IMG/VR virus record: IMGVR_UViG_3300045988_134667
Span: 8,223 to 72,222 of that record
Length of the DNA stretch: 64,000 bases
Strand: one strand, 5' to 3'
DNA from: a virus
The position numbers were made by a program, and so were the translations under genes. The notes under the pieces were generated by a model that was not told where the DNA came from, made no database searches, and worked only from the letters and a program-made list of their open reading frames with translations. Shown here piece by piece: positions 1-64,000 of the stretch. Numbering within the stretch: position 1 is the stretch's first letter; each line of letters begins with the position of its first letter.

Positions 1-1960
1 ACTGTTTATATTGTCTTTTAGTCTCATCATAAACATAAATCATAAAGTATGGCTTTCTGTATGCGCAAAGCGATTGCAAATATCTATTCTCTCCGCAAGC
101 ACCTAAATTGTACCAACTACTTTCCATTGGTTTTGCAATGATTCCCTTAATTTTGTCCAACTCATTTTGTTGATAGAGCTGACCACATTCTATTCTATAT
201 TCTAATTCTTTATATTCAGATGAATCTTTCTCAAAATGAGATTGAACTTCCATCATAGATGTGACATAATTAGTGATTGTTCCAACTTGATTTCCCATAC
301 CTGCTTTATTTGTTTTTTTAACAGCAGCTTCAGTAACAACAATTTTTTCTGCATTTCGCTGAACACATTCGATAGCAGGTAAATATCTATAACGTCTTTT
401 CATAACTGGATTATTAGTAGAAAAGTTCAGATCCGAGTCCCAATCTTCCCCATTCTCAGCCATACAAAATGAATCCCAACCGTTTATAATCATGATAGTA
501 TTCATATATTGATACCAATACTGACATTCATCCGAATTATTGATATTACACATTCGAATATTATTATGACTTGTCATTGGGCTTCTAAAGAGTACAATTT
601 CATCTTCATTTTTATCAATCCAAAATTTTGAATAACATTCATTTGCTTTTAATAAACCTGTAACTTCCAACCCACAAAGAGATTGCATAAGAGCAAATGG
701 ATCGCCACTTGCAATCTGATAGTTACCTTTTACAAATAATTTACCAATTTTCGCATCATTCATTTTTTTCTTGATATATCTATGTACAGAGTCGATTATA
801 TATGGATCTCCCAACATATATTCGCTTGTATATAAAGCACGTTGCCATGAATTTACATCAGTATTTTCGTTAATACCAAGAAATTTAATAGTAGAAGAGT
901 AGTCACCACACATAGCATCTTTTAAATAGTTGATTGTTGGTGCGCACAATTCCTCAACATCTTCGTCTGTAAATTCATAAGACTGAAGATATTGGTAATT
1001 CAATTCTCTCTGTTCTTCAAGAACATGCGGTGAAATTTTTGTTACAGAAAATCCGTATCCACATTCCTTATATGCATTCACATATTGCTCAATATTATCA
1101 TACGCTCCCCATAATTTAAGAGAAGACTCTGTGACAATCATTTCACATTGACGAATATCTTGCATGTTTCCCCAAATATCTTCAATCATATAATTACCAT
1201 TATTGTATTTTTCAATAAATTCATAAATAGGGAACGGATAGAGCATTCCTTTGAGCCATGCGTTTCTCAAGCACACACCGCCAGGAATATAATCAAGACC
1301 TAAAGATTCAGCTACTCGCTGCATATATTGTATAGTACAAAGATTAAAACCGTCAGATACATTGTTTTCAAGAGCTTTATCTTTAATAATTTCTCTTGTC
1401 GGTTCTTTTGAATCGCCACCATCATCAAGTGATATAACATCTGCAAAATATTGTGTAATACAATCTTTTACAACCAAAATTCCATGTGGATCACAAATCG
1501 GTTGTGATGCAGAACATGTTAATGCTTTGTAAGCTTCGTATTTTGCAGGAACTAATTTAGTATCTGGATTTCTCTTGCATTCACATAATTCATTTAATTT
1601 GTCAATGTACTGTGAATTGCAGAAGAGAAGAGTATTATTTTTTAATCCACCAGTAGTTCCGACAAAGCGTTTATAATTAACACCATTTATGATAACACCT
1701 TTTTTACCAGTCGCTCTTGCAAAATCAGATTTTTTATCAACAACTACCTGCATAAATATCTTTGAAAAATCAATACTCCAAATAGGTTTTTCTAAAATCT
1801 TATTTGCCATTATGCGGAATTCTTGGGCTTCAAACAGTGATATGAGTTCCTGATATTTAAAAGCCTCTTCTTTGGTAATCTGTAAATCCCAATTAGAATA
1901 CTTTAGTTTATTTGTTCCAATTTTAAAAATCTCATATTGAGGTACGCTAATACCAGCCAT
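1..1960 (-). CDS. large Cys-rich hypothetical protein; N-terminal 653 aa present, C-terminus lies beyond the window start
   Basis: Uninterrupted minus-strand frame from ATG at 1958-1960 (SD AGGAGG 4 nt upstream) to the window edge. Begins MAGISVPQYEIFKIG. Contains an LDDGGD segment reminiscent of, but not matching, DxDGD polymerase motifs. No confident family assignment. Confidence 0.7.
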   Translation of the reverse strand, partial: MAGISVPQYEIFKIGTNKLKYSNWDLQITKEEAFKYQELISLFEAQEFRIMANKILEKPIWSIDFSKIFMQVVVDKKSDFARATGKKGVIINGVNYKRFVGTTGGLKNNTLLFCNSQYIDKLNELCECKRNPDTKLVPAKYEAYKALTCSASQPICDPHGILVVKDCITQYFADVISLDDGGDSKEPTREIIKDKALENNVSDGFNLCTIQYMQRVAESLGLDYIPGGVCLRNAWLKGMLYPFPIYEFIEKYNNGNYMIEDIWGNMQDIRQCEMIVTESSLKLWGAYDNIEQYVNAYKECGYGFSVTKISPHVLEEQRELNYQYLQSYEFTDEDVEELCAPTINYLKDAMCGDYSSTIKFLGINENTDVNSWQRALYTSEYMLGDPYIIDSVHRYIKKKMNDAKIGKLFVKGNYQIASGDPFALMQSLCGLEVTGLLKANECYSKFWIDKNEDEIVLFRSPMTSHNNIRMCNINNSDECQYWYQYMNTIMIINGWDSFCMAENGEDWDSDLNFSTNNPVMKRRYRYLPAIECVQRNAEKIVVTEAAVKKTNKAGMGNQVGTITNYVTSMMEVQSHFEKDSSEYKELEYRIECGQLYQQNELDKIKGIIAKPMESSWYNLGACGENRYLQSLCAYRKPYFMIYVYDETKRQYKQ

Positions 1961-2024
1961 AAATCCTCCTTTTATCTTTTATTTATTATGTTTCACTTAT
2001 ATATTCTCCAAATGAAATTTCTAT

Positions 2025-2303
2025 TTACTCACTTTCAGATTTTCCTTCGTTGAAAGCTACAATTCCAAATGTATCAACAGAAATTACCAATCCTATTGTT
2101 CTAATACATAAATTGTCAACCATGATTGCGAAAACAAAAATGAAAGTAATTGATATAAATGTTAGAAATTTATATATTAACTTTTTACGAAATCTCTTTT
2201 TATCAATATAATACTGTTTATCCTTAAATTTCACATACCAGAAATCTTGTGTGTTGCAAAATTGAGGTAATTTATCTTTTAGTTTATTTACAATTTTATT
2301 CAT
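2025..2303 (-). CDS. small membrane protein
   Basis: ORF-track ORF trimmed to ATG at 2303 with SD GGAGGA. Hydrophobic stretch FLTFISITFIFVFAIMV. Confidence 0.5.
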   Translation of the reverse strand: MNKIVNKLKDKLPQFCNTQDFWYVKFKDKQYYIDKKRFRKKLIYKFLTFISITFIFVFAIMVDNLCIRTIGLVISVDTFGIVAFNEGKSESE

Positions 2304-2535
2304 CGTAGTCCTCCATTTCTTTGTATTTAAATCCAAGCCAATTAATTACTCTGTCTGTCCCCAAACATCCAATACAGTCCTCATGCATATATTCTCCGTT
2401 TTCATTATCAAGATAGCGTTCACCTTGATAAATACCTTCGCCACAATAACAGCATAGATACTTTGGATGAGGTGGAGAGTAATAAGGACACCGATAATCA
2501 TGTAGACCGTCATTTCTTCCACATATACTACACAT
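2296..2535 (-). CDS. Cys-rich zinc-ribbon-like small protein
   Basis: ORF-track ORF with CxxC...CPYY...CCYCGEG pattern. Confidence 0.45.
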   Translation of the reverse strand: MCSICGRNDGLHDYRCPYYSPPHPKYLCCYCGEGIYQGERYLDNENGEYMHEDCIGCLGTDRVINWLGFKYKEMEDYDE

Positions 2536-2963
2536 ATAGTTGTTTAATTCTCCTTTAATACAGTTGCTTAATTTTTCAAGTTACAATTTTTAGATGGATA
2601 TTTGTTCACCGAATGGCGTAGAATTTTCTGTACAATGGTGTACATTAGAAATTCTGGTTAGAAATGGTATCTCAGTTAGATTTACTAGCTTGATATTTTC
2701 TCATACGTTCAGCCGCCTGTTTCTTCTGTTCATCTGTAAGTTCACGTTTCTTCGCTCTAAAACTGATTAATGTTTTATCCTTTAATAAATATTTCTTACC
2801 TCTACCAGTATCTTGAATGAGAGAGTACATATCAGGGCTTTACTTACATAATCTATCCAATTTAGTAATATATGTAGAATCTGAAGCATAAATTGTTGCA
2901 AATTTCTCATCACGCATCATATTGATACAAACTTCCTGTTCTTCAATTGAAACTGTCATATTT

Positions 2964-3179
2964 TTATCTGCCATTGTTCATTTTCCTTTCTCTATAACTT
3001 CTAATACTGTTATTCATTTGCTTTTCACATGAGCGATCGAAAGCCCAATCTGCGAAAATCTTATCTGCAATATTTCGAGATCCTTCATAGTCAGTACAAA
3101 AATCTGAAGCACAAATATTTCCTCCGTATGTATTTGCATATTTATAGTTCTTTGATGTAATTGTTACTGTTTTGTTCAT
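2964..3179 (-). CDS. hypothetical protein
   Basis: ORF-track ORF; SD AGGAGA upstream of ATG at 3179. Confidence 0.4.
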   Translation of the reverse strand: MNKTVTITSKNYKYANTYGGNICASDFCTDYEGSRNIADKIFADWAFDRSCEKQMNNSIRSYRERKMNNGR

Positions 3180-3275
3180 TAATTAGTTCTCCTTTTCTGT
3201 TTAAAAATAATTTGTTCATTTTGCATCAGCTCCTTTGAGTGCTGCGTTAATGGTTACATATGTATATTCTCTGTT

Positions 3276-3503
3276 TTATAATTCATTTTCTAATAATTTA
3301 ATTATCTTTGTTTTAACATTATCAGAAAATAAACAATTTTTATCTGACTCCAATAAGTCTAATACGGTCTGATATGATAGGTCGGACGATTTTAGTGTAT
3401 TGATATAATGTTCTTTGTTCTTAAACCATTTTGTACCAATTTTATATAATTGATTTGAGTCACCTATCTCATTTGTTCCTGCGATTTTTACCATTCTTCC
3501 CAT
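3276..3503 (-). CDS. hypothetical protein
   Basis: ORF-track ORF; SD AGGAGG before ATG at 3503. Confidence 0.5.
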   Translation of the reverse strand: MGRMVKIAGTNEIGDSNQLYKIGTKWFKNKEHYINTLKSSDLSYQTVLDLLESDKNCLFSDNVKTKIIKLLENEL

Positions 3504-3505
3504 AT

Positions 3506-4453
3506 TTAATTTTCCTCCTTTGTTATGAAGTCATATTTATCAAATACTCGTATATCACGAATCTTTTCCAAACATGACTCATCATTATTCTTTTTGTAAG
3601 TTGCTTCATATTTGTGATTTTCTTGCAAGACATATGCATAGACTTGTTGGATATCTTCTTCAGAATATTTAAAATCTTTATTTTTACAGATTTGATTATA
3701 CATTTGAGCAAGTCGTCTTTTGGCATTAGCCTTCCTTATATTATTCTCCACATATTTATATGAATCTTTATATTTTCGTTGGCTAATAGCAAAAGCGTCA
3801 ATATACAACTGATCTTCAGGTCTGCCGTATACATTTGGTAAACGAGTTATTTCACCTGAATCTTTATTGATCATAAAATCATTCTGCCTATAAATATAAA
3901 TAAGACCAATGCTTTCTAATATTTTGTTGTAATCAATAATGGATCTTTCTGAAATACCTGAAAGTTGAGATATGTATTCTATAGTAAGATTACCAACAAC
4001 TCGACATTTGTGCTGATATGCGTCTATATATACATCAATCGTTGAACTGATAGTTCCAATAAGGAAGATAAAGTATTTCAACAATAGAAGAGTATTAACA
4101 TCCTTTAGCCGACATATCGTTAAAATCTCTTCGTAGGTAATAATTGTAAAATATTCACCTTCTTCTGTGATAAAAAGATCAGAACAATCTATTATGTCAA
4201 ATTTACCTTTTGATTTAACTCGCTTTATAATACCTTGATCAATTAACTCATCGTAGCCAGTTTTCAAACCAGTATAAAATCTACGTGGATAGTCTAATGA
4301 TTTTGTAAGCTGATATGCTAGTATTTCACAAGATGTACATATTTCTTTTACATCTTCATTAGGCAAAAGGGTTTTTATGGCACAATAGGCTGCTAAGCCA
4401 TATATAGAAAGCTTGTCTGATTTATATATTTTTTCACTTAGCCATAATTGCAT
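3506..4453 (-). CDS. putative DNA-binding or replication-initiation-like protein (winged-helix-like segment)
   Basis: 315-aa ORF with SD GGAAGTG. The segment IEYISQLSGISERSIIDYNKILESIGLI resembles a wHTH. It lies next to iteron-like and repeat boxes. The functional call is inference. Confidence 0.5.
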   Translation of the reverse strand: MQLWLSEKIYKSDKLSIYGLAAYCAIKTLLPNEDVKEICTSCEILAYQLTKSLDYPRRFYTGLKTGYDELIDQGIIKRVKSKGKFDIIDCSDLFITEEGEYFTIITYEEILTICRLKDVNTLLLLKYFIFLIGTISSTIDVYIDAYQHKCRVVGNLTIEYISQLSGISERSIIDYNKILESIGLIYIYRQNDFMINKDSGEITRLPNVYGRPEDQLYIDAFAISQRKYKDSYKYVENNIRKANAKRRLAQMYNQICKNKDFKYSEEDIQQVYAYVLQENHKYEATYKKNNDESCLEKIRDIRVFDKYDFITKEEN

Positions 4454-4542
4454 CTGTTCACTTCCTTTCGCTTATATATTCTCCAACAGGAGTGCAGAAG
4501 AGTAAAACACTTAAAAATCAATGACTATGAATAACCATGGTG

Positions 4543-4615
4543 CAAAAATGTACAAGTTTATGCACGTACACTCCCCAAGTGTAGAGAAAAAATGTGCTCA
4601 AAAATGTACAAATTT
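4543..4615 (+). promoter_or_regulatory. direct repeats CAAAAATGTACAA(G/A)TTT x2 plus a partial third AAAAATGT, upstream of minus-strand gene 3506..4453
   Basis: Boxes at 4543-4559 and 4599-4615, 56 bp apart, each containing the TGTACA palindrome. Candidate operator or initiator-binding sites. Confidence 0.4.
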
Positions 4616-4695
4616 GCAGATAGTTCATTTACTATGATATTCAATTACAATGATTTTAATTAAACTCTTATTTTTTGTTTTACTCTTTCATTTAA

Positions 4696-5121
4696 TTATT
4701 CTCCTTCTGAATTACAATCTGAATTACAATTTTGTTCTAAATCAACATACTTCTCTTTGTAAATATCATCTACAAAGAATACTGGTAATTTATCATGATA
4801 CATTTCATAAAATTCTTCACCTGATATACTTATCCAAAAATTATTTCCTGTTTGTCTTTGTTTCTGTAATACGTCAATTTCTTTCTGATATTTACTATTT
4901 TTAATTATTCCTCCAATTTTTCCACAGATAGTACAATAACTGCTTAATGAAGTATGTATACGTTCTTTTTCTTCTTGAGTAAATGCGTTACTTTTAAAAT
5001 TCCATTTATATTGAATCAAACATTCTTCATAATGATGTTTGTGCTTTGATTTGCGGTTACTCTTTGAGATATTACTTTCTGTTGATTTGAGATATTTTGG
5101 TATTTCATTTTCTTGTATCAT
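4696..5121 (-). CDS. hypothetical protein
   Basis: ORF-track ORF trimmed to the internal ATG (MIQENEIPKY) preceded by a strong SD AGGAGG plus 8 nt. Confidence 0.45.
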   Translation of the reverse strand: MIQENEIPKYLKSTESNISKSNRKSKHKHHYEECLIQYKWNFKSNAFTQEEKERIHTSLSSYCTICGKIGGIIKNSKYQKEIDVLQKQRQTGNNFWISISGEEFYEMYHDKLPVFFVDDIYKEKYVDLEQNCNSDCNSEGE

Positions 5122-5141
5122 ATTTAATTCCTCCTGTTTGA

Positions 5142-5351
5142 TTATTCTGCCCAATAAGAGCATTTGCTGCATAAATCATTCCAATCAGTAATAATTTTAT
5201 TATTTGTTTTGATATTTTCTTTTGTGCATATAAATTCAATTTTGTCTTCGCAGCAATCATAGTGTGCGATTCTGTAATATTCTTTATATGGACACATTCG
5301 ACCTAGTGATTTTTCATTGTTACAAAATTTTATTATTTCTTTTTTATTCAT
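5142..5351 (-). CDS. Cys-rich small protein
   Basis: ORF-track ORF; SD GAAAGGA; multiple Cys pairs. Confidence 0.4.
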   Translation of the reverse strand: MNKKEIIKFCNNEKSLGRMCPYKEYYRIAHYDCCEDKIEFICTKENIKTNNKIITDWNDLCSKCSYWAE

Positions 5352-5936
5352 TGATTGTCCTTTCTCATATTTTCTGATTATATATTCTCTATTTAAAATG
5401 TGATTATATGTCTACCCAAAATTATTTCTTCCTTATGTCAGAAATACCGTCCCTATCAAGGAACTATTTTTATGCTGTCGCCTATATTCATTCTATTTAC
5501 TGTTGTATACGTAATTTTAATAAGTAAAATTTGTTAGGCAAGGAAGTATAGGCTGGTATAGTTTAAATATTCTGTGTACAGTCCAGTTATTAGATTTCTG
5601 GCTAGAAAAGCAATTCTGAAGGTTGAATAGTGTGTTGGTATATTGTTTGAAATAAAAATATTCCTATAAAAGTTACATGGTAAGTTATTAAACGTTTCTG
5701 TTGTAATTAATGTTAAAATGCTCATAATTTCATTCCTTTCTTTTTTATGTTAAATGCGATTTATAAGATTCTGGTTAAATATTCTCTGTTTGATTTTATT
5801 TTTTGCATAAAAATAAGACAGTGTGATTACTGCCGTGATGATTTTGCGTGTAGTTTTATAGTAGCCCCTATGTTGGGGTTATATAATTTGGAATTTTATC
5901 AGAAAAATCGTTATCGGTAAAAGTGCTTATAAATAA

Positions 5937-6145
5937 GGAAGATTTTGGAATTGTGGATGGATTTTTGGTTAGATGGGAGTTTGATTTTTTGGTTGTGAAG
6001 TGACTGAAATGCTTGATTTTAGTGGGTTTTGACGATATGTGGCACGATAAGTGGTTTGAAGGGTGAAATTTTGGATTTTGCTTGATTTTGTTGTGGATTT
6101 TGAAGATTGGGAAGATGGTGGATTTTTGAGTTGGTGTGTGGATGA
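5937..6145. repeat. G+T-rich strand-asymmetric block with at least 8 degenerate copies of G(G)ATTTT(T)G; iteron-like, candidate replication origin
   Basis: Seen directly: GATTTTGG, GGATTTTTGG, GATTTTTTGG, GATTTTAG, GGATTTTG, GATTTTG, GGATTTTG and GGATTTTTG within about 200 bp. It sits in the divergent intergenic region between the minus- and plus-strand modules. Confidence 0.45.
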
Positions 6146-6346
6146 ATCAGCTATATGGTTTACTGCATTTCCAGCCTACCTAATTAGTTTTAACTACCCC
6201 CGGTTAGGCAAAAACAATGGATAATAGATATATATTATACATTCTTTTCGGATAGAACAAATGTTCGATAAAATCAGATCTGAATTATCTAAGTAGAACA
6301 TATGTTTGTATTATAATTTATCGTATTTTTTGAAAAAAAATGATAC

Positions 6347-6393
6347 TTGACTTTAGACAATCCATGTGATAGTATATAGTAAAGTCAAGTGAA
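6347..6393 (+). promoter_or_regulatory. sigma-A-type promoter P1 (TTGACT, 17 bp spacer, TAGTAT) followed by a GTCAAGTGAA box
   Basis: -35 at 6347-6352, -10 at 6370-6375, conserved box at 6384-6393. Confidence 0.6.
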
Positions 6394-6425
6394 CAAACAA
6401 TTTTTAAGAAATTAGAAATTGACTC

Positions 6426-6472
6426 TTGACAAGCAAAAGAACATCTGTTATACTTGTATCAAGTCAAGTGAA
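6426..6472 (+). promoter_or_regulatory. sigma-A-type promoter P2 (TTGACA, 17 bp spacer, TATACT) followed by a GTCAAGTGAA box
   Basis: -35 at 6426-6431, -10 at 6449-6454, box at 6463-6472. Confidence 0.65.
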
Positions 6473-6527
6473 TAACTAGGAAGTAACAAGACTTTAAACT
6501 TCTTTGCAAGCAATCCTAAAACAATAC

Positions 6528-6574
6528 TTGACAACAGACAAGTAACATGATATACTTTAAACAAGTCAAGCGAT
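6528..6574 (+). promoter_or_regulatory. sigma-A-type promoter P3 (TTGACA, 17 bp spacer, TATACT) followed by a GTCAAGCGAT box
   Basis: -35 at 6528-6533, -10 at 6551-6556, box at 6565-6574. Confidence 0.65.
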
Positions 6575-7138
6575 TGACTTAAATGTTCAAACTTATAGCT
6601 TATATATAGGGTAGCAACCTATAAATAGGGTGCAAAGTCTAGCACACCTTACACCCTTACATAGTGGATAGCATGAAACACGCTATACTTAGCAATTTTC
6701 ATTCTAGCATATTTCATGCAAAAATTCCACAAAAAGTTTGCATATCTTCAAAAGTGCCTTTGCGGATAGGTGGCAAGTGTTACGGCACAAACCACACTAC
6801 GAAAATAAGTTACGGCTTGTATTCTAACTATTTGCATTGCAATTCGGGGTGAAAATAGAGTGCCTACGTTCCCCAACTCGTAGGAATTGAATATTGAGGT
6901 CTGTATCTATATCCTAAAGGGGTTAGAGGTCATGAATGCTCAAGACTAAGCATGAATACTCTTTAGGGGCGTACGAAAGTACAACGGTGTGAGGTGCACT
7001 AGGTAAGGTGAGGAGGACGTTATAAAGCTACCAGTCTGCAAAGATTGACAGTTCCAAGTCTGTTAAAAGCTGAGGATAACAACGTACACAATAAAAATAC
7101 ATAGCACCGATTGCGTCAAGTCGGAGAAAGAGAACATT

Positions 7139-7804
7139 ATGAGTAAAACAACAACTAACACAACAGTAGCAACAAACAACGCTAAAGTTGACTTTTTCCA
7201 ATCAGCACGCACATTATCAACACGGACTTCAGAATTTTTCCGTTGTATTATCAAAAAAGCCGAACTCAATACAATCTATAGCTCTAAGATTGATGCTAAT
7301 GAAAAGAGCATTGCAGCCATTGATGACATGCTCGAAAAAGGTACTAACCTTGACGTAACCGTTGAGGATCTGAACCGGATGCGTACTAATTATGTAACTA
7401 TCAATGAAGGCTTAAAGGTTGAGTGGGATAAGTTGCTCAAAGAGCAGGCTTCTTTTGAGTACAACGAACACGACAAAAAATTCCGCAAAGCTATGAAAGA
7501 TGCTAAGTGCTTAGAAGATGTCAAGACAGCAGTAGAAAACTTCTATAAAGCTTATAAACTTAATGTAACAAATACAACATTCGAGACAGCAGTTCTTGAG
7601 TCAATCGGTAAGAAGATTGATACAAAAACCGTTGTAAAATCTAACGGTACAAAAGCTCTTAAGTATGACGTAACAAATGCACTTAAAAACCTTTATGGTG
7701 TAGGCTTTGAGTGGATGGTTGAAGCAGGAACTATCAAACCTGCTGATATTCCTAGTGTATTGACGGACAAATACACAAAGAAATCTAAGAAAAACAACAA
7801 ATAA
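7139..7804 (+). CDS. hypothetical protein (first plus-strand early gene)
   Basis: 221-aa ORF-track ORF downstream of the tandem promoters; SD GGAGAAAGAG. Confidence 0.7.
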   Translation: MSKTTTNTTVATNNAKVDFFQSARTLSTRTSEFFRCIIKKAELNTIYSSKIDANEKSIAAIDDMLEKGTNLDVTVEDLNRMRTNYVTINEGLKVEWDKLLKEQASFEYNEHDKKFRKAMKDAKCLEDVKTAVENFYKAYKLNVTNTTFETAVLESIGKKIDTKTVVKSNGTKALKYDVTNALKNLYGVGFEWMVEAGTIKPADIPSVLTDKYTKKSKKNNK

Positions 7805-7832
7805 TATGCAACCATAAAATGTATAGTTAGAG

Positions 7833-7861
7833 AGGGCAAGGTAAACACTTTGCCCTTTTTA
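7833..7861 (+). terminator. rho-independent terminator
   Basis: AGGGCAAG...CTTTGCCCT stem followed by TTTTTAT. Confidence 0.7.
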
Positions 7862-7894
7862 TAGTGTACATTTTTAATTAAGAAGGAAAACATT

Positions 7895-8035
7895 ATGCAA
7901 AAACTCACATTATTTTTAGGAAATGGAATTATAAGGGAAGTTATCTGCCCTTATTCTGATAAAAACGCAATTAAAGAATGGTTGCGTACTTTTTATCCTG
8001 TAAGTTGTAGATTCTATAGAGAACAGGAGGTATAA
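7895..8035 (+). CDS. small hypothetical protein (46 aa)
   Basis: ATG preceded by AAGGAAAA; frame read manually and ends in TAA. Confidence 0.35.
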   Translation: MQKLTLFLGNGIIREVICPYSDKNAIKEWLRTFYPVSCRFYREQEV

Positions 8036-8039
8036 AATC

Positions 8040-8207
8040 ATGGGAAAAGATAGAAGCATGGCAATAAAACATGCAAAAGCGAAAAAAGAAGCAATGAAAG
8101 AAGTGTTAAACGATCAGAATGACTTTGCACAAACTTCATGGGGACTTACTGACAATATGCGTAAATGGTTCAAGACAAAACCATATGCATTGACATATGG
8201 AAAATAA
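8040..8207 (+). CDS. small basic hypothetical protein (55 aa)
   Basis: SD AGGAGG plus ATG; MGKDRSMAIKHAKAKKEAMKEV. Confidence 0.4.
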   Translation: MGKDRSMAIKHAKAKKEAMKEVLNDQNDFAQTSWGLTDNMRKWFKTKPYALTYGK

Positions 8208-8276
8208 AAATGATAGCACTTGAAAAAAGTCAAATAATATGCTATCTTTGAATATATAAAAGGAGGCAAAAATTAT

Positions 8277-8558
8277 ATGATAGTATATTATAAACTTGAT
8301 ACACTTTTAAGCGAACGCAAAATAACAAAAACACAACTATGTAAAGATACCGGAATTAGCACTAATGTTGTGTCTAAAATAAGTAAAAATGAAGTATTTA
8401 AAACAGATACATTAAATCGTATCTGCGAATATCTCCATGTCCAACCAAGCGAAATCATGGAATGGATACCAGATGCAGAATATAACAAGGCAAATGCTGA
8501 AAAACAAGCTATAGAAGCTCAAATAGCTGAACTTCAAGCGAAACTAAAAACCATGTGA
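8277..8558 (+). CDS. XRE-family helix-turn-helix transcriptional regulator
   Basis: TKTQLCKDTGISTNVVSKISKNE...LNRICEYLHVQPSEI is a classic HTH_3 pattern. SD AAGGAGG. Confidence 0.75.
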   Translation: MIVYYKLDTLLSERKITKTQLCKDTGISTNVVSKISKNEVFKTDTLNRICEYLHVQPSEIMEWIPDAEYNKANAEKQAIEAQIAELQAKLKTM

Positions 8559-8818
8559 GGAGGCAACCAGCCATGACAATAGATGAAATACGTCAAAGCA
8601 TGACAGAAGCGGGAGTATATTCAAAAGCAGACATAGATAAAATCTGCGACTTAGAACAGCAGTATAGAGATGAATGCAAGGAGATAGCTGAACAATGTGA
8701 AGCTGAAGGTTATCCAGCAAACGGAAGTAATTATGAACTCCGTTGTTCAGAAGCTCGTAAGTATTATGACAAGCAGTTTGCAGATATAGACGCAAATTAT
8801 AATTTTGATGAAGAATAA
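8555..8818 (+). CDS. hypothetical protein
   Basis: ORF-track ORF with ATGA overlap with the upstream gene. Confidence 0.55.
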   Translation: MRRQPAMTIDEIRQSMTEAGVYSKADIDKICDLEQQYRDECKEIAEQCEAEGYPANGSNYELRCSEARKYYDKQFADIDANYNFDEE

Positions 8819-8842
8819 TTTGCAAAACACTGCACCAAACAA

Positions 8843-8870
8843 AGCACCCAATTTCCGGGTGCTATTTTTA
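8843..8870 (+). terminator. rho-independent terminator
   Basis: AGCACCC...GGGTGCT stem followed by a T-run. Confidence 0.6.
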
Positions 8871-8902
8871 TACCCAAAAACAATCAGAAAAGGAGAACAA
8901 AT

Positions 8903-9400
8903 ATGAAAAAGAAATTATTATCACTCATTCTTACAACAGTAACAATCCTTACATCCTACACAGTAGGCACAATGCAACCAACGCAAACAGTCAATGCCTC
9001 AACTCCAAAGCAGATCAGTATCACAAATGCAATTCCAATCTGTGACATTGCTGGTTATTTCTATGACAAATATGGATATCTCTGCTTTGAGCTTGGCGAT
9101 ACAACAAAGCAGTTCAATAAGGCAGATGGATATTCATATTCAAAAATCTGTGAGAAACTTCCGCATCTTAAAGATTTAGATGAAAACAAAACATATCCTT
9201 TGACAGCGAAAGTAACAAAGGTAAACAAAAAGAAAAACGTTGTCACTGTACAGGATTATAGCGGAAACAAATGGAAATTTCGTGGCTGTGAAGACTATGA
9301 AGATGGAGATGTAGTATCTATGCTCATGGATAGTAATGGAACAGAAAAGGTAACTGATGATATTATCTTACAGGTCAGATACAGCGGTGCAGAGTGGTAA
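8903..9400 (+). CDS. secreted protein or lipoprotein candidate
   Basis: N-terminal signal-like MKKKLLSLILTTVTILTSYTVG; SD AAAGGAGAA. Confidence 0.6.
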   Translation: MKKKLLSLILTTVTILTSYTVGTMQPTQTVNASTPKQISITNAIPICDIAGYFYDKYGYLCFELGDTTKQFNKADGYSYSKICEKLPHLKDLDENKTYPLTAKVTKVNKKKNVVTVQDYSGNKWKFRGCEDYEDGDVVSMLMDSNGTEKVTDDIILQVRYSGAEW

Positions 9401-9424
9401 ATAATAAGAAAGGAAGTAAAAACA

Positions 9425-9598
9425 ATGTCAGAGAAAGCAAAACAAATTCATGCAACCTATTGTAATTATGAAGTAGCAAAGGCAAGCAAACCATCACGGA
9501 TCTATTCAGTCCGAACAGAAACACGGAAACCACACGGAATAAAAACCCACAATATGAGTAAAGCGATGTTAGCACAGACGTTAGCATCGCTTTTTTAG
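9425..9598 (+). CDS. small hypothetical protein (57 aa)
   Basis: ATG with SD AAGGAAG. The gene end lies inside a terminator hairpin (9562-9597, AGCGATG/CATCGCT plus T6). Confidence 0.4.
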   Translation: MSEKAKQIHATYCNYEVAKASKPSRIYSVRTETRKPHGIKTHNMSKAMLAQTLASLF

Positions 9599-9621
9599 TA
9601 CAGAAGGAGGATGAAAACCAA

Positions 9622-9798
9622 ATGATAATTATCATTAAGGATGGTTATGATGTTATTGATAATCGTCCAGAAGCAGAAATTGCACAGTCAGAGCGTGATT
9701 ACTTTGAGGAGCGTTACAACAGAGACTTAAAACGCAAACTCGAAGCAAATAAGCATCCATTTGCAAAGAAATTATTAGCTGCATGTGGATTATTATAG
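9622..9798 (+). CDS. small hypothetical protein (58 aa)
   Basis: SD GAAGGAGG; frame verified manually and ends in TAG. Confidence 0.4.
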   Translation: MIIIIKDGYDVIDNRPEAEIAQSERDYFEERYNRDLKRKLEANKHPFAKKLLAACGLL

Positions 9799-9815
9799 AA
9801 TGGAGAGTGAAAATC

Positions 9816-9974
9816 ATGGCAAGAACATTACGGGATAATCAGGCATCATGGGACGCATTATTTTATGCAATCATTACAGGATGCACAGCGAAAGACGCAT
9901 TATTAGCTATGGGAATCTGCCCAGATAGCGAAAATAATTTAGCAAGGAGAACAGAAAGAGAGGCGAAAAAATAA
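9816..9974 (+). CDS. small hypothetical protein
   Basis: ORF-track ORF trimmed to an ATG with SD GGAGAGTGA. Confidence 0.4.
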   Translation: MARTLRDNQASWDALFYAIITGCTAKDALLAMGICPDSENNLARRTEREAKK

Positions 9975-10273
9975 ATGAAAGGATATGAAGTACCGGATGG
10001 TTATATGGGACTCGTAGAAGACAGATATATGCTCTTTGCAAGCGAAAGCGATTATAATGAGTATATGCTTCTTCATAAGGAGGTCTAAATGGAAAGAGAA
10101 ATTAAAAACGAATTATTCAATGCATTGTGCAAACGATGCGGAGAACGTAGAACTTGTCATGGGATCTGCGTTGACATGAACAATGCAATGGTAAAGGCAA
10201 ATGAAATTAAAGCGACTGCGAAATAATCTGGTCGCTATTTTATTACAAAAAATATCATAAGGAGGGCACGATT

Positions 10274-11203
10274 ATGTGTAAGAGAGTTTATTTAACAGCA
10301 AAAGAAGCAGAAATGGAAATGCAGGAATCACGGAACGCAGAAGGATTTACTGGCAAAATGGAAACTGATTATATTTCACGGATGATTAAGGACGCAAAAC
10401 GAAACAGTATGGTTGGAGATAAGCTTCAGCTTGTAGTAGATCCAATGTATATCCACATTCCTGAATGGCAGAGAAGATTAAAACTTACAAGAGCATACGC
10501 AATCGGTAATACATATAACAAATACAAATGGGATGTTCCGAAGGTACTGTTCCACAAAGGCAGATTGTATGTTATTGATGGTCAGCACAGAATATATGGC
10601 GCATTTAAGGCGAAAATGGATTCCGTAGTGGTTGAAATCATGGAATGTTCACTCGAAGAAGCAATTGATTTGTTTATCAATCAGTCACAGGATAGAGTGA
10701 AAATGCAGCCTATGGATATTTATAAGGCTGCTATTGCAGGTGGTAAGGGAGATTATGTGAAATTACAGGAAATTTGTCACAAGAATAATGTTGCAGTAAA
10801 AGGAGATGATGATAATGAAAACACAGTAGGAACGCTTACATCTATTTCTGATGGAGTAAAGTTGTCAAAGACAAACCCAGAGCTTCTTGATTCAATGCTT
10901 GCTCTGCTTGGAAAGCTTGGTTGGAACGGATATGCAGATTCTTACAACGGAAAAGCATATACCGCAAAAATTATTCGTGCTTTAAAAGCATTATATGCAT
11001 ACACAGAAGGCAGAACAGATGAAATGGAGAAAGCCTTAATTAAGCATTATAAAGGAACTGAATATTTTGTTGAGAATGTAATGGATAAAACACAAGCACA
11101 AATTTTTGATTATTTGTCTGAAATTGTCCGTTATGAAATGGAAAGTCCATTTACAGATAAAAATAAAACTGCAAAGAAAACAGCAAAAGTAAAAGCAATG
11201 TAA
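10274..11203 (+). CDS. ParB/sulfiredoxin-superfamily nuclease-domain protein with a DGQHR motif (DndB-like)
   Basis: YVIDGQHRIYGAF motif; SD AAGGAGG. Confidence 0.65.
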   Translation: MCKRVYLTAKEAEMEMQESRNAEGFTGKMETDYISRMIKDAKRNSMVGDKLQLVVDPMYIHIPEWQRRLKLTRAYAIGNTYNKYKWDVPKVLFHKGRLYVIDGQHRIYGAFKAKMDSVVVEIMECSLEEAIDLFINQSQDRVKMQPMDIYKAAIAGGKGDYVKLQEICHKNNVAVKGDDDNENTVGTLTSISDGVKLSKTNPELLDSMLALLGKLGWNGYADSYNGKAYTAKIIRALKALYAYTEGRTDEMEKALIKHYKGTEYFVENVMDKTQAQIFDYLSEIVRYEMESPFTDKNKTAKKTAKVKAM

Positions 11204-11322
11204 CAGAGAACAAACAATTAGAAAGCGAGTGATCAATATGAAACATCGGTAAAAGCGAAAATAAGATGCGCTATCAGACTATACGGGCAAACACATTATA
11301 ATAAGGAAAGGATAGATGGATT

Positions 11323-11520
11323 ATGACATATAGAAAGACAAAACAGTTAAGAGAATTCGAACCGATTCTGTTACAGAATGGTTATAGATTTACACGGTGC
11401 AAGGGAAGTCATTTTATTTACATGAATCGAACTTCTCATAAAATCATTGCAGTGAATAAGGATTTAAACAAGATGGTTCGTGGAAGACTTATAAAAGAGA
11501 ATAACTTGGTGGAGGTGTGA
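11323..11520 (+). CDS. hicA: HicA-like mRNA interferase toxin
   Basis: 65 aa. RCKGSHFIYMNRTSHKIIAVNKDLNKMVRGRLIKE contains the YcfA/HicA GSH core. Confidence 0.6.
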   Translation: MTYRKTKQLREFEPILLQNGYRFTRCKGSHFIYMNRTSHKIIAVNKDLNKMVRGRLIKENNLVEV

Positions 11521-11526
11521 TTGATT

Positions 11527-11697
11527 ATGCAGACAAGAAATATTAAAGTGGGAACAAAATTTAAGCATATGAAAGAAGAATGGATCTGTACATCAAATGA
11601 TGGATTCATATTTGAGGCAGATTGTTTAAACAAAAATTGTCCAATGAAAGATTTAATGCTCATAGGATCAAGCGAAGAAGTAGAAGTGATTGAATAA
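11527..11697 (+). CDS. small hypothetical protein downstream of hicA (possible antitoxin partner)
   Basis: 56-aa ORF immediately after the HicA-like gene; no recognisable HicB features. Confidence 0.3.
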   Translation: MQTRNIKVGTKFKHMKEEWICTSNDGFIFEADCLNKNCPMKDLMLIGSSEEVEVIE

Positions 11698-11709
11698 GAG
11701 GTGAGAAAT

Positions 11710-12084
11710 ATGAAATGGATAGAGATTTTACGAAAAGATGACCATGCATTACTGCAAAGCGAAAGTGATACACAGTATGCGGTTGTAAGTGGCTACGATC
11801 CAACACAACCAGAAGATCAGCAGTGGTCAAGTGGAACATATTTTACTTATTGGAATGACGTAAAGCGAAAAGCCGATTGTTTGCAAAATGCTTTAGATTG
11901 TTTCAGAAGTAGAACAGAAGAGAATTATGTAACCAAAGGTCAGAAATACCTTGAAATCTACAGGGAAGATTATAGCGAAGGTACATTCAACGAAATTGTT
12001 ACATCGCTTGGAATTGATAATGACAGAGTTGGAAATTCGATTGGTTGTTATTGCATTGTAGATGAAGAAAGTTTAAAAAGGTAA
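11710..12084 (+). CDS. hypothetical protein
   Basis: ORF-track ORF trimmed to an ATG with SD AAGAGGTGA. Confidence 0.55.
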   Translation: MKWIEILRKDDHALLQSESDTQYAVVSGYDPTQPEDQQWSSGTYFTYWNDVKRKADCLQNALDCFRSRTEENYVTKGQKYLEIYREDYSEGTFNEIVTSLGIDNDRVGNSIGCYCIVDEESLKR

Positions 12085-12107
12085 AAGAATGCGAAGAGGT
12101 ATAGTTC

Positions 12108-12314
12108 ATGCGATTAAGTGATTTATTATCATATATAAGCGAAAATGAAAACGTTTATGTATGGTTGGATGGAAAAATTGTAGCGGAATACAATGGGAGA
12201 GATAGTATTTCTCTTAAATATAATGATTTTGAGGTTGAAAAGGGAAGTCTTAGAAAGTGTGAAAACGGAATCGAAGTTACATTAACAGGAAACTTTATTG
12301 TTCCTAAAAGATAA
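12108..12314 (+). CDS. hypothetical protein
   Basis: ORF track. Confidence 0.45.
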   Translation: MRLSDLLSYISENENVYVWLDGKIVAEYNGRDSISLKYNDFEVEKGSLRKCENGIEVTLTGNFIVPKR

Positions 12315-12398
12315 TGAGCAGGAAGATGTGGATTTTATTATCTCGATGAATGTAATAGCAGAGTAAACAGATATTTCAAGGTAAAAGGAGAATGAACA

Positions 12399-12692
12399 AT
12401 GGTAAGAATTGGTAGTATTGGAATAAATTTGCAGGATGAAACAAAAGAAGTTTCAACCGAAAATAAAGTTTTGAGTTTTCATCTTTTTGGTCAGTGCCCA
12501 AAATGTAAAAGAGAAATAGAACTTGTAGAATCTATGAAAACAGATTCTTGTGAATGCGAAGATTCATATTCATTCACAGGTTGGAGATATAAATGTAAAT
12601 GTGGTCATGTGGTGCAAATTCATGAAGATGCTTTTGATTCTGTCATTGATTCGTTTTATGAAGTTGGATTTGTAGAAGAAAACGCAGAGTAA
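12399..12692 (+). CDS. zinc-ribbon protein
   Basis: CPKCKRE...CECED...CKCGH. Confidence 0.5.
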   Translation: MVRIGSIGINLQDETKEVSTENKVLSFHLFGQCPKCKREIELVESMKTDSCECEDSYSFTGWRYKCKCGHVVQIHEDAFDSVIDSFYEVGFVEENAE

Positions 12693-12724
12693 ATGGATAT
12701 TTCATAAGGAAAGTGAGGAAAATT

Positions 12725-13024
12725 ATGGTAAGAGAATGTTATAAGGAAATTTATAAATTACGGAATTTACTTGATGTAGCAGGCATTCCGTATGTTTTTG
12801 AAAATGGATTTTTAAATGGAGCTGCATTAGCATATCCAAATAGAAATGAAGGAGAGTTTGTTTGTTCTGTAATTGAGCATGATGGAAGTTATGGAAGAAA
12901 CGATGACAAGTTAGAACTTATGGGACTACTTACAAATGAAGAAAGTGAATGTGATGACGTTGTAGGATGGCTTACAGCAGAAGATGCGTTTAACAGAATT
13001 TCTAAACATTATAATGCACAGTAA
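12725..13024 (+). CDS. hypothetical protein
   Basis: ORF track trimmed to an ATG with SD AGTGAGGAAA. Confidence 0.5.
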   Translation: MVRECYKEIYKLRNLLDVAGIPYVFENGFLNGAALAYPNRNEGEFVCSVIEHDGSYGRNDDKLELMGLLTNEESECDDVVGWLTAEDAFNRISKHYNAQ

Positions 13025-13363
13025 ATGCGTGTTTCTTTTGAAAGGAAGGTAGGGAAAATGAAAGGTACGATAAAAGTAAATAAATTAAATAAGTCAGGTC
13101 TGTTTATTTCTGAAGTTGATTGGGATAAATGTTATAAAAGTGAAAGTAATCCTGATGGAAATTTCGTAATGATAATTGAGCCATTGGAGGGATGTGATAA
13201 AGGAATTATTTATTACGAGAAAGTGGATAATGGCTATCTTATAATGGGAGAAGCTTATATTATTCAAAATAAAATTGATAGAATTGAAGCGGAAATACAG
13301 AAATGGAAAGCAGCATATAAAAGTAGACCGTTTAATTATGTAAAAGAAAAATTACACAACTAA
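13025..13363 (+). CDS. hypothetical protein
   Basis: ORF track. The true start may instead be the internal ATG (MKGTIKV). Confidence 0.5.
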   Translation: MRVSFERKVGKMKGTIKVNKLNKSGLFISEVDWDKCYKSESNPDGNFVMIIEPLEGCDKGIIYYEKVDNGYLIMGEAYIIQNKIDRIEAEIQKWKAAYKSRPFNYVKEKLHN

Positions 13364-13401
13364 GAAATTCGCATTTACTAGGGAAATGGAGGACAACAGA
13401 T

Positions 13402-13638
13402 ATGAATATCAATTATTTTAGAGATAAGTATATGAATAAAGAATTTATGATAATTACTAATACTGAACGAACAGTATTAGTAACTGATATTGATGACTTT
13501 TATATGACAGTCAAAGTGACAAAGAATAAATACAGTAGGCAAAACTGTATTGGAAATTATTTTCCGTATGTGGATGATATTGTGAAATATCCTCTCACGG
13601 CATTACCAGTGATGTATGAAGTATCAGAAGGAAACTAA
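13402..13638 (+). CDS. hypothetical protein
   Basis: ORF track; SD GGAAATGGAGGA. Confidence 0.5.
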   Translation: MNINYFRDKYMNKEFMIITNTERTVLVTDIDDFYMTVKVTKNKYSRQNCIGNYFPYVDDIVKYPLTALPVMYEVSEGN

Positions 13639-13664
13639 GATTTCTTAAGAAGTAGTGAAGAGAA

Positions 13665-13856
13665 ATGGCAAAATATACATGTAACAAGACAAAGGATGAA
13701 ATTCTTGAGATTATTGCAGAAGAGTTTAAAAAAGTAAACAGAGATTATGATGATGCAATGCAAAATAACAACGAGAAACTCAAGGTACGGAATCAGGGTA
13801 GATATGCAGCAATGTTTGATTTGTTACATAAGTTAGAGATTTATGAAAAGGAGTGA
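13665..13856 (+). CDS. hypothetical protein
   Basis: ORF track. Confidence 0.45.
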   Translation: MAKYTCNKTKDEILEIIAEEFKKVNRDYDDAMQNNNEKLKVRNQGRYAAMFDLLHKLEIYEKE

Positions 13857-13862
13857 AGAGAA

Positions 13863-14078
13863 ATGACAAGCATTGAAAAGTCAAAAGAGGACGTACGGAA
13901 CTTAAATGAATTCACAAATCATTTGATTAAATTATTTGAATCGGATGACAAGCGGTTCTCATTTGAATTTTGTACATGTGGCACAATGGAGATTTATGAC
14001 AAAGAAAAAGAAATCGGTTATGCAGTTCACATTGCACCGATTGAATATGATGAAGATGGAAACGCAACAAATTTATAA
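13863..14078 (+). CDS. hypothetical protein
   Basis: ORF track. Confidence 0.45.
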   Translation: MTSIEKSKEDVRNLNEFTNHLIKLFESDDKRFSFEFCTCGTMEIYDKEKEIGYAVHIAPIEYDEDGNATNL

Positions 14079-14088
14079 AGGAGACGGA

Positions 14089-14262
14089 ATGAATTACTTA
14101 GAGTATATTATCTATCATAATTGTGATAAAGGCAGAATCGTAGTACGACACACACAAAGATTTTTCACAAGTTATGAAGAAGCGAAAGAAAATGCAAAAC
14201 ATTGGATAGAACAGAATTATCCGAATGAGAATATAAACAATTTTGAAATATATGTTAAATAA
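14089..14262 (+). CDS. small hypothetical protein (57 aa)
   Basis: ATG with SD AAGGAGACGGA. The end coincides with the end of track ORF 13936..14262. Confidence 0.45.
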   Translation: MNYLEYIIYHNCDKGRIVVRHTQRFFTSYEEAKENAKHWIEQNYPNENINNFEIYVK

Positions 14263-14323
14263 GTCAAGGGCAGTTAGGAGAATAAATACCTAGCTGCCTA
14301 TTTTATTACAAGAAAGCGAGAAA

Positions 14324-14599
14324 ATGATTATGAGCAGATGGTTATATGATCCTGAAACGGATTCACGGAATGGAAAAGAGTTTACTTACAATTTGCCAAT
14401 ACATGAAAATGAGGACTTACTTTTAGGTTTTACATATAGGCAAATTATGGACGAAGTGATTGCAAATTACGGTCATAATGTAACAGAAAAAGAAATCAGA
14501 AAACAGGTAAACGAACATCTGGAAATGGTTAAAGAAAATATGGAAGAAAATTTAATGTTGTGTATCGACAGTATGTTGAAAGAAATTAAGGAGGCGTAA
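14324..14599 (+). CDS. hypothetical protein
   Basis: ORF track. Confidence 0.5.
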   Translation: MIMSRWLYDPETDSRNGKEFTYNLPIHENEDLLLGFTYRQIMDEVIANYGHNVTEKEIRKQVNEHLEMVKENMEENLMLCIDSMLKEIKEA

Positions 14600-14601
14600 T
14601 T

Positions 14602-15360
14602 ATGTATAAAATCATTAATCCATGTAAATGTAAGGTTTACACAAGAACAGGAAACGAAGTAGATAGAAATGCATTTGTGAGAATTGAATATAAAGATTCA
14701 AAATTAAGTATGAGTGGTGTAGTTGCGCCATTATCAAATAGAGATTGTCTTGGCTCTTCTGGTCAGTGTGTTGATGAAATCAGAAATGGTTCACCAACAG
14801 ATGAGTGGACAACGGAAATGCTTAACAAATTATGTGATATTTGGGATAGATGGCATTTGAATGATATACGTCCTTATTGTGAACACATGAGAGAACTTGG
14901 ATGGGCAGAGCACACTCAGGATAAAGTTAAAATTGAGAAATGGACTTTGACGAAAGAAGCGTGTCAGAAAAAAGACAACGCAAAGAAAAGAGCGGTGGAG
15001 TGTTTAAAAAATGGAGAACCTTTTTATCCGACAAAAGAAGAAACCGTATATGCAAATATGGAATATTCTATTGATGTTTACAATGATGAAGATATCTTTG
15101 AAAAATATGGAAATTTATATAAAAATGCATACGAATTAAAAGAGAAAGATTGTTTAGGACATTCAAATACAGAATATAAGACAAGAGGTTGGATTTCATA
15201 TAAAGATCACAAACTCGGTTTTATTGGTAGAGAATGTCCAGTGTGCGGCTATAAATACGGAACTGCTTGGAAGATGGAAGAAGTACCACAGGATATAATT
15301 GAGTGGCTGGAAAGTTTACCAGAAACTAAAGTAAAGCCAGCATGGTATAAGGAGGTCTAG
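14602..15360 (+). CDS. hypothetical protein with a C-terminal CPVCGYKYG zinc-ribbon-like element
   Basis: 252-aa ORF; SD AAGGAGG. Confidence 0.6.
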   Translation: MYKIINPCKCKVYTRTGNEVDRNAFVRIEYKDSKLSMSGVVAPLSNRDCLGSSGQCVDEIRNGSPTDEWTTEMLNKLCDIWDRWHLNDIRPYCEHMRELGWAEHTQDKVKIEKWTLTKEACQKKDNAKKRAVECLKNGEPFYPTKEETVYANMEYSIDVYNDEDIFEKYGNLYKNAYELKEKDCLGHSNTEYKTRGWISYKDHKLGFIGRECPVCGYKYGTAWKMEEVPQDIIEWLESLPETKVKPAWYKEV

Positions 15361-15361
15361 T

Positions 15362-15601
15362 ATGAGAGAAATTGAAGTAAACAATGGATGTAAAATTGTA
15401 TTAGAGAATAAATCACAAGGTATAGAAGTTATTCATTGTGACAGTAAGGGAGGTATTGAATATAGTTACAATATTCCTGATGGCGAACTTGTAATGTTGC
15501 TGAATTATTACAGAAACTGTAAGAGTGGCAGAGAAAAATCTGATTATATATTAGAAGGTAAAATTAGAAATACGAACACGGATATCGTTGAATATATATA
15601 G
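15362..15601 (+). CDS. hypothetical protein
   Basis: ORF track. Confidence 0.5.
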   Translation: MREIEVNNGCKIVLENKSQGIEVIHCDSKGGIEYSYNIPDGELVMLLNYYRNCKSGREKSDYILEGKIRNTNTDIVEYI

Positions 15602-15641
15602 TCAAAGGAAATTGTAATTTACTTAGAAGGAGCGTGTTTGT

Positions 15642-15902
15642 ATGGATAAAGAAAGATATCAGAAATATGTAGAAATTGCAAAGAGAGCAGAAAACGAAAA
15701 TCTTTACAGTGGAGAGAGAATAAGTCTGTTAATGGATATTGAAAGTGCGGATCAGAAATTCCATTTAAGATTAGACGATTGGTTGAAGGCAGACGAATTC
15801 AATTTTACTCATGATTTGTATGGAATTATGAATAATATCAATAGAACTGAATTTCCTGCAATAGATTTTGGATTATTTATTCCAAGATTCGCAGGCAAGT
15901 AA
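15642..15902 (+). CDS. hypothetical protein
   Basis: ORF track; SD GAAGGAGCG. Confidence 0.5.
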   Translation: MDKERYQKYVEIAKRAENENLYSGERISLLMDIESADQKFHLRLDDWLKADEFNFTHDLYGIMNNINRTEFPAIDFGLFIPRFAGK

Positions 15903-15967
15903 TACAGAGAATAATAAGGCAGACGCAAACAAATGTGTCTGTCTTATTTATTGGAAAGGAGAGTAAA

Positions 15968-16606
15968 ATGGGACTTTTATATTTAAAGAATGAAGAGAAA
16001 CGGTTGTACAGTGCATACGGATTAACCGTATATGGCAGACAGGATAGATATGAATGGACTATCTACAACAATAAACCAGATGAAAATGTATATACATCAT
16101 TACGGATTGAGCGAAACGGAGAGGAAATCTACAGCAGAAATCTTGGTAATAGATGTATCTTTGAAGAGAATTTCAACAGAACGATTGATAACTTCTTATG
16201 GTGGATTGATAAAGATAATCCTGATGCATATGACATTGATAATGCAGTTATTAAGGATCTGTGTGAAACAAACTCATTATTTAATCATCTGATTGGAAAT
16301 CGTAAGCGAAAAGAACAGACAGAAGCCAATGAGAAAGCAAGGGTTGAAGCAATCAGAGAAGAGGAACAGAGACAGATTGATTTGATCAAGCAGTATTGTG
16401 AAAAGAAAAATCTGTTATTCAAACAGTATTATGAAAAGGTTTATCTGATTAAGCTACACAATAAAGATGTAAGGCAGATGATTGAAAATGCAGACAATAA
16501 GCAGTTTGAAGGATTGAGAGATTTTATGAATGAACATCCTGATAACAAAGAGGCTGTGATTGTAATGAATGGAAACATTGAAGATATAGTAAGGCAGATA
16601 GCATAG
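15968..16606 (+). CDS. hypothetical protein
   Basis: ORF track trimmed to an ATG (MGLLYLK) with SD AAGGAGAG. The upstream ATG lies in a terminator-like hairpin. Confidence 0.55.
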   Translation: MGLLYLKNEEKRLYSAYGLTVYGRQDRYEWTIYNNKPDENVYTSLRIERNGEEIYSRNLGNRCIFEENFNRTIDNFLWWIDKDNPDAYDIDNAVIKDLCETNSLFNHLIGNRKRKEQTEANEKARVEAIREEEQRQIDLIKQYCEKKNLLFKQYYEKVYLIKLHNKDVRQMIENADNKQFEGLRDFMNEHPDNKEAVIVMNGNIEDIVRQIA

Positions 16607-16624
16607 AAAGTGAGGTTGATTGAT

Positions 16625-17008
16625 ATGGAATTAAAATTATCAAATTGTTCAATAGATAAATTTGTGAATTATGCAATAGAGAGAATGAATAAGCATCGTA
16701 TGGATAATAAATACCATTATTCTTACATGACAGAATCACGATTGAGAAAAGTGTTTCAGTATATGTGTGACAGAAAAACAAAATGTTCAGGATCTAATTA
16801 TTATATTTCAGATACAGATGGATTTATTAGTAAATTCTCACAGCCAGAAGAAGAGAAACAGGAGTTAATGGAAGAAATGCTATTCCATGAAGTATGGTGC
16901 AAGTGTGAATGGATTTATAGGATTATTGATAAAGAAAGAGAATTTTATGAATCATTAAAAGGATACGTCGGTGCAAGAAAAGTAAAAGAATTTGAGAATG
17001 TAGCATAG
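16625..17008 (+). CDS. hypothetical protein
   Basis: ORF track trimmed to an ATG (MELKLSN) with SD AAGTGAGG. Confidence 0.55.
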   Translation: MELKLSNCSIDKFVNYAIERMNKHRMDNKYHYSYMTESRLRKVFQYMCDRKTKCSGSNYYISDTDGFISKFSQPEEEKQELMEEMLFHEVWCKCEWIYRIIDKEREFYESLKGYVGARKVKEFENVA

Positions 17009-17021
17009 GAGGTTGAGTAAT

Positions 17022-17720
17022 ATGTATATAGAACATGATTATCATTATATAAATGCAAATGAAAAATTGTTAATAGAAAAAGGTTACGGAAAGATTTCAA
17101 TACATTCTATTCATTTTGATAGACATTATTCAGAAGAACAAAAAGAGAAAAATCGGCAAATCGCAGAAAAGATGACAAAAGAGGAATGGAGTATACATTG
17201 TGAAAAAGTCGCAAAAAGCTTTGCAAAACCATTAAATGATATTCTGAAGCAGTTTATAGACAGATATGATATTCACCAGGTTTCAGAAGAAACAGATACG
17301 ATGGAACATTATAAAAGTGATTGGGATTTATATTTTTGGAGTAATAAAGGATGGAATGGAAAAGATTATATGGACTGTTTCAAACTTGATTTTAACACGA
17401 ACAGAAGTGTAGAAAAGAATATGGCTTTGTTAAATGAAATTATTCCTCTTGTTAAGTCTATGGAATATGAAAACATAGGTTGTCGTATACAATATGATGC
17501 TGTCTTAGACAAAGAAAAAATAGAAAGAGAAGCGAAAGAAATCTGTGAAAAGCTTACAGGAAAATTTATAACATATTGTGGGATTGAAGGAAAAATCAAA
17601 GTTGTGGATGAAGTTAATAACTATAAAACTTATGGATTTTTTAGAAAAGGTGCAAAAAGCAAGTATTATAAAGTATCAAATACAGAAATATTAGCAATGA
17701 AATTACAGGAGGCAATTTAA
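17022..17720 (+). CDS. hypothetical protein
   Basis: ORF track trimmed to an ATG (MYIEHDYHY) with SD AGGAGG. Confidence 0.6.
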   Translation: MYIEHDYHYINANEKLLIEKGYGKISIHSIHFDRHYSEEQKEKNRQIAEKMTKEEWSIHCEKVAKSFAKPLNDILKQFIDRYDIHQVSEETDTMEHYKSDWDLYFWSNKGWNGKDYMDCFKLDFNTNRSVEKNMALLNEIIPLVKSMEYENIGCRIQYDAVLDKEKIEREAKEICEKLTGKFITYCGIEGKIKVVDEVNNYKTYGFFRKGAKSKYYKVSNTEILAMKLQEAI

Positions 17721-17960
17721 TATGGAAGATAAAGTCGTAATTGATATATTAAAGGAACTAAGAAATGAATTTTTACAGAGAGTTGAAGAATTGTAAGATG
17801 CCTATAGAGAATGTGGTCATAATTCAATTTGTAATAGAATCTCACAGTTACATGAAGACATAAATGCAATCGAAAAGAAAATTAAAAGAATTAGTCCTAG
17901 CGATTATAATTGGTAATTCCAAAGGAAAGAACTGTTTATTTAGAAAGTGAGGCAAGTAAA

Positions 17961-18185
17961 ATGGTTGATTATACAAGAATAAATGTGTCAAAAGATGGCA
18001 AATATTTATTCGCAACAGAACAAGGACAGCTTACATACGATTGGGAAGCAAAACGGGTTTACAAATTATTAAAAGAAAAATTTCCAGAAAACGAAGGCTA
18101 CAAAGTTTCTGTAATAGAATGGAGAGCAAGAGGAATTGAACCAGATTGGGCGAAGGAGGTAAACGATAATGAAAACAATAATTGA
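17961..18185 (+). CDS. hypothetical protein
   Basis: ORF track trimmed to an ATG (MVDYTRI) with SD AGTGAGG. Confidence 0.5.
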   Translation: MVDYTRINVSKDGKYLFATEQGQLTYDWEAKRVYKLLKEKFPENEGYKVSVIEWRARGIEPDWAKEVNDNENNN

Positions 18186-18492
18186 TAAAAGTGAATGTAA
18201 ACAATTAAGTGACAATATTGAAGGCAAATTAGTAGTAATTAAACCAGATTTTTTCAAACCAGAGTTTAAAGACGCAAAATATCAAATTGTACTTGCAACT
18301 GGTGGTTTTGGATGTGACGCAGATAAATTTGGAACTGCTGTGTTTGTAACAGAATGTTGTGAAGATCCCGAAGAATATAGGCAAGAAAGATACAATCTTA
18401 TTGGTGAACCTACAAAAGAAATGATTGAGAAATGGAAATCTTTATATGGTGAGTTTAATGAGAAAGTACAGAAAGCATTGGAGGTGCAGTAA
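18169..18492 (+). CDS. hypothetical protein
   Basis: ORF track; overlaps the upstream gene. Confidence 0.55.
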   Translation: MKTIIDKSECKQLSDNIEGKLVVIKPDFFKPEFKDAKYQIVLATGGFGCDADKFGTAVFVTECCEDPEEYRQERYNLIGEPTKEMIEKWKSLYGEFNEKVQKALEVQ

Positions 18493-18494
18493 TT

Positions 18495-18665
18495 ATGATG
18501 ACAGAAGAGAGATTCAAAGAGACTAATTATAAAATGAGTTACGAGGAATACAAGAAATGCTGTTGCCAAAGATGTATGAAGGAAGATTGCATTCATAGAG
18601 ATGCATATAGAAGATTGCCTGAAATTGATGGTGGTCTTGGTTTGTGTCCTAATTTGAAAGGATAG
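18495..18665 (+). CDS. small Cys-rich protein (56 aa, CCCQRC...C...C)
   Basis: SD GGAGGTG; frame read manually. Confidence 0.4.
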   Translation: MMTEERFKETNYKMSYEEYKKCCCQRCMKEDCIHRDAYRRLPEIDGGLGLCPNLKG

Positions 18666-18673
18666 TGATTAGT

Positions 18674-18862
18674 ATGAGAGATTTAAAACCTGGTGATGTT
18701 GTTCATGTTCAAGGAATTGTTTGTGAGATTGCAGAAATTGCATGGCAAGAGCCTTGGGATCGGAGAGAGGCATATTACTTAGAGTTTAGAGATACAAATG
18801 GAATATACAGAAGTTGGAAACAAAATTTCGATGGTGGTTATGCTGAGTTGAAGGGAGAGTGA
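18674..18862 (+). CDS. hypothetical protein
   Basis: ORF track trimmed to an ATG (MRDLKPGD). Confidence 0.5.
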   Translation: MRDLKPGDVVHVQGIVCEIAEIAWQEPWDRREAYYLEFRDTNGIYRSWKQNFDGGYAELKGE

Positions 18863-18866
18863 TTAA

Positions 18867-19058
18867 ATGGAAGAATTACTAAACAAATTAACAGAAGAAC
18901 AGAAAACAGAGTTGAGTAATCTGTGCCAAAAAATTAATGATATTTTTGAGGAAAATGATAACTTTACTGAAGATGATGTAGATAAATATGTAGGTACTTC
19001 ATTGCAAAAGGGAATTTACCAAGTAATGAATGAGTTAGGCTTATGGTGTACTATATAA
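18867..19058 (+). CDS. hypothetical protein
   Basis: ORF track. Confidence 0.5.
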   Translation: MEELLNKLTEEQKTELSNLCQKINDIFEENDNFTEDDVDKYVGTSLQKGIYQVMNELGLWCTI

Positions 19059-19229
19059 GCTGTCTGGTGAAAATAAAGGTAATTTAGACCACGAAGAAAT
19101 GTTCAATACCAAATAGCAGATGGACAAAAGATATGATGAATTGTTCAAAAAAGGATTTGTATGGCTTAAATCCTACGGCATGGAAACAGATTGATGAGAA
19201 CAGATGGTGTCGATTGGAGGGATATTAAA

Positions 19230-19451
19230 ATGAAAATAAGAACATATCAAAACAAGAGAAATAAACGAAAATACATCGAAGTGCATAATGATGGACATCA
19301 TCATAATTCTGTTCGTCAGTATATACAGCACGATCAGAAAATTGCAGGTCATAAAGTTGGAGTTGTTAGAAATTATACTGGCGATGGAAAACTTCATCGG
19401 TGGAGAAAAGGTAACTTAAATGAGCTATTGGAAGATTACAAAGAGGTGTGA
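19230..19451 (+). CDS. His-rich small protein
   Basis: ORF track trimmed to an ATG (MKIRTYQ) with SD TGGAGGGA; HNDGHHHNS. Confidence 0.5.
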   Translation: MKIRTYQNKRNKRKYIEVHNDGHHHNSVRQYIQHDQKIAGHKVGVVRNYTGDGKLHRWRKGNLNELLEDYKEV

Positions 19452-19807
19452 GTATGAAATATCAGCATATAGAATTTATTGATGGTAGCAATCCTTATAT
19501 CAGCAAAACGGAAAAGGATTTCAAATGGATGTGTGAACATTATGTTCTCATTCCGATTGCAGAAAATTTCTGGAAGGCAACCGATAGAATTTATTATAAA
19601 GTAGTTGGTTTTGTAGATAAAGACAAGAGAGCTACTTTTAACAGAAATTACAAGTCAAAAGTAGGTGCAATGAGAGTAATTCGCAAGGCAATTAAAGAGA
19701 ATAAATTTGAATGTATTATACTTAGAAAAGAAGTTGAAGATTTACGGAATGATGAACACTTTGATATTTCAGTAAGTACACCTATTAAAACATGGAATTT
19801 GGTATAG
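19448..19807 (+). CDS. hypothetical protein
   Basis: ORF track. Confidence 0.55.
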   Translation: MSMKYQHIEFIDGSNPYISKTEKDFKWMCEHYVLIPIAENFWKATDRIYYKVVGFVDKDKRATFNRNYKSKVGAMRVIRKAIKENKFECIILRKEVEDLRNDEHFDISVSTPIKTWNLV

Positions 19808-19962
19808 ATTGGAGTGATGAAAATGAAAAACAATGATTATCCAATATATTTTAAGAGTAAAGATAATGATATATATGCAAGCTATGATGGTGTGCGATGG
19901 TTTTGGTATGGAAATATGGAATGTTGTTAGTAAGAAATAGCAATTTCAAAGGAGTTGATTCA

Positions 19963-20169
19963 ATGGAAATTAGAGTAATTGATTGTGATGCAATCGTAGG
20001 CTTTGTTGATTATGGAACTATTGATAGTGAAAAGAATGGTGGTTGGTCAACGAAGATGAGATGTAAAAAATGCGGCGCAGCATGGTTAGCAGAAAATTAT
20101 ATAAATGGAATTGAAACATGTCCAAAGTGTAACGCAACGGGTAAAAAATATGTTATTTCAGTAAATTAG
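19963..20169 (+). CDS. zinc-ribbon protein
   Basis: Trimmed to an ATG (MEIRVIDCD) with SD AAAGGAG; CKKCGAAW...CPKCN. Confidence 0.5.
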   Translation: MEIRVIDCDAIVGFVDYGTIDSEKNGGWSTKMRCKKCGAAWLAENYINGIETCPKCNATGKKYVISVN

Positions 20170-20181
20170 AAAGGACGGTTG

Positions 20182-20568
20182 ATGATTATGTTAAAAGCAA
20201 TAAATATTAAATGGGACACAGATGGAAACAAGGATATATTCAATGAACTTCCAACGGAAATGATTATTCCAAATGAATTGGAAGAACTGTACAAGAAAGA
20301 TAGAGAATACGCACTTGAAGAGATCTCAGATTGGCTATCAGATGAGACAGGATTTTGTCATGACGGATTCAAAGTTGTAATGGAAATCACAAGACAATCT
20401 GTTGAGAACGAATTGTTTGATTTCTTCAATGACAAAATGAAAACTGGCAATGCACCTGAAATTAAAAGAGTTGGTCGTTATCCGGAAGAATATATCACAA
20501 TAGATAGCGGAATTGTTATTGATTGTATAGGTGGAAAGCAGATCAGATTGATTATTCAGGTAGATTAA
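20182..20568 (+). CDS. hypothetical protein
   Basis: ORF track trimmed to an ATG. Confidence 0.5.
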   Translation: MIMLKAINIKWDTDGNKDIFNELPTEMIIPNELEELYKKDREYALEEISDWLSDETGFCHDGFKVVMEITRQSVENELFDFFNDKMKTGNAPEIKRVGRYPEEYITIDSGIVIDCIGGKQIRLIIQVD

Positions 20569-20581
20569 GGAGTGATGATTT

Positions 20582-20917
20582 ATGAATTATATTTATTTTG
20601 GAAACAGAATTGAAAGAAGCCCATTAGGGAATATGGGGTTACAGTTATTAGAAGCTCAAGAGAAATTAGTTTCTCAGGAATACGAAGTTGAGAATCTTAG
20701 AATTAAAGCAGCTATGTATAAAGCATATTTCTTTCGTAATTTTTCATTAGCAGAAAAATTACGAAAACAAAGTGAAGAAAACGGAGATGCACTTATTGGA
20801 GAGTTTGATGGTTTTTCATATGCAAGTTGGAGAGCAAACGCTGTATATAGAACGCTTGAAGATATGTGCGATGAAGGACTATTAACTGAAAAAGAATATA
20901 GAGAATGCAAAGTATGA
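20582..20917 (+). CDS. hypothetical protein
   Basis: ORF track. Confidence 0.5.
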   Translation: MNYIYFGNRIERSPLGNMGLQLLEAQEKLVSQEYEVENLRIKAAMYKAYFFRNFSLAEKLRKQSEENGDALIGEFDGFSYASWRANAVYRTLEDMCDEGLLTEKEYRECKV

Positions 20918-20950
20918 AACAAGAGTTTCTTTAGAAGAATGGAGGCAGAC

Positions 20951-21181
20951 ATGGAAAAAATTGATAATAATATTCAGTTAGCTTTCTTAGGTGGTATGAA
21001 AGCTGGATTAGAAGCATTAATTCATGGACTTGAAGTAGTAGCAGAGAATAATAATGGGCAAGTATCATTTGAGTTTGTTAAAATGGTTTCTGCTAGTACG
21101 ATAGCTGATGTAGAATTAAAATTATCTAGTATAGAGAACGGGAAAGGTCTTATAGATGCTTTAAATAATAAAAGCAAATGA
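20951..21181 (+). CDS. hypothetical protein
   Basis: Trimmed to an ATG with SD GGAGG. Confidence 0.5.
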   Translation: MEKIDNNIQLAFLGGMKAGLEALIHGLEVVAENNNGQVSFEFVKMVSASTIADVELKLSSIENGKGLIDALNNKSK

Positions 21182-21228
21182 AAGATAATTTACAATGCTC
21201 AGGATTTGTTATAAAGGAGAGATGTATT

Positions 21229-21420
21229 ATGGTAAGAATTAAAGATGGAAATTATATAGCAATATTCCACGATAGAATGATTGAAGTAAAAGCAGATTCA
21301 AAAAAAGATGCTTATAATAAAGCAAAAAGATATTTTGAATCAAGAGAACATAGAGAATTATTTGATGGCGAACTAAAAGTGTGTCAGATACCATCTATGA
21401 TAGGTGTTCTGGATGAGTGA
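21229..21420 (+). CDS. hypothetical protein
   Basis: Trimmed to an ATG (MVRIKDG) with SD AAGGAGAG. Confidence 0.5.
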   Translation: MVRIKDGNYIAIFHDRMIEVKADSKKDAYNKAKRYFESREHRELFDGELKVCQIPSMIGVLDE

Positions 21421-21460
21421 AATAAATAGAAAAATATTTATTGGAAAGTAAGGTGGCTAC

Positions 21461-21631
21461 ATGAATATTGTATTAGAAATGGAAATTTGGATTGTTAATG
21501 ATGAGTATTTTATCACACAAGGACTAAACGGATATGAAGTGTATGATTGTGGCGATGATACAAAAGAAGCAAAAGACTTATATACGGGTACATTTGAAGA
21601 ATGTTTGACTTGGATATGGAATAGTATCTAA
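21461..21631 (+). CDS. small hypothetical protein (56 aa)
   Basis: ATG with SD AAGGTGG; frame read manually and ends in TAA. Confidence 0.35.
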   Translation: MNIVLEMEIWIVNDEYFITQGLNGYEVYDCGDDTKEAKDLYTGTFEECLTWIWNSI

Positions 21632-21678
21632 GTCGAATGAAAGGATGATTTCTTGTTTTAGAAATGGAGGAAATAATT

Positions 21679-21939
21679 ATGAGCCAAACAGTATTTGATG
21701 AGAATGATTTTATAAAACGAGTACCAAAAAAGATTTTGGAACGTACAAGAGAAAATATGGAAGTGTATCATATGGATTTAGCAGATTCATTTCAGGAAGC
21801 AACAAGGGAATTAGCAAAGAAAGGTACAACTTTGTGGAAAGCATGGTATTATGATGATTTTAGAGAATATGTACCATGTATTTACTGCCCAGAATATTTG
21901 GATTTATCAAAATATCCATTAAAATACAAAGGGAAATAA
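21679..21939 (+). CDS. hypothetical protein
   Basis: Trimmed to an ATG (MSQTVFDEN) with SD GGAGG. Confidence 0.5.
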   Translation: MSQTVFDENDFIKRVPKKILERTRENMEVYHMDLADSFQEATRELAKKGTTLWKAWYYDDFREYVPCIYCPEYLDLSKYPLKYKGK

Positions 21940-22026
21940 TTCAATGAATCGGAAATTTACTTGGAGAATATGTAAGAGGTTGGAATATTCAATCTCTTAT
22001 TTTTATGGAGAGGAATGATAATTACT

Positions 22027-22251
22027 ATGTTTAATTACAAAGAATTTAAGAAGGAAATGTCTAAAAGATGGCATGAAGTACATAAGAATGGAAAGTATCT
22101 TACAATTATTCCTAATAATAATTACGAGGGATACAGTAAAGGATTTTTGTTTGCAACGGATATCATTAAAGGTTTTGAGAATGTATTAAAGTTACTAAAT
22201 ATGGATCATTTTAATACTTGGATATATAGTGCAAAATTTAAAGTCATGTGA
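22027..22251 (+). CDS. hypothetical protein
   Basis: Trimmed to an ATG (MFNYKEF). Confidence 0.45.
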   Translation: MFNYKEFKKEMSKRWHEVHKNGKYLTIIPNNNYEGYSKGFLFATDIIKGFENVLKLLNMDHFNTWIYSAKFKVM

Positions 22252-22300
22252 TAAAATTATAGTAATGATATTCAATAGTTGGAAAACGGAGGTAATTGTT

Positions 22301-22453
22301 ATGGCACAGTTAATCGGATTTTTAATTGCAGGATATTTATGTATTTATCTTCCTTGGAAAGCGCACCAAAAGGAAGAATCTCGTAAGAGGCAAGATATGT
22401 ATGATAACCTTAATAAGAAGTCTGTTGATGAAATGGAAAAGTGGAGAAAATAG
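22301..22453 (+). CDS. small membrane protein
   Basis: Trimmed to an ATG (MAQLIGFLIAGYLCIYLPW) with SD GGAGG. Confidence 0.45.
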   Translation: MAQLIGFLIAGYLCIYLPWKAHQKEESRKRQDMYDNLNKKSVDEMEKWRK

Positions 22454-22484
22454 TAATATAAAATAAGAAGGGTGGTTGATGATT

Positions 22485-23105
22485 ATGTTCGGAGGACTAT
22501 TAGCGTTCTTAGGAATTTATGCAGGAAGTGCTGCAAAGGCAACTTACGACAATTATGACATGAAGAAAACTACTCGTACAGTTGATAAAGATGGAAATGT
22601 TCATTACATGGACAGGTTATGTAATGATTATATCAATGGAGAGCGAGTAAAGAGGGTTGAAACTACTGATAAAAATGGAGTTAAATTGTATTCTACAGTT
22701 GGTGTGAATAGCAGTAAAGTGTATGACACTTCTTACGGAAGAGGTACACAGCAGTTATTCGAAATGAGTGAACATGATAAACAGGAAAATCTAAAATACG
22801 GGAAAAATGTATATAGTCAATACAATCCATATTTCGGAAAAACTGTTACAACTGAAATTAGTTCAGGCAGAACAATTACCTGTTTGTTTAGCGGTAAAAA
22901 TAGTAAGACTGGTAAAGAGTTCTATAGAGTATGGTATTTCCGTCCAGAATGTCAAGGAAAGCTTGATTACAATACTACTGTTGATGGCGATATGGGAATT
23001 GAAATTACAAAAGAAGAATTTAATAAGTTGAATTTTGGAGCTTTGACATGTACATGTATGCCAAGTGATTATGATGTAGTCCATGCATTATGGGGTGATA
23101 GGTAA
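22485..23105 (+). CDS. secreted or membrane-anchored protein
   Basis: N-terminal hydrophobic MFGGLLAFLGIYAGSAAKA; SD GAAGGGTGG. Confidence 0.55.
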   Translation: MFGGLLAFLGIYAGSAAKATYDNYDMKKTTRTVDKDGNVHYMDRLCNDYINGERVKRVETTDKNGVKLYSTVGVNSSKVYDTSYGRGTQQLFEMSEHDKQENLKYGKNVYSQYNPYFGKTVTTEISSGRTITCLFSGKNSKTGKEFYRVWYFRPECQGKLDYNTTVDGDMGIEITKEEFNKLNFGALTCTCMPSDYDVVHALWGDR

Positions 23106-23353
23106 TGAATAAACAGAGAAGAGAAAAGATAAAGCAACTCAAAACTCAAATTGATTTGATTCAAACCGATTTGAAGAAAGTTTCAAGCGAGTTATCTTCT
23201 ATATTAAGTGAAGAACAGGATGCATTTGATAACATGCCAGAAGGACTACAAAGCAGTTATAGAGGAATGTGTTCTGAAGATGCAATTGACAGTATGGAAG
23301 AAGCAAGTGAGAAACTTGACGAAGTGATTGAGTTGTTGGATGATATTGTGTAG
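23105..23353 (+). CDS. acidic coiled-coil small protein
   Basis: ORF track. Confidence 0.5.
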   Translation: MNKQRREKIKQLKTQIDLIQTDLKKVSSELSSILSEEQDAFDNMPEGLQSSYRGMCSEDAIDSMEEASEKLDEVIELLDDIV

Positions 23354-23510
23354 AATGGAAGGAGCAATAAATAATAGTTTCATTGGAAAATTCAATCAAT
23401 ATATTGTGATTGAATAATGCACTAACTACAATATATAGTACATAAAGAGATGGCTGTTGGTACGAAATGTACTAGCAGCTATTTTATTTAAAAAAATATC
23501 AAAAAGCTAA

Positions 23511-23539
23511 TTGACAAACTAGCAAATAAATGATAATAT
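23511..23539 (+). promoter_or_regulatory. sigma-A-type promoter (TTGACA, 17 bp spacer, TAATAT)
   Basis: -35 at 23511-23516 and -10 at 23534-23539, 25 nt upstream of the RHH gene. Confidence 0.6.
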
Positions 23540-23563
23540 AACTAACATAAGGAGGTAAAGCAA

Positions 23564-23752
23564 ATGAAAAAAACTTTTGCTACTCCTATTGATGAAGAAT
23601 TGCAGAATGAATTTAAAGCCAAATGTAAACAGGAAGGATATAAAATGAATGAAGTAGTAGAAATCCTTATGAATGGTTATATTAATGGTCAAATTCAAAT
23701 TGAGAAAGAAATTTCTTATAAAATTCATCAATCAGGAAAATAAAATAGTGTA
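23564..23752 (+). CDS. ribbon-helix-helix (Arc/CopG-like) DNA-binding protein
   Basis: 62 aa; SD AAGGAGG. KKTFATPIDEELQNEFKAKCKQEGYKMNEVVEILM shows the beta-strand plus two-helix pattern of RHH proteins. Followed by a GTGTAGGTT/AACCTACAC hairpin. Confidence 0.5.
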
Positions 23753-24017
23753 GGTTCTCCACCGACCAAAGCGAAAACCTACACCATCAGCACTTGAACC
23801 TAAGTCCTAGTCGTTACATATTATATCGTATTTTCTGGACTTATTCAAGTCACATTTTCCAAACAAAAATTGCGTACTTTGAAAATTAAATAACAGATTG
23901 GCTATCTGTAAAAGCTGTCGTAATGGAGTTGGAATACTCTCGATAATGTGCGAGCAAAATGGAGAATAAAACATTAGAACATTATCAACAAATTTATATA
24001 AGAAAGGAAGATATAAT

Positions 24018-24974
24018 ATGCGATTAACAAAAGAGCAGAACGAAACAGCAAATCCATTACTTGATAATAGACAACTTAGGGATAAGTGTGTCGGAAGATA
24101 TGAAGTATTGGAACAGGTAAAAACATTGTTACTTTTACCAGATAATGAAACGGCAACGGTAAAACAAATTGCTGAATATTATTCATCAATTAGGACAGAT
24201 GAAGAGAAAGCATTGGGTAAGAAAGATATTATTATTTCAGAAGATGCTATTCAAAAAATTTATCAAAGAAACAAAGAAGAGTTTTCCAATGATGGCGTAA
24301 TGGTTAAAAAGTCTAAAGATTTTTTGAATTGGACAAAGTGTCCAAGTCAAAGAGGAAGTATTACGATGCAATTTGATAGTGGAAAGATACTAACAATATC
24401 AAACGCAGGAATCAAAGTATTTCCTAAAAGAGCAATTCTCAGAATTGGAATGCTTTTAACTGGATCAGAGGTTAGTTCTGAAATCCGTTCACAGCTTCTT
24501 AATATAGAAGAAAAGACTTCAACGGAAATCAAAACAGAAGACATTGAAGAAGAACAGAAGTTAATGCTTAGTGTCGGAATGGCTGTAGCAAGTGGAGATG
24601 CAAATGCGGTTGCTATAGCATCGGCAAATCTTGTAGCATTTAAGAATAGGCATATTGAAAAGTTACAGAATGATAATAAAGCATTAGCAGGTGAAATTCT
24701 TTCATGGTCTGATAGAAAGAAATTGAATGCAGGTGTTAGACAGTTAGCTGCTGTGACAGGTATCCCATTTGGGAATATGTGGAATGAACTTTATAAGAAC
24801 CTTCAGTATAAATATGGAATCTGCTTAAAACAGAGAGGTGAAAAACCATTTATTCAGTGGGTTGATGAAAGTGAATGGGAGAATGTTATCAAGACGTTCT
24901 GTGCAATGTGTGAGGCATATGACCAGTCACCAACAGAGATGTTTCAGCAGACTACACCGAAGATTAAAGCATAA
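24018..24974 (+). CDS. putative phage regulatory or antirepressor-like protein
   Basis: 318-aa ORF; SD AAGGAAG. The family call is a weak inference from overall resemblance to phage Ant/KilA-C-type proteins. Confidence 0.35.
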   Translation: MRLTKEQNETANPLLDNRQLRDKCVGRYEVLEQVKTLLLLPDNETATVKQIAEYYSSIRTDEEKALGKKDIIISEDAIQKIYQRNKEEFSNDGVMVKKSKDFLNWTKCPSQRGSITMQFDSGKILTISNAGIKVFPKRAILRIGMLLTGSEVSSEIRSQLLNIEEKTSTEIKTEDIEEEQKLMLSVGMAVASGDANAVAIASANLVAFKNRHIEKLQNDNKALAGEILSWSDRKKLNAGVRQLAAVTGIPFGNMWNELYKNLQYKYGICLKQRGEKPFIQWVDESEWENVIKTFCAMCEAYDQSPTEMFQQTTPKIKA

Positions 24975-25056
24975 TTACATAACTTCCACGCTGTATATGT
25001 GATGGAAACTGTCTTATACTTTCCAGTTCAAAGAAAGTAGTTTTATAAAGATTGGA

Positions 25057-25650
25057 GTGATGAATATGCCATATATTATATGCAATAATGATAATTATTT
25101 AGCACAGGACATAAAGAATGGATTTTCGATTGTACATAGCGAAGAAGAAGCTTTTAAGTGGCAGAAAATTGACAAGGCAAACAATGTTTGTAAAAAATAT
25201 TGCCAAACTAATAAGCAAGTAAAGAAATATCATTTAGAGGTAAAGTATGTATCTCAAGAGAATAAGGTTTTGAATCCAGTTGCGAAGCCTATTGAATTAG
25301 GGTATGATATTCTTGATAAGGTCAAAGAGATTTCTACATTCACAAAGGAAATCGAAGATAGAAGATTGTATCTAATGGAAATGTTACATAATATAGACTT
25401 GGAAATTGTTGATATTGAACATGCTGCTGAGTTTTATACATTAAATGCTTCTCAGGGATATAAACTATATAAAATGTTACATGATGCACGAATTCAGAGA
25501 AGATCATATAAAGACGAACTTGAAAAGATTAACTTGTCATTGGGAACTTCTATAAGAAGTGCAAATATGGAAAATCTCGAAAAGAGCATTGTAGGAATGG
25601 AACACAGGAAATATGAACCGAGAGTAAATAAGGAATTATTTGGAGTGTAA
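25057..25650 (+). CDS. hypothetical protein; intact paralog of the TAG-interrupted gene at 32213..32829
   Basis: Its C-terminus MEHRKYEPRVNKELFGV matches MDKRTYEPRVMNELFDL in the paralog, and similarity runs along the whole length. Confidence 0.6.
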   Translation: MMNMPYIICNNDNYLAQDIKNGFSIVHSEEEAFKWQKIDKANNVCKKYCQTNKQVKKYHLEVKYVSQENKVLNPVAKPIELGYDILDKVKEISTFTKEIEDRRLYLMEMLHNIDLEIVDIEHAAEFYTLNASQGYKLYKMLHDARIQRRSYKDELEKINLSLGTSIRSANMENLEKSIVGMEHRKYEPRVNKELFGV

Positions 25651-25702
25651 AAAGCCAAGTAAACCAAGTTTTCTTGTGGAATGAAAAGGAGAATAATAGT
25701 GT

Positions 25703-25891
25703 ATGAAAATTAAAGATTTTCTTGAAAATTTTAATGGAGATAATCATATTAAAATTTACGATAGTTATGATTTTAGCACACATAGATATAATCATGTACA
25801 GGAAGCAATTTCTTCCTATGGATATTTCACAGTTAAGAGCTGGGATATTGCAGATGGTGTATTAAAGATAACAATTCGGTCGCAGTTTTAA
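25703..25891 (+). CDS. hypothetical protein
   Basis: ORF track. Confidence 0.45.
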   Translation: MKIKDFLENFNGDNHIKIYDSYDFSTHRYNHVQEAISSYGYFTVKSWDIADGVLKITIRSQF

Positions 25892-25924
25892 TACTAAGAA
25901 ATCTAAGTTTTAGGAGGTATTATT

Positions 25925-26197
25925 ATGACGGTAAAAGATATTTTAACAATAACAGGTGGAAATACAAGATTTTATATTCAAGGAACAACAGAAAAAGACG
26001 AAATTGTTCAGTTAGCATATGGAAAAGTTGACGATATTAAATTCCCGTTAATTCCCTATGGAAAATATGAAGTACAACACATTTCAGTAGATGAAAATTA
26101 TTTATATATTTGCATAGATGATAATATTAGCTTTGCACAAATAAATCCAGAATTAACAGATATTACTTGCGGTGGGTTTACAGGCTATATAATATAA
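25925..26197 (+). CDS. hypothetical protein
   Basis: ORF track; SD AGGAGG. Confidence 0.5.
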   Translation: MTVKDILTITGGNTRFYIQGTTEKDEIVQLAYGKVDDIKFPLIPYGKYEVQHISVDENYLYICIDDNISFAQINPELTDITCGGFTGYII

Positions 26198-26234
26198 AAA
26201 TACCAAGTAAATTTAACTTTCCTTTGGTATAGAA

Positions 26235-26525
26235 ATGGAGAATATTATGTTGAGAAGAAATTTATTTATAGGCATTCCAAATGATAAACTGAAGGAGTGC
26301 TATGAAAGTTATAAGCGTGTTAGTTGTAAAATGGAAGAAGAAAAGGAATTATTTTCTGATCTTGTAACAGAATATAAGACTTTTGTGGAAAGCGAACATC
26401 CAAAAGCAGCAGAAGCAGTTTGTCAGGCTGATATGTTTAATGAGATTGCACATAGATTTTTCAAAATTGTAGAAGTAATTAAGGATAAAGAATTTTGTGA
26501 GATTATGGGAATTGAGGTGAAGTAA
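26235..26525 (+). CDS. hypothetical protein
   Basis: ORF track. Confidence 0.5.
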   Translation: MENIMLRRNLFIGIPNDKLKECYESYKRVSCKMEEEKELFSDLVTEYKTFVESEHPKAAEAVCQADMFNEIAHRFFKIVEVIKDKEFCEIMGIEVK

Positions 26526-26720
26526 ATGGAAAATAGAAATGTAATTGAAACAGTAGTACATACGGCATTAACGAAAAGAGAATTGATTGATTTGATTAAC
26601 AAATCTTTTCCTGATGAAGAGGTTGGTAATCACGGACAGATAGCACAGCTTTCCACAACAACTATGTCAGATGGAACAAAAATGCAGAATGTTTGCTTTG
26701 GCAAGATATTAAAAGTTTAA
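26526..26720 (+). CDS. hypothetical protein
   Basis: ORF track. Confidence 0.45.
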   Translation: MENRNVIETVVHTALTKRELIDLINKSFPDEEVGNHGQIAQLSTTTMSDGTKMQNVCFGKILKV

Positions 26721-26770
26721 TAGCAAGATGAATGAATGATTTGCTTGGAAGATTAGAAGAGGTAATATAA

Positions 26771-26953
26771 ATGAAACAGTATGAAAAATTACAAACAGAT
26801 ATGCAACAGAATTTATCAATAGATGAAATATCTGGGTATTTATTTGCATTAAAAGATGAATATGTTGCATATTGCAATCAAAATGATAAAAGAGTTGATG
26901 ATATATATTCATTGGCTTCATTTTTAGACACTGAGTACAAAGAGGTACAATAA
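26771..26953 (+). CDS. hypothetical protein
   Basis: ORF track. Confidence 0.45.
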   Translation: MKQYEKLQTDMQQNLSIDEISGYLFALKDEYVAYCNQNDKRVDDIYSLASFLDTEYKEVQ

Positions 26954-27353
26954 ATAATGGAACAATGGGATATTACATGCTGTAGATGTGGAAAGTTTAT
27001 TCTGACAGAGCAAAGAGAATCATTTTCTGGAAATATAAAATGTGTCAGAGGTAGTTATGACAATGGATTCTATAATGGAATTGAGGATCGGTTTTATTGT
27101 AAAAAATGTGCTGATAAATTAGGATTGGGGTGATATAGTGTACGAATTTTCAAAAGAGATTATCGAAAAAATCAATGCAGCAAAATGTCTTACTTTAAAA
27201 GAATTAAGGATAACCGAACTTGCATTAAGAATGTATGAAGTAAATGAAGATATTTTAGATGAATCTACTGGCTTATCGAATAATGATAAATACGAACTAA
27301 AATATAACTGTTAAAATAAATGATTTATTGGGAATATTGGAAGAGGTGATATA

Positions 27354-27617
27354 ATGAGCCGAATTAATAAAACGCAAAATAACTTAGATACCGTGTGGAA
27401 TAATTTGGATTTAGCTTATGAACATATGGAAAGAGCTATTGAGGATTTGTCACAAATGACTGGATTATCTGATGAATTAGAGAGAATGGTTGATCAGTAT
27501 GATTTGTCGGAAATAAGTATAATGAAGCAGGAAGTTGAAGAATTGATGTTTAACGCTGATGGAACGCAAAGAACCACTAAAATAGAAGATTATAGAAGTG
27601 GTAAAATTCCACTGTAA
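27354..27617 (+). CDS. hypothetical protein
   Basis: ORF track. Confidence 0.5.
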   Translation: MSRINKTQNNLDTVWNNLDLAYEHMERAIEDLSQMTGLSDELERMVDQYDLSEISIMKQEVEELMFNADGTQRTTKIEDYRSGKIPL

Positions 27618-28028
27618 ATGACGATTTCTTATGGAGGATTTGGAGGTAATAATATGAAGGTGCTTGGAAGCTTTGTAGATTGTGTTTATGAGTCACATTT
27701 ATACAAAGAGGATATTGGAGATATTAGAACAAAACTTATAAGTAGATTACCAGATAAAAGAATCTGTGAAATGGCAAGTGTACTTATAATCGACACAAAA
27801 TATGATGCGTATGTTGTGAAAATACGAAGACCTGAGTTGAATAGTAACGGATTCGTTGACATAGAAAAGACTCATAAGAAAATTTACGAAACTGATTTTA
27901 TTGAAATTTCAAAGCGTGATTATAATGGATTAGATTGGAAAGAAGCTGTTAAGAAAACAGATGAATTAATGAAACCAAGCTCGTTTGTTATTTTCAAAAC
28001 AGATATTGATGTAGATACATTAATCTAA
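27618..28028 (+). CDS. hypothetical protein
   Basis: ORF track. Confidence 0.5.
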   Translation: MTISYGGFGGNNMKVLGSFVDCVYESHLYKEDIGDIRTKLISRLPDKRICEMASVLIIDTKYDAYVVKIRRPELNSNGFVDIEKTHKKIYETDFIEISKRDYNGLDWKEAVKKTDELMKPSSFVIFKTDIDVDTLI

Positions 28029-28037
28029 TGAAAAGAA

Positions 28038-28343
28038 TTGTTTCAAAAGAAAGGATATGATATTATGGTTAAGTTGAAAGTTGGAAGAAATATATTAGAC
28101 ATAAGTGAAAATGATTTGATACTTGATAATGGAGCTTGTTATCAAATTGTAACACAAAAAATTGGATATGGATTCAACAAAGCAGTTCCTAAAATGAGCA
28201 AGAAATTATTTAGCGATTTAAAAAACACAGGGTTAATTTTTACAAATGATGAGTTAAGACAGGCTGCCATAAAGAGATATGGAAATATTGTTGAAACATA
28301 TTGGAAATTTAATATAGAAAGTATGAAAAAATTGGGATATTAA
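28038..28343 (+). CDS. hypothetical protein
   Basis: ORF track. Confidence 0.5.
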   Translation: MFQKKGYDIMVKLKVGRNILDISENDLILDNGACYQIVTQKIGYGFNKAVPKMSKKLFSDLKNTGLIFTNDELRQAAIKRYGNIVETYWKFNIESMKKLGY

Positions 28344-28446
28344 ACCTAAAGAAAAATTGCTTTCAAGTGGAGGCAGATGTGTTATATAATATTGGTGATA
28401 AATTGAAATGTAAACATGAATTTAGCGGTGAAACCGAGGAGCAGCA

Positions 28447-28713
28447 ATGATTAATTTGAATTGGTTGAAAAATAAGATATGTGAAAAAGAGATTGTTTGG
28501 GATAAAATCCGAATGTACGGAGAGGAGGAACATCAATTCAGCTATTGGATAATGGCAGTCATCTCCACCGATAATAAGATAGAATGGTATGTAAAAAATA
28601 CAGCTATTAACGAAGTTATTTTCGAAGGAAATACATATGAATCCTGTGTTAATTTTCTTGAAACACTTATAAATAAGTTGGTTGAAACTGGAAAATATAA
28701 ATATTTGGAATAA
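28447..28713 (+). CDS. hypothetical protein
   Basis: ORF track. Confidence 0.5.
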   Translation: MINLNWLKNKICEKEIVWDKIRMYGEEEHQFSYWIMAVISTDNKIEWYVKNTAINEVIFEGNTYESCVNFLETLINKLVETGKYKYLE

Positions 28714-28763
28714 ATGAAAGTAGAAGCAGAATAAACTGCTTCTTTTTTAATGCAGAAAACGAG

Positions 28764-29039
28764 GTGATAATAATGAATATGGGAAATCCAAAAAGAGCAT
28801 CAAGATTTTTATGTCTTCACTGTATGAAAATTAATCAGTTAGGAAGTGGTATACAGAGAAATGGAAATCAGCGTAAGAAGAAACATATCAAAGACTTAAC
28901 ATGTTTTAATGAAGGCTGTAATGGAGAAATCACGAAAAACGTAGAAATTCGTTGGTGTGACGATTATCTGGAAATGTTGGATTATGCTCAACGAATTAGA
29001 TCACGTTATTATACGGATAAAGTAGAGAATAATATGTAG
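28764..29039 (+). CDS. zinc-binding small protein
   Basis: CLHC...CFNEGC pattern. Confidence 0.45.
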   Translation: MIIMNMGNPKRASRFLCLHCMKINQLGSGIQRNGNQRKKKHIKDLTCFNEGCNGEITKNVEIRWCDDYLEMLDYAQRIRSRYYTDKVENNM

Positions 29040-29043
29040 GAAG

Positions 29044-29325
29044 GTGGAATATAGTATGGAAAATTATAAAATTAGTTATAATGGTGATACTCAAATTAAA
29101 AATATTCACCATATAGGTGTTGATTATAATGGAAATTATTATAGCGTGATTTTCGGAGAATATGTAAATGGAGGATTCTTTAGTATTCCGAACTGGAATT
29201 GCGGTGGTGAGTTAGCTGGGCTTAGTGATGTGTTTTGGAATACAGAATCTATTCAGAAATCATTAAAAAGTAAAAGAGCAGCTAAAGCTATTGCAAAAGC
29301 GATAGAAGATTACACAAAGGAGTGA
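29044..29325 (+). CDS. hypothetical protein
   Basis: ORF track. Confidence 0.5.
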   Translation: MEYSMENYKISYNGDTQIKNIHHIGVDYNGNYYSVIFGEYVNGGFFSIPNWNCGGELAGLSDVFWNTESIQKSLKSKRAAKAIAKAIEDYTKE

Positions 29326-30326
29326 TGATTATGTGTTACAAAATAGAAGTACAAAACAAAAATGCTGAAAAGCTTAATAGGAAGTTGGATGAGTTAAACG
29401 CACCACAGTTTTTAAGAGATTACTTGAATGAGTTGGAAAGCAAGAACGGAGCGTTAAATTATCTAGTGGCAATTAAAGATTTTTTACAGTGGTTGATTGA
29501 AAGCAATATTATTAATAAGAAATCAATTTCTGAAATAGAAGTTTCTGATTTTAGTGACTTGCGACCACAAAATATTAGTTCATACCTTAGATACAAGGAA
29601 ACAAATGGAATGTCGCCAACCACAACGGAGACAAGAAAAAATATCATTAAAAGTTTCATACAGGATATTTATTCATACAGAGAATGTTTATTAAGAGAAA
29701 TTTATAGCAACATAGAAGATTTTTACAAAATGATTAAATATAAAGGAATCCCATCTGGTAATAACTTGACTAAAAAACTTCCAACAGAAAAGCAGCTTAA
29801 TGATATGGAAGAGAAAATAATGTGGAAGAAAGATGAATGTGTGAGGAATAGGAATATTGCTATCTTTCGAGTTTTAAGAGGAACTGGAATAAGAGAATCT
29901 GAACTTGCCGGTTTGGATTTATCAGATTTACATTTAGATGAAGAAATGCCATATATTACTATTCTTGGTAAAGGTGTGTACAGAGAAATGCAAAACAGAA
30001 CTGTATATCTTAGCGGATCTGCTCTGAAGGCATTAAGAGAATGGTTAGAATACAGAAGTACCTTAGATAATATTGTAGATACGGAAGCAGTTTTTGTAAA
30101 TAAAAACGGTACACGTACAACAGAAAGAAATATCAAACAGATATTTGAAAATTATGGCAATGGAATTACACCACATATGATGAGACATTATTATGCTAGT
30201 GTAATGAATCAGAATGGGAATCTTGCATTTGTACAACAGCAGCTTGGGCATAGTAGTGTGAATACAACGGTTAATAATTATGCAAACGGAGCTGTTGGAA
30301 TGAAAGAAAAATTAATGGAGATGTGA
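29325..30326 (+). CDS. int: tyrosine recombinase / phage integrase
   Basis: C-terminal catalytic signature RGTGIRESEL ... HMMRHYYAS ... LGHSSVNTTVNNY (R, H-x-x-R and the Tyr nucleophile). Confidence 0.8.
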   Translation: MIMCYKIEVQNKNAEKLNRKLDELNAPQFLRDYLNELESKNGALNYLVAIKDFLQWLIESNIINKKSISEIEVSDFSDLRPQNISSYLRYKETNGMSPTTTETRKNIIKSFIQDIYSYRECLLREIYSNIEDFYKMIKYKGIPSGNNLTKKLPTEKQLNDMEEKIMWKKDECVRNRNIAIFRVLRGTGIRESELAGLDLSDLHLDEEMPYITILGKGVYREMQNRTVYLSGSALKALREWLEYRSTLDNIVDTEAVFVNKNGTRTTERNIKQIFENYGNGITPHMMRHYYASVMNQNGNLAFVQQQLGHSSVNTTVNNYANGAVGMKEKLMEM

Positions 30327-30328
30327 TT

Positions 30329-30523
30329 ATGGTTGAATATATTGGAAATAAAATCAGAACTGAAAAGAGAATAACAGTAAGAGGACTGGCAAAAGCTGCC
30401 GAAGTTGCTCCAAGTACGATTAGCAAGTGGGAAAATGGAAGTGCTGTTCCTGACTTAGCTGTACTTGATTTGGTTGCCAAAGCTATGAAAGTGCAACCAT
30501 TTGATCTTGTTAAATTTGTGTAA
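30329..30523 (+). CDS. XRE-family HTH regulator
   Basis: ITVRGLAKAAEVAPSTISKWENGSAVPDLAVLDLVAKAM. Confidence 0.65.
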   Translation: MVEYIGNKIRTEKRITVRGLAKAAEVAPSTISKWENGSAVPDLAVLDLVAKAMKVQPFDLVKFV

Positions 30524-30536
30524 TATGTATACGACA

Positions 30537-30755
30537 CTATTTCTTAGTGTCGCAGATAAAAATATCGTTTGGTGTACAATTTAACGCCTGGCATATTTTC
30601 TCGATAGTATCAAAACGAATGCTTTTTGTTTTTTCATTACAAATGTCACCAATATTATTACTAGAAATTCCAGTAGTTTTAGATAACCAATACTGTGTTT
30701 TCTTTTGATCTGCAAGAATTTGTTTGAGGTTTATTCTCATATTATATTCCTCCAT
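30537..30755 (-). CDS. XRE-family HTH regulator (repressor-like, divergent from the toxin operon)
   Basis: KKTQYWLSKTTGISSNNIGDICNEKTKSIRFDTIEKICQAL. Confidence 0.65.
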   Translation of the reverse strand: MEEYNMRINLKQILADQKKTQYWLSKTTGISSNNIGDICNEKTKSIRFDTIEKICQALNCTPNDIFICDTKK

Positions 30756-30810
30756 ATAAATTATTTAAAAATATAATACCAAAAAATATCATATTTTTCA
30801 ATAATATATC

Positions 30811-30839
30811 TTGACATATGATATGCATGGGTATATAAT
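30811..30839 (+). promoter_or_regulatory. consensus promoter TTGACA, 17 bp spacer, TATAAT, with flanking inverted repeat ATATCATAT / ATATGATAT
   Basis: -35 at 30811-30816 and -10 at 30834-30839. The operator-like inverted repeat straddles the -35, in the divergent region between the two HTH genes and the toxin gene. Confidence 0.65.
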
Positions 30840-30911
30840 GCAAAGCATAAGAAGTAAACAAGAAGCAAACAAAACGTAGGACATTACATAAGAAGAAAGG
30901 AGGTAAAAGGA

Positions 30912-31277
30912 ATGACTGTAAACTTTGGGTATGTTATGATGATTGACTTTGGAGAAGATAAAATTAATTCAGTTCAAGTAGGAGTAAGACCGGGCGTAAT
31001 CATTCAGAACGACATCGGGAACAAATATTCTCCGACCTCAATAGCTGTTCCTTTGACCAGTGAAATCAAGAAATTAAATATGCCATGTCATAAAGTCCTA
31101 CATATGAACGAACAAAATGGCTTGACGGAAGATTCAATGGTGCTTGGAGAGCAAGTAAGGGTAATTGACAAAAATTCGATATTATACAAAATGGGCACTT
31201 TAAACGATGGTGAATGTGATCTTGTCGTTAAAGCATATTTTGCAAATATACCTAGAAGGAGGGTTAATTGTGGCTGA
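30912..31277 (+). CDS. MazF/PemK-family endoribonuclease toxin-like protein
   Basis: GYVMMIDFGEDKINSVQVGVRPGVIIQNDIGNKYSPTSIAVPLTSEI. RPGVIIQND is the PemK/MazF fold signature. SD AAAGGAGG. Confidence 0.65.
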   Translation: MTVNFGYVMMIDFGEDKINSVQVGVRPGVIIQNDIGNKYSPTSIAVPLTSEIKKLNMPCHKVLHMNEQNGLTEDSMVLGEQVRVIDKNSILYKMGTLNDGECDLVVKAYFANIPRRRVNCG

Positions 31278-31572
31278 ATATAAGAGTATTACAAAGAAAG
31301 AATTGACAGAATTACTTGATAAATATCCAGAAGATAAAGAGTTTAGTATTATCCAAACTCAACTTGGAATGACAATTATTCCATTAGGAGAGCGGATAGC
31401 AAATAAAGTAGATATTTTGGAAATTGCGAATGCAGCAAAAACAATGATTTATTCAGAGAATAAATTCATGTCACAAGTTGATATGCACAGCGTAAGGCAA
31501 GATATATTTAATATAGAAAGAAATGGAATAATGGATACGTTGTTGCTACCTAGATTTTCTAATAAAGAATAA
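31270..31572 (+). CDS. hypothetical protein co-transcribed with the MazF-like gene (possible cognate partner)
   Basis: GTG start with SD AGGAGGG; overlaps the toxin gene by 8 nt. Confidence 0.45.
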   Translation: MAEYKSITKKELTELLDKYPEDKEFSIIQTQLGMTIIPLGERIANKVDILEIANAAKTMIYSENKFMSQVDMHSVRQDIFNIERNGIMDTLLLPRFSNKE

Positions 31573-31653
31573 CTTTAGTGTCCTATAATTAGGACACCAT
31601 ACATATTAGAATGAAAACATGAACAAGAAATCGAACAAGTGTTTGTTTTATAC

Positions 31654-31682
31654 TTGACACAAACATATGTTTGGACTATGAT
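31654..31682 (+). promoter_or_regulatory. promoter TTGACA, 17 bp spacer, TATGAT, with the 14-bp palindrome CAAACATATGTTTG in the spacer; likely drives the tRNA cluster
   Basis: -35 at 31654-31659 and -10 at 31677-31682; a perfect palindromic operator sits inside the spacer. Confidence 0.55.
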
Positions 31683-31881
31683 TATTATTGTAAGAGAAAT
31701 AATGGAAATAAAAAACAGTCCGAATGACGTGGCTGCAACCACATATGTCATTCAGACTGTAACTCAACCAACCAAGATTAAGTCATTACATATTTTGGCA
31801 TAATTTTCCAGTTATGTCAAGTTCAGTATGGCTAAAATCATAGCCTGTTTCCAATATTTTATCAAAATTTAATAATTTTAT

Positions 31882-31954
31882 AGGGCATTCGCCAAGTGGT
31901 AAGGCACAGGATTTTGATTCCTGCATTACATCAGTTCGAATCTGATATGCCCTG
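31882..31954 (+). tRNA. tRNA-Gln (anticodon UUG)
   Basis: Cloverleaf with acceptor AGGGCAT/ATGCCCT, D-arm GCCAAGTGGTAAGGC, anticodon stem CAGGA/TCCTG with loop TTTTGAT, and T-loop TTCGAAT. Architecture is nearly identical to E. coli tRNA-Gln. Confidence 0.8.
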
Positions 31955-32113
31955 CTTTGTGACATTCCACCCGGTATGTTACAGAACGCAAGTGATTTCC
32001 TTGTAAGAGCAAAATGTGTAGTTGCTATAGTTCTACCATAGTTTAATCCACTAACGGATTACAAGCTGATACTATAGAACTTCCTGATAAACTTGCGATA
32101 GTGTCAGCTACTT

Positions 32114-32187
32114 GGATCATTAGCACAATTGGTTAGTGCATTCGGCTCATAACCGAAAGGCTCAGAGTTCAAGTCTCTGATGATCCA
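32114..32187 (+). tRNA. tRNA-Met or initiator/Ile-lysidine type (anticodon CAU)
   Basis: Acceptor GGATCAT/ATGATCC, D-arm GCACAATTGGTTAGTGC, anticodon stem TTCGG/CCGAA with loop CTCATAA, T-arm CAGAGTTCAAGTCTCTG. Confidence 0.8.
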
Positions 32188-32212
32188 TTGCTAAATCAAA
32201 CAAAGAGAGGAG

Positions 32213-32829
32213 ATGATTACGTTGGCACAATATGTAATTACAGACGGTTCTCGTTGGATTATGAGAAATCGTAATGGTAAATATGTTCCAACATCTTGCG
32301 AGGCATTGGCTGATACATTTTCAAATAAAGCAGCCAATAATCTATATAATAACTCGCTACCCAAAGCCTTGAAATCAGTATTTCATATCCAGAAAATTGA
32401 TACCCCACCAGATAATGTAAAGCAGATTACACAATCAGAAGTGGAAAATAATACCGAAAAAGTTATGGTTGCTGAAAATATCTAGAAATGGATTGACAAA
32501 ATAACTGATCTTAATGGATTAGCAACAGATGCATTACATAGAAAAGAAGAGCTGTGTGAAGAACTTAGCTTTGTAGACAGGGAATTATCTGATATCAATC
32601 ATTATATAGAATTTTGTAATCTTAATGCAGCACAAGGATGGAAGGCATATAAGATGATAAAGGAACGGAGAATAAAAAGAAGAAGTATCAAAAATGAGAT
32701 ACAAATTCTTAACATTATTCTTGATAAAAAGATTTCTGACACAGTTACAAATGAGATTTTGGAATCCATGTCGAAAATGGATAAGCGTACATATGAACCA
32801 CGAGTAATGAACGAGTTGTTTGATTTGTA
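32213..32829 (+). CDS. paralog of the 25057..25650 product, interrupted by an in-frame TAG at 32483-32485 (pseudogene or amber read-through)
   Basis: Track ORF 32213..32485 ends in TAG. The same frame continues without further stops to TAA at 32827-32829, with no start codon until a late ATG. Homology to the intact paralog spans both sides of the TAG. Confidence 0.5.
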
Positions 32830-32845
32830 AAGGAAGGATATACAT

Positions 32846-33025
32846 ATGGTGATTTGTAAAAGGTGTTATACACCTATGGTTGGTGTTATGTCATTCTCAA
32901 AGAACAAGCATGAGAAATTCTGTCGTTGTCCGAAGTGTTGTTCAGAGACACGGCATATAAAAATCAATGATAACGAGTTGAGTTTTGGAGAGATATTACA
33001 TAGAGAAATCAAGAAGGGAAAGTAA
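32846..33025 (+). CDS. zinc-ribbon small protein (59 aa)
   Basis: SD AAGGAAGGA; MVICKRCYTPM...CRCPKCC. Confidence 0.5.
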   Translation: MVICKRCYTPMVGVMSFSKNKHEKFCRCPKCCSETRHIKINDNELSFGEILHREIKKGK

Positions 33026-33032
33026 TTACATA

Positions 33033-33593
33033 ATGGAAATACAACAAATATTGGAATGGTACTGTGATAATGAAATGTATCAGTTAAAAAAGATGTGTTA
33101 CCCAATGTTGATAAAGATTGGAGGTATATCTGACAAAGATTATGACGACTTTTACAGTATCGCTTTAAGTGTATTATCAGACACCGCATTAAGATTTGAT
33201 TCAGAAAAAGAAATAGATTTTGATTCATTCTTAGCCAGTAACATTAAGCGAAAGTTTAAAACCGAGATTCGTGATCGTAATCGTGAAAAACGTATTCCTG
33301 CTAAGAAAATTGAGAGTACAAGTAATCTTGTTACAGAAGATGGACTGGAACTTGGAGAAACCATTCCATCAAAGTTTGATACATATGAAACTGCTTGTGA
33401 GTATTTGTTTGAAGGTACTAAGATCCAAAGATATTTGGATAAGTTATCATATACACAACGCAAAATCGTTTCGCTATTATCTAATGGATATAAAGCAAAA
33501 GAAATCAGAGAATTATTACATATGGATAGCAAACAATATTCTAATAATCTTGCAGCTATTCAAGCATATGAAAATGTAAAAATTTTAATGTAA
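33033..33593 (+). CDS. sigma-70-family RNA polymerase sigma factor (phage-encoded, ECF/late-sigma-like)
   Basis: Region-2-like YDDFYSIALSVLSDTALRFD and region-4 HTH LSYTQRKIVSLLSNGYKAKEIRELL. Confidence 0.7.
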   Translation: MEIQQILEWYCDNEMYQLKKMCYPMLIKIGGISDKDYDDFYSIALSVLSDTALRFDSEKEIDFDSFLASNIKRKFKTEIRDRNREKRIPAKKIESTSNLVTEDGLELGETIPSKFDTYETACEYLFEGTKIQRYLDKLSYTQRKIVSLLSNGYKAKEIRELLHMDSKQYSNNLAAIQAYENVKILM

Positions 33594-33612
33594 ACATAAG
33601 GAGGAAATAGTC

Positions 33613-35049
33613 ATGGCAAAGAAGGTAAGAGAAGAAAATATTCCATTGATTAACTATACCAGTGAGGTAAAAGATGGAGATGTTAATGACAATCAGGATG
33701 TACAGAGATATTTCTGTAGTGACAAGCCATTCGTTAATGGAATTGGTGTTACGATTCTAACTGGCGACTATCTTCCACCTTTAATTTTAGCTGAAGTTCC
33801 TTTAAATGAGGATATTGTACAAAAATATATTGTAGATGGTCTTCAGAGAACAACCGCATTAATGCAGATTAGATATGGGAATCATAAATTTACTGGTGCT
33901 ATTGAAGATAGTGAAATTGAGTACCAAGAAAAGCAGGTAGATGAAAATGGAAAATTTTTAAAAGATGAAGATGGGAATTTTGTATGGGAAAAGAAAACAT
34001 TTGATATTAAAAATAAAACATATGATGATTTTCCAAAAGAACTGAAGAAACGATTTGACAACTATCAGCTCAGAATTGCCACATATCAAAATTGTGATAT
34101 GAAAAAGGTAAGCAAATTGGTAAGAAAGCTGAATGTACAAAGAGGAATGAATACAAGTCAGAGAGCATTGACTTGGATTCCTACATATGCAAGAAAAATT
34201 AAAAATATTGCTGATGAAGGATTTTTTAAAAATAGTATTGAGTATTCTGACACTGCTAGGAAAAATGGAGAATATATGCAGAGCGTATGCCGATCTGTTA
34301 TGAATGTTTTTCATTTTGATGACTACAAACGTGGTGCAAAAGAAATATGTGATTATCTCGAAGATAATAGTAACATTGAAGAATTCAATACAGTCCATGA
34401 ATATTTTCAAAGAATCGAAGCAGCTTGTAAAGATACTTGTAAAGATATTCTTGTTAAAAAAGATATTCCTGTATGGCTGACGGTATTTAGTAGATTTGTG
34501 AAAAGTGGTTTACAAGATAGTAAATTTGCTGATTTTATTCATGAGTTGTCAGGAAAATTGCATAGTACGGATGTTAATGGCGTTAGTTACGATTCATTAA
34601 ATAAGGAGTCTGGTACTACGGATAAAAAACTTGTAGTTGCTAAAATTAATACATATACAGCTTTGATGAATGAATTTTTACATATTGATACAAGAGAAGT
34701 AAATGACACAGAATTGGAGAATAACAATACGGAAGAAAGTGCTGAAGAAAATACGGAAGAAAGTGTTCTTTCCTTTGTTCAAGAAAATACGAATCCAAAT
34801 GTGACGGACGAAGATATAAACCTTTACACAGACATGGTAGAAGATTGTGTGAAGATTGATGATCCCGTTTATAAAGAGTGTGGAATGGCATTAGTAGCAC
34901 TCATGGCTTATGCTTGTCAGAATGACAAGGATCAAGATTTTGAAAGATGGATTGAAAATTATCGCAATAAATCCGAATTTAGTCCATCGCAGAAAGTTAA
35001 TTATACATATATGAAACGCAGTTTTGATAATTTCGTAGCAAATGCGTAA
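33613..35049 (+). CDS. DUF262-like (ParB/GmrSD N-terminal nuclease-domain) protein with an acidic C-terminal region
   Basis: VDGLQRTTAL resembles the DGQQR motif of DUF262. 478 aa; SD AAGGAGG; forms an operon with the sigma factor. Confidence 0.55.
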   Translation: MAKKVREENIPLINYTSEVKDGDVNDNQDVQRYFCSDKPFVNGIGVTILTGDYLPPLILAEVPLNEDIVQKYIVDGLQRTTALMQIRYGNHKFTGAIEDSEIEYQEKQVDENGKFLKDEDGNFVWEKKTFDIKNKTYDDFPKELKKRFDNYQLRIATYQNCDMKKVSKLVRKLNVQRGMNTSQRALTWIPTYARKIKNIADEGFFKNSIEYSDTARKNGEYMQSVCRSVMNVFHFDDYKRGAKEICDYLEDNSNIEEFNTVHEYFQRIEAACKDTCKDILVKKDIPVWLTVFSRFVKSGLQDSKFADFIHELSGKLHSTDVNGVSYDSLNKESGTTDKKLVVAKINTYTALMNEFLHIDTREVNDTELENNNTEESAEENTEESVLSFVQENTNPNVTDEDINLYTDMVEDCVKIDDPVYKECGMALVALMAYACQNDKDQDFERWIENYRNKSEFSPSQKVNYTYMKRSFDNFVANA

Positions 35050-35085
35050 TCAATTTGGTAATAAGCAATAGCTTTTACATAAAAA

Positions 35086-35126
35086 AGATGGACAACGATG
35101 TGTCGTGAAGTTCCTGTTGTCCATCT
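35086..35126. terminator. strong 11-bp-stem hairpin (AGATGGACAAC / GTTGTCCATCT); candidate terminator or RNA stabiliser
   Basis: Perfect stem preceded by an A-run, so it would be rho-independent if read from the minus strand. No T-run on the plus side. Confidence 0.45.
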
Positions 35127-35262
35127 CTCATATCAAACTAAAGGAATAATCCAAAAGTCGATATACATATATTGTAATCTTTTCTTAAGGTTAAATCAAC
35201 AACCAAATTGACATTCTTCTCGTTCTGAGTTGGATTATTCCATTATTAAAAGAGGAGGTTTT

Positions 35263-35634
35263 ATGATAGTAAAAGATTTAGAACAGGAATCATTTCGTCA
35301 GATCAGGCAGAAATTATCTGGTTTTGATGACAATTCAAGCAATGAAGAAATTGCAGGACATGTTAAAGGTGTAGTTGATCTCGAAAGTGCATTATATAGT
35401 AAGTTAGATACTGAGAATAATTCACCTAATATTCCAGTTTTAGATAACGAACAAGAAGGAGATACAGAAGACGATGAATCAAAATCGCAGAAAATTATAA
35501 ATGAATTATTTGCTGTTGTAACAGAATTTAATGTAAGAAACACAAGTTACAATAAGACGGTTAACAAAACATGGGATGAATTGTGTGATATGGGAATAGA
35601 CTTGTTCCAAAAATTGAAGAATGTTGATGACTAA
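35263..35634 (+). CDS. acidic hypothetical protein
   Basis: SD AGGAGG; trimmed from the track ORF. Confidence 0.55.
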   Translation: MIVKDLEQESFRQIRQKLSGFDDNSSNEEIAGHVKGVVDLESALYSKLDTENNSPNIPVLDNEQEGDTEDDESKSQKIINELFAVVTEFNVRNTSYNKTVNKTWDELCDMGIDLFQKLKNVDD

Positions 35635-35670
35635 ATATAACAAAAGATATATTCTACAAAGGTGAAAAAG

Positions 35671-35982
35671 ATGAAGATAACAGGAATAATTCGGAGAGTC
35701 GATGATTTAGGTCGAATAGTAATTCCAAAGGAAATTAGAAGACAAGTGTTTGGAAAAACAGACGCATCTGGTGAGCCAATGGAAATATTTATTGACGGAG
35801 AAAATATTGTACTCCGAAGATATGAGGAAATACAAACATGTAAATGGATAAAATATGATTATAGAACGATTTGCCCTAAAGAACACGATGCAGGTAATCT
35901 ATATTGGAGAATACCCGAAGATATGGATAAGATAAAATATTGTCCTTATTGTGGCAAAGAAATAGTTATTGTAGATGAGTAA
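35671..35982 (+). CDS. AbrB/MazE/SpoVT-family DNA-binding domain fused to a C-terminal zinc ribbon
   Basis: RRVDDLGRIVIPKEIRRQV swapped-hairpin motif, followed by CPKEHD...CPYCGKE. Confidence 0.65.
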   Translation: MKITGIIRRVDDLGRIVIPKEIRRQVFGKTDASGEPMEIFIDGENIVLRRYEEIQTCKWIKYDYRTICPKEHDAGNLYWRIPEDMDKIKYCPYCGKEIVIVDE

Positions 35983-36024
35983 TAAATAAAATTCTCTTTC
36001 TTTGGAAAATTAGGAGGTTTGCAG

Positions 36025-36357
36025 ATGGAAATGTTGAAAGAATATTCAGAAAAATATGGATTAAAAGAAGTGGTAAATGATTATGGAGAGTGTCGTCATA
36101 CAAGTGATAGAAGCATTGTATTTCCGAATGGATGGGTTGCTTCTATTGTAGAAAATAATGGTGTTGATACATATAAGCCAAACGGAGAACACATAAAAGA
36201 ATTTAAGTCGAATAAGAACTATTCTGTTGCAATGTGTGATTGCAATGGGTATTTCGATTGGGATATTCTTAATAAATATGGAGCAATTGATGGATGCATT
36301 TATTGCGACACAGAACTTGAACTACTGATTGCTTGTGAGACAATCAGGAGATTATAG
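36025..36357 (+). CDS. hypothetical protein
   Basis: Trimmed to an ATG with SD AGGAGG. Confidence 0.5.
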   Translation: MEMLKEYSEKYGLKEVVNDYGECRHTSDRSIVFPNGWVASIVENNGVDTYKPNGEHIKEFKSNKNYSVAMCDCNGYFDWDILNKYGAIDGCIYCDTELELLIACETIRRL

Positions 36358-36392
36358 GAGTGTGTGATTTTCTTTGGAAGGAAGGTGAGAAG

Positions 36393-36764
36393 ATGCAAAT
36401 AAATATTAGTTATACATTATATACAGACGGTGATTACAGTTTAAGGAATGCCGAAGATTTTGGCTGTACTAATAGGGACGTAGTAGTTGATGATTTTGAA
36501 CATTACGATTACATAGGTTTTGTGGAATTTAAAAATGAAGAAGATTGGCGTTGTAAAAGCGAAGCGAAAAATTTTCTTTGGAGATTTTTATGTGATGGAA
36601 TTCATATATCTTATACGCATCCTTGGCTACTTAAAGATTTTTATGACATTATGAAATCTTTAGAGAATGTCATTAATGAATATAAAGAGGGAATATCTGT
36701 ATCCAAAAAGCATATAACAGGTAACTATGAAGGAACAGAAATTAAAATAGAAATATCACAGTAA
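36393..36764 (+). CDS. hypothetical protein
   Basis: Trimmed to an ATG (MQINISY) with SD GGAAGGTGAGAAG. Confidence 0.5.
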   Translation: MQINISYTLYTDGDYSLRNAEDFGCTNRDVVVDDFEHYDYIGFVEFKNEEDWRCKSEAKNFLWRFLCDGIHISYTHPWLLKDFYDIMKSLENVINEYKEGISVSKKHITGNYEGTEIKIEISQ

Positions 36765-36801
36765 TGTTCGATTTCATAGGAAAGTGAGGAGAAAATAATT
36801 T

Positions 36802-37164
36802 ATGAATGGTATACAAATTATATCGCAAGAAGCAATGACAACACTCAGAGTTATACCAGCTATCTTATTGGTATTATCAATGTTTATAATCTTACCAATA
36901 ACATTCCGTATTGGAAATAAAACGAATAATTGGAAGTTGGCATTTAAGTTTGAAATAATATCTGGAATAATATATGGAATTATAATTATAACGATTTTAT
37001 TTTTAGGATTGTTTGATAAGCCAACAGGCTATTATAAATACACTGTAAAAATTTCTAATGAATGTAGTTTATTGGAATTTAACGAACAATACAAAATTAT
37101 CAAAGAAAATAGAGACGGAACATATGTTATTACTGATGATTTAGATTATGAAAATGGAAGATAA
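36802..37164 (+). CDS. membrane protein (two predicted TM segments)
   Basis: LRVIPAILLVLSMFIILPI and IISGIIYGIIIITILFLGLF. Confidence 0.55.
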   Translation: MNGIQIISQEAMTTLRVIPAILLVLSMFIILPITFRIGNKTNNWKLAFKFEIISGIIYGIIIITILFLGLFDKPTGYYKYTVKISNECSLLEFNEQYKIIKENRDGTYVITDDLDYENGR

Positions 37165-37206
37165 AGCCAAGTAAAACTTCGTTTCATTAGAAATTTGGAA
37201 GGAGAC

Positions 37207-37521
37207 AATGTGTTAAATATAGGAGATTGTGTAGGGCAGATTAACAAAGATTCATCTGGTGTATGGAAGTTATATAAGGATAAGATAAATAAAATCACGA
37301 TAACAAAGAAATATGGTAGAAGATATTTTACAAAGGCAGTGTTTTATCCATTAGACGCAGACGATGTAGATAACAATACAAAAGATATGGAAGAGTCGAT
37401 TGGCAAAGGATATATCATTGTAAGAGAAGTATTTGGGTTAAATGATAAGACTGAACCTTATGCTGAAAGATGGATAAAATGGGCTAATGAGAATCAAGAT
37501 AAGGCAACTGGTTTGATATAA
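37207..37521 (+). CDS. hypothetical protein
   Basis: GTG start with SD GGAAGGAG. Confidence 0.45.
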   Translation, partial: NVLNIGDCVGQINKDSSGVWKLYKDKINKITITKKYGRRYFTKAVFYPLDADDVDNNTKDMEESIGKGYIIVREVFGLNDKTEPYAERWIKWANENQDKATGLI

Positions 37522-37584
37522 ACGGAGAATATAACGGTAGAAACAATTAACAAAAATAAATATAAGAAAGAATAGGTACAAAAT

Positions 37585-39642
37585 ATGGATGGATTTATGA
37601 TGTTTAAGAAGGCTTTACAGAAGCACTTCAATGAAATGCAGAAAGAGGCAACACATTTATTTGAGGTAAATGTAGATAAGGATGAATTATGGAATACATA
37701 TCTTGATAGCTTCCCTGCTGGTACAAATAATATTTTCAGAGAGCGTAGGGAACATGATTGTAGTTGTTGTAGACAGTTTATTAAGAATATTGGTTCTGCT
37801 GTCACCATCAAAGATAATCAGATTCACACAATTTGGGAACTGAATCTTGGCGATACAACATACCAGCCAGTGTGCGATGCACTTGACGCTTTTGTAAAGG
37901 CTCATACAGTTACAGATATTTATACAACTAAGTTCCCTAAAATTGGTACAGATTTTAACTTTGAGGAAATCAATGGAAAATCTCATCAGTGGGATCATTT
38001 CTTCTTAGAGCTTCCAAGCAAATTCGTAAATAGAAGTAGTCGTTCTAATGAGGAAGTTAAAGGACAGTTCAGAGATACAAGAAATGTATTTAAGCGTTCT
38101 CTTGATGAAATCACAATGGATGCGCTTGATACGATTCTTGAACTGATTAATTCCAATACGCTTTATAAGGGTGAAGAATGGAAGACTGTGCTCACAGAGT
38201 TTAAAAAGTACAAGAAAGAATATGATAAGTTGACATCTGAATCTGATAAGGAATTGTACGCTTGGGAGAAGTCTGTAACAGCAGGTATTGCAATTGGCAG
38301 AATTAGAAATCATTCTATTGGAACACTCCTTGTAAATGTGAGCGAAGATATGGATTTGGATACTGCTGTTAGAAAATATGAGCAGATTGTAGCACCGAGC
38401 AACTATAAAAGACCCAAGGCCATTTTCACAAAGAAGATGCTTGAGGACGCAAAGAAGACAATTACAGAACTGGGATATATGGATTCATTGCAGCGAAGAT
38501 TTGCTACTTTGAATGATATTACAGTCAATAATGTATTGTTCTCTAATAAGAGTGCTGCAAGAAGAATGAATGGTGCAAATGATATTTTTGGACAGATGGA
38601 AAAGGATGTTGTTGTAAGCCCTAAGAAGTTTTCTAAGGTCGAAGAGATTTCAGCACAGGATTTTATTGATAAGGTACTTCCAACTGCAAAAGAGATTGAA
38701 GCTTTTGTAGAAAATAAACATGAGAAGAACTTTGTTTCTATGATTGCACCTGTTAATCCAGACGCTAAGACAATGTTCAAATGGAATAATGGATTATCTT
38801 GGGCTTATTCAGGAAACATTACTGACTCTGATATGAAGCAGAATGTAAAAGCTGCTGGCGGTAATGTCGATGGTGTACTCAGATTTTCAATTCAGTGGAA
38901 CGAAGATGGACATGACAATTATGACCTTGATGCACATTGTGTTGAGCCAAATGGAACAGAAATCTATTATGGTAGTTACAAAGCACCAAGAATTACTTCT
39001 ATGGGCGGTCAGTTAGATGTTGATGTTATTAATCCATGTGGAAAAGTTGCAGTAGAGAATATTACATGGCAGGATTTATCAAGAATGAGACCAGGAACAT
39101 ATAGATTATTTGTACATCAGTATTCAGGTGCAGTAAGGCATGGATTCAGAGCAGAAGTTGAGTTCAATGGAGAGATTTATTCATTTGATTATAGTAACCC
39201 TATGAGAACTGGCGAGAATGTTCAGGTGGCAGAAGTTACACTTGATGAGAATGGCAACTTCTCAATTAAGGAAAAGCTGTCTGGAAGTTCATCTATTTCA
39301 AGTCGTGAGATTTGGGGTGTAAATACAAATCAGTTTGCTCCTGTATCAGTAATTAGTTACAGTCCAAACTATTTTGATGAACAGGATGGAATTGGTCATA
39401 GACATTTATTCTTCTTCCTGAAGGATTGTGTAAATAGTGAAGAGCCTAATGGATTCTATCTTGAGTTTCTTGACAATGATTTAATGAAGCATAAGAGAGT
39501 ATTTGAGGCTTTAGGTGCTAAGTGTCATGTAGAAGATACTGATGATCAGCTTTCAGGAATTGGATTCTCTATGACAAAGAGAGCAGATTTAGTTGTTAAG
39601 GTTAAGGGCGCAACAGAGCGTATAATGAAGATTAAGTTTTAA
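37585..39642 (+). CDS. large hypothetical protein (685 aa), no recognisable domain
   Basis: Longest ORF in the window; contains REHDCSCCRQF; followed directly by the 39663 gene. Confidence 0.7.
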   Translation: MDGFMMFKKALQKHFNEMQKEATHLFEVNVDKDELWNTYLDSFPAGTNNIFRERREHDCSCCRQFIKNIGSAVTIKDNQIHTIWELNLGDTTYQPVCDALDAFVKAHTVTDIYTTKFPKIGTDFNFEEINGKSHQWDHFFLELPSKFVNRSSRSNEEVKGQFRDTRNVFKRSLDEITMDALDTILELINSNTLYKGEEWKTVLTEFKKYKKEYDKLTSESDKELYAWEKSVTAGIAIGRIRNHSIGTLLVNVSEDMDLDTAVRKYEQIVAPSNYKRPKAIFTKKMLEDAKKTITELGYMDSLQRRFATLNDITVNNVLFSNKSAARRMNGANDIFGQMEKDVVVSPKKFSKVEEISAQDFIDKVLPTAKEIEAFVENKHEKNFVSMIAPVNPDAKTMFKWNNGLSWAYSGNITDSDMKQNVKAAGGNVDGVLRFSIQWNEDGHDNYDLDAHCVEPNGTEIYYGSYKAPRITSMGGQLDVDVINPCGKVAVENITWQDLSRMRPGTYRLFVHQYSGAVRHGFRAEVEFNGEIYSFDYSNPMRTGENVQVAEVTLDENGNFSIKEKLSGSSSISSREIWGVNTNQFAPVSVISYSPNYFDEQDGIGHRHLFFFLKDCVNSEEPNGFYLEFLDNDLMKHKRVFEALGAKCHVEDTDDQLSGIGFSMTKRADLVVKVKGATERIMKIKF

Positions 39643-39662
39643 TTAGAAAAAGGAGATTACTA

Positions 39663-40439
39663 TTGTTAGAAGATTTTGAATTAAAGAAAAATATGTCAAA
39701 AAAATTTTTTAATGGTTCAAAATGGGTTTCTAAAAAATCTGGTGAGTTTGAAATTATAGGTAATTTAAATAAGCCAATTTATGATAAAAAGGGTGTTCCA
39801 TCATATCCGTACTATTTGTGTAGATTTAATGACGGTACAATTGTGATATCAAATAGAAACGTTATTAAAAGTGGTGGAACACACAACCCTAATACTCCTA
39901 CTGTATGTGGTGTTGGTTATCTTGGTATTGGAAAATGGAAAGCGACACAAAATGGAGAAAATACAAAGGAGTATACGTTATGGTCTGGAATGCTATATAG
40001 ATGTTACTGCAATTCGAAATACAGGTATAATTTTAAAACATATGAGAAATGCACCGTAGATTCATCGTGGCATAATTTTCAAACATTCTGCGAAGATATT
40101 ACATCTTTAACAAATTATCAACATTGGAAAAATGAAGAAAATTGGCAACTTGATAAAGATAGTATCGTTCATGGAAATACAATATATAGCAAGGAAACTT
40201 GTATGTTTTTACCACTGATTGATAATGTAAAAGAAATGAATGATAGAACACGAAAAAATCGGCTGACGGGTTTAACATATGTTGCATACTCACCAGATGG
40301 TTTAAGGATAGAATTTAAAAATCAGACTCAATTTGCAAAAGAAAATAATTTAGAAGGTTCATCAATTTGGAAATGTTTAAATGGATCATTAAATACACAT
40401 AAAGGTTGGCGTTTTAAGATTAAAAATAAAGGAGAATAA
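39663..40439 (+). CDS. putative DNA-binding or endonuclease-associated protein (W/Y-rich WSGMLYRCY...Y..Y...C.V...W..F..F motif)
   Basis: TTG start with SD AGGAGA plus 7 nt. The motif resembles those in phage HNH/AP2-type proteins; low confidence. Confidence 0.45.
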   Translation: MLEDFELKKNMSKKFFNGSKWVSKKSGEFEIIGNLNKPIYDKKGVPSYPYYLCRFNDGTIVISNRNVIKSGGTHNPNTPTVCGVGYLGIGKWKATQNGENTKEYTLWSGMLYRCYCNSKYRYNFKTYEKCTVDSSWHNFQTFCEDITSLTNYQHWKNEENWQLDKDSIVHGNTIYSKETCMFLPLIDNVKEMNDRTRKNRLTGLTYVAYSPDGLRIEFKNQTQFAKENNLEGSSIWKCLNGSLNTHKGWRFKIKNKGE

Positions 40440-40443
40440 AAAA

Positions 40444-40830
40444 ATGAAAGAAAAATTATTTATTGATGCAACTCGTAATAACTATCAGTTCCCATTTAGA
40501 GGAATGATTAACGTAATTGATTTGTGGGATTTGTCTCTCACAAATCTGGACTCAGTGTTTAAAACACTCAATGCAGAAGCAAAGAAGTCTGAGGAAGAAA
40601 GTCTTCTGAATACTAAGTCAAAGGAAGATGAGGAGGTTTCTAATAAGATTGAAATTGTCAAGTATATTGTTGGCGTGAAACTGGATGAGAAGAAGAAGAG
40701 AGAAGACGCTAAGAAGAATGCTGAGATGAGACAGAGGTTGCTTGAAATCAAGGCTAAGAGACAGGATGCAGCACTTGAAAATATGTCTGATGAGGATCTG
40801 GATAAGGCACTTGCAGAATTAGGAGAATAA
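40444..40830 (+). CDS. Lys/Glu-rich coiled-coil protein
   Basis: ORF track; followed by an AGGTCGGT/ACCGACCT hairpin at 40838-40862. Confidence 0.55.
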   Translation: MKEKLFIDATRNNYQFPFRGMINVIDLWDLSLTNLDSVFKTLNAEAKKSEEESLLNTKSKEDEEVSNKIEIVKYIVGVKLDEKKKREDAKKNAEMRQRLLEIKAKRQDAALENMSDEDLDKALAELGE

Positions 40831-40889
40831 GATAATTAGGTCGGTTGATAAATGACCGACCTTAATATAAAAGAAAAGGAGACAAAAAG

Positions 40890-42467
40890 ATGAGTAGTAT
40901 TTTAAGCAACTTAGGAATGGTAATTCCGATTGTAGCAATTGTATTAGTTGTAGTTGGTTTGTTAGTAGCAGGTTATGTAAAGGCTTCACCTGATAGAGCA
41001 TACATAATTTCTGGACTTAGGAAAGAACCAAAGGTGTTAATTGGTAAAGCTGGAATCAAGATTCCGTTTTTAGAAAAGAAAGATGAGCTGAATTTGCAGT
41101 TGATTCCAATTGATGTAAAGACAAGTAGTGCAGTTCCAACAGCAGATTATATTAATATTAATGTAGATGCTGCGGTCAACATAAAGGTAAGTTCAGACAA
41201 TACAAGATTACAGCTTGCAGCTCAAAACTTCTTAAATAAGCCAGTTGATTATATTGGAAGGGTGGCAAGAGAAGTTCTCGAAGGAAATATGAGAGAAATT
41301 GTTGGCAAGATGAATTTAGAGGAAATGGTTTCAGATAGACAGAAATTTGCCGAACTTGTAAAAGAGAATGCAGAACCAGATCTTGCAGCTATGGGACTTG
41401 ACATTGTAAGTTTCAATGTACAGAACTTTGTTGATGAAAATGGTGTTATTGAGAACCTTGGCGTAGATAATATTGTTAAGATTCAGAAAAATGCAGCTAT
41501 CTCAAGAGCCGAAAGTGAAAAAGAGATTGCAAAAGCAAGAGCTATCGCAAAGAAGGAAGCAAACGATGCGGAAGTAAGTTCTGAATTAGAAATTGCAAAT
41601 GCACAGGCTGAAGCTCAGAAGAAGAAAGCAATCGTCCAGGCTAATGCTAATAGAGAATCACAGGAAGCTCAGATTGAAGCAGATACTCTTATTGCACAGA
41701 AAGAGAATGAACTTGCAATTAAAAAGGCAGAATTACAGAAAGATGCTGATACAAAGAAAGCAAGTGCAGATGCAGCATATAATATTCAGCAGGAAACAGA
41801 GAGAAAGACAGTTGAGATTGCAACTGCTGATGCAAATCTTGCCCGTCAGGAAAAGGCTATTACTTTAAAAGAGAAAGAAGTAGAACTTACAGAGAGAACT
41901 CTTGAGGCAACAGTAAAGAAACAGGCAGAGGCAGATAAATACGCAAAACAGCAGGAAGCAGATGCTAAGTTATACGAAACTCAGAGACAGTCAGAAGCAA
42001 AACTTTTCGAGAGGCAGAAGAATGCTGAAGCAGAAAAGTTTGAGCAGGAAAAGAAAGCAGAAGCTGAAAAAGCAACAGCAGATGCCAACAGATATACAAT
42101 GGAACAGGAGGCAGAAGGTATTCGCAGCAAAGGACGGGCAGAAGCGGATGCGATTAAAGCAAAAGCATTAGCAGAAGCAGAAGGTATTGAAAAGAAAGCA
42201 GAAGCCATGAAACAGATGGGCGAAGCTGCGGTATTAGAGATGTACTTCAAAGCGATGCCTGAGATTGCGAAGAATATTGCAGAACCGCTTGCGAAGGTTG
42301 ATAAGATTACAATGTACGGTGATGGAAATTCATCTAAACTGATGAAAGATATTATGAATACTCTTAACCAGGTAACAGATGGAATGAAAGAATCTACTGG
42401 CATTGATCTTAGTTCTGTACTTGCTGGTTTTGCAGGTGCAAAGATTGCTGACAAAACACAGAAATAA
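40890..42467 (+). CDS. flotillin / SPFH (band-7) family membrane protein (FloT/YuaG-like)
   Basis: N-terminal TM segment (VIPIVAIVLVVVGLLVAGYV), an SPFH core, a long Ala/Glu/Lys-rich flotillin-repeat region (EAQKKKA, AEAEK), and a 525-aa length typical of bacterial FloT. Confidence 0.75.
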   Translation: MSSILSNLGMVIPIVAIVLVVVGLLVAGYVKASPDRAYIISGLRKEPKVLIGKAGIKIPFLEKKDELNLQLIPIDVKTSSAVPTADYININVDAAVNIKVSSDNTRLQLAAQNFLNKPVDYIGRVAREVLEGNMREIVGKMNLEEMVSDRQKFAELVKENAEPDLAAMGLDIVSFNVQNFVDENGVIENLGVDNIVKIQKNAAISRAESEKEIAKARAIAKKEANDAEVSSELEIANAQAEAQKKKAIVQANANRESQEAQIEADTLIAQKENELAIKKAELQKDADTKKASADAAYNIQQETERKTVEIATADANLARQEKAITLKEKEVELTERTLEATVKKQAEADKYAKQQEADAKLYETQRQSEAKLFERQKNAEAEKFEQEKKAEAEKATADANRYTMEQEAEGIRSKGRAEADAIKAKALAEAEGIEKKAEAMKQMGEAAVLEMYFKAMPEIAKNIAEPLAKVDKITMYGDGNSSKLMKDIMNTLNQVTDGMKESTGIDLSSVLAGFAGAKIADKTQK

Positions 42468-42483
42468 TTATGAAATGTTTATG

Positions 42484-42520
42484 GGTTGGTTGGTTCTATA
42501 GCCAATCAGCCCTATTATTA
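42484..42520 (+). terminator. terminator-like hairpin GGGTTGGTTGG / CCAATCAGCCC followed by a T-rich tract
   Basis: Stem with one G-U pair, followed by TATTATTAT. Confidence 0.5.
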
Positions 42521-42578
42521 TACATAATTAAAACAATAGAAAGAACGCACATTTTATATGGGATTTTTGAGGTAATAC

Positions 42579-42758
42579 ATGAATATTTTAAACATTATTT
42601 TATTGATTATTGGAATTTTTAACCTTATTGTTGGTATAGCATGGACGAAAAAGAATATTATCAACCTTGTGTTCAAATTACTGTTCTTGGCAGGTGGTGG
42701 ATATTTAGTATTCTATGCTTTATATTCAAGTAACATTCTAATTGCTTTAAACAAGTAA
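42579..42758 (+). CDS. small two-TM membrane protein (59 aa) immediately downstream of the flotillin gene
   Basis: MNILNIILLIIGIFNLIVGIAW...LLFLAGGGYLVFYALY; frame verified manually. Confidence 0.45.
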   Translation: MNILNIILLIIGIFNLIVGIAWTKKNIINLVFKLLFLAGGGYLVFYALYSSNILIALNK

Positions 42759-42773
42759 TAGGAGAAGAATATA

Positions 42774-43328
42774 ATGTCAAACCTATATGTATATTTAATG
42801 CGTTCTCGTAACAAGGATAATAAGGATATTCCAATTTTTAAGGAACGATCCGAAACAATCCTTGCATATAGAGAAAATGAAGATAAGGTGATTGATGCTT
42901 TTAAGAGTTTTGCAGCTAAAGGAGTTCCTGGTGAACAGACAAGATTATATAGGTCGGTCAATTCTAGGAATGAAGAAAAAATCAGAGAAGAATTTATTAT
43001 CCGTCTGTTGAGAGATAAACCAAGTATGACACAGCTTAATCGCACATTGGCATCCGTTGCACAACAGGTACAAAATCGTGATGAGAGTAAATGGCTGTTT
43101 GATTTTGATGTGGATGATAGAGAAATGGCAGCTAATTTTCTTTCCGACATTAACCATTTTTCGGGAATTAAGCTCATTGATATGAAATGCCATAAGACTC
43201 CACACGGATATGCAATCATTGTTCCGCATGGTTTCGACACAAGAGAACTTATAGAGAAGTGGAAAGATTATGATGTCACATTGAAGAAAGATAGGCTGTT
43301 GTTTTTGGATATGATAACGAATGAGTGA
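42774..43328 (+). CDS. hypothetical protein
   Basis: ORF track; SD GGAGAAGAA. Confidence 0.55.
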   Translation: MSNLYVYLMRSRNKDNKDIPIFKERSETILAYRENEDKVIDAFKSFAAKGVPGEQTRLYRSVNSRNEEKIREEFIIRLLRDKPSMTQLNRTLASVAQQVQNRDESKWLFDFDVDDREMAANFLSDINHFSGIKLIDMKCHKTPHGYAIIVPHGFDTRELIEKWKDYDVTLKKDRLLFLDMITNE

Positions 43329-43337
43329 GGTTAGAAT

Positions 43338-43547
43338 ATGAAAATTATTGTAGATAAAATGCCAGATGAACCAAAAGAATGTATCTTTTCTGAATGTACA
43401 AATCAGTTGCGTGGTAATTATGCATGTAATTTATACCAAGGAAGAGGATGTGAACCTAATAGATGTGATTTTTTAAAGCCAATTATGGATTATCATGCGG
43501 TTGAACATATGGGTGATAATGTGGTAAAGATGATTCCAATAGAGTGA
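43338..43547 (+). CDS. Cys-rich small protein
   Basis: CIFSEC...CNLYQGRGCEPNRC. Confidence 0.45.
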   Translation: MKIIVDKMPDEPKECIFSECTNQLRGNYACNLYQGRGCEPNRCDFLKPIMDYHAVEHMGDNVVKMIPIE

Positions 43548-43557
43548 GGTATAAAAT

Positions 43558-44331
43558 ATGGCAGTATTTGTAACAGGCGATACACATGGAAATCCTACAC
43601 GATTAAGTAAAGATAGTTTCTATGAACAGAAAGATTTCTCTGGTAATAGAGATGAAAATACTGTAATTATTTTAGGAGATTTCGGTCTTGTATGGAACAG
43701 AGATGGCGAAAGTAAACAGGAAAAATATTGGTTGGATTGGTTAAATCAGAAACCATTCACAACAGTATTTATTGATGGAAATCATGAGAATCATAAAAGA
43801 CTTGCAACTTATCATATAAAAGAATGGTGTGGCGGTAAGGTTCATGAAGTTAGATCTAATGTATTACATTTAATGCGTGGTGAAGTGTTTACCATTAAAG
43901 ATAAGAAATTCTTTGCATTTGGTGGTGCATCAAGTCATGATATTCAGGATGGCATTCTTGATTACAATGACGAAGATTGGAGAGAGAAAGCCAAGAAGCT
44001 TGATAAGCAAGGCAAGTATATGTATCGTATTAATGGCTTATCTTGGTGGAAAGAAGAATTGCCGACAGATGAAGAAATGCAGCATGGACTAGATATGTTG
44101 AATGAAAACAATAATATAGTTGATTATATTATCACACATAGTCCTTCTACATCAGAGTTATATCTTATGGGCGGTAAAGGGTTGTATGAACCAGATGTGT
44201 TGACTAATTATTTGGAAGAAGTGAAAGCTGCAACTGAATATAAAAAGCATTTGTTTGGACATATGCATGTAAATAAGGCAATCAACGACAAAGATATTTG
44301 TTTGTATGAACAGATTATTAGGATATTGTAG
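43558..44331 (+). CDS. calcineurin-like metallophosphoesterase (phage Ser/Thr phosphatase-like)
   Basis: GDTHG, ILGDFG and GNHEN metal-binding motifs. Confidence 0.75.
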   Translation: MAVFVTGDTHGNPTRLSKDSFYEQKDFSGNRDENTVIILGDFGLVWNRDGESKQEKYWLDWLNQKPFTTVFIDGNHENHKRLATYHIKEWCGGKVHEVRSNVLHLMRGEVFTIKDKKFFAFGGASSHDIQDGILDYNDEDWREKAKKLDKQGKYMYRINGLSWWKEELPTDEEMQHGLDMLNENNNIVDYIITHSPSTSELYLMGGKGLYEPDVLTNYLEEVKAATEYKKHLFGHMHVNKAINDKDICLYEQIIRIL

Positions 44332-44346
44332 AGTGAGGTGAGATGA

Positions 44347-44820
44347 ATGTTTTTAAGCAACATAGATAAATTTGGATATCCAGTTGGCACATTTAAACTT
44401 GGTCAAAAAATATATCATATTAAGGACAAGGAACACAGATTTAAATTTCATAAAAAGTGTGAATATTGTGAAAGTACAGGACGTGTATTGATAAAAGGTA
44501 AAGAATTTATATGTCCTGCTTGTAAAGGCGAGTACATGTATAAGGAGATAGTTGAAAAGATTATTGACGATTATGATATAAGAATTGGCGGCATCATTAG
44601 TCTTCAAAATAAGAAAAACGCTTATGAATATTATTCCACTGGTTCAGATAGTTATGGTTTGCAAATCCAAAAATGCGGTGATGGTAGTAATACATATTTT
44701 GGAACAAAAGAGGAAGCTCAAGAAGCTTGTGAAAAGTTCAATAAAGAACATAATGTTGATTTATATTTGGAAGAATATAATCGTGCAAGTCTTAAAGAAA
44801 GCATAATAGATGGATTCTAA
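44347..44820 (+). CDS. zinc-ribbon-containing hypothetical protein
   Basis: CEYCESTGRV...CPACKGEY. Confidence 0.5.
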   Translation: MFLSNIDKFGYPVGTFKLGQKIYHIKDKEHRFKFHKKCEYCESTGRVLIKGKEFICPACKGEYMYKEIVEKIIDDYDIRIGGIISLQNKKNAYEYYSTGSDSYGLQIQKCGDGSNTYFGTKEEAQEACEKFNKEHNVDLYLEEYNRASLKESIIDGF

Positions 44821-45223
44821 GCGAGGTGAGAGAGTGAAATTAAAAGATCAAATACGAAATAAATTAAGAACTTGGTTATTTGAGACTGAATTAAAGGACT
44901 TACAAAAATCTACCATACAGATGCAAATGGCACGAAATCAATATTCAGACGCATATAGATTAGTCAATGACTGTCATCAATTAATGAATTCAATGATGGA
45001 TGTCGGAACTGATATTCATTTACATAGTGACCATTCTTGGGCGGTTGTATGTATTAAAGGTCATCCAGAGTACGTATCATTTATGCCATTGTCATTTGAT
45101 GATGCTCGTAATGTAATCAGATTTTTACAACGATTTAAATATTCAAATAGGGTGATTGATTCACCTTTTGGATTTAAAAATATGATTAATGATAATATTA
45201 TGGATAATCCATTTGTAAAGTAG
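44810..45223 (+). CDS. hypothetical protein
   Basis: ORF track. Confidence 0.5.
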   Translation: MDSKRGERVKLKDQIRNKLRTWLFETELKDLQKSTIQMQMARNQYSDAYRLVNDCHQLMNSMMDVGTDIHLHSDHSWAVVCIKGHPEYVSFMPLSFDDARNVIRFLQRFKYSNRVIDSPFGFKNMINDNIMDNPFVK

Positions 45224-45412
45224 AGAATAATCTAATATAGAAGTAATTCTATTCAAGGGCTGATCAGCCAAATTTTCCAAATAAAAGTAACAAAAAATAT
45301 TTTTTTCTTTATTCTCTGTCAAAATCCTTTAATCTACAGAGATTGCGCAATCATTTTTACCTAGGAGTTACTGTTAAATCCTTTCTTCTTACTTATTTTG
45401 TTGTAAAATTCT

Positions 45413-46933
45413 ATGGAATTAACACGTCTGCTAAAACCATAGGAAAAAAATAATTATTGTGAGTTAAGTGTAATTGAGCTTTGTAGTGGTATTGGTGCGC
45501 AGATGAAGGGAATTGATAATACTCATCTATTTAATGCAAATATGATTGCAACAGCAGATTTAGACAAAGAAGTAGTAGTTAGTTATGCTGCAATGCATTG
45601 TGGTTTGACTAATGAGATGATTGAAAACTATGAAGATTATCCAAGCAAAGAAGAAATGGTAAGACAGCTTACAGATAAGAGACTTGGATATGATTTTAAG
45701 AAAGATGTTCCGTATGATTGGGAAAAACTTTCACGAAAGAAGAACAAGACAAAAGGTATTGAGAAATATTGGTTAGCAGACCATATTTCACATAATCTTG
45801 GCGATATGATGCAGATTGAGTCACTGCCATATAGTGATTTACTTACATACTCGACTCCATGCACAGATTTGTCAATCGCCGGTAAACAGGAAGGATTAAA
45901 GTGGACATGTCATGATTGTGGTTGTGAATATGATCCATCAGAATTAGATGTAGATACTCGTTATACTTGCCCTAATTGTGGCAGTCACAACATTAAATCA
46001 ACTCGTTCAGGTTTATTGTATGAAGTTGAGAGACTTCTTGTAAAAGCAAAAGAGAATAATACATTACCAAAGTATTTGCTTATGGAGAATGTAGATGCTC
46101 TTGTATCAAAGAAGTATATTGACAGTTTTAAGGATTGGCTGATTCGACTTGATAATTTGGGATATAACTCATATTATCAGACAATCAATGCAAAGAATAC
46201 AGGTATTCCACAGAATCGAAATAGAATCTTCTGTATCTCTATTCGTAAGGATATTGATACCAAGTCTTTTGAATTTCCACAGCCTTTTGATACAGGAATC
46301 AGATTAAAGGATTTATTAGAAACAGATAGCAGTGTTTTGGAGAAATATTTCTTATCTGATGAAGTACAGAAAAGACTTCAGATAACAGATCCAAAATTTG
46401 AAAAGAATATTGTTGGTACTACAAAACCTGAATTCAGAACTATCGGTCAGAGAGATTTAGTTTATCAGCAGGATTCAGTAATGGGTACTTTAGTGGCAAC
46501 TGATTATAAACAACCAAAACAGATTCTTGCCAATTCAAATAATATAAATAGACTTTTTAATATTTATGGTGAAAATAAAGGAACTGGATTTGCAGGAAAT
46601 GTTTGGGATAAAGATTATATTTCTCCAACAATAACAACATGTCAAGGAGGAAATCGGCAACCAATGGTCGAAGAAGAGAGAGACAATTTGAGAGTTGTGA
46701 GAAAGCTTACGCCAAAAGAGTGCCATAGGCTTATGGGATTCGATGATGTTGATTATGAGAACTGTAAAGCAGTTGGAATGTCTGATACTCAGGGATATAA
46801 ACAAAGCGGTAACAGTATAGTAACAACTTGCATCTCTTTGTTGATTGAGCATTTATATAAGGCTCAGTATGACAATACATATATTTGTACAGATGAGAAG
46901 ATGGTAAATTTTCATCAGCCACAAGCGGATTAA
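45413..46933 (+). CDS. DNA (cytosine-5)-methyltransferase with a zinc-ribbon insertion. Motif I is encoded upstream of the track ORF start (45503), separated from a possible ATG (45413) by an in-frame TAG (45440-45442).
   Basis: Within track ORF 45503..46933: motif IV STPCTDLS, motif VI LLMENVDAL, motif VIII GIPQNRNRIF, motif X GNSIVTT, and an inserted CHDCGC...CPNCGSH. Motif I (IELCSGIGAQ) is read at 45473-45502 in the same frame, with no ATG, GTG or TTG between the TAG and 45503. Confidence 0.7.
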
Positions 46934-46939
46934 GTTCTG

Positions 46940-47780
46940 CTTGTGGTAATAAATGTACTGATATAAATGATTTTGAATTAACAAGAAGTAAATGGGTTAA
47001 TGACAAGTATAAAAAATTTTATGAAGAAAAAGGTTATCTTCCCAAATATTTCGATGTTTATAACGGAACAGAAGTGAAAGATTTTGCTCCTACAATATCA
47101 ACAAGAAGTAATGGAGCTATGGGAAGTGGGACTTTGCTTGTATATGATAATGTAAATTTTAATTTACCCTCTATTCAAAATGTAACTTATGAAAACGATG
47201 TTCAAAGAGTTGGAACTGTAAGTGAGAATAGTCTTATTGGCGGTAGAGTTATTGGAATAGAGGGTATTTGTTTCACATTAATGGCTTGCACTCATGGTTA
47301 TGGTATGGGAAACATTTATGACAATAGAAAGTTGGTGTTAGATGAAAAATTCAGAAAATACACCGAATGAATTGATTTTTGTTGGTGGTATAGATGGTAA
47401 CTTATGGTTGGATAACGGCAAACAACTATCTAGGAACTTTAAACAAGGATATAGAGCTTATAGCAGCGAAGGGATTGCCTGTTCTATTACGACAAATGGT
47501 GGATGTATAGGCGGTTGCACTGGACTCTATCTTATAGAAAGAGAGAATAATGAATAAGGATATACAATTTGAATTAACTTCAAGCAATTATGTTAATAAA
47601 AAATATACTGAATTTTACAAGAAACATGGATATATTCCAAAAATGTTCAATCCATATAATTGCAGTGAAATTACAGATATTGCACCAACTCTTACTACTC
47701 AATGCGGAAGCATGACAAGTAGTAGTTCTATCTGCATTATTGAAGAAATCCCACAAGAAAAGGATATACACAGAGAATAA
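46940..47780 (+). pseudogene. fragmented C5-methyltransferase-like C-terminal segments (three short ORFs 47074..47370, 47342..47557, 47550..47780)
   Basis: APTISTRSNG and IAPTLTTQCGS segments resemble the PTITT region (YISPTITTCQGG) of the upstream MTase. Only the C-terminal-like part is present, abutting the IS element. Confidence 0.35.
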
Positions 47781-49140
47781 TACAATAGAGAGTCAGTTAT
47801 TGACTCTCTATAACAGAGGAGGTGAAACAATATAAATAAAGCGGAAAGACATGTAATAAACAAAAACCATCCAATGTATTTAGCTTGTGATAACTTATGT
47901 TTTCTGGCAAAGAATATGTATAATTTATGCAATTATACAATTCGCCAAGAATTCTTTGAGACAAAGAAAGTTAAGAAGTATGGTGACTTAAATAAGGAAC
48001 TAAAACATACAGATGCTTTTATGGAACTTGGATCAAATGCAGCACAGATGGTTACAAAAGCATTGTGTAAGTCTTGGAAATCATTTCTTGTATCAGTTAA
48101 AGATTATACTATTCATCCAGAAAAGTATTTGGGAAAACCTAAGATACCAGCTTATAAAAAGAAAGACGGTAGATTTGTTTGTACTTTAACTAATATGCAG
48201 ACTAAAGTGAAAGATGGTTATTTGTATTTTGCTTTTAAGAGAATGAAAGAGTATAACAATTTAATTCTCACAAAAGTTACAGGTCATCATTTGTCTACGA
48301 GAATTGTTCCAAAAGGTGGTTGTTATATTATTGAAATTGTTTATGACGATGAAAAGCAATGTAAAAGTGAATTGGATAGAAACAGAATTGCTTCGATTGA
48401 TTTAGGTGTAAATAACTTTGTAACAATGGTAAATAACATAGGAGAATCTTCTATTGTTATAAATGGCAAAGGAATTAAATCTTATAATCAGTATTGGAAT
48501 AAAAAGGTTTCTAAATTAAGAAGTATTGCGAAAACCGTAAATGGATCTGATTGGACTAAACAGATGCAGAGCCTTACAAATAAAAGATATTTCAAGATGG
48601 AGTATTTCATGCATTGTGCGAGCAAATGGATTGTTAGTTATTGTGTGAAACATAATATTGGAACACTTGTTATTGGTAAGAATGATGGTTGGAAACAGAA
48701 AACAAATATGTGTAAAATTACAAATCAGACTTTTACTCAAATACCATACGAAAGTTTTCTTGAAAAGCTTGGATATAAGTGTGAAGAAACTGGTATAGAT
48801 TTGATTAAAACAGAAGAAGCTTATACTTCAGGAACTTCTTTCTTAGACAATGAGTTACCTGTTAAAGAAAATTATAACAAGTCAAGAAGAGTTTATAGAG
48901 GATTATTTAAAAGCAACAACGGAGAATATATAAATGCCGATGTTAATGGTGCATTTCAAATAATGCGTAAAGTATTCTCAAATGTAAAAGCAGATGAGAT
49001 AGTGGGTGCATATTCACACCCTGTAATTATAAATTTGTAATTGTAAATGGAAAATAAAAAGCCAATGAATGCCAAGATTGATTCAATGCATGAGAAAAAT
49101 CTGTTTAAATTACAGCCAATGCCAAGTTTTGTGTATCAGG
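47781..49140 (+). mobile_element. IS200/IS605-family element carrying tnpB only (IS1341-like); right boundary approximate
   Basis: Perfect subterminal hairpin ATAGAGAGTCA-gttat-TGACTCTCTAT at 47785-47811, immediately upstream of tnpB. Repeated GCCAATG(A)ATGCCAAG segments lie downstream of tnpB, in the expected right-end / guide-RNA region. Confidence 0.55.
47874..49040 (+). CDS. tnpB: TnpB (IS605 OrfB-type RuvC-like RNA-guided nuclease family)
   Basis: RuvC-I IASIDLGVNNF, RuvC-II IGKNDGW, RuvC-III ADVNGAFQIMRKV. The usual CxxC zinc finger appears to be replaced. Confidence 0.7.
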   Translation: MYLACDNLCFLAKNMYNLCNYTIRQEFFETKKVKKYGDLNKELKHTDAFMELGSNAAQMVTKALCKSWKSFLVSVKDYTIHPEKYLGKPKIPAYKKKDGRFVCTLTNMQTKVKDGYLYFAFKRMKEYNNLILTKVTGHHLSTRIVPKGGCYIIEIVYDDEKQCKSELDRNRIASIDLGVNNFVTMVNNIGESSIVINGKGIKSYNQYWNKKVSKLRSIAKTVNGSDWTKQMQSLTNKRYFKMEYFMHCASKWIVSYCVKHNIGTLVIGKNDGWKQKTNMCKITNQTFTQIPYESFLEKLGYKCEETGIDLIKTEEAYTSGTSFLDNELPVKENYNKSRRVYRGLFKSNNGEYINADVNGAFQIMRKVFSNVKADEIVGAYSHPVIINL

Positions 49141-49151
49141 CGTAAATGAAA

Positions 49152-49196
49152 TACTATATATAGTGTTTATAGAAAATATAGGCACTATATATAGTG
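49152..49196 (+). promoter_or_regulatory. pair of perfect palindromes (C)ACTATATATAGT(G), 31 bp apart
   Basis: Core sites at 49153-49164 and 49184-49195, upstream of gene 49241. Confidence 0.55.
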
Positions 49197-49240
49197 GTAT
49201 TTTTACCAAGAAACATAGATTTCCTTCGGGATGAAAAGAG

Positions 49241-49570
49241 GTGAAGTTTTTGAAAATCGTACAGAATAAATCACATTATGATTTTAGAATAAAAATCGGA
49301 AATAACTATGTAACTGTTGCAACGCTTCATCCGTGGTTATTCAGTAAACATAATCATAAATACAGTCTGTATTTTTATTATTATGGAGCTGAATATGAAG
49401 AAGGAACGTATGCTTGTTGTCATAGAAATGGAAATGAAAAGATGACGGTATATGAACAAGAAAATGAACTTCATAAAGAATTTCTTGAAAGAGTGAGAAG
49501 AATAGTTTCAAAGAAACTGTATGTCATAGGAAGTTCGATCTTGGAAGAAATAAAGTATATTGAAGATTAG
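49241..49570 (+). CDS. hypothetical protein
   Basis: ORF track. Confidence 0.55.
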   Translation: MKFLKIVQNKSHYDFRIKIGNNYVTVATLHPWLFSKHNHKYSLYFYYYGAEYEEGTYACCHRNGNEKMTVYEQENELHKEFLERVRRIVSKKLYVIGSSILEEIKYIED

Positions 49571-49597
49571 GAGAATATATTAGCAGGAGGTGATGCG

Positions 49598-50281
49598 ATG
49601 AGCAAGATATACGATTATGAAGAATATCAAAATCAACGAGTAAAAGTTACATATACTGATAAAAGAAAATACAGAGAAGAAAACATTGTTGGTCTATATG
49701 GACAAGTTATTAAGACTACAAGTGGATCAATAGCGGTTCAGATTGATGGAATGTATAATGCAGCAAGCTCCAATGGATTATATTGGTTTAAAAGAAGTGA
49801 ATTGGATATTATTAGAGATGGAAGTGAGGATAATAAAATGACAGGATTTAATAAAGTGGCGATTGTAAATTTGGTAGATGATTACAATAAGAAGGATTAT
49901 GGATTTGCTTTATATGATGAAGATATGAATGAAATTGTTAAGTACGATACAAACCATCCGTTATATGTGATTGTAAATGCAAGAGGAAAAGATAATAGAG
50001 TCCTTGGAATTTTAAAAGAAGTAAAGTCAGTAGAAGCATATGGCAAGTGCGTAACGGCACAGGTCGTTGGAGTTGTTAATATGAATGCATACAATGCAAG
50101 AATTGATGAGGAAAATCGTCAGAAAGAAATTGCAAAGCAGAAAGCTTCTATTGAGAAGGAGTTAAAGTCTGAGATTGAAAAGATGAATAATATTGCTTTA
50201 TATGAAAAGATGGCAAAGGAGCATCCTGAGAATCCAAGACTCGCTGAACTTGTTAATGCACTGAAAGAGTTAGGAGAATAA
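49598..50281 (+). CDS. hypothetical protein
   Basis: ORF track; SD AGGAGGTGA. Confidence 0.6.
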   Translation: MSKIYDYEEYQNQRVKVTYTDKRKYREENIVGLYGQVIKTTSGSIAVQIDGMYNAASSNGLYWFKRSELDIIRDGSEDNKMTGFNKVAIVNLVDDYNKKDYGFALYDEDMNEIVKYDTNHPLYVIVNARGKDNRVLGILKEVKSVEAYGKCVTAQVVGVVNMNAYNARIDEENRQKEIAKQKASIEKELKSEIEKMNNIALYEKMAKEHPENPRLAELVNALKELGE

Positions 50282-50285
50282 ATAT

Positions 50286-50765
50286 ATGAAGATAGAATTA
50301 ATCAAATTAAAATTCAATGATACTCATTCTTATAAGCATAAGCCATTTACATATTGCTGTGATGAAATTCAAAATGATAAGGCTATTGTATTTACAGGTG
50401 AAGATTTGGTATGCAACGATACTTTTGGATTAGTAGTAAGAGATTCAGATGATAATATAATTCCTCAATTTTGTAATTCATACACCGAAACATTTAACTC
50501 TTGGGGTGATGAGTATGAGCAGACAGATAATTATCCAATTCAATTTTGCCCTCACTGCGGAGAGAAGATTGAGATTTCAGTCGTAGAAGAGATTGATGTA
50601 TCGGATAAATATGAAGAATTAACTAAGCAGCGTGATGAATTATGGAAGAGGTGTCAGAGAACAGACAGTAAGAAAGAAGAGAGTGAGTTGAGAAACAAGG
50701 TTAGAAAGCTGGATGACCAGATAAACGATTTCTATGAATTGTGTGAGTGGAAAGGAGAATATTAA
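50286..50765 (+). CDS. zinc-ribbon-containing protein
   Basis: FCPHCGEKI. Confidence 0.5.
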   Translation: MKIELIKLKFNDTHSYKHKPFTYCCDEIQNDKAIVFTGEDLVCNDTFGLVVRDSDDNIIPQFCNSYTETFNSWGDEYEQTDNYPIQFCPHCGEKIEISVVEEIDVSDKYEELTKQRDELWKRCQRTDSKKEESELRNKVRKLDDQINDFYELCEWKGEY

Positions 50766-50766
50766 A

Positions 50767-51087
50767 ATGGAGAATAGATTATTGTTTGAGAAAGATGTTA
50801 TTAGAGCAGTTGATAAACATACAAAAGATGATGATCGGCTGGACGATGATATTAGTTGTATTCTTGAAGAAATTACTTCACCAATTCAAGTCGGCTCAAT
50901 AATAATAGAGGATAATCCAATACAGAAACAGAGACGAATATTATTATTCGAGAATGAGAATCTTGACTTAGAGCAGCGTGGTAACAGATATTATTTATCA
51001 CTTTATGATAAGGAAGGAAAATTTCAGAGAGAAGTAACCATTGATGTAAAGGACGACTATAAAGTTGGACTTGGGAATGGTAAGTAG
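50767..51087 (+). CDS. hypothetical protein
   Basis: Trimmed to an ATG (MENRLLF) with SD GGAAAGGAGAA. Confidence 0.5.
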   Translation: MENRLLFEKDVIRAVDKHTKDDDRLDDDISCILEEITSPIQVGSIIIEDNPIQKQRRILLFENENLDLEQRGNRYYLSLYDKEGKFQREVTIDVKDDYKVGLGNGK

Positions 51088-51096
51088 AGGAGCTTT

Positions 51097-51285
51097 ATGA
51101 GATCAGAGATTAAAAGACGACAATTTTCTGAAAATCATCAATCTTGGTTCTCTCATGATTGTGCTTGTTGGGCAAATAATCACAATGGTTGGAGAAAGAT
51201 GAAAAAGAAGAATCGTAGATTATTTAAAAAGAAGTATAGAAGAGAAGTTGAAAATGATATTAATAAAGAATTGAATGATATGTAA
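51097..51285 (+). CDS. basic small protein
   Basis: ORF track. Confidence 0.45.
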   Translation: MRSEIKRRQFSENHQSWFSHDCACWANNHNGWRKMKKKNRRLFKKKYRREVENDINKELNDM

Positions 51286-51365
51286 TAACAGTAAATTCAG
51301 GTTTCTTTTGGACGCAAGGAGAGAATATATTAACAGATAAAGAAAACACAGAAAGGAATAAAATT

Positions 51366-52466
51366 ATGAAAATTATTGAAACAGGAACTACGTATAAGGT
51401 GTATGGTGAAGATTTAGTCGTATTAGACAATCTACCAGCCCAGACATACAAAGTCGGATTTGGTCAGTTCACAGGTTTCTTCTTAGAGAAGCAGAATGAA
51501 TTAGAGATTAAAGAGGATAAAATCTACGGAGTTCACGAAGAAAAAGCGAATAAGGTATTGAACAGATTTGAGAAGTCACGCAAAAATTTAGGTGTAATTC
51601 TCAGTGGGGATAAAGGGATTGGAAAGTCATTGTTTGCAAGATTATTGGCACAGAAAGCAATTCAGAATGGTATTCCTGTTATCTTAGTCGATGATTTTAT
51701 TCCTGGTATTGATGATTTCTTAAATGATATTAAGAATGAAGTGCTCGTGTTATTTGATGAATTTGATAAAACTTTCGCTAGAAGTAAAGACAACGATCCA
51801 CAGTCAAAAATGCTTTCCTTATTTGATGGTACAAGTTCAGGTAAGAAGTTATTTGTCGTTACATGCAATAATTATAGGAATTTGAACGAGTATCTTATTA
51901 ATAGACCAGGAAGATTTCATTTCCACTTCAGATTTGAGTATCCAACGGCAGATGAAGTAAAGGATTATTTGAGAGATAAGCTTAATGAGAAATACCATTC
52001 TGAAATCAATAAAGTAGCTTCATTCTCAAGAAAGATTAAGCTTAATTACGATTGTTTATCAGCTATCGCACTTGAATTAAATGAGGGCGAAACATTTGAG
52101 GATGCTATTAAGGATCTGAATATTGTTAAGTCCGAAGGACAGAATACATACAAACTTACATTGTTTACAGATGAAGGTGTTGTATTCAGTTCAAATGATG
52201 TAAGAATTGATTTATTCAGTGGAGAAAATAACAATATCTGGGTTGAAGATTCAGCAGATAATGGTATTTACATCAACTTCAAGGGTAACAGCGCAGTATT
52301 TAATAATAAGACCAATTCATTTGTTTTACCAAATGACAAAATTAAGGTTGATTATGATGAGGATTATATTGATGAAAAGCTGAGAGATATGTATAAAAAT
52401 CTGCATTATACTTATGCTGAGATTACATTGAATTATGGTAATCGCATTCACTATAACTTAGTGTAA
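51366..52466 (+). CDS. AAA+ ATPase
   Basis: Walker A GDKGIGKS, Walker B VLVLFDEFD, sensor VVTCNN, arginine-finger region RPGRF. Confidence 0.75.
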   Translation: MKIIETGTTYKVYGEDLVVLDNLPAQTYKVGFGQFTGFFLEKQNELEIKEDKIYGVHEEKANKVLNRFEKSRKNLGVILSGDKGIGKSLFARLLAQKAIQNGIPVILVDDFIPGIDDFLNDIKNEVLVLFDEFDKTFARSKDNDPQSKMLSLFDGTSSGKKLFVVTCNNYRNLNEYLINRPGRFHFHFRFEYPTADEVKDYLRDKLNEKYHSEINKVASFSRKIKLNYDCLSAIALELNEGETFEDAIKDLNIVKSEGQNTYKLTLFTDEGVVFSSNDVRIDLFSGENNNIWVEDSADNGIYINFKGNSAVFNNKTNSFVLPNDKIKVDYDEDYIDEKLRDMYKNLHYTYAEITLNYGNRIHYNLV

Positions 52467-52509
52467 CTTCACAGGAAAGCAACAACTCATCTGATTTTTA
52501 TGAAAAGAG

Positions 52510-53088
52510 GTGATAATTATAGCAGGCGGTAAAAAGAAAGGAAATAATTATATAGTAGATGAAGAACACCAAATAGCAAAAATCGAATTACAAAGAAGAA
52601 ATGGCAAAGAAAGTCTTTGGACAATTATAGATTTAGAAGATTTGGAAAGAGTAATTAATTTTCCATATACATGGTATTCAAGATATTTAAAAAATACTAA
52701 AAGCTATTATGTATTTGCAACCGTTTATTTAGGTGGTAAAAACGGACAACCAAGAAATAAAATAGTATCATTACATCAATTCATAATGAATACTACAAAA
52801 TATGTAGATCATATCGAACATAATACTCTTGATAATAGAAAGTCTAAACTTAGAATAATTTCCAATAAAAACAACTTAACGAACAGAAAAGGAAAGAACA
52901 TAAATAATACTTCTGGTTATAGAAATGTATCTTGGAACAAAGAGATGCAAAAATGGACAGTGCAAATACAAATAAATAAAAAATGTGTCGTTTTAGGAAC
53001 TTTCCCTAAAGAGCAACTTGAAGAAGCTGGAAAGTTTGCAGAAGAAATGAGACAGAAATATTATGGAGAATTTGCAGGTGTCGGATAA
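52510..53088 (+). CDS. HNH homing endonuclease with a C-terminal AP2-like DNA-binding domain
   Basis: HNH core LHQFIMN...VDHIEHNTLDNRKSKLRI, AP2-like SGYRNVSWNKEMQKWTVQIQINKKCVVLGTFPKEQLEEAGKFAEE. The start codon is uncertain (GTG inside the SD). Confidence 0.7.
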   Translation: MIIIAGGKKKGNNYIVDEEHQIAKIELQRRNGKESLWTIIDLEDLERVINFPYTWYSRYLKNTKSYYVFATVYLGGKNGQPRNKIVSLHQFIMNTTKYVDHIEHNTLDNRKSKLRIISNKNNLTNRKGKNINNTSGYRNVSWNKEMQKWTVQIQINKKCVVLGTFPKEQLEEAGKFAEEMRQKYYGEFAGVG

Positions 53089-53111
53089 CATATACGAAAG
53101 GATGAGTATAA

Positions 53112-53594
53112 ATGAATTTGAAAAAGATTAGAAGTGAAGATTTGGTTTTCAGTAATGAAATTGAAGATGATAGAACCAATACATACCTCACATTGAACGA
53201 TTATGATTGGATGAATTATAATCTGTCTACTCGTTTTAAGACAGAAGAGATGGGAGTATTAGAAATTGAGTTTGAATATTTCGGTATAGTTACTTCACAG
53301 ATGAATGTAAAACAGACATTAAACGGCAAGGTATATGAAATTACATATGAATATCCAACAGATATTTTCAGTAAAAATTTGATTAAGTTCTTAGAAAAAC
53401 ATATCAGACACTGGAATGAAAAATACACATTTAATGGCGAAGAAGAAGTTATAGATTTCTTTAATGAAGTTCTCGATAAAGGGACTGTTAAAGATGTTGC
53501 TGAAATCAATAAAGATGACAACAGACCACAATGCTGCATAGACCATGATAAATATTTTTCAACATGTGACACTTGTGAGTTTGGAGGTGATTAA
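53112..53594 (+). CDS. hypothetical protein
   Basis: ORF track. Confidence 0.55.
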   Translation: MNLKKIRSEDLVFSNEIEDDRTNTYLTLNDYDWMNYNLSTRFKTEEMGVLEIEFEYFGIVTSQMNVKQTLNGKVYEITYEYPTDIFSKNLIKFLEKHIRHWNEKYTFNGEEEVIDFFNEVLDKGTVKDVAEINKDDNRPQCCIDHDKYFSTCDTCEFGGD

Positions 53595-54071
53595 GTGTTA
53601 GTACCTGCAATTTTATACAAAGAACAGATCAAGAAAGAATTTCAGAAATATTACTATACAACAGATATGATGTATGAAACTGGTTGTATGTGCAATTGGA
53701 GTCCTGAAATTGCAGAATGTCCAAATGAGAGTCAATTCCAATATGCAATAGTTGATAAGAACGAAAAACTCATTGGCTATTTAGGATATTCCGTTGATTG
53801 GTATGTATCTAAAGCATATAACTTTGGATTGTTCTCATTTGACAGAGGAAATATCTTGGTTGGTAGGGACGTATTCGATAAATTAGAAGAACTGATTAAA
53901 ACATTACATAGAGTTGAATGGAGAGCTGTTGGTGGAAATCCTGCTTGTAGAGGTTACGATAACTTTATCGAGAGACATAATGGAATGAAACATGTTCTGA
54001 AAGATTCAATTAAAGATAAGAGTGGTAAATATCACGATGATATTATTTATGAGATTGTGAGTGGAGAATAA
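53595..54071 (+). CDS. hypothetical protein
   Basis: ORF track. Confidence 0.55.
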   Translation: MLVPAILYKEQIKKEFQKYYYTTDMMYETGCMCNWSPEIAECPNESQFQYAIVDKNEKLIGYLGYSVDWYVSKAYNFGLFSFDRGNILVGRDVFDKLEELIKTLHRVEWRAVGGNPACRGYDNFIERHNGMKHVLKDSIKDKSGKYHDDIIYEIVSGE

Positions 54072-54221
54072 TACATTGGAGGTGAAAACATAATGGGAAT
54101 GTATACAGAGATTAATGTGTGTTTTGATTTGTTAAGGAACACACCGAAAGAAATTGTAGATATTTTACATTGTTTTGTAGAAGGAACAGATGTTGAATAA
54201 ATTTAAAGGAGAATATTAAAC

Positions 54222-54533
54222 ATGGAAACAATTTTAAGATTATTAGCAGAGAATCCAGAAAGTTTAGGAGCGGTAGTAAAGACATACATTACAAAGTACA
54301 AAGAGCCTGTATATGATATTTTGAAGGAACTTATGATTATTGCAAAGGATTATTCTGAGAATACTGAATATCCTGCAATTCAAGCGAGAACTAAGAAAAA
54401 TATGTTTGATGCATATATAAATGTTGGATTTACAGAGGATCAGGCATTAGCACTTATGATTAACGATAATATTCAGCTTATGAAGAATATTCAGAAGTCA
54501 GTTAATAATACTCCTGTAAAAAAGAGCAAGTAG
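54222..54533 (+). CDS. hypothetical protein
   Basis: ORF track. Confidence 0.5.
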   Translation: METILRLLAENPESLGAVVKTYITKYKEPVYDILKELMIIAKDYSENTEYPAIQARTKKNMFDAYINVGFTEDQALALMINDNIQLMKNIQKSVNNTPVKKSK

Positions 54534-54563
54534 TGGTTTCGAAGTAAACCAATCTTTCTTTTG
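54534..54563 (+). terminator. rho-independent terminator
   Basis: TGGTTT-cgaagt-AAACCA followed by ATCTTTCTTTTG. Confidence 0.6.
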
Positions 54564-54679
54564 AAAATTTTTAATCATATCTAAGCCATTCGGCTATGGG
54601 AATCCCAGTAAATAAGAGAATATAGATACGAAAGGAGCAATAAGTGTCGGCTTAAACTTGCAAGGCTTCTATTAGTAAA

Positions 54680-55246
54680 ATGAATAAAAAATATAATATT
54701 ATTTATGCTGATCCACCTTGGGATTATGGAAATACTAAAAATCTCAACGGAGAATTTTGGGGAATGGCAGATAAACATTACGAGGTAATGAAATTTAAAG
54801 ATTTATGTAATTTACCAATCGGTAATATTGCAGCAGATGATTGTTTTTTATTTTTATGGGTTACATCGCCATTCCTTGAAAAAGGATTTGAACTTATAAA
54901 ATCATGGGGATTTAAATATGCAACTGTTGGTTTTGTATGGGTAAAGATGAAAAATGATATGTCAGAAGTTAGAAAAGATGGATTGGGCAAATATACTATC
55001 TCAAATGCGGAATATTGTCTAATAGCACGAAAAGGTAAATATTGGCGTGAAGCGAGAAATGTACAACAGATTATAGAATATCCCAAAACAGAACATTCTG
55101 AAAAGCCAAAAGAAATAAGAGACAGAATAGTATCTTTATGTGGTAATTTGCCAAGAGTAGAATTATTTGCAAGAGATTTATGTGAAGGTTGGGATTCTAT
55201 TGGCAATGAAATTGACGGAAGAGATATTAGAGATGTAATTAAGTAA
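54680..55246 (+). CDS. MT-A70-family N6-adenine DNA methyltransferase (orphan)
   Basis: Catalytic DPPW motif (IIYADPPWDYGN); about 190 aa, typical of phage MT-A70 MTases. Confidence 0.75.
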   Translation: MNKKYNIIYADPPWDYGNTKNLNGEFWGMADKHYEVMKFKDLCNLPIGNIAADDCFLFLWVTSPFLEKGFELIKSWGFKYATVGFVWVKMKNDMSEVRKDGLGKYTISNAEYCLIARKGKYWREARNVQQIIEYPKTEHSEKPKEIRDRIVSLCGNLPRVELFARDLCEGWDSIGNEIDGRDIRDVIK

Positions 55247-55270
55247 CAAGAAATTTTTCTTTCTTGGGAG

Positions 55271-55462
55271 GTGATTAATATATTTCATATAGAGAGAACT
55301 AAAGTCGAAAATGGATGCGATTGTTGGGGAAGACCAGAATATGATGATGTATACGAAGTTTATTGTAATGATGAGTTTATATGTCGTATGTCAAGTGATC
55401 CAACCGTATTAGTTGATAAGATAAATGATGTTTTAATTAATTATAGGAGAATAATTATATAG
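55271..55462 (+). CDS. hypothetical protein
   Basis: ORF track; start uncertain. Confidence 0.4.
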   Translation: MINIFHIERTKVENGCDCWGRPEYDDVYEVYCNDEFICRMSSDPTVLVDKINDVLINYRRIII

Positions 55463-55507
55463 GACAGCTAATTGATAAAACAGTATTATGAAAATCGGAG
55501 GAAAAGA

Positions 55508-55702
55508 ATGAAAAGAGGAGATATTATTGAATTAATTGAGGATACAACATTTTATAAAAAAGGTAAGAAGGCTTATTTTATTGGTAGGTCAAATACTAAT
55601 CCCAATAATATCGAAATTGTTTGGGTTGGTGAAGAACAGTCTTATAAAGATGGCGATATAGATGAATTTCCAGCTAGATTATTTTTAAATAGTGGAGAAT
55701 AA
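55508..55702 (+). CDS. hypothetical protein
   Basis: Trimmed to an ATG (MKRGDIIEL) with SD GGAGGAAAAGA. Confidence 0.5.
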   Translation: MKRGDIIELIEDTTFYKKGKKAYFIGRSNTNPNNIEIVWVGEEQSYKDGDIDEFPARLFLNSGE

Positions 55703-55706
55703 TTTT

Positions 55707-55901
55707 ATGAACAATGGAGTAAATTACACAATCATCAGTAGACCTTCTTATATTACATTTGAGTGCCCATTTTGCCATGAAGAAGTTGAAGTGAATTTTG
55801 ATAAAGTTGATTTCAATAGTGATTATTGGGGAGATGGTGCTTGGTGTGATTGTCCTAAATGTGGTGAGGAAGTGGAACTTGATGATTATGAGTACGATTA
55901 G
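55707..55901 (+). CDS. zinc-ribbon protein
   Basis: CPFCHEE...CDCPKCGEE. Confidence 0.5.
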   Translation: MNNGVNYTIISRPSYITFECPFCHEEVEVNFDKVDFNSDYWGDGAWCDCPKCGEEVELDDYEYD

Positions 55902-55955
55902 GAGAATAATATTATGAAGGGCAAATATAAAAGTTGCGACATAGAGTAGAACGAG

Positions 55956-56342
55956 GTGATTAATATTTCAGAATTACATGATAAATTTGAAAAAATAAGT
56001 GATGCTATAAAAGTCTTAATGGTTAGTAAGCAGATGGACGCAATAGGGAAAATGATAAGTGCAATGTCAGAAGCTCAAATACAAAATGAACTTGAACAAA
56101 AATATAAAGACTTAGGCATACAGGTACAAGAAGATCCGATTGCAAAGCTTCTTGAAACAATTAATGAAATGCATTTTGGCGATAATTTTCCTATTGAATG
56201 CCTTGAACCTCCAAAACAAGAGTTATCTACTCTTAAAAAGAGAATAAAGTATTGTAAGAATCCTATGGAGAAAAAGAAATTAGAGCAGGAATTAAATGCT
56301 TTATATAAAGAACATAAAAGAAATAGGAGAATAATATCATGA
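55956..56342 (+). CDS. hypothetical protein preceded by a disrupted copy of the MKGKYK... gene start
   Basis: Track ORF begins at a GTG that abuts a GAGG. The ATG (about 55913) and SD belong to a roughly 60-bp segment duplicated at 56322-56386. Confidence 0.5.
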   Translation: MINISELHDKFEKISDAIKVLMVSKQMDAIGKMISAMSEAQIQNELEQKYKDLGIQVQEDPIAKLLETINEMHFGDNFPIECLEPPKQELSTLKKRIKYCKNPMEKKKLEQELNALYKEHKRNRRIIS

Positions 56343-56533
56343 AAGGTAAATATAAAGGTTGTGACATAGAAGTAGAACGAGGTGGTTCAGAGTTCTTGAC
56401 CTTTGCAGTATTCGATAATGGATATGAAGTGACAAGTGGATTTTCTGAAAGTAGCGACACTGTAAGAGATTATTATAGCTATATGAAAAGTGTAGTAGAT
56501 GACTATAAAGAACATCCAGAAGATTACGAATAG
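56339..56533 (+). CDS. hypothetical protein (intact copy of the MKGKYKGCDIEVERGG N-terminus)
   Basis: ORF track. Confidence 0.5.
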   Translation: MKGKYKGCDIEVERGGSEFLTFAVFDNGYEVTSGFSESSDTVRDYYSYMKSVVDDYKEHPEDYE

Positions 56534-56545
56534 GAGGATAACTAT

Positions 56546-57289
56546 ATGGATAATTTAACATACAGAGAAGAAGTAAATCTTTATGAAACAATTCAAAAAT
56601 CGTTTCCTAAAATTCTAATCAAGGATCTTACAGAATACGAAAGAATTTGTCCTGTCTGCAATGGTCTTGGAATGAGAATAGAAGACAATATTTATGGAAT
56701 CAAAGGCGATAGTTCTGAAGCTGGTAGAAAATATCATTTTCCATACAAGCATCAAGCACTTTCATTTTGTCAGAGTTGTTTTAATGGAGTACAGCAATTA
56801 TGTCCTTATTGTGGACAGTCTTATAAGAATCAGGGATATATGCATTGTGATTGTGAAGGACAGAAGAAAGCTGACGAAGAAGAGAGGATAAAGAAGTGGA
56901 GTGATAAAGTATCTAAAGCAGTTCCAGTTGATGAAAAAGATGTAAACACGATGCTTTACTGTGAAGAGTTTGACGAGTATTACGATACTGTTGATGATTT
57001 CTTTGACGATTATTTTGGGCGTTATACAGATGAAGAATTTAATAATGATGGCAGACCTGAGAGATTATGGGTGTGCAGCGTGGAGAAGATTCATATTGAT
57101 GCTGATAATGTAGTTGATAATGCTTGCGAAGAGTTACATGAAGATGCTTATGAACAGTGTGATATTGGTGGTCTGCAAAATTTGTTAGATACCTGGTGTA
57201 AGGATCAGACAGGAGCTACTACATATTATCCATGTTATAAGCAGTATGTAGAAATTGATTGGAGTGAATATGAAGATTATAGCAGGTAA
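56546..57289 (+). CDS. multi-zinc-finger protein
   Basis: CPVCNGLG, CQSCFNG, CPYCGQS, HCDCEGQ. Confidence 0.6.
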   Translation: MDNLTYREEVNLYETIQKSFPKILIKDLTEYERICPVCNGLGMRIEDNIYGIKGDSSEAGRKYHFPYKHQALSFCQSCFNGVQQLCPYCGQSYKNQGYMHCDCEGQKKADEEERIKKWSDKVSKAVPVDEKDVNTMLYCEEFDEYYDTVDDFFDDYFGRYTDEEFNNDGRPERLWVCSVEKIHIDADNVVDNACEELHEDAYEQCDIGGLQNLLDTWCKDQTGATTYYPCYKQYVEIDWSEYEDYSR

Positions 57290-57494
57290 TTATTTTGGTA
57301 AAAATATTCAGTTTGTATGTAGAAGCTATAACTGTGTATATGAAGTTGAATCAAAGGATGATTGGAATATTCGAATGGTATTTCCTAACTATTGTAGTTT
57401 TAAATATAAAGTTCCTGAATATGAAGTAGTTTGTCCTAATTGTGGTCATAGAGAATATCTTGGTTGTGATCAAGATGACTTAATAGGGGACTGA
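57270..57494 (+). CDS. zinc-ribbon protein
   Basis: CPNCGHREY; trimmed to an ATG. Confidence 0.45.
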   Translation: MKIIAGNYFGKNIQFVCRSYNCVYEVESKDDWNIRMVFPNYCSFKYKVPEYEVVCPNCGHREYLGCDQDDLIGD

Positions 57495-57604
57495 ATCTGA
57501 AAATTTGCATTGTCCTTGGATTCCTCTATTAAAGAAGAGAGAAGATTGGAATGAACGATATAGGGTTGAGCCAATAAGAGAATAAACATAAGGAGAATAA
57601 TTAT

Positions 57605-57895
57605 ATGTACGAAATTGTAGAAGATGAATATAACCAGTTTTTACAAGATATAGCAGACGGTTCAATGATATTCGGAAAATATATTAATGAATCAGAATAC
57701 GAAGATGAATATTCTCACAATGATATTGACGAAGCACAAGATAAATTTATTGAAAAAGTCAGAGAATACCTACATGAAAACTATCCTGGTAAATATATAG
57801 TGTCAGGCAGTTGGTGTGTATTTGTTATGACACCTGATAGAGCGAGAGAAGGTCATATATCAGAGAGAACAATAGAGCTGTTTACAGTGAAATAA
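57605..57895 (+). CDS. acidic hypothetical protein
   Basis: ORF track. Confidence 0.5.
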   Translation: MYEIVEDEYNQFLQDIADGSMIFGKYINESEYEDEYSHNDIDEAQDKFIEKVREYLHENYPGKYIVSGSWCVFVMTPDRAREGHISERTIELFTVK

Positions 57896-57963
57896 GAAAT
57901 CAAGAAAGATTCGTTTCTTGCGGAAATTTAAAAGGAGAATATAAGAGTAGGAGGTAAAATTAA

Positions 57964-58545
57964 ATGCATTATTGCGTTCATTTACTCACAAAAGAATTAC
58001 CAAGTGAGAATAAAATTGCAACAATTATGAAGCCATACAATTCAGAACTTGTATATGGCTCAGATGATGAAGAAGACAAACAGATTAATTATCCAGTTTT
58101 TACATGGGATTACTATCGAATCGGTGGCAGGTACAAGGCTGAATTAAAACTAAAAGTAGATAAAGGAGGATCGGCAAATAGTGAATATTATAATTGGGGT
58201 TATTATGACAGACAAGATAGAAACGGCAGATTGTTTTGGTCAAGTCTTTTATCAACATTAAAAGAGAATATTGCACCTGAATGGATGTATCATGAGGAAG
58301 ATTGGTTTATGAATATGGGTTTTGGCGATGGATATATTCTTGTTGATGGAGCAAAACAAAGCGATGTTTTAAATATTAACAAGCTTGGATGTTACATATG
58401 TATTCTTCCTGACGGTTCAGCTATTGCAAGAGATTCATGGGATGGTAAAGATATTATCAAAGATGAAAAATTTGATGAAAAATATAAACAGGCTATAACA
58501 GATAATATGGATGGATTTATTACAGTGCTTGATATCCATGATTAA
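57964..58545 (+). CDS. hypothetical protein
   Basis: ORF track; SD AGGAGG. Confidence 0.55.
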   Translation: MHYCVHLLTKELPSENKIATIMKPYNSELVYGSDDEEDKQINYPVFTWDYYRIGGRYKAELKLKVDKGGSANSEYYNWGYYDRQDRNGRLFWSSLLSTLKENIAPEWMYHEEDWFMNMGFGDGYILVDGAKQSDVLNINKLGCYICILPDGSAIARDSWDGKDIIKDEKFDEKYKQAITDNMDGFITVLDIHD

Positions 58546-58641
58546 GAATGAATATATTTTATTTTAAAGATAGGAGTGATATAAACGAGAGTATATAAAG
58601 ATAAACAGTATCTCATTTTTGATTATGAAGATGGACGTACT

Positions 58642-59715
58642 GTGAAATATGATTTCGCAACAAAGACTGCTATTGGAATTAAAGGTAAACCAGTAAAAAA
58701 TCTATGTAGTCAACTAAGTGGCTTTACCTTAAATGAGTTATTTGATTGTTGTGATGATGAAAAGTATGCAAAGTTTTTACGATTTATTAGAAATTCAGAA
58801 ACATACTCATATTCAATAAGCAACATAGGAACAATTCTTGATAGAGTTCCAAGATATGATAGATTTGAACAAATCTTTTCAGCAGGATTTGATGACATTA
58901 TCAAAGATGGTTATCGGTTCAAGTATTCTATAAATGAGATTCCAAAATCTCTAATCAAATTATGTCGTAAATATCCCATTAAATTATCAAATAATACTGT
59001 TAAGTATTATAAAGAAAATCAAGATGCGCATTACATAGCTTATAACTTGGATTATCTAAGTTTAGATTCTGATGATATTTATATCGTTTGGAATACAGAA
59101 ACATGGGATAGAGTTGATGGTGCTTGTATTTATTATTCTTTTTTCAATGAATTAGTGAATGAATTTGGATATAACGCAAAGGATTTATGGTTGTATCTGG
59201 ATAGAATCAAGACATTTGAGGCAGTTGAAGATATGGGTTTCTTAATTCGTGAATTGTACGATTATGCTAATATGATGAATCAACTTAGCCCAAAGTATGA
59301 AAAATATCCAAGACATTTCCTTACTACACATAGAATTGCTTGTAGAAATTACAATCGAATGAAGAAAGAATTCTCAGAAGAGTTATTTAAAAAGAGAATA
59401 AATAAACAGTACGAATGCTCTTTTGGTGATTACATATTTATTTATCCAGAATCTACACAGGATATTAAAGATGAAGCGACAATGCAAAACAACTGCGTAG
59501 CATCATACATAGATAAGGTTATTGATGGCGAATGTCACATTCTTTTCTTGAGAAAGAAGAATAAACCAGATGAGAGTTTGGTAACGATTGAAGTAAGAAA
59601 TAACCATATTGTACAAGCTAGACGAAGATTCAATGATGAAGTAACAGCAGAGGATCAGAAAGCTATTGATGCGTTTAATAAAAAGTTTGCAAATAAGGAG
59701 GATAAAGCAGCATGA
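58642..59715 (+). CDS. PcfJ-like protein
   Basis: C-terminal MQNNCVASYIDKVIDGECHILFLR...VTIEV resembles the PcfJ-domain signature; assigned from memory of the family. Confidence 0.45.
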   Translation: MKYDFATKTAIGIKGKPVKNLCSQLSGFTLNELFDCCDDEKYAKFLRFIRNSETYSYSISNIGTILDRVPRYDRFEQIFSAGFDDIIKDGYRFKYSINEIPKSLIKLCRKYPIKLSNNTVKYYKENQDAHYIAYNLDYLSLDSDDIYIVWNTETWDRVDGACIYYSFFNELVNEFGYNAKDLWLYLDRIKTFEAVEDMGFLIRELYDYANMMNQLSPKYEKYPRHFLTTHRIACRNYNRMKKEFSEELFKKRINKQYECSFGDYIFIYPESTQDIKDEATMQNNCVASYIDKVIDGECHILFLRKKNKPDESLVTIEVRNNHIVQARRRFNDEVTAEDQKAIDAFNKKFANKEDKAA

Positions 59716-60152
59716 TTAAAGGTGATCGAATTAAATTAGTTAAGAAGATGGGTGTGTTTGATAACATCGGTGAGATTTGTGAAGTAACTGATATTCAGGA
59801 AGGTGGAGTAATCTGCTTTAAGTTTGGTGGTTGCCATCTTGGTTGTATGTCATATGACGAGTATGAAAAGTATTTTGAAAAGGTTGAGACACCTGTAAAG
59901 AGAACTTGGAGTGAGTGGAGTTTGGCACACGAACTTACTTTTATTGATATTAGGGGTGATGAAAAGACCATTAAATATCAGTATAGAGATAATGGTAGGA
60001 GAGTCCAGGTTAGAAGTGGTGCTTTGAAAGCAGGTTCGTCTTGCTATGACGAGGATGAATTTAGTCTTAGTAGTGGTTTGGAATTGGCAGAGATGAGATT
60101 GGTTGTAAAATATCTCAACAATCAGGTTAAGTCGATTGCAAAGGCGATGTAA
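59712..60152 (+). CDS. hypothetical protein
   Basis: ORF track. Confidence 0.5.
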   Translation: MIKGDRIKLVKKMGVFDNIGEICEVTDIQEGGVICFKFGGCHLGCMSYDEYEKYFEKVETPVKRTWSEWSLAHELTFIDIRGDEKTIKYQYRDNGRRVQVRSGALKAGSSCYDEDEFSLSSGLELAEMRLVVKYLNNQVKSIAKAM

Positions 60153-60167
60153 GAGGAGAATAAATAT

Positions 60168-60689
60168 ATGAAAACAAAAATTATTAGTGCATTCCCTGCT
60201 TGTGGTAAGACATATGCTTTTAAAAAACTAAATGAGAAAGGCTACAAGATTCTTGATAGTGATAGCAGTCAGTTTAGTTGGTGCTATGATTATAATCCAG
60301 TTAATTCAGATAAAATTGAAAGGTATCGCAATCCTGAATTTCCAAAAAATTATATTCAGCATATTAAAGAGAACATTGGAAAAGTTGATTATATCTTTGT
60401 AAGCAGCCATAAAGAAGTTAGAGACGCTTTGATTGAGAATGGAATTTATTTCACATTAGTTTATCCTGGCAGAAAGATGAAAGCTGAATGGGTTGGTAGA
60501 TGCTTCTTGCGTGGAAGTGGCGAAGAGTTCTGTCAGCTCATTGCAGACAATTGGGACAAATGGATTGATGAAATGGAAGAAGTAGAAGATTGTGATAGAT
60601 ATATTCTTGGTGAAGATGATTCTATTGATCCAGATGACTTAGATAGATATTACTACTTAGGAGAATTAATCGAAAAAGGATTGGTTTAA
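60168..60689 (+). CDS. P-loop NTPase / small nucleotide-kinase-like protein
   Basis: Walker A SAFPACGKTYAF close to the N-terminus. Confidence 0.55.
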   Translation: MKTKIISAFPACGKTYAFKKLNEKGYKILDSDSSQFSWCYDYNPVNSDKIERYRNPEFPKNYIQHIKENIGKVDYIFVSSHKEVRDALIENGIYFTLVYPGRKMKAEWVGRCFLRGSGEEFCQLIADNWDKWIDEMEEVEDCDRYILGEDDSIDPDDLDRYYYLGELIEKGLV

Positions 60690-60728
60690 AGAACAAATAA
60701 CAATATATAGAAAAATTAAAAAATAATA

Positions 60729-60773
60729 CACTATATATAGCGGTTAAATAAAATAAAACTACTATATATAGTA
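60729..60773 (+). promoter_or_regulatory. pair of palindromes CACTATATATAGCG / TACTATATATAGTA, 31 bp apart
   Basis: Sites at 60729-60742 and 60760-60773, upstream of gene 60828. Confidence 0.55.
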
Positions 60774-60827
60774 ACAAAATGGACAAGAAATATCGGTTTC
60801 ATGCGAAGTTTAGAAAGAGAGAAAAAT

Positions 60828-61169
60828 ATGAAAATTTTAGAAGGACACGAAAAAGAATACAAGGATTGGTACGACAAGAATAGTGACGGATACAGCAGAG
60901 CTTGCTTCACTTATGCTGAAAGGTGGGCTGAACTGCTAGAAGCAGAAATTGACAAGGGCAATGATGTTATGAAGTGCTTTGTTGATAATGCAGACAGATT
61001 GAGCCGTGAAGCAGACACAGAGGGTATAACAGGGTTTATGTACGGATGTGCAGTTAGTATTCTTTCACAGTGTTGGAAGTATGGAGAATATCTTAGAAAG
61101 TGGCACAATAAGGAATACAGCTATGATGGTGATGGTGTTGTGAATCCAGCAATTTTAACAATTGGTTAA
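60828..61169 (+). CDS. hypothetical protein
   Basis: Trimmed to an ATG (MKILEGH). Confidence 0.5.
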   Translation: MKILEGHEKEYKDWYDKNSDGYSRACFTYAERWAELLEAEIDKGNDVMKCFVDNADRLSREADTEGITGFMYGCAVSILSQCWKYGEYLRKWHNKEYSYDGDGVVNPAILTIG

Positions 61170-61201
61170 GAGAATATAAAGCAAAGGAGATTTAAAAAAG
61201 A

Positions 61202-61492
61202 ATGAATTTTGGACAGGCAATTGAAGCTTTAAGGAACGGTAAAAAGGTAGCAAGAGTTGGGTGGAACGGTAAAGGTATGTTTTTGTATATGACAACAGGA
61301 AGTGTTGTTCATTTAGATGAAATGAAATCAGAAACAGCAAATTATTTAAGAAGTTTTTGTAAAGATAAAGGTATGGACGAAATTGAAATTTGTCCACATA
61401 TTGATATGAAGACAGCAGACAATAAGTTAGTTATTGGATGGCTTGCGAGTCAGACAGATATGCTTGCAGAAGATTGGGACGTGGTAGAATAA
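61202..61492 (+). CDS. DUF2829-family protein (Thoeris anti-defence Tad2-like candidate)
   Basis: N-terminus MNFGQAIEALRNGKKVARVGWNGKGMF matches the characteristic DUF2829 opening (M.FGEA.EALK.GKKV.R.GWNGKG). Confidence 0.55.
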   Translation: MNFGQAIEALRNGKKVARVGWNGKGMFLYMTTGSVVHLDEMKSETANYLRSFCKDKGMDEIEICPHIDMKTADNKLVIGWLASQTDMLAEDWDVVE

Positions 61493-61499
61493 AATAATA

Positions 61500-61544
61500 T
61501 ACTATATATAGTTTACACTAAATAAATGCACACTACATATAGTG
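61500..61544 (+). promoter_or_regulatory. pair of palindromes TACTATATATAGTT / CACTACATATAGTG, 31 bp apart
   Basis: Sites at 61500-61513 and 61531-61544, upstream of gene 61597. Confidence 0.5.
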
Positions 61545-61596
61545 ATAAAAGTACCAAGAATTTTCGATTTCTTTTAGAGAATATACATAAGGAGGA

Positions 61597-62457
61597 TTGA
61601 TACATACGAATTTAATACAAGCATTAGAAAAGCAGATTGAGTTCTGTAATCAATATACAAGATATAAATGTGGGGTATTTGTAAGAACAAAAGAACAATG
61701 CGAGATTGTAATGAAATGCATTTCAAACTTATTGTTAGATCAAAGCAATACTCAATTAAAAAATTATGCATGGAAGTTAAGTTGCTATTGGAATAATGGT
61801 AATTGTATTGAAGTATTGTCTGTAAATGATTCCATACGAGGATATAAATTTAATGGTGTAATAATTGAAAATGAAATCGAAAGAGATGTTGTTAATTCTT
61901 TGATTATGCCATATTTAATGGTAAGGACTGATTCTACTGGACATAAAATTGAAGAATTTAATAATGTTAAAGAGAGAATATTTACAGTAGATATTAGCAA
62001 GAGTGATATCACCGAAAGTAAAAATCGTTCAATTTATATTTCGACTGGTTGGCAGAGAAATATATTAAGTAGAAGATTGAGAAGTTCAAATATATTTATT
62101 GATGAAAGTTTTAAGAAGGAGTATACATGTATGTTTAATAATCACACAGCAGCTTTTAGAGTTGCACAGGTAGGAACAGATAAGATTTATGTTTACAATG
62201 CAATTGGTATTCCAAAGGAGAATATTAAATATGAGACAGAGTTTGTCAATAGAACCAAGGAAACTTATCTAAATATCAAAGGTGAACATAAAGTTGAAGG
62301 TATTGGATTTGAGAATGAAATAGATGTTCATTTGCTTATTGATACTAATGTATATGATAAGTATGAAGTTGATTTCCATGATGGTCTTGTTTTTGTTTTT
62401 TTACATGAAATTATCAATGAGAAGCCTGTTTTAGAGGATGTTTCAAAGAATAGTTAA
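61597..62457 (+). CDS. hypothetical protein upstream of the Thg1-like gene
   Basis: ORF track. The TTG start directly abuts the SD, so the true start is uncertain. Confidence 0.5.
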   Translation: MIHTNLIQALEKQIEFCNQYTRYKCGVFVRTKEQCEIVMKCISNLLLDQSNTQLKNYAWKLSCYWNNGNCIEVLSVNDSIRGYKFNGVIIENEIERDVVNSLIMPYLMVRTDSTGHKIEEFNNVKERIFTVDISKSDITESKNRSIYISTGWQRNILSRRLRSSNIFIDESFKKEYTCMFNNHTAAFRVAQVGTDKIYVYNAIGIPKENIKYETEFVNRTKETYLNIKGEHKVEGIGFENEIDVHLLIDTNVYDKYEVDFHDGLVFVFLHEIINEKPVLEDVSKNS

Positions 62458-62490
62458 GAGAGAATAATATATTAAAAGAGAGGTACATAT

Positions 62491-63348
62491 ATGCCAGTAC
62501 ATGATGATTTAGGCGTTAGGATGAAGACATTTTATGAGCAGATCCCAAAGACAAAACTGATGAGAAGGTGTCCAGTTGCTATCCGCATTGATGGAAAAGC
62601 GTTTCACACATTCACAAGAGGATTCCAGAAACCGTTTGATGAAGTGTTAATTAAGTCTATGCAGGAAACAATGAAATACTTATGTGAGAATATTCAGGGC
62701 TGTGTTCTTGGTTACACGCAGTCAGATGAGATTACACTAATTCTTATTGATTATAAGAAGCTCACATCTTCCGCATGGTTTGATTATGAAGTGCAAAAGA
62801 TTTGTAGTATTGCTGCAAGTATGGCTACGATGGCATTTAATACATTCTTTGCTAAAAATGTTTATTTTACTGATAAGTTTGATGAACATGGGAATATCAT
62901 TGACGAAGAATATGTTTCTATTCATTTAGCCCATGTCAAAGCAGTTGACAAAGGTGCAATGTTCGATGCTCGTTGTTTCAATATTCCAAAAGAAGAAGTG
63001 ACAAATCTCATATATTGGAGACAATTAGACGCTTCTCGTAATTCAATTCAGATGGTAGGTCAAGCCAATTTTTCACACAAGGAATTACAGAATAAGTCAT
63101 GTAATGATATTCAAAACATGCTTATGACTCAGAAAGATATTAACTGGAACGATTTACCGACTTATCAGAAGAGAGGAAGCTGTTGTGTAAAAATGTATCA
63201 GACTGCTAATGGTGTTTTTGAAAGTCATGCAGAAGATGAATTAGTCGAAAATGGCAGGACATATTGGAGTATTGATACAAATATCCCTATTTTCAAGGGC
63301 GAAGGTAGAGAATATATTGATAGGTTAGTATTCGTTGGTGAAGAGTAA
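62491..63348 (+). CDS. Thg1-like protein (tRNA-His guanylyltransferase / 3'-5' nucleotidyltransferase family)
   Basis: VAIRIDGKAFHTFTRGFQKPFDEVLIKSM resembles the Thg1 N-terminal catalytic-core segment. MFDARCFNIPKEEVTNLIYWRQLD matches the downstream Thg1 WRQ region. Confidence 0.6.
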   Translation: MPVHDDLGVRMKTFYEQIPKTKLMRRCPVAIRIDGKAFHTFTRGFQKPFDEVLIKSMQETMKYLCENIQGCVLGYTQSDEITLILIDYKKLTSSAWFDYEVQKICSIAASMATMAFNTFFAKNVYFTDKFDEHGNIIDEEYVSIHLAHVKAVDKGAMFDARCFNIPKEEVTNLIYWRQLDASRNSIQMVGQANFSHKELQNKSCNDIQNMLMTQKDINWNDLPTYQKRGSCCVKMYQTANGVFESHAEDELVENGRTYWSIDTNIPIFKGEGREYIDRLVFVGEE

Positions 63349-63369
63349 ATAAAAAAGGAAAATATATAG

Positions 63370-63591
63370 ATGAGTAATTTAAAAGAAAAATTAGCAAAAG
63401 GTGGAGTAACAGCAATTATTGTCATTACAATTTTAGCTGTATGCTATGGACTTAGTTGGATTGTTACATGTGGAATAATCAAGCTTATTACAATGTGTTT
63501 TGGTTTGACATTTAAATGGTCTATTGCAACTGGTATTTGGCTGATTATCTGCATTTTAAAGTCAGTTTTTAATGTAACAGCGAAGAAATAG
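63370..63591 (+). CDS. small two-TM membrane protein (holin-like candidate)
   Basis: GVTAIIVITILAVCYGLSWIV and IATGIWLIICIL with a charged C-terminus. Confidence 0.4.
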   Translation: MSNLKEKLAKGGVTAIIVITILAVCYGLSWIVTCGIIKLITMCFGLTFKWSIATGIWLIICILKSVFNVTAKK

Positions 63592-63839
63592 AGTCGAAGG
63601 AAACTGACATTTCTTTGGCTTTACAAACCTAGTGTTTATAAGGGTTTCAGAGGTCAAAAATTTCAAAAATGCTCAAATCGAGCAAAATCCCTAATTTTCA
63701 ATGATTTTTAGAGAATAACAAAAATGAGGTGCTGAAAACCCTTATAAATCAAGGGTTTTACAGTATCAATATCAAGAAACAGAGAATATAAGAATAGCAA
63801 GAAATCACTGTTTCATGTGAATTTTGAGGAGGTGAGAAA

Positions 63840-64000
63840 GTGACAGAATTTAGATTTAATGAAGACTTTGCAAATAATTGGAAGTCAGGGCAGACAGTTA
63901 CTTGTGAAGAAAAAGAGGATGGTTACTTAGTTGATAAGGTGGCACTGATTGAAAAGGACGAACTTTTAAAACATGGTGAATTTATCACAATGAATGTTGA
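63840..64000 (+). CDS. hypothetical protein, 5' portion (continues beyond the window end)
   Basis: GTG start with SD GGAGGTGAGAAA; open to the window edge. Confidence 0.35.
   Translation, partial: MTEFRFNEDFANNWKSGQTVTCEEKEDGYLVDKVALIEKDELLKHGEFITMNV

Follow-up and report, generated by a model that had tools for sequence, protein, structure and literature searches.

What reads a short palindrome that recurs in pairs, always at the same distance, ahead of several genes of an uncultivated phage? The DNA considered here, which we call the window, is a stretch of 64,000 nucleotides from IMG/VR virus record IMGVR_UViG_3300045988_134667 (positions 8,223 to 72,222), and an earlier note on it had drawn attention to a 12-bp palindrome that forms three pairs, proposing that these serve either a cooperatively bound dimeric regulator or a novel class of promoter. 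We read each pair, with a probability of roughly 0.8 given its sequence and surroundings, as a tandem operator for NrdR, the bacterial Zn-ribbon/ATP-cone repressor, placed within a phage accessory cassette and probably bound by the NrdR of the host.

The repeat itself is real. The 12-mer ACTATATATAGT occurs exactly at 49153, 49184, 60761 and 61501, four matches where dinucleotide shuffles of the window lead one to expect 0.01, and one-mismatch copies at 60730 (ACTATATATAGC) and 61532 (ACTACATATAGT) complete the three pairs; four of the six cores noted earlier are thus perfect palindromes, and their positions had been given correctly apart from the last, which had been set at 61533. The start-to-start distance had been put at 31-32 bp and is exactly 31 bp in all three pairs. 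All three are intergenic and on the plus strand, and the end of the second box lies ~45-55 bp from the next start codon (49241 or 49250, 60828 and 61597), which bears out their placement in gaps upstream of plus-strand genes. The description of these as late-region genes was mistaken: the neighbours are TnpB, Tad4, Tad2-like, Thg1-like, PcfJ-like and unknown genes, just upstream of the replication module.

Three further elements had been overlooked. Site 2 has a third box at 60700 (ACAATATATAGA), 30 bp before 60730; a fourth, relaxed pair lies at 23394-23441; and the three sites have in common ~95 bp of oriented sequence, within which CAAGAA-N3-T-N-G-N-TTTC stands 11 nt after box 2. Searching the window for the relaxed pattern of two C.A.AT.T.G motifs 21-22 nt apart gives four matches, where Markov simulations give 0.01.

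The architecture is that of a known operator. An NrdR site consists of two 16-bp boxes, 15-16 bp apart, with conserved C4, A6, A8, T9, T11 and G13 (PMC13584703, PMC12051234), and we took a linker of 15-16 bp as defining, tolerating 14-17 bp. The window 12-mer corresponds to positions 3-14 of such a box, with C4, A6, A8, T9, T11 and G13 all present, and the gap of 19-20 bp between cores is equivalent to the canonical linker of 15-16 bp. Each of the four pairs in the window is made up of two partially palindromic 16-bp boxes, the linkers measuring 15, 15, 15 and 16 bp, and nine of nine strong boxes (those of sites 1-4, the relaxed pair included, and box 0 at 60698) retain every one of the six key positions. 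Boxes bound experimentally in E. coli include GCACTATATATAGACT (nrdDG box 1) and CCCCTATATATAGTGT (nrdAB).

Site 1 comprises box 1 at 49151..49166 (ATACTATATATAGTGT; exact core 49153-49164, six key positions present) and box 2 at 49182..49197 (GCACTATATATAGTGG; exact core 49184-49195), separated by 15 bp and followed, 11 nt after the box 2 core, by a leader hairpin element (CAAGAAACATAGATTTC, 49207..49223) and by a gene of ~109 aa and unknown function (49241..49570, start at 49241 or 49250). A degenerate box 0-like sequence (ATGCCAAGTTTTGTGT, 49119..49134), found by the key-position scan with five of the six positions and a 16-bp linker to box 1, sits within a 3' remnant of nadE; it is weak and may have arisen by chance. 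At site 2, box 0 (TAACAATATATAGAAA, 60698..60713), with all six key positions, is joined by a 14-bp linker to box 1 (ACACTATATATAGCGG, 60728..60743, from the key-position scan), and this in turn by 15 bp to box 2 (CTACTATATATAGTAA, 60759..60774, exact core), with the leader hairpin element CAAGAAATATCGGTTTC at 60784..60800. The first gene past this site, a called 113-aa gene on the source contig, encodes a homologue of the type I Thoeris inhibitor Tad4 (60828..61169; Pfam PF25186, E = 2.4e-36), and a gene resembling Thoeris anti-defence 2, Tad2, follows at 61202..61492 (PF11195, E = 3.9e-27). Site 3 has box 1 at 61499..61514 (ATACTATATATAGTTT, exact core), a 15-bp linker, box 2 at 61530..61545 (ACACTACATATAGTGA, one-mismatch core) and a leader hairpin element at 61555..61571 (CAAGAATTTTCGATTTC), which is a mosaic junction in relatives; the genes past it (61597..63348) encode a 286-aa protein without known function (61597-62457) and a Thg1-like tRNA-His guanylyltransferase (62491-63348). 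Site 4 (23394..23441) pairs AATCAATATATTGTGA with CTACAATATATAGTAC across a 16-bp linker, and downstream of it come a hairpin resembling a terminator and a promoter of canonical type, TTGACA-17-TAATAT. All of these features are on the plus strand.

The same sequence marks reductase operons in bacteria. The exact pair is present in bacteria of many phyla, at 120 loci or more, and a ribonucleotide reductase gene adjoins it in 69 of 120 of these, against none among the 109 ORFs that flank it in viral loci. When flanking ORFs were clustered by homology, 69 of the 120 bacterial loci had a flanking ORF in the three largest clusters, 68 of those ORFs belonging to the reductase cluster, and a Pfam search of 144 ORFs flanking bacterial pairs returned NRDD (38), Ribonuc_red_lgC (23), the class II N-terminal domain (11) and the ATP-cone (34). 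Since a 43-44 bp pattern identical to that of the phage recurs beside reductase genes across many bacterial phyla, it is to be regarded as a known host operator. The window sites depart from the usual genomic context of such an operator, the promoter region of a ribonucleotide reductase operon, because no reductase gene adjoins them, either past any of the four sites (window ORFs, Pfam and PHROGs) or among those viral ORFs; location in a reductase operon is a criterion of regulon membership and not of the binding site itself.

Conservation in relatives is extensive. Uncultivated viral contigs, most of those listed being 80-215 kb long, carry the exact pair at more than 120 loci; the cores are separated by 19 bp in 91 cases and by 20 bp in 25, such that 116 of 121 pairs have a linker of 15 or 16 bp. 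Nearly all boxes in phage loci are consensus-perfect, and in the variants substitutions fall at positions 3, 5, 7, 9, 10, 12 and 14 only, with no change at C4, A6, A8, T11 or G13. Scored with an HMM of the module, sites 1 to 3 of the window reach E = 2e-20 to 5e-12, and the cassette at 49068-49223 is found at 88-98% identity (mostly 92-97%) in more than 50 contigs. The order over ~95 bp is an optional box 0, box 1, a 15-bp linker, box 2, ~10 nt, a GAAA-N6-TTTC hairpin, a ribosome-binding site and the gene, and both the orientation and the distances to hairpin and ribosome-binding site are fixed in at least six independent cassette families.

What varies is the cargo. At least 16 different first genes lie downstream of cassettes of form A and at least 12 downstream of form B, and the genes headed by the cassette in relatives include NAD-salvage genes, KptA and ligA-nrdD. 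Homologues of the ~109-aa gene of site 1 stand behind form A cassettes in six loci. In relatives (loci L024 and L074), ligA and then nrdD follow one cassette; the phage NrdD is 63% identical to the NrdD encoded in gut Clostridia MAGs, where nrdD itself has the identical pair of boxes. The cassettes are found where mosaics join, and it is the small downstream hairpin, not the boxes, to which the junction maps. Since the 286-aa gene is present with an identical leader in relatives that have no boxes at all, the operator is dispensable for that gene. We also considered whether the repeat is an end of the IS200/IS605-type TnpB element or its omega-RNA region, and rejected this: TnpB is absent upstream of 52 other form A cassettes, and the element itself (~47838-49071) matches the relative MT835469 at a site without boxes.

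NrdR senses dATP/ATP and is regarded as dedicated to ribonucleotide reductase genes. It binds as a tetramer, with one Zn-ribbon dimer on each box, and a single box is not bound (PMC13584703, PMC9110341). The proposal of a cooperative dimeric regulator was therefore right in kind, the architecture being that of a multimeric regulator which needs both sites three helical turns apart, as the NrdR tetramer does. No NrdR-like ORF was found in the 64-kb window, in 120 related loci (~1 Mb) or in the complete 176-kb genome of MT835469, so the likely binder is the NrdR of the host, whose presence there we assume; according to the literature, NrdR is widespread in bacteria, including Clostridia. There is a precedent in S. 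pneumoniae, where the NrdR regulon of the cell shows strong induction when lytic phage infects it (PMC6755750).

Following the established mechanism, NrdR carrying ATP and dATP would form a tetramer on both boxes and block transcription, and a drop in dATP, as in DNA replication, would release the genes behind the operator, so that host NrdR would couple phage accessory genes to the deoxynucleotide status of the host. The match to the NrdR operator, its conservation and its gene setting are observed, whereas binding in vivo, repression by it and the place of the promoter are inferred. The cassettes have no convincing sigma-A -35/-10 pair at a fixed place to serve as a defined target of repression, a point against this reading. 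Weak matches (9 of 12) at site 1 (TTTATA-18-TATAGT) and site 3 (TTGGGA-18-TATACT) do not exceed shuffled expectation, and strong canonical promoters with a TTGACA box stand elsewhere in the window and not in the cassettes. Our best guess for the promoter is a weak element resembling a -10 box, placed at the margin of box 1 or of box 2, where bound NrdR would occlude RNA polymerase or stop its passage. That a high level of dATP should keep anti-defence genes repressed has no obvious reason, and this counts against the NrdR reading.

Other readers of the palindromes have to be considered. A phage-encoded DNA-binding protein (XRE, RHH, AbrB-type, or an NrdR homologue outside the window) might recognise them, the likeness to NrdR boxes then being mimicry or coincidence; some gut phages do carry nrdR homologues (PMC10294663), and this genome is covered by the 64-kb window and ~10 kb beyond it. 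A scan of viral contigs for NrdR, however, returned just three, all small (17-58 kb) and with names absent from those listed with the pair, and this agrees with the lack of an NrdR-like ORF in the window, the related loci and the complete relative. Coincidence would have to account for the exact core, the six key positions, the linker length and the confinement of substitutions to non-critical positions, which makes it very unlikely, and we consider a phage-encoded reader improbable. The suggested promoter class, for a phage sigma-like protein encoded at 32985-33593, is very improbable: although the cassettes lack the canonical TTGACA of other window promoters, the ORF is weakly sigma-like by PHROGs (E = 1e-8) and lacks a sigma domain in Pfam, the -35/-10 elements that sigma factors recognise are asymmetric, unlike two identical palindromes 31 bp apart, and the same motif, a host operator in many phyla, stands beside reductase genes throughout bacteria that lack this phage.

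The palindromes might instead act through structure, as a hairpin or cruciform that terminates or attenuates transcription of the gene upstream, stabilises RNA or serves recombination in the shuffling of gene cassettes. Two identical palindromes will also pair into a hairpin, and for the form A pair, which has a T-run after it and scores as a terminator, the folding energy is -28.5 kcal/mol (z = -6.2); the site 1 hairpin, of 20 pairs followed by GTATTTTT, matches the intrinsic terminator pattern. Families D and E have boxes that are not themselves palindromic, yet their box 2 reproduces box 1 as an exact reverse complement, and the cassettes do lie at mosaic junctions. Sites 2 and 3, however, fold weakly (z = -4.1 and -0.7), have no T-run and do not fit the terminator pattern, ~5 variant pairs in phage loci are not compensated, the mosaic junction maps to the downstream hairpin, and identity with bacterial reductase operators is left unexplained, so that we consider a structural role improbable as the main function. 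No Rfam family is matched at gathering score, the chance microRNA-hairpin matches falling far below it. We also think it unlikely that the pairs are mainly decoys, in which operators on the replicating phage genome would titrate host NrdR, de-repress host and phage reductase genes and raise dNTP supply, with regulation in cis being secondary. The number of operators (at least four in 64 kb, and three or more per 13 kb in the relative L037), their nearly uniform perfection and the rise of the NrdR regulon in infection all speak for titration, but a pure decoy would not need fixed orientation and distances in at least six cassette families, and MT835469 has one pair in 176 kb.

Returning to the NrdR operator, what it may do for the phage can be put forward tentatively, as a scenario that we rate well short of even odds. 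A large uncultivated gut phage clade with an SPbeta-like replication module may have turned host NrdR into the switch for a portable cassette of operator and hairpin that heads hypervariable counter-defence slots, whose Thoeris inhibitors (Tad4 and Tad2), NAD-salvage genes and similar cargo would be released when dATP falls, whether at the onset of phage replication or through a nucleotide-depleting host defence; the many perfect operators may in addition titrate NrdR and raise reductase expression. A consensus-perfect NrdR operator is in any case spread through the accessory and anti-defence region of this clade, almost never beside a reductase gene. If NrdR binds it, phage genes for counter-defence and NAD salvage would answer to the host dATP/ATP balance, and the expression of anti-defence would gain a new connection to nucleotide pools, on which several defence systems act. 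The cassette also offers a searchable landmark for variable accessory slots, and hence for new anti-defence genes, in metagenomic phages, and the operator suggests an NrdR-bearing host with GGAGG-type ribosome-binding sites.

In the literature searched we found NrdR operators described in no accessory locus of a phage, and the nearest relatives of these sites are the bacterial nrd operons (E. coli nrdAB, nrdDG and nrdHIEF; L. monocytogenes nrdAB and nrdDG; S. coelicolor nrdRJ). As in these, the phage has a 16-bp box with C4, A6, A8, T9, T11 and G13, a linker of 15-16 bp, three helical turns from centre to centre and sometimes a box 0, and its core is identical at 11 of 12 positions to both nrdDG box 1 and nrdAB box 1 of E. 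coli. Unlike them, it heads non-reductase genes (Tad4, Tad2-like, Thg1-like and unknowns) and is repeated as a cassette with a downstream hairpin. In this it resembles the promoter-early stem-loop (PeSL) cassettes of T4-type phages, reportedly described by Arbiol, Comeau, Krisch and colleagues in 2010, where a short conserved intergenic regulatory element and a stem-loop flank variable accessory genes at recombination junctions. The sequences are unrelated, and phage group and host phylum differ; moreover, the PeSL element is a defined sigma-70 early promoter, whereas the cassettes here carry a host-repressor operator predicted from sequence. LexA boxes precede tum of coliphage 186, rstA of CTXphi and promoters of Bacillus phage GIL01, and the logic is a common one, in that a mobile element takes over an operator belonging to a conserved repressor of its host and so follows a physiological signal there: DNA damage through LexA in those phages, and the dATP/ATP balance, as it would be, through NrdR here.

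A count of the 12-bp palindrome ACTATATATAGT against a shuffled expectation, as proposed in an earlier note on this DNA, gave four exact occurrences in the window (49153, 49184, 60761 and 61501) where dinucleotide-preserving shuffles predict 0.01, and none of 100 such shuffles held four or more matches. A mismatch-tolerant search placed partner cores at 60730 (ACTATATATAGC) and 61532 (ACTACATATAGT), together with an additional core at 60700 (ACAATATATAGA). The three pairs described in that note (49153/49184, 60730/60761 and 61501/61532; hereafter sites 1-3) are real, although its position of 61533 and its spacing of 31-32 bp need correction: because the partner in the third pair starts at 61532, all three pairs are spaced by 31 bp. 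Each pair is intergenic, with the next plus-strand start codon 45-55 bp downstream. Alignment revealed a ~95-bp module common to sites 1-3 and in a single orientation, which runs from an A-rich stretch through a box, 19 nt, a second box and ~10 nt to CAAGAA-N3-T-N-G-N-TTTC. A profile HMM trained on related loci matched exactly these three sites in the window (E = 2e-20, 1e-16 and 5e-12).

The published operator of NrdR, the bacterial dATP/ATP-sensing repressor of ribonucleotide reductase (nrd) genes, consists of two partially palindromic 16-bp boxes 15-16 bp apart; both boxes are needed and, for the linker, length alone matters (PMC13584703, PMC12051234). Escherichia coli boxes with experimental binding include GCACTATATATAGACT (nrdDG) and CCCCTATATATAGTGT (nrdAB). 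The window 12-mer corresponds to positions 3-14 of an NrdR box, with all six key bases present, and the 19-nt gap between cores equates to a 15-nt linker between 16-bp boxes. Scanning the window for two boxes with six key bases each, 14-17 bp apart, recovered pairs at site 1 (boxes at 49151 and 49182) and site 3 (61499 and 61530), a triplet at site 2 (60698, 60728 and 60759; linkers of 14 and 15 bp) and a further pair, site 4 (23394 and 23426). A relaxed pair pattern occurred four times in the window against 0.01 in simulations. When one genome per bacterial species was searched, the exact pair was found at 120 or more loci across many phyla. Pfam families among 144 ORFs flanking the bacterial loci listed included NRDD (38), ATP-cone (34), Ribonuc_red_lgC (23) and the class II N-terminal domain (11); among the bacterial matches listed, 69 of 120 loci had a flanking ORF within the three largest homology clusters, with 68 of those ORFs falling in the reductase cluster. 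Since reductase genes flank the exact pair in bacteria, the sequence is the operator of bacterial reductase operons. Variant boxes among the phage copies differ only at positions 3, 5, 7, 9, 10, 12 and 14, with C4, A6, A8, T11 and G13 never altered; T9 is altered once, to A, a substitution that was tolerated in a published mutational study of the NrdR box. We therefore identify the window motif with high confidence as an NrdR-type operator, a known element and so not a new class; judged from sequence, NrdR probably also binds and regulates at these phage sites (probability roughly 0.8).

IMG/VR viral contigs carry the exact pair at more than 120 loci, a lower bound. Among the matches listed, these contigs are mostly 80-215 kb long and from gut-type samples, and 91 pairs have a core gap of 19 bp and a further 25 one of 20 bp. 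The copies form at least six or seven families (A to G) of an oriented cassette, comprising boxes, small hairpin, ribosome-binding site and gene, that differ in linker and flanks while keeping a common layout; in the window, site 1 is of form A, site 2, with its extra upstream box, of form B and site 3 of form C. The core of the second box is followed at 11 nt by the hairpin (CAAGAAA-N6-TTTCTTG or a variant with co-varying arms) in 92 of 111 oriented modules and at 10-22 nt in the rest. Downstream of 39 form A copies lie at least 16 distinct first-gene families, and downstream of 31 form B copies at least 12. Recognisable genes behind the cassettes of relatives include a nicotinamidase-like isochorismatase, DUF5662, NAPRTase, KptA/Tpt1, Thg1-like, Tad4 and Tad2 genes and, in form G, a NAD-dependent DNA ligase followed by nrdD. 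In the viral matches listed, none of the 109 ORFs immediately beside the exact pair is a reductase, and this difference from the bacterial loci is the unusual part of the finding: in an uncultivated gut phage clade, the operators head anti-defence and NAD-related accessory genes, not reductase genes. The sole match to the cassettes in a BLAST search of GenBank phages was one pair in MT835469, an unannotated 176-kb gut phage. Among the results listed by a literature search, mainly of open-access papers, none linked NrdR boxes to phages or to anti-defence genes; within that literature, deployment as a repeated, consensus-perfect, portable cassette is new. The use of NrdR operators in a phage accessory region merits experimental testing.

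The genes flanking the pairs, which the earlier note had assigned to a late region, turned out to be TnpB, Tad4, Tad2-like, Thg1-like and other genes rather than late genes. A TnpB gene (OrfB_IS605 and TNB domains) lies upstream of pair 1, a Tad4 homologue (PF25186, E = 2e-36) and a Tad2-like gene (PF11195, E = 4e-27) follow pair 2, and a 286-aa ORF and a Thg1-like guanylyltransferase follow pair 3. Tad4 and Tad2 are inhibitors of Thoeris immunity. The 286-aa ORF (61597-62457) has no Pfam or PHROGs match and is kept beside the Thg1-like gene in relatives; the gene call for the source contig gives it 248 aa, with a start at ~61711, so that its true start and its distance to the operator are uncertain. 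Other window genes encode an integrase, ParB-like, DNA methyltransferase, HNH endonuclease and PcfJ-like proteins and many small uncharacterised ORFs. Past the window, the source contig (ENA ERZ28577141 scaffold_211, 74 kb) carries YorF/SSB-like, RecJ-like and DNA polymerase III alpha genes, an SPbeta-like replication module. A single-strand promoter of a conjugative-element leading region, suggested by the PcfJ, ParB-like and anti-defence genes, was dropped because the relatives are viral contigs of IMG/VR and a replication module of phage type lies past the window. A 685-aa protein shares ~60% identity with proteins from large phages of Bacillus and Clostridioides, and the G+C content of ~32% and GGAGG ribosome-binding sites fit a Firmicute host. 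Near or behind NrdR cassettes in related loci (L042 3353-5628; L037 9716-11055; L024/L074; L009 10185-10922) lie NAD-centred genes for NadE, PncA-like isochorismatase, DUF5662, NAPRTase, NAD-dependent LigA and KptA/Tpt1, a set that, with Tad4 and Tad2, suggests a means of countering defences that deplete NAD, such as Thoeris.

A regex and tblastn with four NrdR queries (the E. coli and Bacillus subtilis queries being approximate) gave no sign of an NrdR homologue, whether in the window, ~1 Mb of related loci or the complete MT835469 genome; across the viral collection, a profile scan returned only three loci, on contigs of 17-58 kb whose names are absent from those listed with a cassette. Host NrdR is therefore the most likely candidate binder. 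The phage NrdD of relatives shares 63% identity with its counterparts in MAGs of gut Clostridia and Oscillospiraceae, whose own nrdD promoters carry the identical ACTATATATAGT pair. Recognition of the palindromes by a DNA-binding protein of the phage itself, for which the incomplete genome leaves room, is unlikely, and no candidate protein was found. The 131-aa Zn-ribbon protein encoded behind the MT835469 pair was rejected as a binder, having no homologue in the window and no RRRR motif. The distribution of the motif across bacteria led us to reject the proposal that the pairs are promoters for a phage sigma-like protein.

The number and perfection of the sites would suit decoys that titrate NrdR, possibly alongside cis regulation, but such a role leaves the fixed orientation and geometry unexplained. 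A structural role would apply only to site 1, whose 20-pair hairpin has a T-run behind it and a folding energy of -28.5 kcal/mol (z = -6.2); folding is weak at both other sites. The reverse-complementary boxes of families D and E fit either a two-fold symmetric tetramer or a hairpin, and five other variant pairs are uncompensated. An Rfam search of the sites yielded only sub-threshold microRNA hairpin noise.

In families D (L005, L009, L035, L037, L042, L066, L076) and E (L012, L037, L109), the second box is the exact reverse complement of the first, and the boxes are individually non-palindromic (ACCATATATAGT / ACTATATATGGT and ACAATATATAGT / ACTATATATTGT). The operator there thus has dyad symmetry about the linker centre, which may reflect the symmetry of the NrdR tetramer, a hairpin or hairpin-templated repair. 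A further arrangement is seen in MT835469 at 78839-79290 (L242 28839-29290) and in L016, L028, L045 and L053, where an NrdR pair lies 1 kb past the DNA polymerase III alpha gene. In this subgroup the 131-aa CxxC...CxxC Zn-ribbon protein starts ~15 nt past the second box, apparently at a non-ATG codon, nrdD lies 8.6 kb farther along the same strand, and the hairpin is 5' of the first box, not 3' of the boxes.

With ATP alone, NrdR is a dodecamer unable to bind DNA, and with dATP plus ATP it assembles into tetramers that occupy both boxes, kinking the DNA and repressing transcription (PMC9110341). Under NrdR control, the phage genes behind the cassettes would be repressed at plentiful dATP and released when dATP falls. 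Lytic infection of Streptococcus pneumoniae strongly induces the host NrdR regulon (PMC6755750), so release of cassette genes during infection is plausible. No consistent -35/-10 pair of a canonical sigma-A promoter was found within the cassette; the cassettes have no TTGACA box, the promoter candidates overlapping the boxes are weak matches alone, and comparison by eye of the cassette families with the SPO1-type middle/late consensus gave no consistent match. In bacteria, the boxes can lie after, on or before the promoter (TATAAT abuts the first box in L181 and L189; the promoter is 3' of the second box in L125, L143 and L214), and position alone therefore decides nothing. By conjecture, the 3' edge of the second box provides a -10-like A/T-rich element; transcription would then start at the hairpin base and yield a 5'-terminal stem-loop.

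Canonical promoters elsewhere in the window comprise TTGACA-17-TATACT at 6426 and 6528, a perfect TTGACA-17-TATAAT at 30811 and TTGACA-17-TAATAT at ~23511. The first two (6426-6460 and 6528-6562) lie 100 bp apart, both with an upstream TG; these and the third (30811-30840) are strong promoters near the coding-strand/GC-skew switch (~5-6 kb) and near the integrase region, and all three may be the main early promoters. Site 4 (23394-23545) is arranged unlike the cassettes of sites 1-3: 3' of its pair come a terminator-like hairpin at ~23451-23490 (gctgttggtac...gtactagcagc plus T-run), the promoter at ~23511-23539 and an ORF at 23564.

Site 1 lies 112 bp past the tnpB stop codon, the IS element ending at ~49071. 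A TnpB/IS605 end or omega-RNA was rejected as its source, given 52 other form A cassettes without TnpB, and the TnpB beside it is incidental. The element (47838-49071; ORF 47874-49040) is IS605-type without TnpA, is 80% identical to MT835469 41303-42531, and occupies the place of an intact 245-aa NAD synthetase gene (nadE, SGGKDS motif) in relatives. The conserved 85 bp 5' of the first box at site 1 are the 3' tail of nadE; ~45 relatives keep this gene whole, and only its last 23-32 codons survive in the window and at about nine other loci. On its right side the element, and hence the presumed omega-RNA guide, borders the window remnant (49047-49145, ~32 last codons).

The small hairpin, CAAGAAA-N6-TTTCTTG(G), recurs in intergenic gaps, past one gene's stop codon and ahead of the following GGAGG ribosome-binding site, both in the cassettes (49207-49223, 60784-60800 and 61555-61571) and elsewhere in the window (55247-55266, 57901-57920, 63597-63616, 13629-13646 and 28348-28364). 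Window stems of at least 6 bp number 8 against 2.5 expected, and the arms co-vary between families (CAAGAAA/TTTCTTG, CATGAAA/TTTCATG and, with a G-U pair, ATGAAA/TTTCGT). In relatives the hairpin coincides with recombination junctions (L249 8183-8205; L250 ~8190). Two related contigs carry the 286-aa gene behind an identical leader that lacks the boxes, and their homology to the window starts at or inside the hairpin, which is thus the mosaic junction. Candidate roles of the hairpin are those of a 5' stabiliser, processing site or shuffling junction. The NrdR boxes are an addition to it and, in the window, stand on both sides of the Tad4-Tad2 cassette. Modular shuffling has been described for the PeSL cassettes of T4-type phages, and the arrangement of hairpin and boxes in the window resembles it.

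Follow-up and report, generated by a model that had tools for sequence, protein, structure and literature searches.

Phage enzymes that mend host-inflicted tRNA damage have a conceptual precedent in phage T4, whose Pnk and Rnl1 repair tRNA cut by the anticodon nuclease PrrC, healing and sealing the cut anticodon loop with no 5' extension. For Thg1-like proteins (TLPs) of the bacterial type, repair activity in vitro was reported in 2010, and annotations of TLPs in phages date back to at least 2013. We found 164 GenBank phage records with a TLP homologue, usually named "tRNA-His guanylyltransferase"; the TLP gene as such is ordinary, and annotations of phage TLPs are already common. In the literature searched, we found no experiments on a phage TLP, and phages go unmentioned in the 2019 review of the Thg1/TLP family (PMC6471195).

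The best-studied bacterial member, BtTLP of Bacillus thuringiensis (PDB 4KGK/4KGM), repairs 5'-truncated tRNAs of any identity in vitro by templated 3'-5' addition, according to PMC3061083, and the roles of its NTP-binding and catalytic residues are described in PMC3701042. BtTLP is close to phage genes, its N-terminal half being 76% identical to a Bacillus phage TLP. In MaTLP of Methanosarcina acetivorans, an archaeal cellular enzyme solved with tRNA (PDB 5AXK-5AXN), R136 and N137 bind the 5' end of the tRNA together with the partner it pairs with, and a beta-hairpin grips the tRNA elbow and gauges the length of the acceptor stem (PMC4820378). Eukaryotic Thg1 (human 3OTB, yeast 5XOX, Candida 3WBZ) belongs to the same superfamily and shares the palm fold and two-metal carboxylates, but it adds a non-templated G-1 to tRNA-His through anticodon recognition by the HINNLYN motif. 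Phage members of the family, grouped in PHROG 4717, are found in large phages, including Bacillus phages Bcp1, Bc431v3, and G, Fusobacterium phage Fnu1, and Staphylococcus phage PMBT8.

Against this background, we analyzed a 64,000-nt stretch of viral DNA (positions 8,223 to 72,222 of IMG/VR record IMGVR_UViG_3300045988_134667), here called the window, and compared its TLP gene with those of related phages. The gene and the segments of its product that matter below are as follows.

62477..62483, + strand: Shine-Dalgarno-like AGAGAGG, 7 nt 5' of the ATG, read from the sequence
62491..63348, + strand: TLP gene, 285 aa plus stop, ATG start, from the ORF listing, profiles, and model
62584..62592, + strand: R32-I33-D34, the NTP-binding Arg and first metal-binding Asp, equivalent to BtTLP R28 and D30
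62722..62730, + strand: S78-D79-E80, the activation-step Ser and the second and third catalytic carboxylates, equivalent to BtTLP S74, D75, and E76
62842..62949, + strand: HV1, residues 118-153, a hypervariable two-helix arm between the palm helix and the last palm strand
62971..62973, + strand: R161, aligned with BtTLP R131, which contacts the triphosphate of the incoming NTP
63016..63042, + strand: W176-R177-Q178...R183-N184, with R183/N184 aligned to MaTLP R136/N137
63193..63270, + strand: HV2, residues 235-260, a hypervariable extended beta-hairpin

The sequence-only reading had proposed a Thg1/TLP enzyme from motifs in this ORF, which the ORF listing reproduces exactly, and the motifs are in place: IRIDGKAFHTF at residues 31-41, KPFDE at 47-51, and WRQ at 176-178. 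The proposed identity is supported by strong profile matches and by the presence of all three catalytic carboxylates. PF04446 (Thg1) is matched with E=3.7e-30 and a score of 104.9 bits (cut-off 29.2), PHROG 4717 with E=1.1e-88, and BtTLP (PDB 4kgk) with E=1.1e-63 over both domains, at about 45% identity in the HMMER alignment. The Pfam match to Thg1C (PF14413) is below threshold (20.7 versus 26.3 bits); residues 156-282, the C-terminal domain, align with BtTLP 126-239 (105 bits), and the structural model superposes over its full length. This AlphaFold model, built from a diverse alignment (pLDDT 92.4, pTM 0.89), has a palm-plus-fingers fold and BtTLP as its best match (TM 0.92-0.93), and all 32 Foldseek matches in the PDB with E<1e-3 are Thg1/TLP structures.

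The carboxylates D34, D79, and E80 are invariant or nearly so in our three alignments (A1-A3), where R32 is likewise conserved, and E16, R32, D34, F38/H39, K47, S78-D79-E80, K103, R161, and M188 align with functional residues of BtTLP. Like BtTLP, which has Met at position 158, the phage protein carries a Met (Met188), here at the site of the Thg1 catalytic Asn. Alignments to 5axk and 5xox pair R183/N184 and R256 with MaTLP R136/N137 and R215, and they place ASRNSI and a gap where eukaryotic Thg1 has HINNLYN. The protein is closer to TLPs (E=1e-63 for BtTLP, 2e-12 for MaTLP) than to the eukaryotic enzymes (1e-10 to 3e-6), and the ranking by structure agrees, although MaTLP shares only about 23% identity with it (TM 0.77-0.82). 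None of the catalytic or 5'-end-binding residues is missing, and the absence of HINNLYN makes the protein a TLP of the repair type, not a tRNA-His G-1 enzyme of the eukaryotic kind. The encoded protein is intact and, judged by its residues, should be catalytically competent; its core has a pN of 0.083 versus a pS of 0.68.

What sets this TLP apart from the described systems is two surface segments. HV1 forms a two-helix arm in the model (helix 101-126, loop, helix 139-154) that is absent from solved structures. BtTLP has a 9-residue loop in place of the roughly 35-residue arm, MaTLP also has a short loop at this site, the Bacillus and Staphylococcus phage TLPs examined lack the arm, and that of Fusobacterium phage FNU3 is shorter; the annotated phage "tRNA-His guanylyltransferases" of PHROG 4717 are all less than 60% identical to the TLP described here. 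HV2 (strands 230-237 and 257-262 around a lower-confidence loop) aligns with the MaTLP hairpin R198-R215, and the BtTLP hairpin is 12 residues shorter. The net charge of both segments is acidic, unlike that of simple RNA-binding loops.

Mapping variation onto the proteins of this clade, we found that column entropy, about 0.1 bits in the core, rises to 1.0-1.3 bits in HV2 and to about 2 bits in HV1, and that 65 genes carry 35 allele classes of HV1 and 25 of HV2. The two segments vary independently of the strongly conserved core: among gene pairs whose cores are 93-97% identical, only 13% have HV1 segments of the same class, and for two HV1 and two HV2 classes all four combinations occur. The loci L024 and L035, for example, share near-identical DNA across 7 kb, but 120 nt at HV1, one of only two diverged patches in that stretch, hold about 65 differences. 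Conversely, the same alleles are kept on cores that are only 76-81% identical, and at synonymous sites shared alleles often differ less than the gene around them does. HV1 segments of the same class have a pS of 0.105 versus 0.393 for the core, with a pN/pS of about 0.36, and the HV2 segments of L036 and L068 are 98.5% identical on cores with a pS of 0.69. Thus, in this clade HV1 and HV2 are swapped by recombination. This cassette-like exchange of two surface loops between related phages is the new point of our analysis; none has been described for BtTLP.

Two possible contributors to the variability were considered and rejected. Synonymous sites beside the cassettes are not unusually conserved, so no recombination anchors of that kind were seen. 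A diversity-generating retroelement does not fit either, as the window contains no template-repeat copy longer than 19 nt, its Pfam survey gave no reverse transcriptase domain, and the alleles vary in length (22-51 aa for HV1, 6-36 aa for HV2).

The TLP gene belongs to a gut phage or prophage of Lachnospiraceae/Clostridia that measures about 150 kb and replicates with genes of the SPbeta type. It lies at the border of a highly variable accessory region, with these neighbors.

60801-61169, + strand: Tad4, an anti-Thoeris gene (PF25186, E=2.4e-36)
61202-61492, + strand: Tad2-like anti-Thoeris gene (PF11195, E=3.9e-27)
61711..62457, + strand: upstream ORF of 248 aa (ATG as in related contigs), function not assigned
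63370..63591, + strand: hydrophobic ORF of 73 aa, 3' of the TLP gene, phrog_36365, unknown function

The Tad4/Tad2 pair, about 1 kb upstream of the TLP gene, is not a regular neighbor: Tad4 is found in the 2 kb upstream in just 3 of 80 related loci, and Tad2 likewise in 3. The 248-aa ORF gave no Pfam, PHROG, PADLOC, or GenBank-phage match and was rejected as a conserved partner, being present in 9 of the 80 loci; a same-sized ORF upstream of the TLP gene of Staphylococcus phage PMBT8 is unrelated to it. The next ORF downstream had been described as a holin-like protein. It is indeed small and hydrophobic by eye, but the holin label finds no support: phrog_36365 has no functional label, no lysis genes are nearby, the ORF occurs in only 9 of the 80 loci, and it is flanked by the TLP gene on one side and by DUF1653 and replication genes on the other. 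No gene was conserved as a partner of the TLP gene across related loci, the commonest neighbor cluster being present in 29 of 80 and having no Pfam match, and the PADLOC defense-system models did not match the TLP or nine other window proteins. In loci anchored on a YorF-like replication gene, the TLP gene lies at most 10 kb upstream of that gene in 14 of 68, and it is placed elsewhere in at least two further contigs. Candidate prophage hosts that can be cultivated are Robinsoniella peoriensis, Lacrimispora sp. HJ-01, and Blautia intestinihominis.

The sequence-only reading had also pointed to tRNA genes of the phage itself. Two such genes are present in the window.

31882-31955: tRNA-Gln(UUG)
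32113-32188: tRNA(CAU)

They lie about 30 kb from the TLP gene. Of 60 related loci, just 8 have tRNA genes within 8 kb of the TLP gene, and physical linkage was rejected. The acceptor stems of the two window tRNAs are paired throughout, so nothing in them signals a need for 5' editing.

By analogy with characterized relatives, the phage TLP would be a template-dependent 3'-5' RNA polymerase. A 5'-monophosphate RNA end would be activated by ATP or GTP and a 5'-triphosphate end used directly; missing nucleotides would be added singly, in Watson-Crick pairing with the 3' strand of the acceptor stem, and addition would halt once the stem is complete, a stop that in the solved archaeal enzyme is made by the flexible beta-hairpin touching the tRNA elbow. 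During infection of Lachnospiraceae, the enzyme would most likely rebuild 5'-truncated tRNAs of host or phage so that translation continues, either as a counter to host attack on tRNA or as quality control. The pattern in HV1 and HV2 suggests molecular conflict, and in our interpretation diversifying selection is exerted by a partner that varies (for instance, a sensor, inhibitor, or nuclease of the host) or by differing RNA substrates. Taken as a whole, the explanation by a competent TLP that repairs 5'-truncated tRNAs, with hypervariable loops shaped by a variable partner, is the one we lean toward, at slightly better than even chances.

How far does the evidence carry this explanation toward counter-defense? 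A tRNA-maintenance or counter-defense role, as the sequence-only reading had it, is supported to some degree by the gene's place in an accessory region, by Tad2 and Tad4 nearby, and by the hypervariable loops. In its specific form, a host immune nuclease or exonuclease would trim tRNA 5' ends, phage TLPs would rebuild them, and the cassettes would answer a variable host factor or different damaged RNAs; we think this unlikely. The tRNA-cleaving defenses in the literature searched attack the anticodon loop or stem, the D, T, or variable loop, the acceptor stem on its 3' strand, or the CCA tail, and no defense nuclease that leaves 5'-truncated tRNAs was found there, so the damage that a TLP would repair is hypothetical. 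The loops could also be functionally meaningless, that is, tolerant surface segments made mosaic by generally high phage recombination on a plain housekeeping or auxiliary enzyme. Divergence between allele classes has reached saturation (pN and pS are about equal), which weighs against a formal case for positive selection, and the absence of unusually conserved synonymous sites beside the cassettes fits such tolerance, as do the range of 14-61 residues at the HV1 site among distant relatives and the description of the archaeal TLP hairpin as poorly conserved too (PMC4820378). Against it stand the purifying selection on cassettes of the same class, the retention of alleles on diverged cores, often with closer synonymous sites than the surrounding gene, and the placement of HV1 as one of just two diverged patches between L024 and L035, and we find meaningless loops a doubtful account.

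Two further alternatives concern the substrate. The enzyme might be what PHROG 4717 and GenBank phage annotations usually call it, a tRNA-His guanylyltransferase adding G-1 to phage or host tRNA-His without that identity nucleotide. [quoted passage not shown] With the eukaryote-specific motif for anticodon recognition (PMC6471195) replaced by ASRNSI, and with tRNA-His genes absent both from the window and from the 8 kb around the TLP gene in 60 related loci, G-1 addition seems quite improbable. Alternatively, an active 3'-5' polymerase could serve non-tRNA substrates, such as small RNAs, phage transcripts, or primers, with the variable loops setting specificity. Recognition by TLPs does not depend on the anticodon and takes in more kinds of RNA than that by Thg1 (PMC6471195), and the HV2 hairpin spans 3-38 residues in relatives. 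The commonest HV2 class, moreover, lacks the Arg matching the elbow-binding R215 of MaTLP, so that elbow-based tRNA recognition may not be clade-wide. Yet R183/N184, the counterparts of the two MaTLP residues that grasp the 5' end of the tRNA and the partner it pairs with, are conserved, the closest characterized enzyme works on tRNAs (PMC3061083), and the surroundings of the TLP gene offered no candidate for a non-tRNA substrate, all of which leaves this alternative improbable next to repair of truncated tRNAs.

These results bear on the physiological role of bacterial-type TLPs, which now has a concrete and testable direction: phage-host conflict over tRNA 5' ends, with the loops governing substrate choice or escape from host recognition. 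Three supports point this way, namely the closeness of the best-studied bacterial TLP to phage genes, the accessory region that houses the gene in gut phages and in this window also includes anti-Thoeris genes, and the exchangeable, selectively maintained cassettes. If the counter-defense version were true, it would give BtTLP-type bacterial TLPs, close relatives of the phage genes, their first physiological role. The natural library of loop variants could in addition aid the engineering of 3'-5' polymerases.

Neither an RNA ligase nor a polynucleotide kinase nor a CCA-adding enzyme turned up in a Pfam survey of all window ORFs of at least 60 aa, ruling out a complete RNA-repair module in the window, which thereby differs from T4 with its Pnk and Rnl1. 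No homologue of the kinase-HD protein of the related phage L002 is present in the window. Within about 9 kb of the TLP gene, kinase-HD proteins are encoded in a few related phages (L002, L016, and L085), and in L002 an RNA ligase gene adjoins the kinase-HD gene.

We found that the product of the TLP gene, a Thg1-like protein with predicted 3'-5' RNA polymerase activity, probably in tRNA repair, carries two hypervariable segments on an otherwise strongly constrained core. The coordinates proposed for this gene by the sequence-only reading match the ORF listing exactly, and its motifs IRIDGKAFHTF, KPFDE and WRQ are all found in the protein.

Window 62491-63348, + strand: TLP gene, 285 aa, ATG at 62491, stop codon ending at 63348 (ORF listing)
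7 nt before that ATG, + strand: ribosome-binding site AGAGAGG (read from the sequence)

The Pfam Thg1 model (PF04446) matches residues 10-166 (E=3.7e-30; 104.9 bits, cut-off 29.2), and PHROG 4717, 'tRNA-His guanylyltransferase', matches end-to-end (E=1.1e-88); the C-terminal Pfam model Thg1C falls below threshold, and NCBIfam has no matching model. Among solved structures the top match is BtTLP, the Bacillus thuringiensis TLP (PDB 4kgk; E=1.1e-63, two blocks, both domains), followed by the archaeal MaTLP of Methanosarcina acetivorans (2e-12) and eukaryotic Thg1 enzymes (1e-10 to 3e-6). The AlphaFold model from an alignment of 58 diverse relatives has pLDDT 92.4 (pTM 0.89), against pLDDT 46 for one from a shallow alignment. 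Comparison with Thg1 and bacterial TLP structures, suggested earlier as a check, gave a uniform result: all 32 Foldseek matches of the model in the PDB at E<1e-3 are Thg1/TLP structures, the best being BtTLP (target-normalised TM 0.92-0.93). With significant profile matches and the catalytic carboxylates present, the Thg1/TLP identity is correct. Residue equivalences come from structure alignments, and the roles from the papers on BtTLP (PMC3701042) and the MaTLP-tRNA complex (PMC4820378).

E16 (BtTLP E12): salt bridges with both arginines that hold the incoming NTP in BtTLP
R32 (BtTLP R28): binds the incoming NTP in BtTLP
D34 and D79 (BtTLP D30 and D75): metal-binding carboxylates in BtTLP
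E80 (BtTLP E76): third conserved carboxylate, which in BtTLP places R28 and is no metal ligand
F38/H39 (BtTLP F34/H35): touch the activation-site nucleotide in BtTLP
R161 (BtTLP R131): touches the NTP triphosphate in BtTLP
M188 (BtTLP M158): site occupied by Asn in Thg1
R183/N184 (MaTLP R136/N137): grip the 5' nucleotide of the tRNA and the nucleotide that pairs with it in MaTLP
R256 (MaTLP R215): tRNA elbow contact in MaTLP

We predict that the phage TLP almost certainly works as a templated 3'-5' polymerase. HINNLYN, the eukaryote-specific motif of anticodon recognition (PMC6471195), is absent from it and replaced by ASRNSI in the alignment; it is therefore a repair-type TLP and not a tRNA-His-specific Thg1. 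BtTLP has been shown to favour the templated repair of tRNAs truncated at the 5' end, whatever their identity (PMC3061083), and by analogy with BtTLP and MaTLP such tRNAs would most likely be the substrates of the phage enzyme. BtTLP itself closely resembles a Bacillus phage TLP, that of Bcp1 (locus L010, 5998-6729), with 76% identity over its N-terminal half and E=2.5e-126 at full length. The BtTLP biochemistry therefore stems from the same phage-associated Firmicute clade, and BtTLP, the characterised 'bacterial' model enzyme, may have come from a phage or prophage.

Across the 120 closest proteins listed (74-99% identical, mostly encoded in metagenome assemblies, with contigs reaching ~900 kb), column entropy is mostly 0.05-0.3 bits, nearly invariant, but reaches about 2 bits in the length-variable HV1 (residues ~118-153) and 1.0-1.3 bits in HV2 (~235-260). 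HV1 stands in place of a 9-residue loop of BtTLP and is modelled as a two-helix arm, in which an extension of the palm helix (101-126) is joined by a loop to a helix running back (139-154). Its site is an insertion hot spot in distant relatives too (14-61 aa) and is short only in the Bacillus/Staphylococcus phage and BtTLP group. HV2, modelled as a hairpin with a loop of lower confidence, aligns residue by residue with the MaTLP beta-hairpin R198-R215, which binds the tRNA elbow and is a proposed gauge of acceptor-stem length (PMC4820378). We found no earlier description in the literature of cassette-like hypervariability in the hairpin aligned with the tRNA-binding one or in the new helical arm.

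These segments behave like exchangeable cassettes. The 65 distinct IMG/VR genes fall into 35 HV1 classes (22-51 aa) and 25 HV2 classes (6-36 aa), and for two HV1 and two HV2 classes all four combinations are found. Two related phage loci, L024 and L035, hardly differ across 7 kb and yet carry unrelated HV1 alleles (34 and 38 aa), with about 65 differences within 120 nt, while L067 and L071 have a common HV1 and unrelated HV2. Pairs at 93-97% core nucleotide identity share the HV1 class in just 13% of cases and the HV2 class in 72%; conversely, one HV1 class sits on cores only 76-79% identical. Within an allele class, HV1 pS is 0.105 versus 0.393 for the core, the cassette being less diverged in 40 of 53 pairs, and in L036/L068 HV2 is 98.5% identical (pS 0) on cores with pS 0.69. 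A diversity-generating retroelement was considered and rejected: lengths vary, the window has no template copy, and no reverse transcriptase was found. The sole other diverged patch in the 7 kb of L024 and L035 (L024 7342-7742) lies within a small Cys-rich ORF (~124 aa) that precedes the TLP gene; this ORF occurs in 29 of 80 loci and has no Pfam match.

Gene content upstream of the TLP gene is highly variable among otherwise related phages, and no neighbour occurs in more than 29 of the 80 related loci. In the window this region includes Tad4 and Tad2 homologues, inhibitors of Thoeris defence, each found near the TLP gene in 3 of 80 loci.

Window 58642-59715: PcfJ-like gene
Window 60801-61169: Tad4 (PF25186, E=2.4e-36)
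Window 61202-61492: Tad2-like gene adjoining Tad4 (PF11195, E=3.9e-27)

Upstream cargo in relatives includes a short adenylosuccinate-synthetase-like gene and PAPS-reductase-like, LemA and MT-A70 genes. The first of these (~363 aa) precedes the TLP gene by a few kb in 23 of 80 loci, the window having no copy, and its size suggests a possible PurZ-type enzyme for 2-aminoadenine DNA. Pfam found no RNA ligase, polynucleotide kinase or CCA-adding enzyme among the window proteins. Three related loci encode a fusion of a P-loop kinase and an HD domain within ~9 kb of the TLP gene, and in L002 its neighbour is an RNA ligase gene (PF09414); together these resemble a T4-like RNA repair set.

L001 4652-5743; L002 5938-7029; L074 2553-3668: adenylosuccinate-synthetase-like gene
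L002 1-1000; L016 994-1881; L085 11663-12547: kinase-HD gene

The ORFs on either side of the TLP gene in the window, of 248 and 73 aa, are each present in just 9 of 80 loci. Nothing supports the proposal that the downstream gene encodes a holin-like protein; its 73-aa product is small and hydrophobic and matches phrog_36365, a family without known function. Beyond it lies an inverted repeat that could be an operator or terminator, and the motif TTATAAGGGTTT recurs in opposite orientation ~100 nt upstream of the repeat (intervals 63637-63648 and 63735-63759).

Window 63637-63648 and 63735-63759: 9-bp inverted repeat AAAACCCTT-N7-AAGGGTTTT, intergenic, after the 73-aa ORF

In Fusobacterium phage FNU3, a 'prohibitin' gene lies 0.7 kb downstream of the TLP gene.

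The claim that the phage encodes its own tRNAs holds for two genes, tRNA-Gln(UUG) at 31882-31955 and a CAU-anticodon tRNA at 32113-32188, both with normal acceptor stems and ~30 kb away from the TLP gene. In the Rfam alignment the CAU-anticodon tRNA, which may be elongator Met or Ile2, shows the pair G1:C72 followed by A73; ARAGORN makes it one base longer, since U-1 is able to pair with A73. The tRNA-Gln(UUG) recurs in L050, L052, L054, L068, L069 and L077, and two of these loci, L054 and L068, additionally have an unusual ARAGORN call, a tRNA whose 'anticodon' has two bases. Only 8 of 60 relatives have a tRNA gene at 8 kb or less from the TLP gene.

The variable position of the gene in a variable accessory region points to a conflict-related role, as do the occasional anti-defence and RNA-repair neighbours. 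Two surface elements point the same way, each with numerous alleles side by side that are maintained by selection and exchanged horizontally. These observations point to keeping tRNAs functional in the infected cell. The tRNA-targeting defences in the literature searched cut the anticodon, D, T or variable loops, the acceptor-stem 3' strand or CCA tails; the 5'-end damage awaiting TLP repair is therefore hypothetical. Caution is also called for because both cassettes are net acidic and the commonest HV2 class lacks the elbow-binding Arg. Action on a non-tRNA substrate is a rival reading that we regard as quite improbable.

Addition of G-1 to tRNA-His, the function named in most annotations among the records listed, is very unlikely in our judgement, and the tRNA genes near the TLP gene (up to 8 kb away) in the 60 relatives include no tRNA-His. 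That the loop variation is functionally meaningless is unlikely: cassettes within an allele class are under purifying selection (pN/pS about 0.36), beside a core with pN 0.083 versus pS 0.68. Because divergence between classes has reached saturation, the data do not formally establish positive selection.

The TLP gene per se is a known type, already commonly annotated in phages. Homologues occur in 164 of 50,697 GenBank phage records, all less than 60% identical, with hosts including Bacillus (46), Prevotella, Caulobacter, Mycobacterium and Fusobacterium, and among 1.84 billion cluster representatives 5,559 clusters match at E<=1e-3 and 1,247 at E<=1e-30. In the literature searched we found no experimental work on a phage TLP, and a 2019 family review does not mention phages (PMC6471195). 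The cassette-like HV1 and HV2 give a concrete experimental handle on what bacterial and phage TLPs do.

The identical protein is found on ten metagenome contigs, and 360 IMG/VR stretches encode relatives, many on 100-186 kb contigs. Species genomes with relatives are Lachnospiraceae and other Clostridia, for example Robinsoniella peoriensis, Lacrimispora sp. HJ-01 (chromosomal), Blautia intestinihominis, Coprococcus and Hungatella. Downstream of the TLP gene lie DUF1653 and a replication module of SPbeta-type families (YorF, YorH, DnaB, RecJ, PolIII-alpha). Thus, the element is a large temperate phage or prophage of gut Clostridia. An integrase with two regulators looks like a lysogeny module mid-window; a DUF6618 protein is encoded directly upstream of the integrase.

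Window 29322-30326: tyrosine integrase
Window about 30300-30760: two small HTH (Cro/C1-type) regulators

Elsewhere, the window encodes a 685-aa protein (37585-39642) that has no Pfam match and matches phrog_1735, a family without known function, end-to-end (E=5e-267), and a 525-aa membrane-anchored SPFH/Band 7 and flotillin-like protein (40890-42467). The ORF at 43558-44331 opens with MAVFVTGDTHGNP, has GNHEN further on and no Pfam match to 1e-4, and looks like a calcineurin-type metallophosphoesterase. A TnpB-like protein with OrfB_IS605 and Cas12f1-like TNB domains (47874-49040) lies in the phage accessory region. An I-HmuI/NUMOD-type homing endonuclease (39663-40439), a C5 cytosine DNA methylase (45503-46933) and an MT-A70 adenine methylase (54680-55246) are probably anti-restriction and selfish-element cargo.
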